A stretch of 63,204 bases of DNA, filler included, from Folioceros fuciformis (taxonomy: Eukaryota), in NCBI GenBank assembly GCA_049999805.1. It is 6 parts of 6 records of this genome, joined end to end, with 100 filler letters (N's around TTAATTAATTAA, not from the genome) between each part and the next. Parts side by side here need not be neighbours in the genome. Positions count along the whole stretch, not along the records: positions 16,830 to 39,700 come from JBNGIO010004072.1; 5 more parts are not named here. One strand, written 5' to 3'. The notes below the pieces were generated by a model. It was not told the origin of the DNA and did not search any database. It worked only from the letters and a program-made list of their open reading frames with translations. The translations under genes and the position numbers were made by a program. This document shows, in pieces, positions 1-63,204 of this stretch (the stretch's first letter is position 1; every line of letters begins with the position of its first letter).

Positions 1-1339
1 AGGGTTGGGCATACTTGAACCGTGACTTGGCGTGCTCTCTCCGGCTGATGACTTTGCAGCGTCCAAGCACATGGTCTGCTGGCTGCGTGTCGAAATAATC
101 CGTGTCTGCGCAAATCCGTTAAGTCCTAACAGAGACGCAGGTCTGGAGGACCCAGACGCTTCTAGAAGCGCTACGCGAGCAGCTAATTGGACAAATGAAT
201 TGCTACGCTCTAAGGCGATGGATCTCCATGGTTGCACGACTCTTTTCGGAGCCCGTTGTACAGATCTGTAGGCCGACGCAAGAGAGAGTCCCTAATCGAC
301 TTTACAAGTAACAAGCAAAAGAAGAGGTACGCCGCGCTGCACTGCACGCCAGCACCAGGGGGGCGCGCGACATCGCTAAAGGACGTAGATCCAGTTCCAC
401 TGAAAATAACAAAATGAAAGGATACGAAACACTTCGTCCTTGCCAAGGTCCGGAGGAAGGGGATGAGATACGTCTGGCGGTCTGTAGAACCTGCGTTGCA
501 GGCCGGGCACACAAGCGTCACAAAACCAGGTAAGAGCCTCCCATCCATGCATAGTCGCGGGCCGGGGGGATGGACGAGGATAGAAGCATCTCACCATCGA
601 ACCTGCAGCAGTGGCTTGCCTTGGTCGTCGCGCGACCTGCTCTCGATTCGGGCAATGTAAGGTTGTAGCTGAGAATCCGCCGGGTGCAAGTAGATGTAGT
701 CCCCTGTTGACACAACACCGGTGCAGAGGTTACCCCTGACAGCAAGCTGAATGGCAAGGCAGGAGGCAACTACAGCAGCAAACAAACGATGTCGGACAGG
801 CAAACAAGAAGAGGAGGAAGACGACGAAATAGATGGTGGACATGTATGTATGCGCTGAGCACTTCAACCTGGCGTCCAGACCCGACCGCGGGCACTTGTT
901 GATCATGATCTCCTACCCTGCCTCGGGAGCTCATCTACAGGCCTGCAGGCGCTGTTTGAGCAAATGTCGAGGAGGACTGCCATAGCGGCAACAAGACATC
1001 CTCCTGTGCAGCTCTATCCTGCTGGCTGTGCAACTACCGATCTAATCTATCGGACTCCAGAACGACAAGCAGGAAAAAGGCATGTATGACAATGGACCAC
1101 GACTACTACTAAGCACAAATTGGGCCGATCTTGCATCACTCCTGCGCAAGCAAGCTCTTGCTACATGTGTGCGCGCGCGTGGACAGATCGTTGTGCCAAG
1201 TTGGCGTACCAATGCAGAGCGGATCACCATTGGCTGCAGTGAAGGGTCGCGGCACAGGGGCAGAGGCTGAGGTCGAGGCGGGGGCGGGGACGTCCTCCTG
1301 CTGCAGGGTTGCGGTTGCAGGTTGCGGGGAACGCGCCAT
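1..1339 (-). CDS. BAH-domain protein (EBS/SHL-like BAH), 3' end runs off the window
   Basis: Exons 1339-1210, 703-595, 490-426, 105-<1 joined at GT-AG sites give ...GDPLCIGDYIYLHPADSQLQPYIARIESRSRDDQGKPLLQVRWFYRPPDVSHPLPPDLGKDEVFHTDYFDTQPADHVLGRCKVI, which follows the BAH pattern (GD.V.L.P...PYIARI...V.WFYRP...E.F..D..D.Q....I.G.C.V). Confidence 0.8.
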
Positions 1340-3289
1340 CGCAGAGCCGGATGAGAAGGGCAGCTCCAGAACAGCTCCGGTAGCAGCGCCGCCTCGCCTC
1401 CTCGAGGTACCATGTGCAGAATGCAGAATCCAGCGTTCGCTGGCATGCAGCGGAGCCAGCGCGGCGCAGCACAGCACAGCGCAGCTTGGCTCGGCTCAGC
1501 TCAGCTCAGCGAGGTTGTAGCGGTAGCAGTGGAGCTCCGTGTAGAAGGCTTAGCCTGTGTGTGCCCTCGCGGGAGGGAGAGCGTGAAGGGCAGCGCAGGC
1601 GTCGGTCGTGCACAGCCGGCCTTTTGACAGGCGCGGAGGGGACCGGGAGCTGGAGCGCGTCCACCCCATCCATGGCTCTCGCATCGCAGGATTTGATTAT
1701 TCAAATCACAGCCGTGACGGAATGAAATTAGGGCAAGGCAAGGAACTAGACGAGACGAGCCGAGTGGAGTCGAGTCGGGCCGATTCCTCACGTACTGGGC
1801 GGGACGCTTGGAATTTTGATGGGGAGTACGAATCACGGCTTCCACCTCCCGGCTCACACCTCAAGACTGATGATCACTCACGACCCGCGCTGATGGGGGG
1901 CATGTGGCCTCGGAAGGGCCGCATGTCATGATGCGCTGATGCATGCCTTTGCATGGGCTTGGGGCTATGGCAGCAACCGACACGTGTCCAGATGGGGACC
2001 AGCGTCGCCATCGATCTGGGCCTGGCAATATCCCCACCGGATCCCCCCACACGAAGCGGGCAAGTTTTGCTCGCTTCGCAGAGAGGGGGGACGGTACCGG
2101 GCACCGGTGATGATTCCGGTTACGATAAGGCAACCCCCGAAGAAGCCGTCAGCCCGGGGGCCCAGGCCCGGGCCCGGCAAGTTGCCGGCTTGCAAACGCG
2201 AAATGTGTGATATGCTGGAAGCCAAGGCCTTTGCTGCCAGGCTGGGCTTGTGCGGTGTGTGTACCTGGAGTGCGTCACGGGCGCGCTTTCGTCCGCAGCA
2301 AACCCCAGCTCCACCCTGACCCCCTGACTCCTCCCTCCCTCTCCCTCGCGGGTCAGGTTACCAGTAGGTGAGACAGCAGCAGTACCATCCACCAGCTGCC
2401 GTGGTGAAGCCTTGCACGGCGGCTTGGACTGGGACTGGGCTTAATGGCGGAAGATTGACTGACCACCAGATCGCCGGGAGTAATTTCCCGCAAGTGCAAG
2501 CAATCTGGGAGAATCCTGCTCCATGAATGCAGGCTTTGATCAAGGCTCGTCGCCTAAACTGGCAGGATCTGCCATAACCCCCTGCAGGCCCGCCTTGACG
2601 CCTGCTCTTGAAGACCCTTCACTCGTCCTTGCGTTCGGGCTGGCTGCTGTCACTCGCCTTTCCGGCCGACCTCTACGGCCGCACTACAAGGACGTCGCAC
2701 CTCGTCTACTCCTTTCCAACTCCTTTCCACCTCCCGCCACCACACCATCGGAAAGTGTCTAATGCCTTGAAGGCGCCTTCAATTGCCCGGTGGTACAAAT
2801 TACCTTTCTCGTTTTGTATGTGAACTTGTTATGTACTTTACGATGTATATCCATTTCATTAAATTGTAGCCTACTGTTGAGTTGAGGTTTGATGCTTTGT
2901 GCACTGCTTAAACTTAAGGGTTTAGGGTGTTTAAGGCGCGCACAAGTGCTCGCCTTACGGTTGACATCATCGAAACAACAGCATTTTCATATTGAATAGT
3001 GGGCCATGCAAGAACACGTCAAATGTATGCAAATGTTCTAAATGTGCCATACGGTGTCCACTAATCTGTCATTAAGATCATGGTACAAAACAGTCGATAG
3101 GTCCAAGATAATCAAATTTCTGCTGTTTAGGCACTCTCTTCTTTTGCCTCTTCTTCAGTAATTGCTTGGGGCTACCATCAAACATGTTTGTGAAAGCAGC
3201 TTCCCCGTGTAGCACACCATAAGCCCTTGCATGCGTTCACGCTCCTATGGGACCAAATGTAGTTCTCTAAGGGCTACATCCTACTGCTC

Positions 3290-3960
3290 AGTCAGTGCCC
3301 CTGGCCGCTTCACTATACAAGCATTCCGATGCATCGATGTCCATGTCCAACCACATTCCCTGTCTTATGACGCTGTTGTGCGTGTGATCCCCTACAGTCA
3401 AAGGTTGTTGGTGCAACTCATACAACTTAGTTTTGATCAGCTCCTGTGTTCGTAATTGTAAAGTGTTGTCGCGGATTAAAGAGAATCTATATGCCAATGT
3501 AAATATTTCTACAATGAAAATCCGATCCAAGGTCACTGCATTGCGGCTGCGTGGACATTTGCCGCTCTACCCTAACAGCTTGGATGGACATATTTACTTT
3601 GGAAGATGCCTTCAAATGCATTTGTAGTCTCCGTCACCCACCACTGTATCAGAAGGGTTTGCTCCGGTGATGTGAAGTCTACCTCTTCCACTTGGGCAAT
3701 CCAAAATGGTCGGTTCCACTTGTCCCCTCGCGAGGCACATCATGTTCCCTTTTTGAATTTCGTGTACATAACCATGAAGCCTTCCTCCTTCCATCTCTGC
3801 AGTGCTATTAGGTCTATAGTTTCCAAGATACATATGTTTGCCTTCATGATCAGGTGGGATCTGTTCCGGCGGCTCTTGGTCTTTCCGAATAGAATGTCTA
3901 TTAGCCACACGATTAGGAGGATTATCTTCTCGGTTGTACCAGACCCATGGATTACGAGCA
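3290..3960 (-). pseudogene. Degenerate coding remnant, possibly transposon-associated
   Basis: Frameshifted pieces read ...EIQKGNMMCL / DKWNRPFWIAQVEEVDFTSPEQTLLIQWWVTE and TLDRIFIVEIFTLAYRFSLIRDNTLQLRTQELIK. Protein-like but interrupted by stops; family not securely recognised. Confidence 0.3.
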
Positions 3961-3988
3961 ACAACCCTATACCCCGCAGATCAGCACA

Positions 3989-4022
<34 letters not shown>
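3989..4022. repeat. (CT)n(CA)n compound microsatellite
   Basis: ctctctctctctctcacacacacacacacaca read directly. Confidence 0.85.
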
Positions 4023-4342
4023 GAACAGAAGCTCCGATACACACTTATTCCTTACAAGCCCGTCCTCAAGGACCTTTGGTCTTCCAGTAGCACCGCAAAT
4101 CTCCAACGAATCTTTCACAATCCTTTACAACCTCTCACCAGCTTCGACTAGTCTTATCAGCCGCTCACACACTCTTCGAAATCTCTCGGAAATCCTTCAA
4201 GAATCACATCCAAGCTTCAGCATACTTTCTCAATCACCCCGCCAACACTCAGCGATTCTCCTCCAAGGTCTAGCAACCGCGCAGCGACCCCAGCAATCTC
4301 CCAGAGCCTCCGCGCCCTCTCAACTCACTCCTCCGTAGTCCA

Positions 4343-4775
4343 CGGTTCAGGGAATAAGGGAGGGAGAGTTTCTCCCTCCACTCCACGCAACGAGCGGATT
4401 CGTCCCCCTCTCCGCAGCTTACGGCCAGTCAATCTTCCTCTCACGCTCTCACTCCTTCACCCCTCTCCTTCTCACTCACTCATCCTCTCATCTTCTTACA
4501 CACTCCTCCCAGATTCAAAACGCAACCAAAGGGTCAAGGAAGAAGGGAAGGAGAAGCTCCCCTTCCACTCCACGTAGTGGGCGGATTTGTCCACACCTCA
4601 ACTACGGGACACAGTTAGTCGTTTAGGGAATAAGGGAAGGAGAGACTCATATTCCACTCCGCGCAACTGGCAGATTCGTCCCCCTTACTTCCCGCTACAG
4701 AGCACGACGAATGATTCGGGGAATAAGGGAAGGTGACCTTCCACTCAGCAGAGAATTTGCTGATCCGCCCCCCTC
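4343..4775. repeat. Four degenerate copies of a ~65-bp motif (ggGAATAAGGGAaGG...CCACTCC...GGATTCGTCC)
   Basis: Copies start near 4343, 4530, 4620 and 4713; a further related copy lies near 13497. Confidence 0.65.
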
Positions 4776-5149
4776 ACCACCCGTTGTGGAGCAAAAACTC
4801 TTGACCCCCCTCAAGAGTGTCGCACACACGCTACCCACTCAGACATCTCCAATCCAGCCGTGGACAACGTGTGAAAATCCTAGCACTAGGATTGCATCTA
4901 ATCTAGCAAGACTAGGATTGCATCTAGTCTAGCATGATCAAGACGCCATGCTCAAAAAGATATTTCATGGTTTTAATCTGCAAAAGGTGTGTACAAAGTG
5001 TGTCTTAAATAATGTCACTGGGTGTCTTTTCCGAAGAGGCACACCCGTTCGTAATTATTAAATACTATTAATTATGGTCTACGGTAACTAGCTGGTCAGC
5101 AGGGTTATGGGCAGATTATCCATTACGTAACATAGCGCGAGAACCTCGA

Positions 5150-7620
5150 TTGGAACGAGTCGCCGATTTTTGCTGATTAGTGAGGCGCCAAGAGGCCTCT
5201 TTGTACACTCGACGGGCGGGATCGCAGCCGCCATTAAGTTCAGTCTTCAAGCAGTCAAGCGCTCTTAATTACGAGCAACATCAGGTCCAAGATAGCATCT
5301 TCACCAGATCTGACTAAATACTATTCTAAGATGCAATGAATTCTGGCCTATCCTATTGCCGCGCTCGCCTCCTATCCGGCCATCTCGTACCCCTTCCTCG
5401 GCCGCCAAACCCCGGACCCTCCTTCCTCTTCGCTGGTCAGGCAGATCCTACCATAAAACCTCTATCTCGCTTTCGCTGCCACCTGACTTGTCTTGTTGAG
5501 GTGTAGGTGGGGTCTGCCGAGGGGTCCTTCCCCCACCTTTCGGCCGCCTGTTGCTGAGGACCATCAGGAGTTCTTGCTCCACCCATGCCTACACTTCTTC
5601 CTCCTTCAGTTCCTCCAAGACTGCCTCCGAATAACAAGAAGGCAATCCCCACACCCGGAAGTAGTGGGAGAAGCACCCCCTACAAGTCCTCTGTTGTAGG
5701 CAGTAAGCCCTTGTCCCTCCTATTTCCACACGCACATGGACATTCAAGTTAAGTACACTGTCCCCATTCACATAAAGGCCAAGAACATAAGTTTCCTCAT
5801 CCAAATGCTGTAATATAGTCTGGCCTCCTACTGCAGATGAGGTGCTTACCCCCTCCTCCCGTGGGCTACCCTGAACTGCCTATCTTCTGCTCTCCAAGGG
5901 TACTGGGAATCCTCTGCTCCTCTGGCTACCGCTGCTCCCAGCCCCGTCCTCCTAGTGCGGGTCGTCATTCTAGCCCTTCCAATCGCGGGCTCCACGACTG
6001 TCGCTGCTTCCTCTACCCTGGTAGGGCTGATCTCCATTGGCGTGGTCTCCCTCTGATTGGTAGCGGCTTCAGCTACCTCGGTCGTGGACCTGCTACTCTG
6101 TTTAGTTTTCCCTTCACCCAGCTCCGGGCCTCATCCCGTTCCTGTTTACACCGGTTCGCAAGCCTCTGGACCTTCTCCACTGCAGCCGCCTCCTACTCCT
6201 ATGCCCTCAACAGCTCCTATTGCATTTCCTGATTGGCTTCGTGAACCTCCTTGACTTCAGTCAGGAGTAGCTCCTGTTGATCTTTCATGGCCTGCATTTC
6301 CTCCCCAGCCCGGCATACTTTCGCCTGCGCCTGTTCTTTTGCTGCACTCAGGGCCTGTTGAGTTTCTTCCAGTTGCTCCCGCCTTGCTTCCGCCTCACAT
6401 AGCTTGGCTTGCACCTCCTCTTCCTTCTGCCCCTGCATGCTCAGCCAAGTTATCGCATGTGCAGCCTGGTCCAGCATGTCCGCCTACACCCGAACCATAG
6501 CCGTTGTCAGGCCTAGTAAATCCACTTGTTAGGGCGCGCCTTTAGTAGCCATTCCTCTAGCAGTGTGCGCACCCTGGCCAAATCCTCCTCCTGCAAATTT
6601 GTCACCAAGGGGGTGGCCCTGAAAATCTCTTCCCACCCCGGAAAGAGCTCTTCCCCTGGGTTCAGCCCTAACTTCTCTGCCACCTCACCCGGCCTCACCC
6701 CTCGGCTGGCACTGATTCCGTGGGTTCGGTTGAGGGGGTGCCGGTTGCCTGTCACCTGTCTTTCGGGTAGACTCCTACAGCGCCGGATCCACTACTGCTT
6801 TGGTGACGTGCCCACTGACCTTCCTTCTCTTTGCAGGAGTCTTTCACCCGGCCCAGAGGCCTTCCTCTTCCTGCTGACAGTCGCCTCCTCTTCTGAACTC
6901 CCTGTTGCTCCAGACTCCTAGCTGCTTGACTCGGCCTCCTCCTCAGGCTCCTTCGGCTTCCACTTGACCTCCCGAACGGACTTCCACATGTGCAGAGAAG
7001 CAACCACCTCTAACTCTGGCAGACTATTAGTATAGGAATATAGATGGACCAAGAAGGGTGAGATCAGAGACGGACGGGGGGTTGAAGAAGTCAAATTTTT
7101 CCTCTCCTCATTCAGTCGGTCATAAACCCTTTCCCCCAGTCAATCCTGCTCCCCTTGACCGCTTCATGCAGGAACAGTAGCATGTGGTCCGACAGGTAGT
7201 CTTGCTTCCTATTCTGCAAAAAACACAGGAGCCACCTGGCCAGACCCATGAGCTGGGCAGTTGCCATCTCCCGCACCAACCAGCCGTTGGCCTCCCTTTC
7301 GATTCCAGTTTTGAACAGCCAGTGCCGCCGCCTTGGTGCTGCGCTTCCTCAAGGACTCGATCACGAGTCCCCCGGCTTCCTCCTGACCGTGCCCGTACAC
7401 CGTCCTAACTAGCTTGAGATCCCAGTCCTTGGGTCTCTCCCTGGTCCCTTCCCCTTTTGTCCTGTTCCACAGTCGGTGCGCGCACTCCTACACCACAGCG
7501 GGGATCACATGGTTCCACCTCTTGGCCATGAACTCGAGGCCTAGCTCCTCTACCAACCCTCCGGCTTTGGCCTTCCAATGGTCCATGTTAGGCCAGAGGG
7601 CTACCTCCACCTGAGGCAAC
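5150..7620 (-). mobile_element. Degenerate repeat element, copy 1 (LTR-retroelement-like, unassigned coiled-coil ORF)
   Basis: Broken ORFs (MLDQAAHAITWLSMQ..., WGLPSCYSEAVLEEL) are homologous to those at 10130-12040 (+) and 13770-15200 (-). The 3' flank 5150-5330 matches 13770-13920. Confidence 0.7.
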
Positions 7621-9443
7621 GGCTCCAGCACTATGTCCCTAGACGACTAGCTGGCACTAGGTTCATGGTCACTATAGCATGCTCATGCTATGTAAATACG
7701 TGCAACATAGCAAGTCCACAACTCTTTCCNNNNNNNNNNNNNNNNNNNNNNNNNNNNNNNNNNNNNNNNNNNNNNNNNNNNNNNNNNNNNNNNNNNNNNN
7801 NNNNNNNNNNNNNNNNNNNNNNNNNNNNNCCCAAGGACCAAGTAGCACCCTCCCCGACCTGATCCACATACCAGTTATTGGTCAACCTTGCACCTACCTC
7901 AAAACTTCAAGACCCAAGGAGGTCTTGAGCATAAATACCCTGGCCTATTTGCAACCTAAGCCGCTTTCGCATCCATCTTACCAAAAAAACAAAAACCTAC
8001 CACGTCTCGCACTTGGTGAGGGGATTTCTAACATTTTTTTGTCTACAAAGCTTTGTATAAACTCTTAATAGCTTTATTGAATAATAAAAATGCATACACA
8101 AAAATGTGTAAAATACTATCTACACAACTCTTCATGTATAACTGTGGAGGCAAAACCCCGGGCACTGATTGCCGACGGTTCCACCTTTAGTGGCCACACT
8201 TATCCCACAGTCGTTGAGACATTGGGTTCCGTTCCCACGAAGGAGCGATGGGATTCCTTGCTGCTGTGGATGGAGGGTCGGACTCAATCGACTTGATGAT
8301 GGATTTTAGGGCTCCCCTCCAGCTCCAATCACGCGTAGGATAGGCCTCACTGTCCAGCGGTCGGCTGCACCTCTCTCGGTGCCCACAAACTGATTCCAAT
8401 CACTACAATGACCCTAACCTCTCAGATCTACGACTTCCCTCACTCACTTCACTCGCTCTCTCACTCCAGCACCAACACCAGCAACTAACAACGACACCAC
8501 TACCTTCTACACTTCCCTATTGACTCCTCCTACCCGGCAAGAGTCACTAGACTAACCCCAAAGAAAAGAGAGAAGGGAACACACTCCCCTCTTGGATATC
8601 TCCTCCCTACAACCTTACTAGACGCCATGAAACATGGCCGGTCTACAACACTTGTCCAAACAGGGAACAAGAGTGGACAGGTCAAGAGAAAGACACATCC
8701 TTTACAATCAAGAGCTAGGGGCAAGCCTCTTCACCCTGGTCATTACACCTTGTGATCCTACCAGACACTGTACAACCGGCAACACGCGGCTTACGATCCT
8801 ACCAGACGTTGCACAGCCGGCAACACACTGCAGGTCCTAAACCAAGCAGGGACAGACCACAAGAGCTCATGTAGAGAGTACCTCCAAGAGCTCACGAAGT
8901 GACAGACTGACTCCCAAAGTGAATGACTACCTCCTCCTATAGGCTCACCTGATCTTATAGGAGCCTCTCTCTCTCTGACTTCACCTCTCTCTAACTTGAC
9001 AATATTATTTTAATAGGACCACTAGTCTAGCCGGCTGTCACTAGCCACTTATTTAGACTTCTAGCACATCCTGCCACCAATGAGCTGGCCCTACCACCAC
9101 AAGGATCTACCACCTCTTAGACTACCCTGAGACTTCGAAGGATGTCTGATCTTCAAAGATCTGCGGACGCCGCCTCTTCCTTGCTAGATGACCGCCCGCT
9201 ACGTCTTCCCCTGCAACTGTTCACCCTTGGTGGCTGAGCCAGCCTCTAGGGGAGGAGTATGAGTAGTGGGAAAGATAGAGAGGAGGTTGAAAGGAGTGAG
9301 ATCAGCAGCCGAAACCTGGCTTGAAAACAGTAGCTTATTCAGCGGAATCAGCTTCCAGCCGAAATGGTTCCTCGGCCATGGAAGACTGACCTTGGGGTGN
9401 NNNNNNNNNNNNNNNNNNNNNNNNNNNNNNNNNNNNNNNNNNN

Positions 9444-9455
9444 TTAATTAATTAA
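9444..9455. other. Artificial scaffold linker TTAATTAATTAA in an N-run
   Basis: Identical six-frame-stop spacer centred in N-runs at five places in the window. Confidence 0.95.
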
Positions 9456-9499
9456 NNNNNNNNNNNNNNNNNNNNNNNNNNNNNNNNNNNNNNNNNNNN

Positions 9500-12040
9500 A
9501 GAGGTAGTCCCTGGTGCGACTAGGTGGTAGGAGGGTCGTCTGGTGGGAGAAGTAAGGGGACTGGGTAAGGACCGAGCACGGGACGTGTGTGCGTGGGTCA
9601 GTCGAGTTTGGGTGCTAATTGACTTTAGAAGCTAACCTGTGTAGTTTAACACGAATCATTCCCTTGGGATCGAATCCCAGAGCTACAACGACATAGAGGG
9701 CTTGTGTGGACCTCGCGGTACCTCCGGGTACCATATTTTAACCCCACAGTCCTAGGGGTAGGTAGTTGTGGACTTAGGCTAGAAAATCGAGATGTTGTGA
9801 CTCAGCGATGGTGGTGGAAGCTGAACCACCATCGTGGAAGGCCAACGGGCGGTAGTGCGGCTGGAGGTAGTCGAACAGGGACGACCCGACTAGTATAAAA
9901 CCCTAGGTAAGTCAAAGGGTTTAGTCACGATTTGAACTGGAGCGTGACTGCGAGGTCGGGGAGTGAAAGCGGTAGTAGAAGCGGAGCGCGACCTCAACCA
10001 GGAGCGGGAGCAAGCGCAGCTGCAGTGGAGCAGAGCGGAAGACGAGTAGCGGGCGATTGGGACTGCGCAAGAGGCAAGGCAGGATGAGGCGGGAGAATCT
10101 CGCGTCGCCGTCAGAAGGGGAAGAAGCGACTAGAGAGGAGGAGCGGCCTCCTGTTCTGAGGGTGGAGCTGGCCTTTTGGCCGAACATGGAGCATTGGCAG
10201 GTCAGAGCCGGAGGGCTAGTCGAAGAGCTAGGCCTCGGGTTCATGGCGCAGAGGTGGAACCACGCAGCCCCTGGACTAGTTAGGGAGTGCGCTCAGAGGT
10301 TGAGGGGGCCAGTCAGAGAGTAAGGGATTCGAGGAAGGCCGTAGGACTGGAACCTAGAGCTGATGCGGCGCGTGTATGGGCGCAACCAGGAGAAGGAAGG
10401 CGGGCCCTTGCTGGAGTCCATGAAGAAGCACAGCACTGCCGCGGCACTGTTCGAGGCGGGCACCGGAAGAGAAGCCAACAGGTGGTTGATTCGGGACATG
10501 GTGACTACCTAGCTAATGGGCCTGGCGAGATGGTTTCTGTGTTTCTTGCAGATTCGAAAGCAGGATTACCTTTCTAACCAGATGCTCTTGTTTGTGCATG
10601 AAGTTGTTAAGGGCAGTAAGGTGGACTGGGGGAGGATCCTGTATGACAGGATGAATGAGGAGAGGCAGAACTTGGCCTCGGCTTCTCCTCGCCCTTCGAT
10701 GATTTCACCCTTTTTGGTGCACACCTACGCTAACCTACTGCCTAGAGGCACCCCAGGAACAAGTGCCAGAAATGGAAACGGCCCCGCCTGAGGTGATGGC
10801 CAGATTAGTGCACTTTCCAGAACATGAACCCTTCCTGGGATAGAAGAATTCCTCTGGTGGCCAGGTTTCAGGCAGGGGACCTGGACAGATTGCGAGCGTT
10901 GTTAGGAAGGTAGGTCTTGGACAGGGGGATGGCTCCTGTGGGGGAGTTGCAGGAAGTTGGCTTTGCTCGGCCTGACTTCAGTGATAGTGCAGGCCCAGGC
11001 GGATATGCTGGACCAGGTAGCTAGGGCGTTGACCTGGCTGAGCATGCAGGCGAAGAGGGAAGCTAAGGCCCGGGGTAAGGAGGCGGAAGCCTGGGAGAAG
11101 GAGGCCGAAGCGTGGACGAAGCTAGCGGAGTCCGAAGCTGAACGGCTGCACCTGGAAGAAACGCGATAGGCCCTAAGCGTGGCTAAGGCACAAGTGGAGG
11201 AAGAGGCCCGCCATGCAAGGGAAGAGGTGCATGCGCTAAAGGAGCAGCAGGAGTCGCTCCTAGCATGCTTGCAGTGGAGCAAGTCCAGAAGTTAGCCGAC
11301 ATGTACAAGTGGGAGCAAGATGAGGCCAGGGAGCGAGTGAAGGGGAAGGGCAGAACCACGCGTGGTAGCCGAGCAAGAATGGAGGTAGCCGAAGAGGCTA
11401 TCGGTAGAAGAGAGACAACACCAATAGAGGAAGCCCCAACCCTGGTAGCTAAAGGAGTGAGTGTGGAGGCGCCGGCGACTTGACGTTCTGGAAGAGCGAC
11501 CCATACCAAGAGGACTGAGCAGGGAGGAACAGCAGCTAGGGGGATGGAATTTCCCCCAGTACCTCTGGAGAGTAGAAGGCAGGCAGCCCAGAGTAGCCCA
11601 CGGGAGGAGGGAGTAAGTGCTTCCTTTGCAATAGAGGATCGGATTGTGTTGCAGCATGAGGAGGAGGCCGCTTATGTGCCTGGCCTCTATGTAGAAGGAG
11701 CCTGAGTTCTGAAAGTGTTTTTATATGTGCGTGTGGGCTGAGGAGGGACGCGGGGCTACGGCCTGCAACTGAGGACCCGCAAGGGGTCCTACTACTACCA
11801 CTAGCGGGGTGTGGGGATTGCCTCATTGCTATTCAGAGGCAGTCTTGGAGAAGCTGACAGATGAGGAGGCGCAGCAGTGGGTTGAGCGAGAACCTGTCCT
11901 CATCCTCAGCAATCGGCGACGAGGGGAGGAGAGGGGTCCCCTGCAACGGGACCTTCCTGCGTCGCCGCCAGCGAGGTCCAACAGTAGCAGCAGCGAGGTG
12001 GAGATCCTCTAGGAGGATTTGCCCGACTAACGGTGGGGAA
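9500..12040 (+). mobile_element. Degenerate repeat element, copy 2 (LTR-like end at ~9750 followed by a broken ORF)
   Basis: ORF pieces VELAFWPNMEHWQVRAGGLVEELGLGFMA, KQDYLSNQMLLFVHEVVKGSKVDWGRILYDRMNEERQNL, QADMLDQVARALTWLSMQ and WGLPHCYSEAVLEKL match copies 1 and 3, with many stops and frameshifts. Confidence 0.7.
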
Positions 12041-12048
12041 GGAGAATA

Positions 12049-15000
12049 TGGGGGAAAATATTGCACTCGGGGGTGCTACGAGGTCCACACAAACCCTCTT
12101 TGTCGTTATAGCAGTGGGATTTGATCCCAAGGGAATGATTTGTGCTAAATAACGCAGTTTTCTCACAAAAGTTAGCTACTGCCCAGGGTCAGTCTTTACC
12201 TACCTTCCGCCCTTCTTCCTCATTCAACTACCACTACCTCCGTCGCGACTCAGCTACCTCCGTCGTGACTCAGCTACCTCGAGCCTAGACTACCTAACGG
12301 ACCCACTTAGCTACCGGGGTGGGTCTCTTTAACTACCGGCTCTCGGCTACCTCGGGGACACTTCGACTACCTCAGCCCTTGATTACCTCAGCCCTTAACT
12401 GCCTGGGTGGTCGCGCCATAACAATTGTGGACTCTGCAACCTCGGTGGGGCCCACTCTCTCTCTCTCTCTCTCCTACTCTCTTTCTAACTCTAGGTGGAG
12501 CCTACCCTACCGGTTTCACTCAGAACTCACTCAACGGTTTGGGGTTTTACACTAAACCCAGAGCTTACGACCAGACATCCACACTCACCCCACTAGGCGT
12601 CACCGTCACACCCACCACAAACCGATTACATTAGAGCTACACTTGCCGACTCCGTGCCACCTCTGGCCACGATTAGACACTGCTATTCTTGGCCTTGCCT
12701 TCTTCCTCCCCCTCCGGATGTCTTCCTACTAGGATCCTCTCACGACTCCTACCCTACGCACATGGCGAACTCCCAACCCAACCCCCTACAACATCAGTCT
12801 CCTCATACAACGAATCTCCAGACTCTCTCCCTCCAATCGCACTCATTGAACATTGATCGCGCACAGCAGCTCTCGATCCACCAATATCACGGCGCTCACA
12901 GCACTTCAGGCCATTCACCACAACGTTCCTTACTCATGCGCTTCAGTCAAGGACTCAGACCAGGTTCCGACCACGACTCACTCACATCTACACACCACAC
13001 CCCGTCACTGTCTAAGCGGGGGTCACGTTCATCATCCACTTGCGTTTGCTTAAACAGCTCATCAGTCGCTCAAACAACCAACCACATCTTTGCCTTCCAA
13101 GCACACACCCACAACTCCTCCCTGGTCACTCAATCCCTTGATAGCTCACTCTCCAGACTGAGTTCCCTTTCCAACACCTACGGCCGCGACTTCCTCGTCA
13201 ACACACTCAAATTTTCAAACAACAGTCTCTCAATCTTGCTCTCCCATTCCACGCACGCACTGTCTCTTTCCCTCTCAGCTCACACACACCTCCCTCTCTT
13301 GGGATTTGTTCTCACACACCCTCAATTCCCAATCAACTCACGTCACTGAGCTTCCTTCCTCCAACTCGCCCCTCCGAGCTCTCTCCTNNNNNNNNNNNNN
13401 NNNNNNNNNNNNNNNNNNNNNNNNNNNNNNNNNNNNNNNNNNNNNNNNNNNNNNNNNNNNNNNNNNNNNNNNNNNNNNNNNNNNNNNAAGGAAACTAGGG
13501 GCTAAGGGAAGGTTTTTTCCACTTCCACTCCGAACTCACAGATTTGGTTACCTTCTACTCCTAGCGCCCTACGGGACCATGACGGGGATAGCTGGGAAGC
13601 ACGGCTCCCACTCGGCGAGGTTTCTCCTCCCGATTCATCCCTGAAACTTCCGTCACGGAGCAACCACCACCTGCACGCCATAGCTTCATAACGCTACGTG
13701 CGCTCGCCTGCTCGAACTTCCCTAAGTTGTAGCGCCCATCGCTAGGCTTTGGCAAGGTTGGAATGTTGGGCTGGTTTTTGCTAATTTTCTGAGGCCCAAC
13801 TCGGCCTCTTGTACACGCTAGTGGCGGGTTCTTTTTGCCATAAAGTCTGTTAGGGGTCAGTCAGCGCTCTTAATTTATGAGCCGCTTAGGTCCAAGCAAA
13901 AGCAATCTAAAAAAAACTAGCCTAGGATGCATTTACTATCTCCTCTCTCCTTGCCGCTGCCTTCTTCCTCCTGGCCGTCGCGGTCCTCCCTTCACTGGAT
14001 CACCTCTAGCCCTCCTACCCCGCCGTTGGTCGAGCAGATCCTCCCAGAGGACCTCCACCTCACTGCTGCTGCTGCTGGACCTCGTTGGCGGCAGCGCAGG
14101 TGGATCTCGTCGTAGGGGACCCCTCTCCTCCCTCCGTCGCCGATTGTTGAGGATGAGGACAAGCTCCCGCTCAACCCACTGATGCGCCTCCTCGTCAGTC
14201 AGCTCCACCAGGGCTGCCTCGGAATAGTAGTGAGGTAGTCCCCACACCCTCCAGCGGTAGTAGTAGGACCCACTGAGGGTCCTTACTTGCAGGCCGTAGC
14301 CCCGCGTCCCTCCTAAGCCCCTTCCTCCCTTGGGCTACCTCGGGCTGCCTGCCCTCTATTCTCCTGGGGTATTGGAGGTTCCTCCATTTCCCCAGCTACC
14401 GCTCCACCCTGCTCAATCCTTCTAGCGTGAGTCGCCCTTCCAGAATGTTGGGTCGCAGGCGCCTCCACTACCACCTCTTCGACTACCAGGGTCGGGGCTT
14501 CCGCTACCGGCGTTGTCTCTCCTCTACTGGTAGCCTCTTTGGCTACCCCGCAGGATTTTGCCCTACCACTTCACCCGCTCTTTGGCCTCGTCCCGTTCTC
14601 GCTTGTACCTATCGGCCAGTTTCTGGCCTTGCTCCACTGAGGCCGCTTCCTGCTCCTAGGCCCTGGCTACCTCCTTTTGCATCTCCAAGTTAGTTCCATG
14701 GGCTTCCCTCACTTGAGCTAGGAGCGACTCCTGCTGCTCCTTTAGCGCCTGAACCTCTGCCCTCGCCTGGCGGGCCTCTTCCTCCACTTGTGTCTTGGCT
14801 ACGCTCAGGGACTGTTGCTTCTCTTCTGTTGTGCTATCTCAGACTCCGCCAGCTACCTCCAAGCTTCAGCCTCCTTCTCTCGCTCCTCCGCCTACTTGCC
14901 CCGAGCCTCTGCCTCCCTTTTCGCCTGCATACTTAGCTAGGTCAGCGCTCTAGCCGCCTGGTCCAGCAAATCCGCCTGAGCCTGCACCATCGCTGAGGTC

Positions 15001-15200
15001 AGTCTTGGCACATCCACCTCCTGCAACTCCCCCACATGAGCAATCCCCCTATTCGTAATCTGCTTCCCCAACAACACTCGCAGCATCTCTAGGTCTCCTG
15101 CCTGCAGCCTGTCCAACAAAGGAATCCTCCTAAAAATTTCTTCCCATCCTAGGAAGGGTTCCTATTCTAGAGTGTGCCCTACTTTGCTCATCACCTTAGG
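12049..15200 (-). mobile_element. Degenerate repeat element, copy 3 (ORF remnant, 3' region, LTR-like end at ~12049); contains an N gap
   Basis: QADLLDQAARALT and WGLPHYYSEAALVEL homologues. 12050-12160 is the reverse complement of 9640-9750. Confidence 0.65.
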
Positions 15201-16440
15201 TAGGGCTCGCCGAGCCAGAGACTGCTGCTGGAGTCGGGCGGCGCGGACAGCTTAGAGGAAGAGACTCCCACCAGGCAGAAGAGGAAGGCGGGGGCAAGGA
15301 AGAAGACTCCTACTAAAAGGAGACGAGCCAATGGGTAGGTGTGGAGACCACATGGTGGATAGGCCCCTTAGAAAATGGGTGGTATTTGTTTTTTTTTGGA
15401 GTTTTGATAGAATTCCTTGGAGAGGTAATTAGGAAACTATGTTAGATAAGGCTAGATTAAATAGGATGATCAGAGATAGTGGTGATGCAGTTTAGAAAGT
15501 CAACAATCGTCTAACTAGCCCGTGGCTATGGAAAATGTGAAGTATGGGGTAGGTGTGCCCGTGGAGAGGGACGCCGGTGTGTGTGGAACCCTAAGTCGGG
15601 CGTGTGAGGGTGAGTTGGGGCCTCGGGAGCGTGCGGGAGGCGGTTGGGCATAGGCATGGGGGTGGCGTGCTTAGACTTGCCATGGCCTTGCCCAGGTGCG
15701 CTGGGGGCTGAGGATCTTGAGAGCAGGCAGGCTGGGCCTCGTGGGAAGGTTGCCTGGTCGGAGCTTGGAGTCAGCAGCGGCCTGGCCGTGCGACCAGCAG
15801 GGCTGACTAGCTGGTTGCATCGGCGGCAGGATGGCAGGGGCCTGGCCGTCGGATCCGGCCGGCTGGTCGAGGATGGGCCAGGCGGGACGGGTCATGACGG
15901 GAAGACTAGTCGGGCTGCTGGATTTGCGCGGCAGGGTTAGAGCCAGTTTTAGATGATTGGGCGCAGGGGTGCAAGTTTCCAGGCGAGGGCCTGGAGCTGA
16001 GCAGCGGCTGGCGCTGAGGCCAGGCGGGCTGTAGGCAGGTAGGCCGGCTTGCAACGGCCTGGCAGATGCCGGATCACCAGGCAGCCAGGCAGCCCCCTGG
16101 CGGCTGGCAGCAAGGGCTGAGACGGCTAGCCAGCGAGATCAGGTGGCCTCCAGGGTGAATCAGGTGACAGGTCTCCAGAGGCGCTTGCGGCTTGGCCGGA
16201 TCTGGAGGGGCAGCAAGCCTCTGGCAGGTGGCGGGACCCAGGCAAGCAGGAGGTCGTGCATCCAGGCTAGTGCAAGGGAATTGAACCTAGACAGGCCATG
16301 GCGGCTGAGTAGGGGGCCGAGTCGTAGCGATCCACTGGCCGGGACAGAGTCGGGTAGGGGCTGGCTGGCGAGCACGTCCTCCTTGCTAGCCGGATCTAGC
16401 CAGCTCGGAGCTAGCCAGGCGGCGGTTGTGGCAGCCTGCA

Positions 16441-16729
16441 GGCGGATCTGCTGGCTAGCTACCTGGCTAGATCCAGGAGGACAGGCCGGCCTGGCATGCG
16501 GTCTGGAGGGTGGCTGGGCCACCGGCAGCCTGGCTGGTCGGCGGATCTGCTGGCTGGCTGCCTAGCTAGATCCAGAAGGACAGGCCGGCCTGGCATGCGG
16601 TCTGGAGGGTGGCTTGGCCACCGGCAGCCTGGCTGGTCGGCGGATCTGCTGGCTGGCTGCCTGGCTAGATCCAGGAGAACAGGCCGGCCTGGCATGCGGT
16701 CTGGAGGGTGGCTGGGCCACCGGCAGCCT
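16441..16729. repeat. GC-rich 99-bp tandem repeat, about 3 copies, running into a gap
   Basis: The unit gcggatctgctggct...caccggcagcctggctggtcg recurs at 99-bp spacing; translations repeat every 33 aa. Confidence 0.9.
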
Positions 16730-16773
16730 NNNNNNNNNNNNNNNNNNNNNNNNNNNNNNNNNNNNNNNNNNNN

Positions 16774-16785
16774 TTAATTAATTAA
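16774..16785. other. Artificial scaffold linker TTAATTAATTAA
   Basis: Spacer within an N-run. Confidence 0.95.
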
Positions 16786-16879
16786 NNNNNNNNNNNNNNN
16801 NNNNNNNNNNNNNNNNNNNNNNNNNNNNNTTGGGGGGGTGTATCTTAAATAGAATTTGCGTTCGTTGATGCTGGGAAAC

Positions 16880-17140
16880 ATCCTGCTCATGTTCACCATT
16901 GTTGTAGCTAGATCACTACCTTTGCTTTATCACTAGTTTGAATTTCAGGGCCTTGGCAATCACTACCCGCTTTTAAGATTCGAAGGGAGATGTTGTGAGG
17001 AGAGCACATGCTAAAGGCTCTTGCCTTGTTTAGTGTGTAAGAGGTTATGTGGAGAGCACATCTCAAGCCTTCTTCAGAAACGTAGTCATCCACTCTACTC
17101 CAAGGGATATAAGCAAGCTTCAAGTCCTTCACCACCTGCC
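16880..17140 (-). pseudogene. Degenerate fragment resembling the N-terminus of plant SWIM-zinc-finger (MULE-derived) proteins
   Basis: LAYIPWSRVDDYVSEE and, after a frameshift, KVVI/YNNGEH resemble IP..RVDDF..GE and ALVIYN.DKH motifs recalled for this family. Confidence 0.35.
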
Positions 17141-18016
17141 AACTTAGATCGTTTGCACTAAACTGCCCAAGTTACGGCGATTGAATGAACAATAGATACT
17201 CCATGGACAAAGACATGCAAGCTCCTTCACCGCTCTTTGCTTGTGTTAGGGTAAGCAAACAACGAAAATGAGCTTGCTGCTTTACTTTGTAGATGTTTGA
17301 AGGAGAGTGATCTTGCACCTGGTTTTAAACCCAGTTTATGACCCGTGTACGGTTGTAGACACCATGCGCGATGTAGTTCAACCCACCAAGTGGGTTGTAG
17401 TGAAAGGTTATGCCACCATTTGTTTGTGGAGAACCCTAGGTTGTATACAAGGGGGCTACATTAGTAGAGAGAGTGACAAGGACATGGGCATGCCTTGCCA
17501 CATAGAAGTTAGATGGTCTGATGCAAGGAGATTGAGAAGTGGTGTGAAGGGACATAGTGATTTTGATCTTGTGTTTACTCCTTTAGGGACTTGAGTAGAT
17601 AGTGTTTCCATCTCTTCTTTCATAGTATCTCATCTAGTATGGATGTTCTTTCAATAAAGACATAAGGTGTATCCCAATGAATGAGAAAATATTATGAACC
17701 TTTGTCTAGAGCACTATTAATAAAGTTTTGGAGTAGTTAGTCAACTAAGTAGACAATCAAGCAATTAAGTCACCATGTTCTAGTTCCCAGAAAATCAAGC
17801 TCTGGTCACGTACGCGTAAATCTCATCGCAAATTGAAGAAGTCCTAAGCAATTAATTTCTCCCGCAAGAAGTTCCGCTCATGTCTATGACAGGGAGTCAG
17901 GGACTGTTGGACCCATCGAACGGGCAAGTCCTGTTAGCGAATATGGTCATCCCATCAATTCGTAGTGATTTTCTCAGTGCTCCTTGTTAAACCTTGAGTG
18001 GAAAACAAGTCCATGA

Positions 18017-19525
18017 TCACTCAGGGGTGTCGGAGTGTCCTAATCGCGCGCCAGGAAACAAAAAATCCTCCGTACACGCTTTGCTCCACTGCATTCCATC
18101 ACCCCGGGTGTTTCAGAGCAGGAGGAAAATCCTAGACATGTTGGCTGCAAATTGAGGATAAAAACAATCGCTTAGGACAAGCGCATGCATACTGTACCTC
18201 TGGGCCAAAGTAGGTGTCGAAAAGTTTTATGGCTGGATCACGTTCAGCGTTATACTGGTCATAGGCGTCCTGGCGAGCTTTCACGTACTCCACATGTTGG
18301 CTGTCTTCGACAGGAACAGCTGCATACAGTGCCTTCAGATATTGCTCCACGTATCCAACGTACACCGTGAATAGCTCTCCCTCCGGAACCTAGAACAACT
18401 TGAACATAAAGGGAAGGTTAGGCAGAACCCTTGCCTGGTTGACGAGCATAGGCCCTAATGCCATGCCCCAGAAATAGTGAGAACGGACATTAATTTCCGC
18501 AACTGCACACCTGTAAGATGGGGTCTTCAACACCTCGGTCAGATCGGTAGAAGATAAGCTGTTTTGAGAAGAATTGGTTCTCATCAAAATGGCGAGAGGA
18601 CATCCGCCCACAGTGTCGAACAAAAGAGTTTCTCACGGGAGCCAGGGCACCAGTATGCCTATCCAGATAAGCAGTGTCTTGCTCCAGGGGTAGAAAGTCT
18701 ATGACGCAGAGAATCTTACTGGCTCCCAGTGAAATGAGGTCGATGCCGAGCAAAGGCAGGTCGAATCTGGAGCGCGCTCATCCAAATGCACAATGCAGTT
18801 CAACTACGGTTCAGTAGAGCTACATAAGAAAGCAAAGTGCGAATAACCAAAAATTTGTATGTCCAGCGCACAGAATGGCTAACCTGGTGTCAGGATAGAG
18901 TAGGCAGTTGAAGGCTTGCCCTGCTGCGCCAGCCTCGAAGTACGTGAAACGGATGCGACGCAAACGCTCCCCGCACAGGAGCCAGTTGCAGCACCGTGCT
19001 GGCTTGGACCCTTTCCTGCTTCGTTTTAACCGCAGTTCCGAGGCCAAAGGGAGAAGACGCAAGTCAGGGACTCCTTCCACCAGCTTCCGCCAAATATGGT
19101 CCATGTAAGGTATGTATACAAGGTGAACCTCCTGCCCTCCTACAGACGCTCCCATTTCGTGCCCTGGAAGAAACTGCACACATCAACTTAGCAAGATACC
19201 CTGAAGTAAGCTGGCAGGGCTAAGCTGGTCACGCTCAAGATTGAGCAATTCGGACGACGGGACAAACCGTGGCAGGATCTGCCCATGAGTCCTCAGAGAC
19301 GGAGAAGCGAGACAAAGAATTCTCATGGTCAGAGGAGCGGGCCGCATCCCTGCCCCTGGAAGACGACGATGCTCCTGTCTTCAGCCGCCAGACATGACCA
19401 CTCTCAGGAAGGTCGCGGATCCTTCCTTTGGCAATCCATGGCGCCGTTCTGCCCGGAAGAGCCTCTCCTGATCCACTTGGCAAGCAGCTGGCAGAAGGGG
19501 CTGCCAACAGTCTGGAAAGCGACAT
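18017..19525 (-). CDS. PUBS: Ferredoxin-dependent bilin reductase, PebA lineage (phycourobilin synthase-like), probably plastid-targeted
   Basis: Exons 19525-19268, 19173-18884, 18766-18511, 18389-18198, 18088-18017. Motifs RRIRFTYFEAG, FNCLLYPD.RFDLPLLGIDL, VIDFLPL.QD..YLDR, FDENQFFS, QDAYDQYNAERDPA..LF..YFG.EWS...EDFLFP parallel PebA. Exon 1 is Ser/Arg-rich and transit-peptide-like. Confidence 0.85.
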
Positions 19526-20054
19526 CGGAGTGCGCGCGAGGTGGCGCAACAACCGGCATACCAGCGTGTATGGTTCAGAGGGGTTTTTTTTCTATGCACA
19601 AGCTCTGCACGAGGCGGACGTGTTGTCTGCCACAATAGGCGGTTGCTCATGTAGCAGGTTAGTCGGAGCCGCTTGTGTCGTGGGTAAGAAGTAGGTAGCA
19701 GGTTCGTAGCAATTTGTCATCCAATGATTGAACTTTGGTAACGCTCAGAAGCCTGACGTTACAAAACAGTACAGTAGGAGCGGTATGCAAACGATACTGT
19801 TCCTGGGTTACACGATCAATCCTAAAATTTTAACCGATGCTAGCTGGACCGAATTCCTCCTGGAGGCTTGACCTACTTGACACACGTCTGTAGATGAGAG
19901 GAAACAAATTCGACACATATTACCATCGCAGGGCTTTGGAAGCGTTCATCATCAGATCCAACTCTGCTGCCGCCGGTCAAGGATGAGTAAAACTTGGTTT
20001 GCGTGAGAGGGTCTTGTCCTGTGTTGCCTTGCCTTTGAAAGAAGTAAAGAAAAA

Positions 20055-20960
20055 TCACTCGGGCGCTTGGAACCTCATGAACCATCTGGCAACACGGTAG
20101 CCCGAGAGCACCGCCGAGGCCGCAAGGCAAACAAAGGAAGCGAAGCCCATACCAACCGACAGCTTGGCCTGTAAACAGAAGGCTTGAGCATCTCCGCAGG
20201 TGTACTGCCCCTGAATCTTCACCTCACCGTTTTGCAGGCTCTGGGCAATAGCAGCTCCAGCTGAAGCTGCGGAGAAGAGCAGGTAAGCAAAGCCCTGGAA
20301 GAGACATCCGCTAAATGTCACCGCAAGTGTAGACGTTGTAGCCACTGGGGGAAACAAGAAACAAAACTAGTCCCACTTCTCACAACATACCTGATCATGG
20401 CCGTAGTCAAACCACACAGCAAAGCCTTCCGGCATAAAAGTGGTGCCTGTCTGCAGAAGCCACAGGCCAAGTCCTGTTTCCGCGAGGGAGTAAGTCCCGA
20501 TGATAGCGTTCACAGCCAGAACATACCTGCATCAAGCCAGTAACATACTCCCCACCAGTCAGTCCCGATCCCGGTCCTCCTCGCCATCAGCGTTGCCGCA
20601 CAGCTATGCTTCAAAATTTTAAAAAAAAAAAAGCCTCGCACACCCCACCACACCACACTAAACCACACCCCTCCCAATCCACCACATCGAATTTACTCAC
20701 CGGTAGGCGTCATAGTCATACCACCGCACCTTGCTGGCAGCAGTGGCGACAGTATGACTGTTGGTAGCCATGAGCGCCACAGCGGCAACCGCAAAGCCGA
20801 AGGTAAGCAGGCGCAAGATCACCAGCAAGCGGTCGGAGTGGCGGTTCTTGTTCACGATTGCAGCGGCTCCGAAGTAGTGCACATCCTTGGAGGCAGCATG
20901 GTTCCCGTTCTCGGCGTCGCCGTAGTGCGTGAGCGTCCGCTCCTCAACCCCGAGAACCAT
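20055..20960 (-). CDS. CASP-like (CASPL, clade 4-like) four-TM membrane protein
   Basis: Exons 20960-20701, 20526-20391, 20294-20055: LRLLTFGFAVAAVALMATN...WYDYDAYRYVLAVNAIIGTYS...WFDYGHDQGFAYLLFSAASA...FCLQAKLSVGMGFASF. Confidence 0.9.
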
Positions 20961-22797
20961 GGCCGTACGTGCAAACTGCACGCCACTCCCTCCTCCTTCC
21001 CCGAACCTCCAGAGACAGTACCGCACTTTGCTCGAGCTCCCTCAGGCTCGCACCATCGATTACTCCCAAACCAGCTCCAATCCGACAGCAAGCTCGCGTT
21101 GCCTCACCTCCCTGCTCAACCGTGCTCTGCTCCTCCACGCCAACTCGTGCGCTTCCCGACTTGGTGAATGCGCCGCTCGAGGCCGCGCATTCATACGAAG
21201 GCGGGCCGGGCTGAGCTTAGCGGTAGCGCGGCTAAAAATGGCGAGCGGGAGAGTAGCCGCATCGCCCTGCGCGCCCGGGAGGGCAGGCGCACGCACGCGC
21301 CTGGCCGCTACCGCCGCGGTCGCGGCTGCAGACAACCGGTCGCCGGTTCAATCTACTCTGCACTGCACGCTGTTGGCGGTAAACGTGGTCCTGTTACGCA
21401 GAGGAAGAGGTGCTAAGCGGACAAGCCAACCGTGGGGTTGGGCCAAGGTTGTGGGTAAAAGTCTCACCTCCAACGAACTGTTCATGAACATCACTGCCAG
21501 CCGATTGGTCCACGAGTGTCAGAAATGAACGTGGGGTGCATTCAGCGGGAAAGACGGTTGTTGGTTCGTCAGCTTGGGTTGTGGACGTATTATTCGCGTA
21601 TGCCTTCCAATTGGGGTATGAGGCTGGGGCCGCCAAGCTCCAAGTTGCTTCCAACCTGCTGTTCTCTTACAAAAGACGGTTCAGGTGCGTACATATCTAG
21701 CCTAACCATAAAACAAGGCCCCACTAATACAGTACTTGATGCACCTGGAGTCCATGGAGTCCGCAGATTTGTGCCCAGTTCAGGTGGCGAGCGTGAAAGC
21801 CTGGCATGAGCTTGTGGTTGGTAGGCGACTTGTCGAGGGCGGATGCGAAAGTGGCTCCGGCCATGGGCTATGGTCACGCTGGGGGTGTGACGGAAGCTGG
21901 TTACTAGTGCTCGGCAGCCACTGTCTGTTGTCTCCTGTCAACAACCAGGATGCAGTGGCCTTCGCAATTAGGAGGAAGGTAAGCGGCGTGCTGACTCGGT
22001 CTCATGGGCTGTAAATTCTCTGGTTCCTTGCTTAATTGCAGCTCGTACGGGGGCGTTGGTGAAGCAGAGACTAAAGAAAAGAAACGCTTGGTCGGGGCCA
22101 CTGGGCCAGGCAGATAAGCGGGGAGGTAGGCCCGTGAGGGCGAGGCTGACTCGGATGGCTGGCAGATGCTGCAACCTCTTGCGCACAGGTGCGATCCTTC
22201 AGTACCGGTGACGAAGGATGATATAGGAAACTGTCCTCGGGAAGGCATCCAAGAACCTCAAGAAACTGTGACGTGGTACTGTATGAGAATGTTTGTATGG
22301 TTTCGTATGGAGGGGTATGGCAAGGAGAACAGCTTTGAATTTCTGCTCATCTCCATAGCTTACGGAGTGGAGTGGAGGAGGTCTGATGTCGTAGCATCCG
22401 GATGAAGCCCGCCGGCGTTTTGGAAGGAGGGGTGGGGAGCTAGAGGGACTTGCCGACTGAAGCCCTTTGAAATGAAATGGAAGTCTGTTCGCTCACTTGC
22501 CGGAAAGGTGTCGTTCCAGGACTCAGCACACAGAGCCGGGCAACCAGGGGCCCATCGGTGAGATGACAAGTCCTCCAGCCTGTTGGGAAGGAAGCCTTGG
22601 AGGATTGGCAGCTGAGGTGGCAGAAGCGCGAGACAACACGCGGCGCCTACGTGGAGAGCTGGCTGCTGCGGGGCCTGAAGTCAGGCTGCTGCCAGACGGA
22701 GCGTCCTGGGAGAGTTGTGTGCGGTGGGCGAACGGTGGAGCTGGAAGTGGAGCTGGAGCTACTGCTGCTGCTGCTGCGGCTGCTTTGTGTGGCGACG

Positions 22798-24037
22798 ATG
22801 CATCAGGTGGAGCGTCCGAGTGAGCCCCGGGCGGGAGCGTTCGCGGGGGAGATGGAGGCGGTGTCGGTTTCGATCAAGGCGGAAATGGCCACCAGGCAGG
22901 CGGCGCTGCACGATGAGGGCGGGGAGGAGGCGGGAGCAGCTACGGAGGATGGTTCCTTGCGCAACGGCGCGGGCCGGGGCGAGAGCTCCAGGATGCAGCC
23001 GCAGGTGCTGTACGGCTGTGCGGTGCTGCACAACTTGCTGGGGCACCCGATGGAGGACCTGCACGTCGCGGAGATACGGGAGATGGGCGACGACGCGGAG
23101 GTGGGTTTGTTCGCCGTCTTCGACTCGCACTGCGGCACCGAGGTTGCGGCCTTCCTCCAGCGCAGGCTCTTCGATAACATCATTTCGGAGGGTGGAGTGT
23201 GGTGGGATCCCGCCGGGGCCACCCGCGACGGCTACCTCTTGACGGATAGGCAGGTGATACTCGATTGATCCAACAGTATGAAGAAAAGACACAATCAGTC
23301 ACACTCGCTGCACGGAATTCGTAAACTTTGCACACCACTTGCCTTTGTGTCCATGTCGTGTTGAACTCGTGTGGTGTTGGGCAGATTCTGGAGGGATCTG
23401 CCCAACTCCCTGCCATGGCCGGCAGCACGGCCGTCACGGCCATGATTATGGAGCACGGCAGCAGGCTGGTGGTGGCAAACTTGGGGGACTCCCGTGCGGT
23501 GCTCAGCAAGGATGGGGTCGCTGTGCAGCTCTCTGTCGATCACAACCCTGGCCGGCCCACGGAGCGGGCCAACGTGGAAATGCGTGGGGGAGTGGTCACC
23601 AGCTTGCCCGGTCAGTCACACTCTCCCACTCAGTCACACCTTTCTTCCTTCCTTTCTCACTCCGCTGAGATTCCAACAAGTCTCTTTCGAATCATCCGCC
23701 TTCTAATCGTGCGCTCCATCTTTGTGTGGTTGTTACAGGTGACGTGCCCAGAGTGGATGGGCAACTGGCTGTGGCAAGAGCTTTCGGCGATAAGTCTTTG
23801 AAGGATCATATGAGTGCCAAGCCGGACGTGACGGATCAGTTGATCGACCTTTCCTGCGAGTATCTTATTCTGGGCAGCAATGGCCTCTGGTTTGCTTTCA
23901 GTAATCAGGATGCTGTGGATTTTGTCCGGGGTATTCAGGATCCATTGGAAGCTGCTAAGCGGCTTGTGCAAGAGGCTCGCAATCGCGGTAGTGAAGATGA
24001 TGTAACAGCTCTAGTTATCAGATTTAAGGAACTGTGA
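22798..24037 (+). CDS. Protein phosphatase 2C family (clade F-like) with altered metal-binding motifs
   Basis: Exons ~22798-23253, 23385-23610, 23739-24037: HPMEDLHVA, LFAVFDSHCG, GSTAVT, VANLGDSRAV, LSVDHNP, VPRVDGQLAVARAFGDKSLK, ILGSNGLW, SEDDVT. Start codon uncertain (22798 or 22852). Confidence 0.88.
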
Positions 24038-24567
24038 TAAATCTACTGTGTCATCTACAACGACTGTAATAGTTTCAATTTTGATGTATAAATTTAACAA
24101 CTTTTTTGCGTCGTAATGGCAAATGGTGCTCAATCACATTTCACCCCAGGAATACGCAACTTCCACCTTAAAAAACTCGTGTCACCAGCCAACATCCAGT
24201 ATCTTCTTCCTACTACAGACCCTCGACGTCAAGCAATAAACCCTCCCCCCACCGCAAGAGAAAAAGCTATTTCGCTACACCTATGATTCACTAGCTCGAT
24301 TAAAAAATTGATCCCAGGCCTCGAAGACCACATGCCAACCAGCCAATACCAACTGACCAACCAATGCCAACCACCAAATCGAACTTGCTACAACGACATA
24401 ACACCTTCCATTTACTGTCCAGATAGATAGTTTCCATCGCTGCTTCATCGTTCTCGAAACATTCCCGTTTCGGGGTCCTCAAGACCTAGAGAGTTCAAAC
24501 ACAGACTTAGAGTGAGTCGTCTGCGGACACTCTCCGAAACGACGGATTTTCTTGGGCCTGCGTCTTC

Positions 24568-26766
24568 TTACCTGCTGTTGGCAGTCTTAGTCTTGCTTAG
24601 ACTTGCGAGCTCCTCTATCAACTTTCTCTCCTCGCTGCTCAAGCGCTTGGGGATCTCCACCTGCACTCGAACCAGCTGGTCCCCACGCAAATTGGGCTTC
24701 CCTAACAGTGGAACTCCCCTTTTGGCCATGACCAAAGTAGTCCCTGGCTGAGTGCCGGCAGGAATCTTCAAATCTACGGCCCCATCAACTGTCCCCACCT
24801 TTGCTGTAGTACCTAGAATAGCATCAATGTAGGAAACCTTGATCGACGTGAGAATGTTGTTCCCGTCACGTTTCAACTCTGGATCCGACTTCACATTTAT
24901 GAACACATACAGGTCTCCCGGAGGACCACCCCTCCTCCCTGCATTCCCCTCAGACCTCACCCGGAGTCGGCTGCCAGAGTCCACACCAGGTGGGACCTTC
25001 AAACTAATCTTCTTAGATTTCCTAACTCGGCCATCCCCATTGCAAGTGTTGCAAGGGCTCACAATTTCTCCTGTGCCCCCGCATGCTGGGCATGTTGAAA
25101 CCTGCCTGAAATCTCCGAGTGGAGTTTGAGCAGTCGACATAACCTGACCTTGGCCACCGCATGTCGAACAAGAACTTGGAGTAGTCCCAGGTTTTGCACC
25201 AGATCCATTACAAGTGTTGCAGGACTCTAGCCGGGTAACTTCTATGTCTCTGTCTGTCCCAAACACGGCATCTCTGAAGTCCAACAGTAAATCGTATCTC
25301 TCATCATCCCCTTGCATTGGCCTATTCCGGGCTGCTCGCNNNNNNNNNNNNNNNNNNNNNNNNNNNNNNNNNNNNNNNNNNNNNNNNNNNNNNNNNNNNN
25401 NNNNNNNNNNNNNNNNNNNNNNNNNNNNNNNNNNNNNNNACCACCCATCCCCCCCATGCTGCCAAAGAACGTCTCGAAAAGATCGAATGGATTGTTGAAG
25501 TCCTGCACATCCAAAGCACGCCAGGTAGTCAGCTAGCAAGCACACATTAAGTATGCCTACTATTGAACAAAAGGAGCAACCCTTGTAAGCCATCAAGAAA
25601 TAGCGGAATGCGCATACCGAGGCTCCTCCCGCACCAGCGCCCTTGAGACCAGCTTCCCCAAACCTATCATAGAGTGATCGCTTCTCATCATCTGACAAAA
25701 CCTGAAACAAAACCGAAGCTGAGAGTGAGGAAACAATCATCGTACCTACCAGCTGCCATTGCAGACAAGCAGTTATGCACCTAACATGTGACACTTAAAA
25801 GTTGGCACAACTAATAAAAATACCTCATACGCATTACTGATTTCCTTGAACTTCTGCTCCGCTCCTGGGTCTCTGCGAAATCCCACGGCAATCAACGACG
25901 TGAGATAAACCACTTCAGAGGACACAAGGTCTTTCACAGCGACTGCAAATAGAACTCCTGTGCTAGTCTCAGCCGACTGCCCCAAAGCAGACCACTCACT
26001 TGTTCACGTCGGGATGATACTGCCTTGCAAGCTTCCTGTAAGCTGTTATGGACAAAACCAAGTTCCGTCAGGCATTCACGTCCCTAACCAGTAAATTAGC
26101 CATATGAGCAGCTACACCTCTCCTGCCAAAAAAAGGGACCTTACCGCTTTTAATATCCGACTTGTCCGCATTTTTGTTGACACCAAGCACAGAATAGAAG
26201 TCCTGCAACGTACCGAAGGCGTTGGAATAAAGAGAAATGTTCACACATCGAGACGACAGCATGACCAAAGCTCAGCACACGGGTCATCGAGTTCGATTCA
26301 GACAAGCAGAACGGCGACACGAGACCGGAGCAAGTACCGCGCCAGCTGACACGAGGAGCCTAGAATTCCTTGTACGCCGTCCTCGCCCTGGACGCGAGAC
26401 TGACAACAGAAGAGCTCCGGATGCCATAAACTCGCTGCTCGAACCCTCAATGCCATAACTGCGCCTGCTGGATGATAACCATAAGCCTAGGTCATGGGTC
26501 AACACCAACACCCTCGTTTCTGGCCACAGTCTCTCGGAACCATGAAATCCAAAGCAGGATGGAAGCTGCCATATACTGAGCAGGGAATCCACAATCCACA
26601 AGTTTGCGGCAAACAGGTGCCACCAAAATCCCGCATTCTTGTACCTGCTCTGCGAGAAGGGAACAGCGCGGGGAAGAGAGGAGGAGGTGCTGGGCGCGCG
26701 TTGCCACACAGCCTCAAGCGGTGGTGCCTGCTGTATCGGCCTGGCTACTCCCAAGGCTCTGGCCAT
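24568..26766 (-). CDS. Chloroplast type-A DnaJ chaperone (J domain, G/F region, Zn finger, C-terminal domain)
   Basis: Exons 26766-26645, 26464-26338, 26202-26145, 26042-26000, 25872-25824, 25701-25618, 25502-24568 (N gap in the G-rich part). Contains [14 protein letters not shown], four CxxCxGxG repeats and a transit-like N-terminus. Confidence 0.93.
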
Positions 26767-27961
26767 GGTCTGCGTAAGCACGGTGGAAATTCAATCCCTG
26801 CTGAGTCGGATGATGAAACCTCGTCCCCGCCGACGTCCAGTCCAGGACAGTCGAGCCCTCGCAGGCCCCAGCAACTGGGATTGGCGACCGATGCTCCAGA
26901 GCGTCGTGATCGGAAAGTGTACAGAATCCCCGAGCTGGAGTATGCGGGGTCTCGGCCACCGGCTGGGCCGGTCGGTCGTCGGCAACGCATTAGGGTTCTC
27001 AGATATTTGGCGTTGGCACGCTGACAGTAACGACGGATTTCAGGGCCGGTGGTGGCCACGAAGCGGCCCAGGCAGGGTGAAGTAGATGCCTCTAGAAGCT
27101 CGCACCGGTTGCAGGCGGTAGAAGCCCTAGACCGTGGCTCAGGAGCAGCGGGTGGCGCACAACTTTCCATGTGGCACTGTGGCCATGTCACTGGCCAAGT
27201 GGATTGGAGAGGGTTTCCGTTTCCGAGTGTGCATCCTGAAGCTTGTGGTCGCTCTGGATGGCGTGCTGAGATGGTCAGCGGAGGCAGATGTTACAGTTTT
27301 GGAAGGCTACAGAGGAACTCAGCTTAGAAGCTTGCTTGAAGCCAACGTGAGTAGTTCCAGGAACTGTTGCCAATGACCATCCTATTACGTAGCTGCAGGC
27401 CTTCTGCTACGTAGCTCCAAGAACTGCGAGCAATGAAGATCCTTCTATGTATATCCAAGGCCGTTGTCAAGCAAGATCGGCTGCAAGATGCGCTGAAAGC
27501 TAAAGGATGTCCAGGCTCTCCTCGTCATACATTTCTCCGCATAAACCTTCATCGGACTTACCACAGCATCAACTCCAGTAGCTTTGCACATGGACAGACA
27601 AAAGAAGTCGGGAACTGTAGCTTGGAAGAAGCTCCTGTCCTCACACAGGACGTTGTGAAGCAGGTACAAGGCCGATTGGCCACGCGCTCTAGGAGAGCCG
27701 TCACCGGGAAACGTCACGAAAGCTGTTGTACGAACTTGGACCTACAATTCCGAGCAGAAACCCTAGCCAGTGAGTGAGCTCTGTTGAGGACAATCCACAT
27801 CTGATCCAAGGGGCCGAGGAGGCGCGAGGGACTAAGGTATCTTGAACAGCAACTCTCCACATTAGGGTCGTTCGGAAACGTCCAATCCAGTGAAGCCAGA
27901 ACCCGCCAGGCACGTAGCCGCTGGTTCCTTACAGACATCGCCAAATGGCCGGTAAAAGTAA

Positions 27962-27969
27962 CCACGTGG
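27962..27969. promoter_or_regulatory. Palindromic G-box/ABRE CCACGTGG upstream of ELIP
   Basis: Exact motif ~540 bp before the ELIP ATG. Other ACGT cores lie near 27911 and 28072, with TATAAAT at 28212. Confidence 0.45.
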
Positions 27970-28509
27970 CTGTGTTACTGTCTCAGGTTTCACTTCCGCA
28001 GGCGAAGCGCGCGCATGGAAGAAACAACTGGTTCGCCGTGAATTTTCGACGTCGACAAGCTCGGCAATTTAGACGTGGGATGCGGGCTTGAGAGCCACGC
28101 AGCATCTGCCGCCAGATCCCTTGCTGCTCGATCAGCGCGCGATGTATCATTCTTCGACACATCGAGAGCTACTTATTGCAGACTTCAAGAGCGCCATGTC
28201 GTACGAGCGGGTATAAATCAGCATCCCCGACCTCTAGAATCTCATTCTGTTTCTTCAGCTCCTCTACATTTTGTACATTCAGTCCGCACTGAATTGTTGT
28301 ACAAGTACAGTTGCTACAGGTTGGTCGCATCTTTGCCTCAGTTTCTTTTTAATCTTTCGTTCTTGTCCGTCGTCTTTGAGGAACTCTTGTCTCAGCATGC
28401 ACTCACGGCGGTGAACATTGCTTTCTTTCCCTCATTGAAGCCTGCCGCATTGTGCATGTGACTCAGCTAGCGAGCCAGGAGCGGCAAAGACGACGTCCAC
28501 TTCTACGAA

Positions 28510-29208
28510 ATGGCAACAGCAACGATGGCAATCACCCGCGCAACCTTCGTCCCTGCCAGCGTCAGCAGCAGCATGAGCAGTCGCACCTTCCAGTACAAAG
28601 GCCTTCCACAGCTGGCGCCTCGGCGTCAGGCCAGGATCGGTGGCATCCGGTGCGAGACCAGACCGAATGTGACGGGTCCGTTGACGGAATTGCGGGAGAA
28701 CGTGGACAGGGCAACCAAGCGCGAGATCACGAGGGAGGAGATTTTGCGCAACCAAGAGACGAATGAGTCAGAGCAACGGTCTGTGATGGGCGCTCGACCG
28801 ACAAGTGGCGCTCCCTACCCCCGCCCGGAGATTGAGCGCCGCCCGGAAACTGGCGACCGGTCCTTCACCAGCGTGTTTGCCTTCGACGGCGCTGCACCCG
28901 AGACTATCAACGGGCGTATGGCCATGGTGGGGTTTGTGTGGGCCTTGGTGGCTGAGAAACTCACGGGCTTCACAGTGGTAGAGCAGGTGTTCAACCCCTA
29001 CAGTTCTGGCCTTGTCTTCTTCATTGCCACCGTGCAAGTCTTCACCTATGCGTCGCTGGTTCCAATTGTGAACGGAGAATCGACCGACGCCAGAAGTTGG
29101 GGTCCCTTCAACGCTCGCGCAGAACGCTGGAACGGCCGCCTCGCCATGATCGGCTTCGTGGCCCTCCTCATCGACGAGGCCATCCGTCAAGGTCCCTTAA
29201 TGCACTAG
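28510..29208 (+). CDS. ELIP: Early light-induced protein (LHC superfamily), single coding exon
   Basis: Two LHC motifs, FAFDGAAPETINGRMAMVGF and AERWNGRLAMIGF, plus ASLVP and a transit-like N-terminus. Confidence 0.93.
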   Translation: MATATMAITRATFVPASVSSSMSSRTFQYKGLPQLAPRRQARIGGIRCETRPNVTGPLTELRENVDRATKREITREEILRNQETNESEQRSVMGARPTSGAPYPRPEIERRPETGDRSFTSVFAFDGAAPETINGRMAMVGFVWALVAEKLTGFTVVEQVFNPYSSGLVFFIATVQVFTYASLVPIVNGESTDARSWGPFNARAERWNGRLAMIGFVALLIDEAIRQGPLMH

Positions 29209-29568
29209 ACCGCTTGGGTTTTCAACATCTCCAGATTGAGCTTTGTACAAAGCAAACAGCTGTCTGTTTTTGTTACAGATGGGAATACCACACTGTGAGT
29301 GTGCGTGTTATATGTTTATAATAGTGTTATATGTATTTACAAACTAGGCACTTAGCATGCGAAGTTTAATATCACTACCTACTTACCTAAGATGTTAGCA
29401 CAAATCGTAACTGAAACATGCACGTTGTCCCGGTTTCCTCCCTTGGTGGTAAAGGTACGGCCGTTTTTCTGGTAGCAACCAGTCTGCGGATGTTTTTCTT
29501 GCACCGTTTAAGCGGAATGAGCGTAGGATCTGTCAGGCCTGGCAGTCCGCGCAATCGAGACAGGTGAT

Positions 29569-32500
29569 ATGCAATCGGAGGAAAGCGATGCGAGCAATCC
29601 GGAAGTGGAAGAGTCTGCAAGCACTGCACTGCTGACTAGCGCATTACATTTGCCGGCCCGGGGAGATGATGATTCCGATAGAGAGGAAAATTCGTTGTCG
29701 GGCAACGTCGAGGATAGGCCGGCCCGTGGCCAGGATGTAGCGGAAGATGAAGCAGTCGAGGATGGTGAAGACAGGGAAAGAGTGGAAGCACCCGCTGCCC
29801 CGGCGATGCCTGATGGTGGATGCGGGGAGAGCCGCGGTTCTGCTGCTACGCACATGCCGGAAGAAGCGGTTTTGGGAGAGGACGAGGGCGGGGAGGGGAA
29901 GAGTTGGGAAGCTGCCTCTGTGGCGACGGCAGTTGACGGAGTGTATGGTGAGGAACCGCCTCCGGCAGTGGTAGTGGGCGCGGATGGTGTGGCCCCTGGT
30001 GACCAGCCACAGGATCAAACCTCCGAGTCTGGGATTCTAAAAACTGTAGCAACTGAGGAGGCGGAGCAGGTCTCGGATGGTTCGTCGTCGGATGCGCCGT
30101 CATCTGTTCAAGGCCGTCAGCAGAAGGAATCCTCAACCACGGGCGTGGTTGGACTGGTTGGGGAGGAAGTGCCGGATGAGTCGGCGAGTGATGATATCAA
30201 GAAATCGTCTGCGAACTCCGAGGATTGGAGAAATGTGGACGTACATGTGTACACCAGACGAGCGCGGACAGTGGTGGCGGCCTTGTGCTCCGTTTTGGGA
30301 TTGACGAGCTTTATTTTGAGCACTGTGCTGACATACCAGATTGCGCTTCCTGGGATTCAGCATGTGTTCTTCAAGGCAAGTGCTCGGTTGACATACGTAT
30401 GACCAGTTTGTCCATCTCGTTCTGGATGTTCTAATGAGCAGAACTACGCACAGTGCTCTGCCTCACCTGACTGGTTCAAGTGCCCTTTTACTTGTTGCAG
30501 AGTCTTACCATCAGCAATGCGACGGAAGGTTTCCGCACCTCGCAGGTCTTGCCTGGCTTGTACAAGAGCTGGTACTTCTGGAACATCACAAACCCCAGCA
30601 ACTATTTGAAGGGGACTGAACCTCCCAGCCTAGAGCAGGTTGGATCTCCACATATGTTCAGCACATGTCTGTATCCGGCGCTTGCAAGTATAGGACTAGA
30701 CGCTTTGGAGGAAATGATTGTCACTTGTTTAAGTTCTGAGTACTGAGTTTTGTTAGTGCTTCACCAATCAAGTAGCAGGTTGGTCCCTACACAATGCAGC
30801 AGGTTGTGAAGGTAACAGCAGTGAGCTTCTCCAGGCAGCAAGATGAGGTCTTCAGATCAACTGTGGTGTATGGAGTGTACGATGCTGACAAGTCCTGTGC
30901 AACCTGCTCCCTGGATGATTCAGTTACTGTCGTGAACGAAATTTTCATGGCTACCATGGCCTCCCTTAATACTACTGACATAGAGCTGCTGCGTACTTTT
31001 GTTCCTGGTCTCATTACTGACGCCTTGCAACACATCGAGGGTGCTGACTCTCTTTCATATTGTAGTCTTCAGGTCATTTCCACAGTTTCCTAGCATTCTT
31101 CCAACTTCTTGTCATCTTTGTTGATGAGCGCAGAAGCAGGGACAGCTTTCACCTAACATGTCCCTCGTTTCACCTTGTAGGCTACCTTACCAAACAAGGA
31201 AAAACGCCGGCTGCTGCCAAAACACAAGCTCTTCAGCAGTTTCGGGATTGTTCGGTACTGAAAGGAAAATCAATTCGAACTGTTGATCCTACTTACAAAT
31301 GGCAGCAATTCCCTCCCGAGTACTGTGCCTGGGCCAAGTTCAAGAACATAAAGTTCGCTCCCCTTGTCATGAATGACACCGAATTCAAGTTTTTCATGTC
31401 ATTGGTCTTTTCAGGCCAACCTGACTCCGTGTCTAGTATTCTCAGGACCATCAACCCTGAGCTTGGTTTCTTCCGCAACTTGAGTTGGCTCGGCTATCAG
31501 CTCTCCATTGGTATCCTGGAGTACCTTAACTACATGACAAGCAACCCTGCAAAGGCGTTGTTTACTGAGGCCGTAATCAACAACAATGGTGGCCTCATTA
31601 TCACTCGACCTGTGAAGGAACTGCTATATGGTTATTATGACCCTTGGCTCCAGTTCATCTACGGAAACGGCAGCGATACAGCATGGGTGACACAGATACA
31701 CAGCCAAGACGCAGTGGAGAAGCCAACACGACCGTTTCCTGAAGCTCAGGGACGCATGGGCATCAAGACGGGAGCTGTTGACATCTCGAAGCTGTATTGG
31801 ATCACCCAGCAGGGCACAGTGATGAAAACGTCCCCAGCTGCTTTCAATGCCAGAGTGGTGCAATGGGAGTATGGGAATGTCACTGTTGAAGCATCCAGTG
31901 GACTCTGTTTTGGGCCACTCAAAGTGGTAAGGGGGCAGAATGTGACCATGTGGTTGGATAACTGGTTGCGGCACGTGACCCTTCAATATGTTGGAGTTGG
32001 CCACGTCCATGGCTTGGCAACATACAAATACACGCTGGATCTTTCTTCCCTCGATGTCTGTCATGCTACTCCTCCTCTCAGGTATGTTTACACCTCTGTT
32101 GCGGTTCATGAATTTTGATTTTTGAAGATGACAGAGCTACCATCCAAATCAGCATAAATGTCATCAGCTGGGATGTGTCATTGCGTTCAGTCAGTTTCAG
32201 AAAAACGTACAGGCATGTTGGCACAAAAAGGCTACTGTCAAGAGAGCTGACAGAGTAAGTGGACAGACAGACATAGATTGATGGTCTTGCCCACGGGCTC
32301 AACAGGATTACACACACAGAAGGTCCTTGTATGTATCCCAATAGATACCGTGGTCTTATCAACATGAGCCGATTCCAGGATGCTGTCTTTCAGACACTTC
32401 CACATTTCTATGGTGCTGACCCTCACGTTGCTGCCACTTTGGGGTACAATTCACAAGCCATGCAACCTGATGAGCGTTATAATCTTACCATGGATATCGA

Positions 32501-34163
32501 GCCTTCCTTCGGCGCGAGCGTAAATCTCTCATTATGGTTTCAGAAAGTTTTCCAGGTTAAGAGGATGACTCTCCTGTATCCAAGTCTCTGGCTCCTTCAA
32601 AGTAAAAGTTCGGGACCGTTCTCAGATTCCGTCTGGATTCCTCACAGTTATTACCACATTGAAGTAAGTTTACAATTTGTTTCTGCTCGACAGCTCTAGG
32701 ATTCACTCTGCCGTAGGTGCGCAATGTAAAACCGCAACAATGTTTGCTGGCACTTGACAGGCCACAGCCAACAAATCCGTTTGCGATGCACTGTCTGCTG
32801 GCACATCGATCTTCTCCGCAGTTGTCTTCTTCATGATAAACTTCGTTCCATTCGTATCTGTAGGCTGCATTGTCTGCGGTCTTCAATGCCTGTGGCGGAG
32901 AAGGCAAATGAAACTGTGCTACATGATTTGCCTTGAGGTACAAGCTTGAGTGTCCTTGATGATCTTTCCTGTTCCCACGAAGGTCTTTCCGACAAAGGGA
33001 AGTTATCTAATTGTCTTCCGTGATCTCATCAGGGTAAAACCGAGGATGCTGAACCCCCCGAGCTGATAACTGCGGTTGTGATGGATCCGACGCGTCTTCG
33101 AGAGTTTCTCGCTGGGCAGAACCGAATAGAAGCAAGGCAGAAAGCAGAGCTGAGCTGGCGACGATTCAATGAGCATATATCCGAACATAGCCGCGACCAT
33201 GAAAGGATCAAGAAGCAACATGCAGAACACCGAAACTCCGTTAGAGAAGAGCGAGAAGCTCGAGAGAAGGCAACAAGTGCAGCTTTGGAGGAACAGGCTC
33301 GAAAGGATGGTTTGAAAGAAGCTGTTTCTGCAGGCGAGCTTGAGCAAACTCGGGAAACAGGCGAAGAGCGGAGCAATTTGAGGGCACATGCAGTCTCTTT
33401 AATAGAGTCCGACGAACCCTTTACAAAGGGACAGTTAAAGTTATCGACGGCAGTCTCAAAGCAGCCATTGCGTGCCCTGGGGGAGGAAGGCTACACAAGT
33501 CCTCGGGAAGGTGGTACAGAGTGGTCAAGGACAGCTTCTCTGTTTGAAACTAGTGGCCCTGACGGCCGTTCAGTGATGGAATGGTCAAGAACTGCTTCCG
33601 TGATTGAAGCTTCGGGTTCAGACACACACGACAGCAGAGAATGGTCGAGGACTTTCTCCACCGTCGAAGCAGAGGATTCGAGCCATGATGTCATCACACA
33701 CTGGTCTAGAACAGCATCACTCATTGAAGCAGAGGAAGGCAGACTCCAGAGGCGCTTCAGATCAACCCAGGGACCAAGATTATGGATGCCATCAACCACA
33801 CCCATTCCTGAATCAAGGGTCGAGTTGCTGGAAGAACCAGATCCTGAACCACAGAGTGAGCCAGCTCCTGAACCGCAGCGTGAGCCAGATCCTGAACCGC
33901 AGCGTGAGCCAGATCCTGAACCACAACGTGATCCAGACCCTGAGCCACATCGTGAGCCAGGCCCTCAGCCACATCTTGAGCCACACCCTGAGCCAAATCG
34001 TGAGCCAGACTCTGAACCAAATCGTGAGCCAGATCCTCAAGCAGACCCTGAATCAAATTCTGGACTCAACAGTGGGCCAATATCCGAACCCGATCAGGAA
34101 CCGTCTGACAAACATGGTGCCCAACAAGATGCCGGCAAGAAGGTGACTTTCGCAGAAGACTGA
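29569..34163 (+). CDS. CD36 / scavenger receptor class B / LIMP-2 family two-TM protein (~1257 aa)
   Basis: Exons 29569-30375, 30501-30638, 30779-31040, 31181-32081, 32306-32663, 32761-32937, 33033-34163 total 3774 nt in frame. Motifs YFWNITNP..Y..G..P.LEQVGPY, ITRPVKELLYGYYDP, KTGAVDISK, GLINMS, LPHFYGADP and DIEPSFG lie between two hydrophobic helices. Confidence 0.87.
33519..33730 (+). repeat. Four 60-bp coding repeats (WSRTxS motif) in the CD36 C-tail
   Basis: EWSRTASLFE / EWSRTASVIE / EWSRTFSTVE / HWSRTASLIE at 20-aa spacing. Confidence 0.85.
33834..34055 (+). repeat. 24-bp coding minisatellite encoding EPDPEPQR-type repeats
   Basis: About 9 gagccagatcctgaaccgcagcgt-like units in tandem. 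Confidence 0.9.
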
Positions 34164-34554
34164 GTCACTGACAAGTAACACAGGCACCCCAAAGAAACGA
34201 GTGTGCCATTGCACGAGGTCACATGATCCGGCAACAACACTCATCAAATGCAATGGGCCCTAACCAGGTATTTGATTGCATCCCAAATATCCGTACTTGG
34301 TTGTGCGTTACCGGTAACCTTCTCGATCAGGTGACTGACTCTACCCGCTCTCATCTCTCGGTACCAGAGGACCAGTTGGAGCAGACTCTTGATACAGCAT
34401 TGGGTTGCATGATGGGGAGCAAACTTCTCCAAACGCCACTGTCATATGCACATGCACAGGGACCTGGAAAACTAGCATGTGAGCTCAAGAGTGCTACGTT
34501 GTGTACAAAGAGAATTGCCTCCCTCCCTTGCACACCCGCAAGCTGTTGTCGCAA

Positions 34555-35074
34555 CTAGGACCATGTAATGAATCTGGTAGCCAGCCTTATACGGTGCGAT
34601 GCCAATCTGGTAGCTTCCTGAGCAAGCGGCGCACTCACACCATCAAGTTCGAAGAGCACTTGCCCTTGCTTCACCCGAGCAATACAACCCGTGGGGTTTC
34701 CTTTCCCTTTCCCCATCCGCACCTCCGTGGGCTTGGCAGTGATGGGAATATCCGCAACCACCCGCAACCATATCTGACCGCTTCTCTTGAGCTTCCGGCT
34801 CATCACCCTCCGCGCTGCCTCAATGGCCTCGTAAGAGATCCTGCCTGGCTCGCGACTAACCAGTCCGAACTTCCCGAAAGCTAGGCGAGTGCCATCCCCC
34901 TTGATGCCGTCACACCTGCCCTTGTGGACTTTGGCACGCATGATCTGCATTCCACCGTGAGCACCGCGTAACCTGCATATCTCAAGTGAAAAATACCAAT
35001 CGCAAAGCAATCCATCACCACATTTCCCTTACCGATTTCAGGTGCGCCAAAGCTTTAGGCCCTCCCGCAGCCAT
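34555..35074 (-). CDS. rpl16: Ribosomal protein uL16, mitochondrial type, nuclear-encoded with one intron
   Basis: Exons 35074-35033 and 34944-34555: KGRC.G.K.DGT.L.FGK.G....PGRISYEAIEAARR...GQIWLRV.ADIPITAKPTEVRMGKGKGNPTG.IARV..GQVLFE.DGVS, close to land-plant mitochondrial Rpl16. Confidence 0.88.
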
Positions 35075-35351
35075 CGCCGATCTTTGATTCCTCCCACTTA
35101 CTCCGCAGTCACTTGTTGCCCTAACTAAGGCACAAGCTCAACGTTCATGCGATGTCTGGGCACGTGCAGTCGTTTAGAGACGTCGTCGCCACTCTACATA
35201 CATACAGATAGTGTCGAGATTCCGATTTACAGGCTGCCGCACTACGCCCAGGTAACCACTCGTAGTTTTAGTTTTAAATACTTTCCAGCCTATCGTCCTC
35301 CAGGGCCCGGGAAAAGTTTTGTTCTCTCGACTCCCAGCATAAACCTAAATA

Positions 35352-35397
35352 ATGCTCGGCCAAGAACTTTGGGAGCCCAAAGTTCTTTGCCGAGCAT
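35352..35397. repeat. 22-bp near-perfect inverted repeat (2-nt loop)
   Basis: atgctcggccaagaactttggg-ag-cccaaagttctttgccgagcat, with one mismatch. Confidence 0.9.
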
Positions 35398-35559
35398 AGA
35401 AAACGGAAACGGACATTTTGTCGGAAGAGGTATAAGTTTGACTCTTGCTATTTCATCCTAAAGAGGAATTAAGGGCCAGCCCGCTCAAACTTGAACACCG
35501 TTTATCCGCCCGCTTTGCTTCCGTCCAAGCGATCTGAAATGTCATGAGAATATGGACAG

Positions 35560-38500
35560 CATTCATGGAGTGTGGGCGGATTTGAAACTATTGAGACTAC
35601 TATAGCGATGGTTGGTGGTGCTCCATGTGACTTCAAGAGGGAAGGTGATGTCGGCATTGCTCAGCCCTTCCCATCTTGGCCCTTCCCATCTGTTTCTTCC
35701 TCCTTACCTCCTTTCGTCTGGGACTTCACTCACTCCATCTCCTCCTCTTGCTTGCTTGCATCTCATTTTCTTCGAAACCTGCACTCAACCCCCACCACCA
35801 TGCCTTCTCCTACTTTTGCAAGGTGGCCTATTGTTGCCAAATAGCATGCCCTCTCAGGTGGTTGTGCTAGCTTCCAACTCACAACAATTGGTGCCTACAA
35901 AACCAAACAAGGTCAACTCACAACGCAAAGCAAGTGTAGACCTTAAAGCATCTTTGCAAGGGCATGGGCACAACGTCCTAGACCAATTTAACTCGAGAGA
36001 ACTATGCCATGATCTGCGATTACTAAGAGCAAATAGATTAGTTTACAGCCTTGTTTCGATCATCAAAATGCCCAAAAATTACAGGTTATCAAGAATTAAT
36101 TGAAGAAGACCACCCTTGTAACCATGGTTGCAACTTTGTGTGAGCATGGATTCACAGCCCTTAATGGGTACAAGATTCGAAAAAGGGTGGAGTGCTATGT
36201 GGCCAAGTACAAGACAATAGCTGAATTTCTCAAGGAAACAAGGCAAGGTTTGGCCGAAGAGGAATGTAGAGTAGGTGTTACCGTTCAGAGGAAAAGTTGG
36301 GGAGTTTGTGGCCTTGCTTTGACTGGATGCATGCCATTTTTGGTGAATGGTGCAACATGAGCCCACTAGATAGTTTTAAAATCAGAATACCATCTACTAC
36401 TTCTCACAAGCCTGACTTCAACCAAACTACAATCTTTGTTGATTGTTCGAATGAGCCTGTGTAGCTAGTGGATGCTGAGCTTGGAGACCTTGAAGTCCAT
36501 GCAATTGAAGTGTCATAAACAACATCAACCTAATCACCTAAACAATCCACACACTCCCTTACCACTGCACCACTCTCTTCGAATTATGTCACTCCTCTTC
36601 TTCCTCGAATAGTCGTGCTCCCTCCTTACCATGCTAGCACTTTTTATGTTTTTCCATTAAACTTTAGAGCCAAGGTTGACTTAACAATGATGTATCTTTC
36701 AAGTCTTGGACAGCCTGAAGGTCAGTACTTCAATGTTGATCATCCATACAAACTAGCTCGCTGGGCCACCTCACTTGCCATCTCGTATTGAGCTTGGCCC
36801 CTAAAGTGATCTAGCCTAGCTTGAGTTTTCATAGATCATATGATAAAACAACGTAAATGGAAAAGAATTGCCTTCAAGAGTTCCTAAGAGCTCCAAAAGC
36901 ATGAATTGAGTTGAAGAAAGAGTTGAAATTCATAGGGTTCCAACTTCAACAAGACACCTCAAAAATAGGCTGTAAGCTTAAGTGTAAGAAGATTAAATTG
37001 TGGCAAGAGATACACAAAGGGAAGCTGGAAATGCAATTGCAAATACATGAGTTTAATGTAACCTAAGCATAGAAACATGAAGAATTTCTTGCAGACCAAG
37101 TAGAGCATCATGACTGGTACTTGGCAATTGAAAAGGAAAAATATATGCAACTTTAAGTTAATGCTAAGTGTAGAGATAGAGAATCCAAGCCTATTAGTCA
37201 ATGCCAATTGATGATCGAGGTTTGCAAGTCCAACAAGACTTTAGAAGAGATTCAAGCATACATGGCTATCACTAATGTCACTCTCTTCAAGTAGGAGATG
37301 CAATGACCTTGATGTTGATAAGTTCTATTGTTAATCGTTTTTTACTCTGTTTTGAATGGTGAGACTAGTTTCACTTTATACATGATTTTCCTAAAACTAC
37401 ATGATTTCTATTAAACATACTCTCACAAAAAAATATTTACATGTACTAATCAATGACAAATAATAGTTTAACAAAGTTTTCAATGTGTCGAACAAGATTG
37501 AGAATTGCTACTAGCTAAATCTTAATAATCCTTTTTGTTATCCATTTGAACCACAAACTGGTTCTCATTAAGGGTTACTTTTACATATTACAAAAAACAA
37601 GTCATGTATGGAGGCAACTTTCTTCAAAACGATGGAACCATAAGGCTTCTACCTTTAGTTTTTCTAGCAATACCTAACCTATTGCTTGGTATATTGCTTT
37701 TGAGGTTGATGTTCCTACACAATTGGATTGCTCCTACGTAGGTTGTTGTCTACGTCTATGGCAATTTCCAAAAGCATGTGCTATATATCATCCACAGTTT
37801 AGAAATCAGAAGTGCACATCATATAAGAATGGAGTAAAACACAAATGTGAATGCAACAATAAACACAACAGTAGTTGGCTTGTTGGTTATTTGAGTGCAA
37901 ACCTTCTTAAAGTTGAATCAACCATACTTATAACACACCAATACAATGCCACCAATACAATGCTTATTTACGTAGCATACCTTGGTAATTGTGGTGTTCA
38001 AATTTGTTTTATCTATTAATCCATAGATGTTCTTATATATAATTATTAAGTAGGAATAATTAACAGTATCACTATTCCATACATATTCAATTTCATAAAT
38101 GGCTTTAGTTTGTCAAGGTATATGGGTAGCTTAGACACACAAGAGTGTCTGACTTACAAGGGAAATATTTTGAAATACAATGTGAGATAAGATATGTCCA
38201 CCCAAGAAAAGAAGAAAAGTTGGTCTATTCTATTCATATATTGAAAGGACCTTATACACATGTCATAATGGAAAAAAATACAACGCACATTGCAAACATT
38301 TGAGCGAGCATGTCCTAGCTGCCAAATATCTTTCTAGTTCTAGACAAGAACTAGAAGAACTACAATCACTAAAAGACCAATGCATCATCACTAAATAAAT
38401 TTGTATTATTAAAAAAACTATAACAACATTGGGCCAAGTGTGGAAACCAGACGAGATTGGTATCCAAGAATTTTCACGAGTACTAACTTATTTGCTATCA

Positions 38501-39700
38501 AGAAGCTTCAATCAACTACTTAGGTCATTGCTTTCAAAAGTTATTGGTAGTAACCCACATGGGACATATTGAAAATGTGGTGACAAAAGGAAAGCGTTAT
38601 GGGCATAGGAGCTTTGGAGACGTTAAGCACATATGAAAATCTTGGAGATAAGTTGACTTGAAAACCTTGGAACTAGGTAGGTATGTGAGACAAGCATGAA
38701 ACAAGTAGAAAAAGTCTTGGAGATAAGCAAGCACTTAGAGGTAGACCAAGAAAGCTAAGCAAATTTTGGCAAATAAAAATCAATCATTTGTCATTTCACT
38801 CAAATGAGCGGTTTCAAACGACTGTCGTCTTATGATAGCTGAATGGTTGTCCCGAACCTACTTTGGCAACCTAACAACATTCTCGTTTTGTTGCCAAGCT
38901 CAACTTTGAGTCGCACTAATGTAGGGAGCCCGGGACCAATAGTCACCATCTTGCACAAGTCACTTACGTGGTGAAACTATTGAGAAACTTCGGCTGGTTT
39001 TGTTTTTTTCCGCCCTCAAAATTCCCTAACATTAGTAGAACTCAAAGCTTTTTTTACTAGCTATTTCGACATATGTCGAATCATCCATGTGAAATAAAAT
39101 TTTATTGTCAAAAAAATGAAAAATATGTTATATAAACACTTGGTTAAATTGATGAGAGTTTATGCAATGTCGAATGATCATGTCAAAAGAACGAACTAGA
39201 TAAACCTACGATGATTCTGAAGACTTAGAGGTAGCTCATGTTGTGGTGCTAATATGCTAGTAAATAGATGGTAATAGATAATGAGACATGTGAAGTTACA
39301 GTCAATTGCATACTCTCAACACAAAATTGGAAGCTCATACATTTTTAAGACCAAATGCGCTCTCTAAAACCTTATTGGTAGGCAGACATGTGGGAGACAA
39401 GTGTTCTGTGTAGAATCCCATTTTGGTGTATACCATGTTCTAGATGATCCAATTCTTTGAAATTCATATTTTTGAAAACACACTAGCTTCATGACAATGA
39501 ATGGAAAAAAAAATAAGATGAAAAGAAGGTGTTGTAGCTTGTGTAGCTAGAACAAAAATTGGTCTCAAGTTTTGGGAAGAGTCAATGTATATTATGTCTC
39601 TTCAAATATTATTATGTTGTTACTCGGCTCTTGGTGACAAGTTTCTCTTTGATAGGTTTTTTTGGCTAGATAGCCCTATGTAACCCACCAATAACATAAT
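35560..39700. mobile_element. AT-rich, highly degenerate transposon-like region; possible Harbinger Myb/SANT-like ORF remnant at 36100-36360
   Basis: No intact ORFs over 4 kb. KIRKRVECYVAKYKTIAEFLKETRQGLAEEE resembles the KY...TG.GL.E pattern recalled for Harbinger accessory proteins. Termini not found. Confidence 0.3.
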
Positions 39701-39744
39701 NNNNNNNNNNNNNNNNNNNNNNNNNNNNNNNNNNNNNNNNNNNN

Positions 39745-39756
39745 TTAATTAATTAA
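39745..39756. other. Artificial scaffold linker TTAATTAATTAA
   Basis: Spacer within an N-run. Confidence 0.95.
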
Positions 39757-39801
39757 NNNNNNNNNNNNNNNNNNNNNNNNNNNNNNNNNNNNNNNNNNNN
39801 C

Positions 39802-40734
39802 TGCACCGCTCTGCACTACGCGGCCCGAGGTGGACACACGGACCTGGCCCGGATACTGCTGCAGCGCGGCTGCTTTATCAATGCGCTAGACTGCAACGGC
39901 CGCACCCCACTCCACTTCGCGGCACAGCATGTGCGGCCAGACATCGTGGAGCTTCTCGTCAGCCGGGGGGCCGACAGGGGCATTGCCGACTCCTACGGCG
40001 CACTGCCCTGCGATGTGGCCGCCACCTGGGGCTCCTACGCCGTGCTCGATTGCTTATGGCCGCACTCCAGGCCGCACGATCGATGCACGCACCACCACTC
40101 ATCGCCGTCCGACTCCAATCCTTCCTCAGCCGGGAAACCCTCCATCGACGAGCTCCTCAATGTGTGCCGAATTGGAGAGCGGGAGGCCGGCCAACGGCTG
40201 GAGGCGCAGGCAGAGGCCACGCGCAACGCCACCGCAAGGTTACAGCTCGCGCTGGAGGAATGGCGGGACGCGGAACATTGCACCGCCAGGACAAGAAAGG
40301 CCGACCTCGCCGGCTCCTCCTCGAAAGAAGCTGCAACGGCGTTATCCGCCGTGCGCCAAGAAGATGAAGAAACAAAGGAAGCAACGGAGAACAAGAATAA
40401 CTCACAATGTACCCCTTCCGACACGGAATCCGATTACGATTCCATGCATGAGGCTCAGGTGCCGAGCATGGCCGATTTCTCGCCTCCCTCCGGATCCATC
40501 GAAGGCGGAGCAGCGGCAAGCGACGCCTGGGCAGATGCGTGGTGGTGCACCGAGTGGGAGGCTCCCTTCAGTAATTACAGTAGGAATGGTGAGCTTTTCT
40601 ACTGGGATGATGAAAACTTCGCAGCCAGGGAAAGAAAGCCACGTAACCAAACGCAGCAGACTGGACAAGCATGGTTGCAGGTTTTGGGAGATGGTCATAA
40701 GGGTATGCAAGACTCACCTGTTGCCGCTGTGTGA
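39802..40734 (+). CDS. Ankyrin-repeat protein, 5'-truncated at the scaffold start
   Basis: Open from 39802: TALHYAARGGHTDLARILLQRGCFINALDCNGRTPLHFAAQHVRPDIVELLVSRGAD...GALPCDVA, followed by a coiled/acidic tail. Confidence 0.85.
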   Translation, partial: CTALHYAARGGHTDLARILLQRGCFINALDCNGRTPLHFAAQHVRPDIVELLVSRGADRGIADSYGALPCDVAATWGSYAVLDCLWPHSRPHDRCTHHHSSPSDSNPSSAGKPSIDELLNVCRIGEREAGQRLEAQAEATRNATARLQLALEEWRDAEHCTARTRKADLAGSSSKEAATALSAVRQEDEETKEATENKNNSQCTPSDTESDYDSMHEAQVPSMADFSPPSGSIEGGAAASDAWADAWWCTEWEAPFSNYSRNGELFYWDDENFAARERKPRNQTQQTGQAWLQVLGDGHKGMQDSPVAAV

Positions 40735-40856
40735 TACGATCTCCCCACTCCTTCCACAGCCTCCACATCAATACAAATCATCCCTAGGGCCAAAACCTCC
40801 AACCAGCCACAATCTGAAAACAGCCTCCTTCGACCTTGAACCGACTCCATCAGGGG

Positions 40857-43800
40857 TCAAGACACCACCGCCTCCTCTACCGGCCTGCGTGCAGCTCGGT
40901 AGAGAGCGAAGGACAGATTCCTGATCTTCTCATCGCTGGAGGACTCATCTTTGATTTGCTCGAAATATGATATACCGTCCTTGAACTTTCCACCCTTTAG
41001 ATAGACTTTGAGGATGACTCTTTGACACACTACGTCTGCCTTGATTCCGCGAAACTGCATTTTGGCAAAGACCCTCGTAGCGTCATCCACAAGATTTGCT
41101 TCTCCGTAGGCCAGGATCACAGAGGTGTAGTGGGGACAGCCTGGGGACCACCCCTGTTCTTCCATCTTCTCTAGTAGACTTTCCGCCTCCCTCACCCTTC
41201 CCAACTTTCCGTATGTGGAGATGACAAGGAGGTAGGTAACCGGGTCTGCGGCACACCCTTGCTGTTCCATTGTGCGGAACACTTCTGCTGCTTCATTTGC
41301 ACGGCCAGCTTTGTTGTAGACCTTGATCAGAGTGTTTAAGGTAACCTGAAACATGCCGAAGTGAGGACCAACCCGCACAGATACAAGACAGGATCTCAGA
41401 AAGAACAAAGTTTACCTCAGATGGTGATATGCCAGCTGCTACCATTTCCTTAAATGCCTCTGTTGCCTCCAAGTAGCGACCTGAAGCGAAGAGCAAACTG
41501 CTGAGTCAAGAACAGAAGAAGGATCCTGAAATACACCTTACTTGCGAAAGAGGCGGTTCCAGGATGGTTCTGACCAGCTTTCAAAAAGCAGTCCATCATC
41601 TGATTGTATGCCATTTCGTCTACGCCGCATCCAGAGCTCTTCAGGGACTCAAAAAACTTTGCTGCTTCGATCGGACTTCCTGCCTTCGAGCACACACTGA
41701 AGATGAAACAGCCAAAAACCCGTCTTCAGCAGCTGCTCTCATTCTACGATTTCATCAACCATTTCAGGCACGGACCAAACCAACCTTATCAAAGTCGTAT
41801 AAGTTTGGAGCGAAGGCTTTAAGCCAGAATCCTGCATCTCTGTAAAGAACTCCATTGCCACACTGGGTTTCCCTGTAACAAGGCCAACAATGCTATCAAG
41901 CCTAGCCACGTCATGGAATCATCTGAACCAGAAAGCCGCAAGACAGGTACAACTCTAGGAGCACATAATGCATTGGCAAACAATGTTCGGAATGTACCAG
42001 CTTCAAGATATGCTTGCATTATACTGTTGAACATCACCACATCAAAAGAGATTCCTGCTCGCCTAGCCGACTTCACAAGAGAAGTCAGTTCATCAAACAT
42101 GCCTGCATAATCGGGGGAAACGTACCCAAGATGAAATTGACAGCCATTACGAAATTGGTCACGCCTGCTCCAAAAGAAACTAAACCAAGACGAGAAACAA
42201 TAGTGGAGCTTACCGGCTTTGCTGTAAGCCTTTATCATGATACTTGCAGTGACATTAGTAACACCATCAGCTGATTCCGCCTCCTTGTACAACTTGATGG
42301 CCTCATCAAGTTGGCCTGCTTTGTTGTACATGTTGATTGCTGACTGGTAAAGAGCTGCACTTGGGGGAAGGCCTGACTCGCGACATTTCTCAAAGAGTTC
42401 TAGGGCTTTCGCCATTAGTCCTTTTCTGGTAAAGAGCTGGAGTAACAGAGAAATTGTCTTTGCCTCAGGTTGATGACCTCGCTCCACCATAACAGCATAT
42501 GCCGAGTCAACTTTTTGCAATTCACCTGACAAAAACTCATGACAAAGTGCAGAGATGTGTGAGACAAAGGCTCCAGCTGTGCAACAGATCATGGAAAAAA
42601 AGTTCAGGACACATCTGACCTTCTCTTGCGAAACGCCTTGCAAGATAGTTCAGTGTCTTGGAATCCAACCTGCTGAGGTCTCTGGTGAGCGTGTTTGTCA
42701 AAGCTGTAGCTTTCGCCTTCGCTCCACACTCGTCAAATATGGTTATCATATTGGCCACAGCAGCCGGGTCACCCCTAGAGTTCCGAAAATACGCCTCAGC
42801 ATCTGCAATCCTACCTGCTTTCCCATAAGCCGCAGCAAGTACAGTTTTAATGATATCATTAGGAACCAGACCCATTTCCTCCATATCATGAACCATCTGT
42901 TCAGCAGAATCCAGATTCCCAACTGTACAGAAAACCTTTACCATTGCACCATAAAATTCTACATCGGGCACTAGTTTGTCCATTTTCATTCGCATGTACA
43001 AGTTTTCAGCTTCTTTGTCCTCTTGTAAAGCTCCGAATAGATTAATCATATTTGTATAAGACACTATGTTTGCAACTCCTAGGTCAATCATTTCTTGAAA
43101 TGTACACCTCGCACTTGAAAGGTCCATCTGTTTCACATGGCAAAGGAGCAGCGTGTCCCAAGCATTCTGACTCATCGGCAGGCCCCTGGACTGCATGTCA
43201 GTGACGAGCTGTAACGCACCGGTGGTGTTTCCAGCTTTCAGCCGCAAATTAGCCATCGTAACATAAGTCTTCTCCCTGCTGAGTAAATTTGCCTCAATCA
43301 GTTCCTCAAAAACTTTCTCTGCCTCCACAAAAAGTTGAGCTTTCCCATAGATATTTATCACCGTGCTGTAAATCACTTCATCTGGTGCACATCCACTTTC
43401 TCGCATTTCCGAAAACAAAGCAGCTGCACCTGGATAGTCTCCTGCTTTGCCACAAATATTCATCATGGAGGCATATGAATACTTATTTGGAACGATACCT
43501 TGAGCCCTCATTGCGTCAAAGGTCTTCAACGCCTCCTCATGTCTGACAAGCAAAGGGCAATGCCAATGTTACCAAATTCGAAGACAAGAAGGATATGAAA
43601 CACAAATCGGCTCCAGCCTTCTGTCAAAAAATTACCTTTCAAGTCTGCACAGCATACTGATAGCCATGTTGTAGAGAAGTTCATCAGGAGCAAAGCCAGC
43701 TTTCTTCATTTGCTTGAATACTTCTAGTGCAGTATCTTCTTGCTGCAGCCTTCTGAGACAGTTGATGACGAGTGTATAAGTATGATAAAGAGGATCCAAG

Positions 43801-45142
43801 CGACCTTCCAATAGGTGTTGCCAAAGAGTGGTACAATCTGTTAGTCGTCCAGCCTTGTACAGATGATAAATCATGGTAGTGAAAATAGTGGCAGACGGTA
43901 GCAAGCCATTCTCCCGCATGTTGACATAAGTCGACAGCATTTCATCGTACATTTCTGCCTGTCCGTAAGCTTGAATCATACTAGAAAATGCCACGTCATC
44001 CAGTTCACACTCTTCTTCATTCATCTCCCGCAGCAGCTCCTCCGCAAGATCGATCTTTCCAGCCTCACCATAAATCCTTAGCAAGATGGTATACACCACC
44101 ACACTCGGTCTGAATGGCACCTGCACTATTTCAACCACGCACATTGCAAAAATAAGGACAAGAGCAAAAGAAAGGAAGGCGACATCGTTCAAGAACACCC
44201 ACACATTGCTGGACTGCACAGCAATGTACAGGATTACGTCTAGTCTTCTACAGCACCCCGCGCCCGTGATTGCGTCATGGCAGCACCTGAGTCTTCATCC
44301 ACTGAAAAAAATCACGGGCAGGTCTCCAGCCTCGCTGCTCCTTTAGCACAGTGCACATGTCTCGGAAAGTCAACAGGCCAAACCAAGGTTGCATCACCCG
44401 ACTCACATCTACACTGTCTGCACACATAACCACACACTCAGACACATATCCACCTCCGAAACCTGCATTACGTAACTGCAATCCTCACTGTAAACACGCC
44501 ACAACCATCGCTAGCACCGCTCCCAACCTCTCGTTCTCTTACAACGGAAATCCAGCTCACCAGCAGGCACAGAAGCCAGCTGCCGCACGGCGGAGATCGC
44601 CGATTCCACATGCCTCTTATACCGCCTTCTCCACCGCGCTTGCCACTTATTGTCTGCCAAATATTCCTGCATTTGTTGCGGACTGCGTTTGATCCACGGC
44701 ACTCCTCTCGCCGCGGACCCCTGCACAGAGCTGTAAGGTCAGAAACCGGCCACTCTCTCGTGCTCGGACCTCGGCACCGATTCGAGCACATCGAGGCACG
44801 TACTTGATTTTTGCGGAGCTGGCTCTCCCAGCGGGCCCGCTCCTTGATGACCCTGCGAGCGTTGGCATCGGAGAGGGGGTACGGGGACTCGCCTTTCCGC
44901 CTGAGCTTGGTCACGCCCTCATCGTTGCCATCGCTCAGTTTCCACGAGTCACGCCAAGGCGTAGCCATGGACACACAGGGTAGCGGCAGAATTGCATTCC
45001 GTACACGGGCTGATGCAGAGCGTCCCAAGCGCAGCGTCTGTCGCAGCGCATTGCCTCTGAATTCCAAGAAATGCCGCACCTGCCGCGTCCCGCAGCTTTT
45101 GTTGCTGCCCACAGGCCATGCTGTGGCCGCGTTGATGCTCAT
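40857..45142 (-). CDS. Plastid P-class pentatricopeptide repeat protein, EMB976 (At5g27270)-like, multi-exon
   Basis: WKLSDGN...YPLSDANARRVIK...LRKNQGS...WIKRSPQQMQEYL and LTFRDMCTVLKEQRGWR..RDFF.WMK.Q..RPSVVVYTILLRIYG, then many 35-aa P repeats across short GT-AG introns. Confidence 0.88.
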
Positions 45143-45692
45143 CGCCTGCCAATCTTCGGCTCCAACTTTCGCTTCCGAAAGCTCATGTTCTCATCAGAGC
45201 CCGCTGAACCCACCGTCGGTGTCGTCCGCTGGATATTTTTGAGCACATCTTTACGGTGGGTGGTTCGTTCTTGTGACTCGAAGAACAATAATGCATTCAA
45301 CTAGTTTTTTTATTTGATGACGTTCCNNNNNNNNNNNNNNNNNNNNNNNNNNNNNNNNNNNNNNNNNNNNNNNNNNNNNNNNNNNNNNNNNNNNNNNNNN
45401 NNNNNNNNNNNNNNNNNNNNNNNNNNCCAGCTGAACCGTCCCTCGCACGCATCCCCAGCACCCGTGGATCAGGGCGCTCGGAGTCCGAGTCCAACTCGCC
45501 CAAAAAAATTATGACAAACTGGGTTTCGAGGAGGAGAAAAGATTCTTGGTTGGGAAGGATCGATTTTGCAGAAGCCTGCCATGATATAGGGATATAGCAG
45601 ACACTAAACAGGACGAGGCTCCGGAGCTTTCACATCCACGAACTGCAGAAGTGCAGATGAATCTTCAACGAATATGCAACCAGTGACTGATC

Positions 45693-46511
45693 TCACTCAC
45701 TAAAAGGATCAATCCTGTTCCGCATCCATCGCCGGATATAGCTTGCTCGGAGCGCATTATGAACATAGGCATGCACATTGAGCTCCTTCAGCTGTGGTTG
45801 TTGATGGAAAGGCTTGTCATGTGCCTGAAGTGTCTCCGGTTTCTCGACAGACTCCACCCTGGTTACGGTCTCAGTCCTTCTTTCTGTCTCGGGACATGCT
45901 AGAAGATCCGGCCCCGGGGAGGAACTTACACCAAATACATTTCCGACGACATCAGATCCAGGTCCTCCTGCGACAGGAGGACACCCAGTTTCACCTTCAC
46001 TTGTAAGTGCGGGATTGGGTTGATCATCCGATCCATCTCCTACGGATTCCACCTCCATCCAGGGAACATTTCCAACATCTTCGCCGTGGCTTTCAACTCC
46101 GACTGCTTCTTCTGCACCCATATTCCTAGTCCCAAGGGACGTCTCCACAGCTTGCATAGCTGACACGAGGCTTGGTGAATCCACCTCGCCCCCCAAGACC
46201 CCTAACTCTTGCGTTAAAACCTGGCTCTGCAGTTTCAGTCTAGACACTTCCATCAACAGCCCCCTCTTGACTGCCTCCCAGGCCTTCCTCTCCTCCAACC
46301 ACGACTCATGCAACCGCATCCACCGCTCCTCCTTCTCCTCGAACTCCTTGTCCCGTATACCCCAAAACTCCTCTCCACAACCTGATACCTTCCTGGAGGC
46401 AGCACGAACAGGCACCCACATTGATGAAGCCCCTGGTACGGCTAACCCCCGAAGATGCACATGGCCACGACACCCCAGCGCCGTGAGAAACGTAGAGGGA
46501 CTGGAACACAT
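45693..46511 (-). CDS. Hypothetical protein, transit-peptide-like start and Trp/Glu-rich coiled segment reminiscent of the pTAC5 N-terminus
   Basis: 819-nt ORF from ATG 46511 containing EEKEERWMRLHESWLEERKAWEAVKRGLLMEVSRLKLQ. No downstream domain recognised. Confidence 0.45.
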   Translation of the reverse strand: MCSSPSTFLTALGCRGHVHLRGLAVPGASSMWVPVRAASRKVSGCGEEFWGIRDKEFEEKEERWMRLHESWLEERKAWEAVKRGLLMEVSRLKLQSQVLTQELGVLGGEVDSPSLVSAMQAVETSLGTRNMGAEEAVGVESHGEDVGNVPWMEVESVGDGSDDQPNPALTSEGETGCPPVAGGPGSDVVGNVFGVSSSPGPDLLACPETERRTETVTRVESVEKPETLQAHDKPFHQQPQLKELNVHAYVHNALRASYIRRWMRNRIDPFSE

Positions 46512-46848
46512 TGCATCGAAACGTCTTCCACTTCCAAGGGTCACAGGATCCTACTCTAGAACGCCCATCTCCGTGTCCTCCGACCTCTACAACTGCAACA
46601 AGCCAAGTAATCCATCTCCGCCTTCCCCTCCCGCTACAAACTGCATCGTACTAGAACCCATCTCCTTCTCTTCCACTCCCACAACTTCAACATTGCAAAA
46701 ACCTATGCTCCATCTCCAACACTCCTACGACTGCAACACGAAAGAACCCACGACCGACTCCACCTCCTACTCCTGCAAATGCTGGCAAAGCATGCAACGA
46801 CACANNNNNNNNNNNNNNNNNNNNNNNNNNNNNNNNNNNNNNNNNNNN

Positions 46849-46860
46849 TTAATTAATTAA
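46849..46860. other. Artificial scaffold linker TTAATTAATTAA
   Basis: Spacer within an N-run. Confidence 0.95.
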
Positions 46861-46906
46861 NNNNNNNNNNNNNNNNNNNNNNNNNNNNNNNNNNNNNNNN
46901 NNNNGG

Positions 46907-48355
46907 GGCGGGAGTGGCAGCAGCAGCAGCAGCGAGGAGTTCGACAGGGCGCTGGCCAAGGTGGCCGTGGTGCAGGTTTGCGAGTCGCTCGGCTTCCAGG
47001 GATTCCAAAAGTCAGCCACGGATATTCTCACAGACATCTGCATCCGGTACCTGGTGAATCTGGCCAAGTCGGCTCATTCCTACTGCAATCTAGCAGGCCG
47101 GACGCAGTGCAACGCTCTGGATGTGATTCTGGTGAGCTTCTTGCTGGTAGCAAAGGAGTGTTATGTTAGTGGAAGTGGTGAAGTGAGGGACTGAATGAAG
47201 CCGCGTGCAGGCGCTTGAGGATTTAGGCACGGGGCCGCGGACAGTTCTGGACCCTTCGCGTTCGATTTCGGCCTCGTCTGCGTTGCGAGATGTGATCAAG
47301 TACGTGGAGTATACTGAGGAAATTCCGTTTGCCAGACCGGTGCCGAGGTTCCCGGTGTCCAAGAAGCGAGCCCTTGCTCCGAGTTTCGCCGTTCTAGGGG
47401 AGGCTCCTCCACACCCTCATATTCCGACCTGGCTTCCAGCTTTCCCCGATCCTCACACGTACAAGGCTACGCCCGTATGGAGCGGCAGGAAAACGGACTT
47501 GAGAGCGGATCAGAGGGAGCAGGTTGAATTTCTTAGAAACCATGGCTTGGAGGTGAAATGGCCCGCCGGGTTGCCCTGTTCGTCTGCTCGTCTGATTTTT
47601 GACGTCTTCACGGATGCTTGCAGGCAAAGCAGCGGAGGAAAGGGGAACGGTCACTCATGTCTCTCAATTTGGCTTTGTCATCTAGCGGAGTTGGCGTCTC
47701 TTCTGCTGACGAGATTATGAGGTGGCCCGCTACTGGATCGAGAGCCCCTTCTGCCGGGATTCACAGCACAGGACTAGTTGTGGGGCAGCCTTCCAGTCTA
47801 ACGTCAAAGCAACATTGGCCGTCTAGAGACCAAGAGCAGCAGCAGGTTGCTGCTACACTAGGAATTGAGCAGTCGCAGAACAAAGCGAAAGGGAAGAGGA
47901 TCGTGGAATCCAGAAATCCCTCGCTGGCAAACCCTGTCGCACCGAGAGAAGGGATTGTGTCCGCCTTTCCTTATTTAAAGAGCTCTTTGGTGGAGCCTCA
48001 GAGTAGGAAAGTCGCACTCCCTTCTGCGGTTCAGGCATTTGCTCCTGCCATCCAGGCGGTCGCTGAAGAATCTCAAGAAACAAGTATGATGTCCTCGATG
48101 GATTTTTCTGCATTTGGTGCTCTTCCAGATGCGAAGGACCGGGCTCCCGTCCATCTTGCCTTTGATTGGGGAAGGAAGACGCGTGCTAATGCAGCTGTAG
48201 CGAGGCTAAGTCTTGGACTCAATGATGCCTCTATGATCAAAAAGAAGGGTGCACCTGTGAACGGGAAGGATGAAGAGAAGGATGACAAGAGGAAGAGAGT
48301 GGAGCAGATACTTGCACAAGCCATGGATGGCTTGGAGAATGACGCACAGGCTTAG
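46907..48355 (+). CDS. TAF8: TFIID subunit 8 (bromodomain-associated histone fold plus TAF8 C region), 5'-truncated
   Basis: Exons <46907-47131, 47211-47522, 47624-48355: F.RALAKVAV.QVCESLGF..FQ.SA...L......YL..LAKSA.SY.NLAGRT.CN..D.I.ALED, IPFARPVPRFPV, HIPTWLPAFPDPHTY..TP, and QRRKGERSL..L. Confidence 0.9.
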
Positions 48356-50030
48356 CAGGTGGTGGATATCTTCTTGAGCGGACGGTGCGTGCTTTACAAC
48401 GTGAGGCTTCCACCCGTGTCTAACAGCAATCGGTATTAGAGGAAATGAGCAAATGATGGGGCTGTTGGCAGCACTTTGGGAGGCTTGTGGGTCAGAAGAT
48501 CCACTTGGGGATGTGCATGATGTGCACCGCAGGTCCAACACGATGCAGGACAAACATGGTCCCGTTGATCGGCGGTGATGTTTCAGCCAGACGAGGCTGG
48601 ACGCCTACGGAAGGACGTTGTGTCCCACAATTTTCTCTTGTAGTTGAATGGAGAAGGAATACGTGCTTGGAGTCGATTGTCCATGGCTCTGCAGTTGATA
48701 TGCTCCATCCGTAAGAGCTTCGACGCTGCAGCGATATGGAGGTTGGCACTTGCTCGAATACACTCATTGACGTTTACAGATGCATGGACTCCACAGGATG
48801 CACTGCTGGCAGCCCGAGTCGGCTTGATGAGGATGAAGGTCGTCACTTGCTCAAATATCTCATTCATGTTTACAGGTCCGAGAACTCTAGAGATGGTCTG
48901 CCGGCAACCCGTAGTCGGCCAAGTGTACTGTGCCGCCATGTGTGCAGTCGCAGGTAGCAGGCTCATTTTTGCTGAACGTCGATTACGCCCAGGGAGGATG
49001 GCATCTCTTGTTGCCAAGTCTGACAAGGATTCCAGTTTTCCGGCGTACATAACATGTGGACGCATGGACCATTGTCGTCCCATGAGTGAGGCTTTTTCAG
49101 CATCTCCGGACTCCTGGGGAGGGCCTTAGGTTGGTTTTTCGCCGAGGCCTGTTATCAGTTGCCGAATCGTACACGTGTACTTCTGTGTATGTAATGGAAA
49201 ATGTTGCATGCGTGTTGCGGGTTGTCCAAACGCATGGCCTTTGTCTTCACACAAACGGTGTAACGGACAGAACATGATGGGCATGGACGATTCTTGTGGT
49301 AAGGAGATGTGGTAAGTAGAACAGATCATGAGTACTACATGAAGTTGCAATAGAGTTTTTAGTGCCATCAACTTTCCTTGGAAAGTGGGCTCTCTAAGCC
49401 TATGTCTTGGCCTCTCACTTCCTTAATAGAAATGTCTGCTCATTAGGAGGGTGCTATCCTCGTTAATGGTTTCGAGGGACTCTCTTTTGTCTAAGATAAG
49501 TGCTATTATATCTCATTTTTCATCTCCTCTTATTGGGGATATAAGTACTTCTAACTTCTCTTCTTCAAAAGAACATAACAAGGTGTAATTCATTCTCCTC
49601 GAAGACTCTTCTATCCCTAAACCTATTTGAGCTGAATTGCACTCATATCCAACTTTCTAAGTAGAGACAACAGTTAATAACAGAGGCTTTACGATTGGCA
49701 AAAGACCTCATTCCCAGACAATTAGTATGGGTGATTGACTACCAACTAAATATTGGAAGAGGCAAATGGCCACAAGCAGTTCCCAGGCACTTCGTAAAGG
49801 TAGTCAAAACCTTGGTACCTGCTAAACAATGAAAGGGGTAAATGGCCACTAACAGCCTTGTTCATGCTAGTCTCCCAAGATTACGACATGTAGAGGGCCT
49901 TTGACATGCTAATGCCCTTAAAGCATTTTTAGCATGTTGTACTTAGAAGGGGGCTGGCATATCAATGCCATAGGTGGCATGCCTAGGGCACCCTAAAATG
50001 GCAAAGGGTTTTGGGCCCTAGTATAGACAT

Positions 50031-50215
50031 GCATGGGCACCCATCCCCATGCTCTGCCAAGAGCCCATGAAAGCCCATTTGAGATGCCATGGGCACCCAT
50101 CTCCGTGCCTTGGCAAGTGCCCATACAAGCTAATTTGAGATGTCATGGGCACCCATCTCCATGCCCTGGCAAGTGCCCATGCAAGCGCATATGAGATGCC
50201 ATGGGCACTCATCCT
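50031..50215. repeat. 56-bp tandem repeat, about 3.3 copies
   Basis: catgggcacccatc...gcccat...tgagatg unit at 56-bp spacing. Confidence 0.85.
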
Positions 50216-51109
50216 CATGCCTTGGACACTAGATGTGTGGTGCTGTGGAGTCCCACAAGATGTGTCATGTAGGATGCCTTGCACAAGATGGGTCTTAAAG
50301 TTTCAAGAGATGTCCTCTAAAAGAGCACCCCATCTAGGAACTAAACTAGTGCACATGCATAGTTCCCATAGGGTGCAGTAAAATTGATCTAACCATAAGG
50401 TGCTTAACTATAAAGTTTCAATGAAAACCTAACTACCAACCAAGCCATAACAACTTTAAACTACCTCTAATCCAAAAGGTATATAATGCATAGTGCAAAT
50501 TTGTTGCATGTCATGTGACTTGGCTGTTGCTATGACCCAAATGATCTCTTGCCTATGCTATAGACTTTTTCTTAGATAAGATACTAAAAGCATGCCATGG
50601 AGTGGAACATGGACATGGTAGTCAAGGTATTTAACTTTAAAATTTGTAGGTTGGTTTGTCAAGAAGTTGATAAGTTGTTGAGAGCAAAGGAGGTCGAAAG
50701 GTATAAAAACCTTGAATTGCAAGGTTTCACTCCAAACTTTTCATTCTAACTAATTTATTTTTTCCTAAAAAAATAAAAATTATCTAAAACATAATTTATA
50801 CTTACTGCACAAAACTTACTACTTATTATTACAGGGCAACTTTATACATGTTAGCCTTAGCATTTAGCGTTTGGTTGGAGCTTTAGAAATAGTGCTAGTC
50901 TCATGAACTAGTCCTATTCAGTCCATTATTTTTGAATTTTTCCTTTTCCTCAATAGTAAACAAAATTTTTCTACTTACTTTTCCACTAAAGTTTCCATGT
51001 ATAATCTAGTTGGGTGGACAAAGACTTCCAGATTAGTCTAATTATTTAATTGTAGAACGCAAGAAAGCAAGATATGCTCAGTTGAGGACAATCAAATTTT
51101 CTCATCTTA

Positions 51110-52040
51110 TCATCGACCTTTACAACTGCAAGATCCAGCTGAGAATCTATCACGCAGTATCCATCTTTTACAACAAAGCTCCTCTATTCAACTTTTGACA
51201 TGGTCTCCGTGGAGCTGTGGCAGTCACTACACATGCATACATTCGTCGTTACCTCCAGCCGTGCTCCATTCGGACTGTTCTAGATACCAAACGCCAGAGC
51301 TAGCTTTCCGGCATGCCCACAAACCACAGCTTCCTTCCCCTATTCGCACAGGCGCTTCGACACCAACTTCGTGTGGATACGTGACCTCCATCCTTCTTCA
51401 GACGTCCATTCGTGCTCTCCACTTCGAGCATAACTTCCTGCCTCGTTTCTCCGACCAGCAATTGGCGTACCTGATCACTCACCTCAAACATCACAACTGC
51501 GGGTTTCTTGTTAGCTCCTGCTGTCCTTGTCTGGTTTCTTGTGAGATCTTAACCTCTTCAGATGATCTGTGTATGAGCTGGCTGCCCTTTCGTAAGGAGC
51601 CCATGCTAACACAGACCTTCAGAAGGCAAGAAAAAGTAACGTGGTTAGCACAAATCAGCCCCTCTTGCTCCATTTGTCCATACATCATAAGTGCCTCATG
51701 TCCAAGACCTTGTTCAGCATACCCAGGCATCATGATATTCCATGTCACGACATACTTCGAGGCCATGCTATCAAACATCTTGCGTGCACCTTTCAGTTCA
51801 CAACATTCTGCATACCCAGCAGTCAGTTTGCATATTCCATGTCACCACATCCTTTCAAAAACCTGGCGTGCATCTTTCAGCGCCCCACATTTTGCATACA
51901 TATCCACCAGGCAGTCGCCAACAAACAAGTTAGTAGGAAAGTTAGTTGCAGCACGTCACGCTGCACTTTTCTGCCACACTCCACGTCGGCAGCTGTAGGC
52001 GGATGTCCACGCGTTTGCAACTGCATTTCAAGCTTGTGCG
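51110..52040 (-). pseudogene. PLS-class PPR pseudogene with a DYW:KP (GRP-type) deaminase-like domain
   Basis: PLS motifs ([52 protein letters not shown]), then AGANKKPAV..FEV...LKKDGGHV / KEAVVCGHAGKLALAFGI*NSP...NVCMCSDCHSST..MSK / RFSAGSCSCKGR*, with several stops and frameshifts. Confidence 0.85.
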
Positions 52041-52420
52041 TTTGAAGACCTGCGCGATCTCTGGTGCGTTGCGGAAGGTCAGGCAATTGCACTCACAGAT
52101 TGTTAAAAGAGACCCGCTAGATAACGATAACATACACTGGTGTGCAAATCCCTGGTGAATAGATATGTATGCAAAATGTGGTGAACTCAAAAGTCAAGAA
52201 AGATGCACGCCACGTTTTTCACAGCTTGGCCACCAAGGACGTCGTGACATAGACCGACGTGAAAGCTGTGCAGCAAATGACCAGCAAAGACTCGGACATA
52301 AGGCACTTGCTGAACAAATGGAGCAGGGGGCCTTGCTTTCCGCTGACCATCTTACTTCTGCATGTCTTCTGAGGGCCTGTGCCAACAGTCGTGCCTTAGA
52401 CAAGGCAGCTGCACTCACAC
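52040..52420 (+). pseudogene. PLS-class PPR fragments in the opposite orientation
   Basis: LKTCAISGALRKVRQLHSQIVK, DMYAKCGEL, LGHKAL, EQMEQG..L.ADHLTSACLLRACANSRALDK; frames are broken. Confidence 0.7.
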
Positions 52421-53206
52421 AGTTTGGCTGTCAAGGGGACCACGAACACACGTTGAAGCAAGAAGGAGGCCACTTACCTCCCACAAATCGCCCAAGCCAC
52501 TGCGTTAGAAGCATAAGGGACAAGCTCTTTATTGGCATCTGAGAAGCTGGCTCTGGCTGTAGTCTCCAGGAGTGACGCTCCACGACACAACTCTGGTGGT
52601 GACGAAGAATCTACGCATGTGCGGTAATCTCCTTTCCGAGATTTGTGATGTAAGAAAGAAGGAAAAAAAAACCCTTTCCTCCATAAAGTACCCTTGTATG
52701 CACATCGGTCAACAGAAAGGTGGAAGGAGGGAGAGGTGAAGACTTTTATGAGGTTCTAATCATCAAGATCATCCACCGCCGATAGCGTGACACATCGAAA
52801 GCCTGGACAATTTGTTGTCCATCTTGAGCACAGCATAACATGATCAACCTGTGAAAGTGAGACCACACTCCTCTCGTAGATGAGATACTTGATTTGCTCC
52901 AGACCATATCCCCATATGCCGCCAGCAAATGCGCTGCACATATCTGGCTCACTGCCACGAAAAGCATCGATATTGATGCAGTCAAAGAAAAATTTGATCG
53001 GCATCTTCGGGGCCGAACAGTCCTTCTAGGGCAGACTCGAGGGCCATTTCAAAGGCACGTGGCAGGAGACCCAGTTGCAGTTGGAGAAGCCGCTCGCAAG
53101 TCCCTTTCCTTTCGGCAAACCCGAATCTGAATCGTGGAATGGAATTATTGGATCTCATCCGCATCCATTCCACATACATAAGCAGCATCCACGCTCTACA
53201 ACAGCC

Positions 53207-54148
53207 ATGACCTCGAGCGCCGCATCCTCTCTCCTCACCACCGGCGCGCCCTCCACGCTCCTCTCCGATGAAAGGCTCCGAGAAGCGGAGCAGAATTTGA
53301 AGAGGGCGGACACGCTCTCCAGGCTGAGCTTCACGCGATGGTACTCGGATTGGGCCGAGGCCACGCCGCTGTACGAGGCTGCCGCTTCCGCATTCAAGCT
53401 GGCAAAGAAGGCGGAGAGAGCCAAGGAATGCTTCGAGCGTGCGTCGCTAGGGCACGAGCGGCAGGGCTCGCTCTGGCAGGCGGGCAAGCACTTGGAATCC
53501 GCGGGGTCCATGGCCAAGGAGCTGCACAGGTATCCGGAGGTTGCCGCTTTCTTCAGGAGGGCCGCCGAGTTCTATACAGCCTGCGGGAAACCCCAGCCTG
53601 CAGCGGAGGCGCTCCACAAGGGGGCCAGGGCTTTGGAGGACGGAAATGCCGATGAGGCCGTGAGGATGTATCTGGATGCTTGTGTCATTCTGGAGGACGA
53701 GGACAAGGAGCAGATGGCGTTCGAAACCTACAGATCTGCAGCCAATTTGTTTCTGAAACAGGAGAGGTACCCCGACGCCGCCGCGGTGCTCTTGCGATGG
53801 AGCCTCGGAGCGGATAAATGCCACGCCGTGCAAACGCAATGCAGAGCCTACCTCAGCGCCATCATCGTCTACCTCTACGCGGAAAATCTCAAAGATGCCG
53901 AGCAGTGCTTCAATGACAGCGTCAATATGGATGCGTTTTTGAACAGCGACTACCACAGGTGTGCCGAGGTGTTGCTTGCGGCATACAGGGAGGGTGCTCA
54001 GGAGCAGATCAAACATCTCATCAATAAGAGTAGCGTGGTTGAGCAGCTTGATCACGTCATTATCAAGATAGCCAAAAAATTGCCCAGGGGCGATTTATCT
54101 GCCTTGGTATCTATGTCGGATTACCTTGATGAACATGACCTCACTTGA
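53207..54148 (+). CDS. Gamma-soluble NSF attachment protein, intronless
   Basis: RADTLSRLSFTRWYSDW.EATPLYE.AA..F, FERAS.G.E...S.WQAGKHLESA, Y..CGKPQPAAEAL.KGARALE, AYLSAIIVYLY and C-terminal LDEHDLT match plant gamma-SNAP. Confidence 0.92.
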   Translation: MTSSAASSLLTTGAPSTLLSDERLREAEQNLKRADTLSRLSFTRWYSDWAEATPLYEAAASAFKLAKKAERAKECFERASLGHERQGSLWQAGKHLESAGSMAKELHRYPEVAAFFRRAAEFYTACGKPQPAAEALHKGARALEDGNADEAVRMYLDACVILEDEDKEQMAFETYRSAANLFLKQERYPDAAAVLLRWSLGADKCHAVQTQCRAYLSAIIVYLYAENLKDAEQCFNDSVNMDAFLNSDYHRCAEVLLAAYREGAQEQIKHLINKSSVVEQLDHVIIKIAKKLPRGDLSALVSMSDYLDEHDLT

Positions 54149-54973
54149 TTTAACTTCCTCCTTCTGGCCACGTTCCTTCCTACCACTAGCAAGCAAAGGT
54201 GAAAAGTGTCCATTCTGGGGCCCAATGAATCTGGTGAATTTTACAACACATAGTTCTTTGCAACTTATGAGCATTAAAATTTTTTAACATTCACAATTTG
54301 GGAATCTTCAGATTCTGACCTAGCCTTCACTAATCAGTTCATTCGTTCCCACTCTTTTTAATTAATTAATTAATTAATATCAGATTTAATAGAGTATTTG
54401 AAAATAAATATTATATTTTTTAACCATGGCATACCAAATTGGAGAGGGGTTTGTCATATATATCTTTCTTTTAGGAAAAGATATATTGTATGGCATACCA
54501 AACTGGAGAGAGAGTATGGTAGAAAATCTTTAATAAAGAGTGAGTCTTTCTAGTTTGAGCTTAAGGAGGAATGTTTAGCTTATGATGAAGAATATGTTTA
54601 GAAGGGGTAAGGCTTTTTGTTTTAGGTAGGTCACTAGACGTAAGCTAAGGCCTTTTGTTTTAGGTAGGATGCTGGATGAGTGATGCAGTAGGCATCACTT
54701 GTAACGGTGATGCCTACATAAGTGAGCTCCTATAGAAGAATGGTATAGTTTCCAGGAGGACACATGTTGATGCTGATCATGGTGCCATGAAGCGAGGCTT
54801 CGATAACAATGCATTTACGCGTTACGGGTCTACAATTCTTTTACCTAGTAATGATTGGTTCCTACTGAATTCTACATTCTATGTGTGGGGTTAACCTTGT
54901 GACGTTTTGTGGAGCAATACCAGGCTGCAGGTTTGGGTATGAACTTTTAGCTGTTGAAAACATTTATGCCTTA

Positions 54974-56223
54974 TGGAATACCAATGGGAACAATGGCTGG
55001 ACACTTTTTTTTTCAAATACGTACTTCATATGGGAATGCACCTCATAATCTAGTATAGATACCTTGTCATGTACACACCCATGCCATGGGGCCCACCTCA
55101 TTATAGTACATCACATTATTTTTCCTCGTTATAGTACACTTGATTATTTTTTCCTCTCTCCATATGGCTTGTGGATCAATGGACGCACATAAGGTTTTGT
55201 TTAGGGTTCCTCCTCTCTCCATATGGCTTGTGGATCGATGGGGACACATAAGGTTTTGTTTAGGGTTCCTCCACAACATGGGCATGTTTTTAAGTACGAA
55301 TTACACATAGGAAAAAACCACCGCCGTCCTTGTAATGCAAGGGTTTAGGGTTCATCGCGGGCACATCGCATCGAAGGGTGATTCGTTAGGCGTAAGACAT
55401 GACGAGGAGCCCTACACGCCTGACGAGCGTGCCATGCTATCATAGGCTGTGAAATAGCTTTGCATACAAGCCGGTGAGCGATGTGCATGGAGGCGAGAGA
55501 GGGGTGTGCATAGAGGCGAGAGAAATGTTTGCACACAAGACAGAACGGTGAACGCGAGAGAGGGGTGTGCATAGAGGCGAGAGAGAGGTGTGCACGTAAG
55601 ATAGAATGGTGAACGTTGAACAGCGAGGTTCACTGTGAACCTTGTATGTGGAGGATGGATGTTGAACCATAAACTCTAACCCTAACAAAAAGGAAAGAGA
55701 ATGACTGTGAGTAAGAGATAGATCCGTTCAGATCCGAATATGTGAGCGTTTGTCCCATGTGAGGGTTTGTCCCAATCAAGACGCCTAGATGGAGCCTTAC
55801 CGTATTGGGACGCCTAGATGGCGCCCTACGACCGAAGGGGGCAGATGTGTTACGGCCACAAGTTTGGACCGCTACGACAGAAGGAGGCAGATGTGTTACG
55901 GCCACAAGTTTGGACCGGTGCGCTATGACCGAAGGGGGTAGATGTGTTACGGCCACAAGTTTGGACCACTACGATTGAAGGAGGCAGATGTGTTACGGCC
56001 ACAAGTTTGGACCACTACGCTACGATCGAAGGGGGGCAGATGTGTTACAGCCACAAGTTCGAACCGGTACCCTACAACTGAATGGGGCAGATGTGTTACG
56101 GCCACAAGTTTGGACCGGTACCCTACAATCGAAGGAGGTAGATGTGTTACGACCACACGTTTGGACCCTATATCGCCATGCAAAACTTTGTGTGAAAGCC
56201 AAAATGATTGTATCAGTATTCCA
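54974..56223 (+). mobile_element. Non-autonomous short-TIR DNA element, copy A, flanked by TA
   Basis: TA|TGGAATACCAAT ... ATCAGTATTCCA|TA. Its length is the diverged reverse complement of 57419-58495. Confidence 0.75.
55830..56167. repeat. Internal ~46-52-bp tandem repeat, 7 copies
   Basis: gaaggrggcagatgtgttacggccacaagtttggacc core repeated. Confidence 0.9.
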
Positions 56224-56859
56224 TAGTGCCTTCGCAAGGAAATATGAATAGGTAATAGCTCAAATCTTCAACGCCATCCTCATTGTTTTGGCATCGTGCA
56301 TGCTCATGTCCTACCAAAAGAGATGATTGTTTTAGGCATGCTTGAATCTTATAGGTAGCAGAATTGAGGTGTGGGCTGAGTATCGCATGCCAAAGGGGAC
56401 GTCTACTCGCTCTCTAAGTTTTTCTAAAAACACTTATCATGTCCCTTTGACGTGTTCTAAGTATGGCATGCCAAAGGGGATGTCCACTCCCTCTCTAAGT
56501 TTTTCTAAAAGCACTTATCATGTTCCTTTGGTGTTCGTGAATTTCAGGCTTATTGCCAAAGGAGACATGTATACACATGGTGTGAAAGAAGATTGTTTGC
56601 AAGCTCATTGTGTGTGAAGCACGCATACATGCAAAAAAAAAATGCAAAACATGCCACCACTACAAGCAAATGTTTCGTATTATGAGCTATGTCATTCCTT
56701 GGGTTTAGGGTTAGGGTTTTTCTCTACCACACAAAGCACCAGCCGAACTACCAGGCAAGGATAGGCATGGGCAGGGAATCTCCTTCTAGGGCTCAATCTC
56801 ACACTCCACCTATGTCTACCCATGGATTATGGTTTTGGCCCCAATTTCAGGTGTCCGTC

Positions 56860-57135
56860 CACGTTAGGAGCTCATTCTCTAGCTTGACCCCTACGTCTAT
56901 CGCAACCACAAATAGCTTTAGCCTCCGGCTAATGTTGAGCTCATTCTCAAGCTCAGTCTCTACCTCCGTCGCGGGCACAAATCGCTCTGAGCCATTTGCC
57001 TTCCACGTTTGGGGCTCATTCTCTAGCTTGACCCCTACGTCTATCGCAACCACAAATAAATTTAGCCTCCGGTCCATGTCGAGCTCAGTCTCTACCTCCA
57101 TCGCGGGCAAAAATCGCTCTGAGCCATTCGCCTTT
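56860..57135. repeat. ~144-bp tandem duplication
   Basis: ctcattctctagcttgacccctacgtctatcgcaaccacaaata occurs at 56871 and 57015. Confidence 0.85.
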
Positions 57136-57418
57136 GCTTCACCTCATTCACCTTAAAGCTTGACCTCTCAATTAGGCAAGGCCTTGTTCTAAAAAAGTTA
57201 GATAGGAGGGGCCTCCAATGATGCACGCATGGCCTACAAACCCTAAATAGAGAACCGGCTCTAAAGATCCAACCCTATAGAAGATGAAACATGTATGAAA
57301 GTAATTGCACGTATTTGCAGAGTCACAATGACATGCTGAAAACTAAGAGGCTAGGTCATGTTCTTGAAATTATGTATGTGTGGTGTTTTGGCTAAATCTA
57401 TGTATGTGTGGTGTTTTA

Positions 57419-58495
57419 TGGAATACCGATACGGTCACGCTGGCTTTCACACAAAGTTTTGTACGGCGGTATACGGTCCAAACTTTTGGCTGTAACACCC
57501 CTTCGATCGTAGGGTGCTATCTAGGCGTCCCGATCGGCTAGAGGGCACCTGATTGGGACAAAGAGCTCCACCTAGGCGTCCTGATTGGCTAGATGGCACC
57601 CGATCGAGACAAAGGGCTCCATCTAGGCGTCCCGATCAGCTACATGGCACCCGATCGGGACAAAGGGCTCCATCTAGGCATCCCGATTGGGACAAAGGGC
57701 GTCATCTAGGCGTCTCGATCGGGACAAAGGGTGCCATCTAAGCGTCTCGATCGGGACAAAGAGCGCCATCTAGGCGTCCCGATCAGGACAAAGGGCACCA
57801 TCTAGGTGTTCCAATCGGGACAAACCCTCACACGTTCGGATTCATCTCACTCATAATCATTCATTTTCTTTTTTTTGTTAGGATTTGGGTTTGTGGTTCA
57901 ACATCCATCTTCCATATGCAAAATTCACAGCGGACCTTGCTGTTCACTATTTTGTTTTGTGTGCACCCATCTTTCTCGCCTCCACGCACACCCTTAACCG
58001 GCCTTTTGTGTGCAAGGCTATTTCCTTTTGTGTGCAAGGCTATTTCGTAGCCCATGATGCCATGGCAAGCGCGTCACGCGTATAGGGCTCTTCTCCTCTC
58101 TCTTGATGTCCTACTCCTAACTAATCACCCTTCTTCGATGCGATGTGCTCGCGACAATCCCTAAACCCTTGGAGATGCAAGGATGGCGGTGGGCGACAAT
58201 CCCTAAACCCTTGGAGATGCAAGGATGGCGGTGGTTTTTTCCTGTGTGTAACTCGTACTTAAAAACCTTTCAATGTCGTGCATGAACCCTAAAATAAACC
58301 TTATCTGTTCCCATCTGTCCACAACCTTGATGCATAGAGGAAAAAATAATAGGGTATACCATATTAAGGTAGGCCCCGTGATTGGCTATGTACAATACGG
58401 GCATCTTTACTAGATTCTGAGGTATATTTGTGTATGAAGTACAAATTTGGATAAAAAAACATGTGTGTCCAGCCACTATCCCTATCGGCATTCCA
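57419..58495 (-). mobile_element. Non-autonomous short-TIR DNA element, copy B (inverted relative to A), flanked by TA
   Basis: TA|TGGAATACCGAT ... ATCGGCATTCCA|TA. It sits inside a ~63-bp tandem array that continues on both sides. Confidence 0.75.
57510..57825. repeat. Internal 32/51-bp tandem repeat, about 8 copies
   Basis: atctaggcgtcccgatcgggacaaaggg units. Confidence 0.88.
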
Positions 58496-58504
58496 TAGTT
58501 TTGG

Positions 58505-58810
58505 CTTTGTCCCTTTGGTGTAGAGGCTAGGTCTTGTTCCTGAAATCTATGTATNNNNNNNNNNTGTCCCTTTGGTGTAGAGGCTAGGTCTTGTTCCTGA
58601 AATCTATGTATGTGTGATGTTTTGGTTGTGTCCCTTTGGTGTAGAGGCTAGGTTTTGTTCCTGAAATCTATGTATGTGTGGTGTTTGGTTGTGTCCCTTT
58701 GGTGTACAGGCTAGGTCATGTTCCTAAATTGTATGTATGTGTGGTGTTTCTAAATTCTATGTATGTGCGGTGTTTTAAAATTCTATGTATGTGTGATGTT
58801 TTGGCTGGTG
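58505..58810. repeat. ~63-bp tandem repeat
   Basis: gtccctttggtgtagaggctaggtc.tgttcctgaaatctatgtatgtgtg unit; the same motif occurs at 57345-57417. Confidence 0.85.
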
Positions 58811-58944
58811 TAGAGTCTGGTTTGGTAGGTTTGCCAAAGGGGAAATGAGAAAAACAGGCATCACAAAGGGATATTAGCGAAGATATCCTAAGAGAAACAA
58901 ATATAATAGTGAGAGTGAGAGAGTATCCTCCTTAGCATGCCATA

Positions 58945-59780
58945 GCTGAGGCCCATACATGTAGGTAGTATGCTTGAGGAGGGCCATACATGTAGGTAGT
59001 GTGCTTGAGGCACTCAAACTGAGGCCTATTCCTGTGGGTAGTGTGCTTGATGCACATGAGCTGAGGCCTATTCCTACAGTGTGCTTGAGGTGTGAACCGA
59101 GGCATATTCGTGTAGGTAGTGTGCTTGAGGTCCTAGCTGAGGTCCATTCCGTTAGGTGGCAAGAATGTAGCAGAATGTACCAAATTCCACCGTGGAATTT
59201 GCAACAACTAACTGAGGCCTATTCCTATAGTGTGCTTGAAGTGCGAGTTGAGGCATATTCGTGTAGGTAGTGTGCTTGAGGTCCTAGCTGAGGCCCATTC
59301 TATTAGGTGGCAAGAATGTAGCAGAATGTATCAAATTCCACCATGGAATTTGCAACAACTAACTTATAAGAAACCTGACTTCACTTGGTTTCTTCGATAG
59401 GTGTTTCATAAGAAACAAAACTTTGTTTGGTTTCTTCAGCAACGAGCTCATCCTAAATATGAATTTGCTATGTAAAGTGAATTGAAAGATGCTGAGGTGG
59501 CCAAGAGGTTGAGCCCAAACCCTAATGACAAGGGCCGCAATGCTAGGCATGAGGCTGAGCCTAAACCCTATTTACAATGGCTGCAACACAATGTAGAATG
59601 GTTGAGACTCGTAGCTTTGTGGCGCTGAGACTCGTAGCTCTGTGGCCTTGAGCGATGAAGCAACTATGACATACCAAAGCGGAGACTCGTAGCTCTGTGC
59701 AACTATGACATACCAAAGCGGAGACTCGTAGCTCTGTGGCCTTGAGCGATGAAGCAACTATGGCATACCAAAGCGGAGAG
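58945..59780. repeat. Clusters of short degenerate tandem repeats
   Basis: gaggccyat..gtaggtagtgtgcttgag units with a ~150-bp duplication (59098, 59250), and gagactcgtagctctgtg units at 59604-59740. Confidence 0.75.
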
Positions 59781-60166
59781 AGCAGGTCTGGTACAAAGGT
59801 TTCTTTAAAGAACATGTATGTTCGCTTTGGGTTTGGCTACGAACATTTAGCTTCTGAAATAAAAATCCACACCAGCCATTTGTGCCTTCTGTATGAGTAG
59901 GTATTAGGTTTAGAACTTCAGCACCATCCTCACTATTTTAGCACAATGCATTCTCATGGTTCCAATTTACACAGGTCATGCTAGTTTAGGGTTTATGATT
60001 GGGCCTTGGTGGTGGATGGAGGCATTGGGTTGCGACCTCGGGTTTAGGGTTCCTCTTTTTAGGTTTGGGGCTACATGGTGGATGTGTTGGGTTTCCCTCC
60101 TCTCCACTCTCAATCTCACACANNNNNNNNNNNNNNNNNNNNNNNNNNNNNNNNNNNNNNNNNNNN

Positions 60167-60178
60167 TTAATTAATTAA
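60167..60178. other. Artificial scaffold linker TTAATTAATTAA
   Basis: Spacer within an N-run. Confidence 0.95.
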
Positions 60179-60222
60179 NNNNNNNNNNNNNNNNNNNNNN
60201 NNNNNNNNNNNNNNNNNNNNNN

Positions 60223-62915
60223 GTAGCTGAGAAGGCCCAACTACTAAGAAAGGCAACTGGGGCAGAAACCTCCATGGCCAAAAGGCCAACTCGTCTTAAA
60301 TCGACTATCAAAGAAGCTTGCTTCCCAGCCAAATCACCAATGGCATACTCGAAGGTGTCGGGACATATGTTGACCCAAAAAGCCTGCATAACTTCATTGT
60401 CGAACTTTTTGAGACTTGATACGAAAAATGGAGAAGAAGCAATAATTCTAGTAAGGTATCCTAGCACTACTTAGGTGCTTGTGCTCCTTGTAACACTAGA
60501 AACTAACATATTTGGATTTGTTAGTAACGCTTTCCCAGCCGATGTAATAGCTAGGCTCGATCTGAGCCTATGCAAAGTGTTACAATTAGATTGTTAGAAC
60601 ATGGACAATGTAACGGTATTGCTCCGGACACGGCTTTGGGAAGTGCCCTACCCACTAGGCCTCCATTTCATTGCCATATCTTTAAAGCGGTTTATTTGAT
60701 TCGTTGCACGGAGTTTGCGGGAATATAGGCTGGTCATTATTGCATTCATTGGCGTTCAAAGGGAACGGGTTGCCCGAGGTCCTTTTACTTTGAACTCTTG
60801 TGTGATTTGAATCGTGTTGCAAGTGTGGTGCTGCATTTATTGCTGATAGTGAAAACATGGTCAACCTAATGAGCATGAATTACTGACCCACGTTTTTTTA
60901 TTTCAAATAAAACCAAGCTTTTATTATTATTATTTTAAATACTCCATCGAGGCAAAATTCATAAGAACATCCAGGCATGTACATGCACGCATTGTGGGAG
61001 AACGGGACTTCTAAAATCTTTGGCCTAGCTTACACGAAGTAGCGATGACTCGGGCATGATCCACCACTTGAGTGAAGTTGTGTCAAACCGTGATCAAGTG
61101 CCGCACATCATGTGATCGGGTGAGTATGGCATGTGAGTGGAACACAAACGGCAGAATCGCATGCTGGTCAGAAGACAAAAGTTGCACTTGCATGCCGGTC
61201 ACAATGTCTCCGCCCACCTGGTCGGCGTCAGCGGGTTCACTGGTGTTGGCATTTGTGCCATGTTCAATCGAAATCACGAGCGGGGAAGTTTGTCGGAACT
61301 TTGCTCTGTGGTGTCCGTCCGCAATTCGATTTCCTCCTGCGAAAAGTCCCCTGTCGTAATCCAGGTTTGTGTTTCTACTGAATCCAGCCTTCCTTTCCCA
61401 TGGGGCATCTGCCCCTCCGCGGGGTTCAACCTGCAGTTGGGTGGTTGAGCATCGATCATAACTGTGCATGGACAGAGAACAAATGATGAGAAACCTTTGG
61501 TCACCTGAGAGTGTGGGCGCGCGGTGGTCTCGGAGGTTTTAGACATGTTCACTAGTGACGCTGCTTTTGCTCTTATTAATCGACATTCTGGGGCCAGATG
61601 ATTCCGCACTAGCTTCAAGGCCACCCGCTCCTTCAATTGGGTCACTAGTCTTGTGGGTTGTCGTGGCAATTCTTGACTAAAGAGGTCCTCGCTGTCACCA
61701 TCTGTTGACTCTTCTTCTTAGCATGTGCCTTTGNNNNNNNNNNNNNNNNNNNNNNNNNNNNNNNNNNNNNNNNNNNNNNNNNNNNNNNNNNNNNNNNNNN
61801 NNNNNNNNNNNNNNNNNNNNNNNNNNNNNNNNNCTTTAGAGGTGTGTCTTGTCTTCGTCCCATGGATGGCTGTGTCCATTTGTTGAAAATCTCAAGGCTG
61901 CTAATGTCCACCAAATGTCTTCAATCCTAGGAACCATGTTGGTGCTCTGGGATGTGTTGAGCAAATGTCAATGTCCTGTAACGTCACCAAATTGCCATTA
62001 TCGAGGCTAAACAATGGAAAACGAGGCCATTATACACCTCGACGTGCTCACAAATGATGCTCGTGGTGCGTGTGAGCCTTTCCTGTGGTGTGTGCACACC
62101 TTCATTTATGGAGCCCGAAGCTCGGCCATGTCCGTTTGTTCTGCAAACACCACCTTGCCTGCATTTTTAAATTGTCCCGACATTTCAGCTATGTGCGGAA
62201 ATCACCCTTTCCCAGTTACATAATGGATGGTCGACGTGGCGCCATCTCAGCAGGCATATTGGGATCTTTTAGATATCTTCCATAAGAGGGGTTGTAGGGC
62301 TTTCATATTAAGAGGACTTGTCGGATCCTCAGCTGGACCCAAGGCAACCAAATGTAGAGTTGCTTCGGGCTCAAGTTTTATATAGCACTCCATGGCAAGG
62401 AGGTGCTATTTCCAACCCTTTCGATCAATCACACTTTTTGTGTACCATAACAAGAACTATCAAGTCCAAACGTTACATATATCCTCTGTTTCTAGTAGTG
62501 TGCTCGCTATGCAAAATAGGAAGAAAGAATATCAAATGTAATATGAGGGTTACCGATTTGTGAGAGGTCCATGATATGAGCCAAATCTCTATCGAACACT
62601 GCATCCATAAACTTATGAACAAAATTAGGAGGTCCCACAAGAACACCCAAAACTCGAAGTCCCTGCGAGGAGGCGATATCCCCCCTCAAATATTGAAGGA
62701 GAGGGGGGAGTGATGCATGAAAGGGACCAAACTTGCATTTAGATAACTTAAGCCTCAGCCCTACCTGGGAGAGCTCTGACAAGAAGAAATCAAATGCTGC
62801 TTTGACTATGATTTATTGCCTAAGAATATGAGTGTCATCAGCCACAGATAGGCAAAGGCATTCCTGAAATGCCAAGGCAGTAGAAGATAGCACTTGAAAA
62901 AACGTCATTCCAAAG
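60223..62915 (-). mobile_element. Degenerate non-LTR retrotransposon (LINE) RT region, split by an insertion
   Basis: 62915-62501: SVADDTHIL...GLRLKLSKCK...GLRVLGVLVG. Resumes at 60464-60223: LGYLTR...KQASL....VGL.....APVAFLSSW. Confidence 0.75.
60465..62500. mobile_element. CACTA (En/Spm)-type element nested in the LINE; contains an N gap
   Basis: Begins CACTACT (60465) and ends AGTAGTG (62500), exactly at the break in the LINE reading frame. Internal ORFs are degenerate. Confidence 0.7.
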
Positions 62916-63204
62916 AGAGCATGTCGCGCAGCAGCCGCATAGCTGCATGCCTACCTAGCCTGTCTACCAAGCTAGGTCACTAAGCTCCCGCCTGCCTGCG
63001 ATCTCCTTGGCCTTCGGCCCAGGAGCAACAATCCTAGCCTTAATTTGTCCTTGACCTATGGCCAAGAGCAAGGCTACAAAAAGAGACTAGGTTTGCCTAA
63101 GAGAGGCAGACCCGGGACCCGTCAACAGCCCCCCTGGGAAACTTGGAGGCCTAGCCACCTGGTTTCCCACAAAATTGTTTAGACCAACTTGGCCTAGGAA
63201 AACA

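Follow-up and report, generated by a model that had tools for sequence, protein, structure and literature searches.

In animals, the CD36 receptor family acts in lipid uptake, in lysosomes and in innate immunity. CD36 itself is palmitoylated at Cys near its second transmembrane segment (TM2), and LIMP-2 carries an acidic di-leucine sorting motif. The vertebrate class B scavenger receptors (SR-Bs), i.e., LIMP-2/SCARB2 (PDB 4F7B, 4Q4B, 4TVZ, 5UPH), CD36 (5LGD) and SR-BI, are built as a TM-ectodomain-TM hairpin with both ends cytosolic, and TM-CD36-TM is also the operational definition of an SR-B (PMC10715195). The only broad survey that we found reports SR-Bs in chlorophytes (seven taxa) and in no streptophyte, where their loss was inferred (PMC10715195), and no paper describing a land-plant member of the CD36/SR-B family was found in the literature searched.

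Here, a CD36-type gene is described at positions 29569-34163 (+ strand) of a DNA stretch from Folioceros fuciformis, the whole of which (63,204 nucleotides, filler included) is hereafter called the window. Its predicted product has the same hairpin as the vertebrate receptors, and is also like them in the order of its matches to the Pfam CD36 profile (PF01130) and in its many N-glycan sequons. It differs from them by a larger ectodomain (~566 aa instead of ~400), with an apex insertion of ~130 aa, by tails of 232 and 390 aa where theirs are short, and by the last ~65 profile positions, which Pfam leaves unmatched here.

Gene model and predicted receptor

Seven exons, all on the + strand, are joined into a single open frame of 1258 aa (3777 nt) with no internal stop, a length for which chance is ruled out, as (61/64)^1258 is ~6e-27. 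Exon 1 (29569..30375) starts with the first ATG of a frame opening at 29527 and encodes a 232-aa acidic N-tail of net charge -39, TM1 (~30262-30348) and the first part of the ectodomain; since N-tail and TM1 lie within one exon, their association is no gene-model fusion. Intron 1 (30376..30500, 125 nt) is of the GC-AG type (donor aag/GCAAGT) and precedes exon 2 (30501..30638), which runs from the YFWNITNP motif to ..LEQ and aligns with proteins of the algae Chlorokybus and Mesostigma. After intron 2 (30639..30775, 137 nt, GT-AG), exon 3 of the in-frame model (30776..31040) holds the QVGPY motif, a CxxC pair and the first stretch of the apex insertion; the acceptor 30779, 3 nt downstream of 30776, would give the ~1257 aa of the initial annotation. 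Intron 3 of the in-frame model (31041..31180, 140 nt) is followed by exon 4 (31181..32081), with the remaining apex insertion (to ~31519) and the central CD36 domain, including a conserved Cys pair and the YGYYDPW block.

Downstream of intron 4 (32082..32305, 224 nt, GT-AG), exon 5 (32306..32663) carries the LPHFYGADP, DIEP..G and VWIP motifs and a conserved Cys, which is restored by the use of acceptor 32306 and aligns with a Cys of the Chlorokybus and Mesostigma proteins (P0004 and P0008, respectively). Intron 5 (32664..32760, 97 nt, GT-AG) leads to exon 6 (32761..32937), which encodes TM2 (~32809-32895), WRRR and, adjoining TM2 like the Cys of CD36, a cytosolic-side cluster of 5 Cys (aa 859-880). 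Intron 6 (32938..33032, 95 nt, GT-AG) separates it from exon 7 (33033..34163), with 376 aa of C-tail and the stop TGA (34161-34163). An alternative model of 1244 aa, with exon 5 starting at 32345 and exon 3 at 30779, was replaced on read evidence. The single frame from seven exons, TM1, the CD36 motifs, TM2 followed by WRRR and the long tails, all of which had been reported in the initial annotation, are recovered. An Rfam scan of the window matched 0 families.

Membership in the CD36 family was assessed by scanning the gene exon by exon with PF01130 (profile length 463, family cut-off 26.5 bits), the profile that the initial annotation had suggested for the spliced protein. The profile is matched, in order, by exon 2 (17.6 bits, profile 47-76, below the cut-off), exon 3 (27.9 bits, 76-143), exon 4 (49.3 bits, E 3.4e-13, 134-303) and exon 5 (32.8 bits, 313-396); the four colinear matches span profile positions 47-396 of 463, and those of exons 3, 4 and 5 each pass the cut-off alone. 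Hydrophobic segments are found only at aa 232-260 and 829-868 (Kyte-Doolittle, 21-residue windows >1.5), and the predicted product is a two-pass membrane protein with both tails on the same side of the membrane. Profile matches and hydropathy together support the TM-CD36-TM architecture with unusually long tails that had been claimed for this gene. A profile of the streptophyte group (A1) matched 8 distinct PDB sequences, seven of LIMP-2/SCARB2 (E 4.3e-7 to 5.5e-7) and one of CD36 (E 6.2e-6), and in an Atlas feature search the best 3 of 30 matches were CD36 clusters (score 0.95-0.96), 28 of the 30 having the same family set. AlphaFold2 models of exon 4 alone (mean pLDDT 42.3) and of the Chlorokybus relative (mean pLDDT 41.9, only residues ~255-340 confident) were poor, with alignments that were too shallow (6 and 11 rows). 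At these low pLDDT values, Foldseek comparison to the PDB returned 0 matches at E<=0.001, and LIMP-2, at rank 3 over 79 columns, is not counted as evidence.

The ectodomain between the two hydrophobic segments contains 11 N-x-S/T sequons and 7 Cys, and three Cys pairs are conserved in relatives. Its insertion, which had been called apparent, is real and lies between profile positions 143 and 134 of PF01130, where apex expansions of SR-Bs have been described (PMC10715195). This predicted insertion is not peculiar to the gene, being common to Chlorokybus, Mesostigma and other long SR-Bs. The long SR-Bs of protists (Dictyostelium LmpA, oomycete, ciliate; PMC10715195) and two further relatives, P0005 and P0007, have their expansion at this site too, i.e., after the N-terminal strands and before the conserved GG..TR..E....D block, and have short tails; their sequence identity is 23-25%. 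Part of the apex module can be aligned with P0005 and P0007, and P0005 repeats the module several times.

The C-tail encoded by exon 7 contains one membrane-proximal, acidic di-leucine-type motif (33051-33068), of the kind known from LIMP-2; a single such motif is about what would be expected by chance in an acidic tail of 390 aa. It also contains two kinds of repeat, one of 20 aa with a WSRT core, present four times (33516-33755), and one of 8 aa of the EPDPEPQR type, present eight times, with a tandem repeat of period 24 and 8.4 copies at 33837-34037. No family was found above cut-off by Pfam in either tail, an Atlas search with the C-tail gave no usable match, and the predicted tails are low-complexity repeats without a domain.

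Splicing and maintenance of the reading frame

The exon junctions were compared to RNA-like contigs from four related organisms (X1, X2, X3 and X8), whose identity to the locus is near-complete or 90-95%. No RNA run is on record as containing the stretch, and these contigs are classed as RNA by guess, though they do skip introns; they are assembled contigs only, which drop rare isoforms, and uncovered parts in X3 and X8 are not counted as evidence. Five of the six introns of the in-frame model are supported by them. The intron 1 joint (30373>30499, ambiguous by 2 nt) is present in all four organisms, X2 contig 6 running from 29457 across it. Intron 2 is spliced in X8 contig 17 and at an X1 loose end at 30638, and retained in X2 contig 6 and partly in X1 contig 3. 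For intron 4, splicing is indicated in X3, where the sequence of a loose end preceding 32303 corresponds to that organism's end of exon 4; X1 contig 3 and X2 contig 6 still contain the intron. In both X1 and X2, introns 2 and 4 remain in the longest contigs. The joints of intron 5 (32663>32761) and intron 6 (32935>33031, cut +2) are seen in X1 and X2, the latter joint placing C-tail and receptor in one RNA, and exon 7 is covered by X1 contigs 3 and 4. As X2 contig 6 joins the N-tail to exon 6 and X1 contig 3 joins exon 3 to the C-tail, the locus is one gene and no fusion.

Intron 3 is the exception. The joint found in X1, X2 and X3 (31070>31179, GT..AG when cut +2) uses the donor 31072/31073, located 32 nt downstream of the in-frame donor, so that the intron is 108 nt long (31073-31180) and the shifted frame stops at aa 441; in X8 contig 17 and X3 contig 11, intron 3 is retained. 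The in-frame junction 31040/31181 is in no contig of X1, X2, X3 or X8, and no productive mRNA is found among the RNA-like contigs; the RNA of the four related organisms is mostly unproductive. As contigs drop rare variants, this absence is no proof. The junctions of the in-frame model are thus backed by the contigs for all introns but the third, whose in-frame donor is unsupported by transcripts, and the term intact, which the initial annotation had applied to the gene, is to be qualified accordingly. Among the 6 donors compatible with acceptor 31181, 31040 (agg/GTGCTG) is the best, and it yields an exon 3-4 junction that is gap-free relative to P0004 and P0008. Donors 30992, 31007, 31061 and 31064 are poorer matches to the consensus or to the spacing of the homologues, and donor 31072 combined with acceptor 31237 or 31240 is in frame but deletes residues conserved in P0001-P0004 and P0008.

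These splicing data raise the possibility that the locus is transcribed while no full receptor exists in the genus, the gene being a very young unitary pseudogene or a non-coding locus, whose splicing has drifted to an out-of-frame donor and removes introns poorly. This would be in line with the out-of-frame position of the sole exon 3-4 junction observed, in three organisms, with the retention of introns 2, 3, 4 and 5, each in at least one contig, and with the absence of any annotated protein containing exon 4 from a collection of 5.8 billion (0 of 1882 candidates in the 'longer' search, and P0001 alone among 440 in the 'near' search). Against it, all seven exons are open over 1258 codons. 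Moreover, since the same out-of-frame junction occurs in three diverged species, it predates their split, and no stop or frameshift has accumulated despite that age. The distribution of differences in X2 points the same way. Outside exon 1, in which three indels sum to 6 nt, all the X2 indels listed are within intron 2 (a 1-nt deletion at 30679) or intron 4 (32149, 32177 and 32224), so that the ectodomain exons are avoided; differences amount to 137/917 nt in the segment holding the 5' leader and N-tail (29457-30373) and to 22/572, 65/1485 and 5/178 nt in ectodomain segments, a divergence 3 to 5 times lower. Open frames, intron-confined indels and lower ectodomain divergence argue for selection, and we consider a pseudogene or non-coding locus unlikely.

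It could alternatively be proposed that the true product is a short form of ~440 aa, made through the 31072 junction, which would comprise the N-tail and TM1 and end ~180 aa into the ectodomain, the downstream exons being untranslated. The 31072 junction is indeed what X1, X2 and X3 assembled, but such a product would be without most of the CD36 barrel and TM2, and the downstream exons retain long open frames and the family motifs. In addition, a premature stop located five junctions upstream of the last exon normally triggers decay of the transcript. A short product is, on this balance, very improbable.

Relatives and genomic context

At E<=0.001, the exon 4 query retrieved 9 proteins among 1.84 billion representatives, with no named land-plant homologue among them; the 8 of these 9 that were looked up comprise 5 unnamed proteins, 2 from streptophyte algae and 1 from an archaeal MAG. 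Exon 4 is 54% identical to P0001, 39% to P0002 and 30% to P0003, and PF01130 is matched by all seven relatives scanned. The SR-B homologues of chlorophytes (seven taxa, PMC10715195), likewise green-lineage carriers of the family, were not retrieved by this query at E<=0.001. Two metagenome scans yielded no relative, as none of the 520 and 30 stretches matching the pattern was confirmed.

On the alignments obtained, the closest full-length relatives are uncharacterised proteins of the streptophyte algae Chlorokybus atmophyticus (P0004, EukProt, 789 aa) and Mesostigma viride (P0008, 695 aa), which stand at the base of Streptophyta. Aligned end to end, they are 27% (over 745 columns) and 26% (over 635 columns) identical to the Folioceros protein, with motifs and Cys in common, and match PF01130 with 156 and 88.5 bits, respectively. 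Both belong to the same subfamily, with CxxC and C...C pairs as in Folioceros and an insertion containing a conserved Cys pair. They differ in their tails, which are far shorter as read from the alignment (N-tails of ~100 and 12 aa, C-tails of ~60-70 aa) and without WSRT and EPDPEPQR repeats.

The gene sits among genes of plant type, those of the window being ELIP-like, PPR, PP2C, TAF8, gamma-SNAP and mitochondrial uL16 (uL16m) genes. It is located between the ELIP-like and uL16m genes in a stretch without N run (25440-39700), and its 3' end is on the same contig as the uL16 transcript. The gamma-SNAP of the window is 51-62% identical to at least 120 matches listed, among which every row named by organism is a land plant; in a tree including no algal sequence, it is separated from ferns and seed plants (support 99/97) and takes no firm position relative to lycophytes and a liverwort. 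Mitochondrial ribosomal protein genes are reported to have been lost in hornworts, Isoetes and Selaginella (PMC3325193), and a nuclear uL16m gene fits lineages with such losses. The neighbouring genes place the window in Streptophyta, apart from ferns and seed plants; a land plant is likely, perhaps one resembling hornworts.

That the gene is foreign to the plant, either because the contig is a contaminant or through recent transfer from an animal or a protist, could be invoked from the reported absence of CD36 genes in streptophytes (PMC10715195), but is exceedingly improbable given these two flanking genes and the shared uL16 contig, introns that are short, similar to the sole uL16m intron seen (88 nt), and lower in GC than the exons, closely matching RNA contigs in four organisms, and nearest full-length relatives that belong to streptophyte algae rather than to animals or other protists.

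Proposed function and significance

All in all, we consider it probable that the locus is a genuine, selectively maintained CD36/SR-B/LIMP-2 member, that it shares a small branch, specific to streptophytes, with the proteins of Chlorokybus and Mesostigma, and that its full-length mRNA is minor or condition-specific. By its predicted protein, the gene is a new member of the CD36 family and restricted to its lineage.

By analogy with the family, the predicted ectodomain would form a beta-barrel with a hydrophobic tunnel, through which lipids, sterols or carotenoid-like cargo would pass between the lumenal or extracellular side and the membrane, and the enlarged helical apex would bind the ligand. 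A LIMP-2-like role at a vacuolar or endosomal membrane seems likelier than surface uptake in a walled cell without phagocytosis. The Cys cluster adjacent to TM2 may be acylated, as in CD36. The long, acidic and repeat-rich tails are probably disordered docking or phosphorylation platforms, and a basic-residue-directed kinase may have its sites in the four WSRT(A/F)S repeats, whose sequence would suit it. Lipid sensing, microbe recognition and a signalling function of the tails, which had been proposed in the initial annotation, may be among the roles of this protein. As for its expression, the full-length mRNA made through donor 31040 would be a minor or condition-specific isoform, and the alternative choice of 5' splice site, together with intron retention, would gate expression.

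A bolder scenario is that a bryophyte-grade land plant, perhaps a hornwort, kept an ancestral eukaryotic CD36-type lipid receptor lost by every other sampled embryophyte, added long repeat-bearing cytosolic tails to it, and silences the gene through detained introns and a conserved 5' splice site that is out of frame, the full receptor being reserved for particular circumstances, for example in gametes, in spores or during microbial symbiosis. We regard this whole scenario as quite doubtful.

Returning to the maintained receptor gene that we favour, its practical value is limited until protein production is demonstrated. Should reads confirm the conserved unproductive splicing, it would make a neat example of expression that is gated at the splicing step. 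Taken with its Chlorokybus and Mesostigma counterparts, this predicted receptor shows that Streptophyta kept a distinct SR-B branch, probably up to and including a non-seed land plant, which changes the published story of loss (PMC10715195). The gene would thereby offer a plant-side model of the CD36 receptor family.

Gene model and terminal tails

Seven coding blocks lie in stop-to-stop frames on the plus strand at 29527-34163, and the final CD36 gene model consists of exons 29569-30375, 30501-30638, 30776-31040, 31181-32081, 32306-32663, 32761-32937 and 33033-34163, with splice sites set from the sequence and two of them adjusted by read evidence. The spliced model of 3777 nt encodes 1258 aa with no internal stop, in agreement with the initial annotation, in which seven exons had been joined into one frame of ~1257 aa; the one-residue gap comes from a tandem acceptor. 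Introns are 95-224 nt long, with a GC of 0.42-0.49 vs 0.52 in exons, and intron 1 is of the GC-AG type. No second copy of the gene was found within the window.

Hydropathy reveals two hydrophobic stretches only, at aa 232-260 and aa 829-868, and the ~566 aa between them contain 11 sequons and seven Cys. They are flanked by an N-tail of 232 aa (net charge -39) and a C-tail of 390 aa, as had been anticipated (an acidic tail of ~235 aa and one of ~390 aa). These tails are the feature that distinguishes the gene. No Pfam family was found in either, and the C-tail had no match in the Atlas search. A WSRT(A/F)S core recurs in four repeats, spaced by exactly 20 aa, and a tandem repeat at 33837-34037, with a period of 24 nt and 8.4 copies, codes for eight octads of the EPDPEPQR type. 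Five Cys immediately follow TM2, and one acidic di-leucine-type motif is present ~25 aa past it; as a lone motif of this type is close to chance expectation, it is taken as a hint only.

Transcripts and splicing

Contigs of four coded sequencing runs of related organisms were placed on the window at a likeness of at least 90%. X1 matches the window at 100% identity, and X2, X3 and X8, from other organisms, are 90-99% alike. These contigs skip introns and are therefore RNA-derived. Intron 1 is supported by all four runs and introns 5 and 6 by X1 and X2, intron 5 being retained in X3 contig 16. Intron 2 is supported by a joint in X8 and a loose end at 30638 in X1, and is retained in X2 contig 6 and partly in X1 contig 3. 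Intron 4, retained in the same two contigs, is supported by a loose end before 32303 in X3, which reads as the end of exon 4 in that organism. For intron 3, the in-frame donor at 31040 has no support among the contigs, and the intron is retained in X8 contig 17 and X3 contig 11. RNA evidence for the junctions of the initial annotation is thus found for five of the six introns, the exception being this donor, and the term "intact" used there holds for the frame, open over seven exons, but finds no support among the contigs at the 31040/31181 junction. In one contig of X3 (depth 2), 31210 is also linked to 31297; the ends of this joint read CT..AC, that is GT..AG on the minus strand, its shorter side has 30 letters, and it is possibly an antisense splice within exon 4.

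The 31040/31181 junction is absent from all contigs of X1, X2, X3 and X8, so that a productive mRNA was not observed, and the joint seen in X1, X2 and X3 links 31072 to 31181, removing a 108-nt intron, shifting the frame and leading to a stop at aa 441. Together with the retention of introns 2 and 4 in the longest X1 and X2 contigs, and of introns 3 and 5 in some contigs of X3 or X8, this could indicate that the locus no longer makes the full receptor. We consider this unlikely, however, as receptor and tail sequences occur together on RNA contigs (X2 contig 6, 29457-32938; X1 contig 3, 30649-33895). The indels listed for X2 are confined to introns 2 and 4 and to exon 1, where they sum to 6 nt, and its divergence is smaller in the ectodomain segments (22/572, 65/1485 and 5/178 nt) than in the segment of 5' leader and N-tail (137/917 nt, 29457-30373). 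Moreover, the 31040 donor is the best of six frame-compatible ones and gives a gap-free junction against two algal proteins, P0004 of Chlorokybus atmophyticus and P0008 of Mesostigma viride. Finally, a frame dead since before the species split should carry stops, and none is present. We therefore read the CD36 gene as putatively functional, its productive isoform being minor or conditional.

Neighbouring genes and lineage markers

The CD36 gene is surrounded by plant-type genes (ELIP-like, PP2C, ankyrin, an intron-bearing PPR gene and TAF8). The intronless ELIP-like chlorophyll a/b-binding gene (28510-29208, plus strand; PF00504, E 3.7e-11) gives an RNA contig reaching 29484, ~85 nt short of the CD36 start codon, which shows that these two genes are packed very tightly. 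On the other side, a nuclear gene for the mitochondrial ribosomal protein uL16m (34555-35200, minus strand), with an 88-nt intron (34945-35032) spliced in X1, lies in convergent orientation to the CD36 gene; an RNA contig (33893-34944) covers both 3' ends. Among solved structures, the uL16m proteins of plant mitoribosomes match it best (E ~1e-43, vs 8e-22 for the presumed Chlamydomonas mitoribosome). In most land plants uL16 is mitochondrially encoded. According to passages of one published account, hornworts, Isoetes and Selaginella have lost many of the ribosomal protein genes of the mitochondrion, which Chara, Marchantia, Physcomitrella and Huperzia retain (PMC3325193).

An intronless gamma-SNAP gene of 313 aa (53207-54148, plus strand) has 236 matches at E<=1e-40; among the 120 listed, identities are 51-62% and all those with an organism name are from land plants. 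In a tree of the window protein and 29 of these 120, chosen for taxonomic spread or top rank, with no algal sequence and a Ginkgo label guessed from the "Gb_" tag, the window protein is separated from the ferns and seed plants with a support of 99/97 and falls within an unresolved group with two lycophytes and one liverwort. Its sister is its nearest relative, P0013, a run-assembly protein of 59% identity (support 97/90).

The window has compact genes, short introns and a GC near 0.5. Taken with the uL16m and gamma-SNAP results, these traits suggest a land plant of hornwort type as the most probable source, which may nevertheless be a streptophyte alga. At 36001-40000 GC is 0.36-0.37 vs ~0.5 elsewhere, and this region may be a repeat or mobile element. 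Five pairs of 44-N runs, each split by 12 bases (9400-9499, 16730-16829, 39701-39800, 46805-46904 and 60123-60222), coincide with the filler between joined parts; five other runs of 100 N and one of 10 N are present.

Family membership and streptophyte relatives

Four of the seven raw frames match PF01130 colinearly with the profile, at positions 31-80 (E 5.1e-5), 76-147 (E 1.7e-6), 134-303 (E 4.6e-13) and 313-396 (E 3.2e-8). The comparison with this family proposed in the initial annotation gives, on exact exons, four matches in order, of 17.6, 27.9, 49.3 and 32.8 bits, three of which exceed the Pfam cut-off of 26.5 bits. A profile of the streptophyte group described below matches solved structures of LIMP-2 (E 4e-7) and of CD36 (E 6e-6), and the best three of 30 matches in the Atlas feature search are CD36 clusters, the same family set being common to 28 of the 30.

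A full HMMER pass over 1.84 billion representatives with exon 4 as query yields only nine proteins (P0001-P0009) at E<=0.001, and a look-up of their sources covered all except P0009 (5236 aa, E 6e-4). P0001, P0002 and P0003, from run assemblies, are fragments of one exon each (54%, 39% and 30% identity to exon 4), and word-index searches of the protein collection found no annotated protein containing exon 4 but P0001. The Chlorokybus (P0004, 789 aa, E 3.2e-10) and Mesostigma (P0008, 695 aa, E 2.5e-4) proteins align end to end with the spliced model, with 27% over 745 columns and 26% over 635 columns, respectively. All three have the N-terminal motifs and the DIEP and VWIP blocks in common, as well as three Cys pairs: a CxxC pair, one within the ectodomain insertion and a C...C pair ahead of PHF. 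Exon 4 is weakly matched by P0005 (1033 aa) and P0007 (491 aa), both ENA/Logan/NCBI proteins, and by P0006, from a Hodarchaeales MAG. All seven relatives scanned match PF01130, with 156 bits for P0004 and 88.5 bits for P0008; P0005 and P0007, at 277 and 213 bits, are strong members of the CD36 family.

The apparent ectodomain insertion noted initially is recovered as ~130 aa without Pfam match, between profile positions 143 and 134, and is conserved in P0001-P0004 and P0008. Passages of a published survey describe apex expansions of long SR-Bs at the same position (PMC10715195), so that the insertion is a subfamily trait and not a peculiarity of this gene. In a poor structure model of the Chlorokybus protein, the insertion module (residues ~255-340) is the only confident part and is predicted to be helical. 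In P0005, an apex module partly alignable to the insertion is repeated several times.

The same survey, in the passages concerned, reports SR-Bs in seven chlorophytes and in no streptophyte among 165 proteomes searched with PF01130 (PMC10715195). It is the only relevant account found in a full-text literature search for CD36 in streptophytes, the others being judged by title or abstract, and no paper linking CD36 and hornworts was found. The window gene is a real member of the CD36 family and falls in a small branch of streptophyte members. For the streptophyte lineage such a gene is new, and its tails are unusually long and repeat-bearing.
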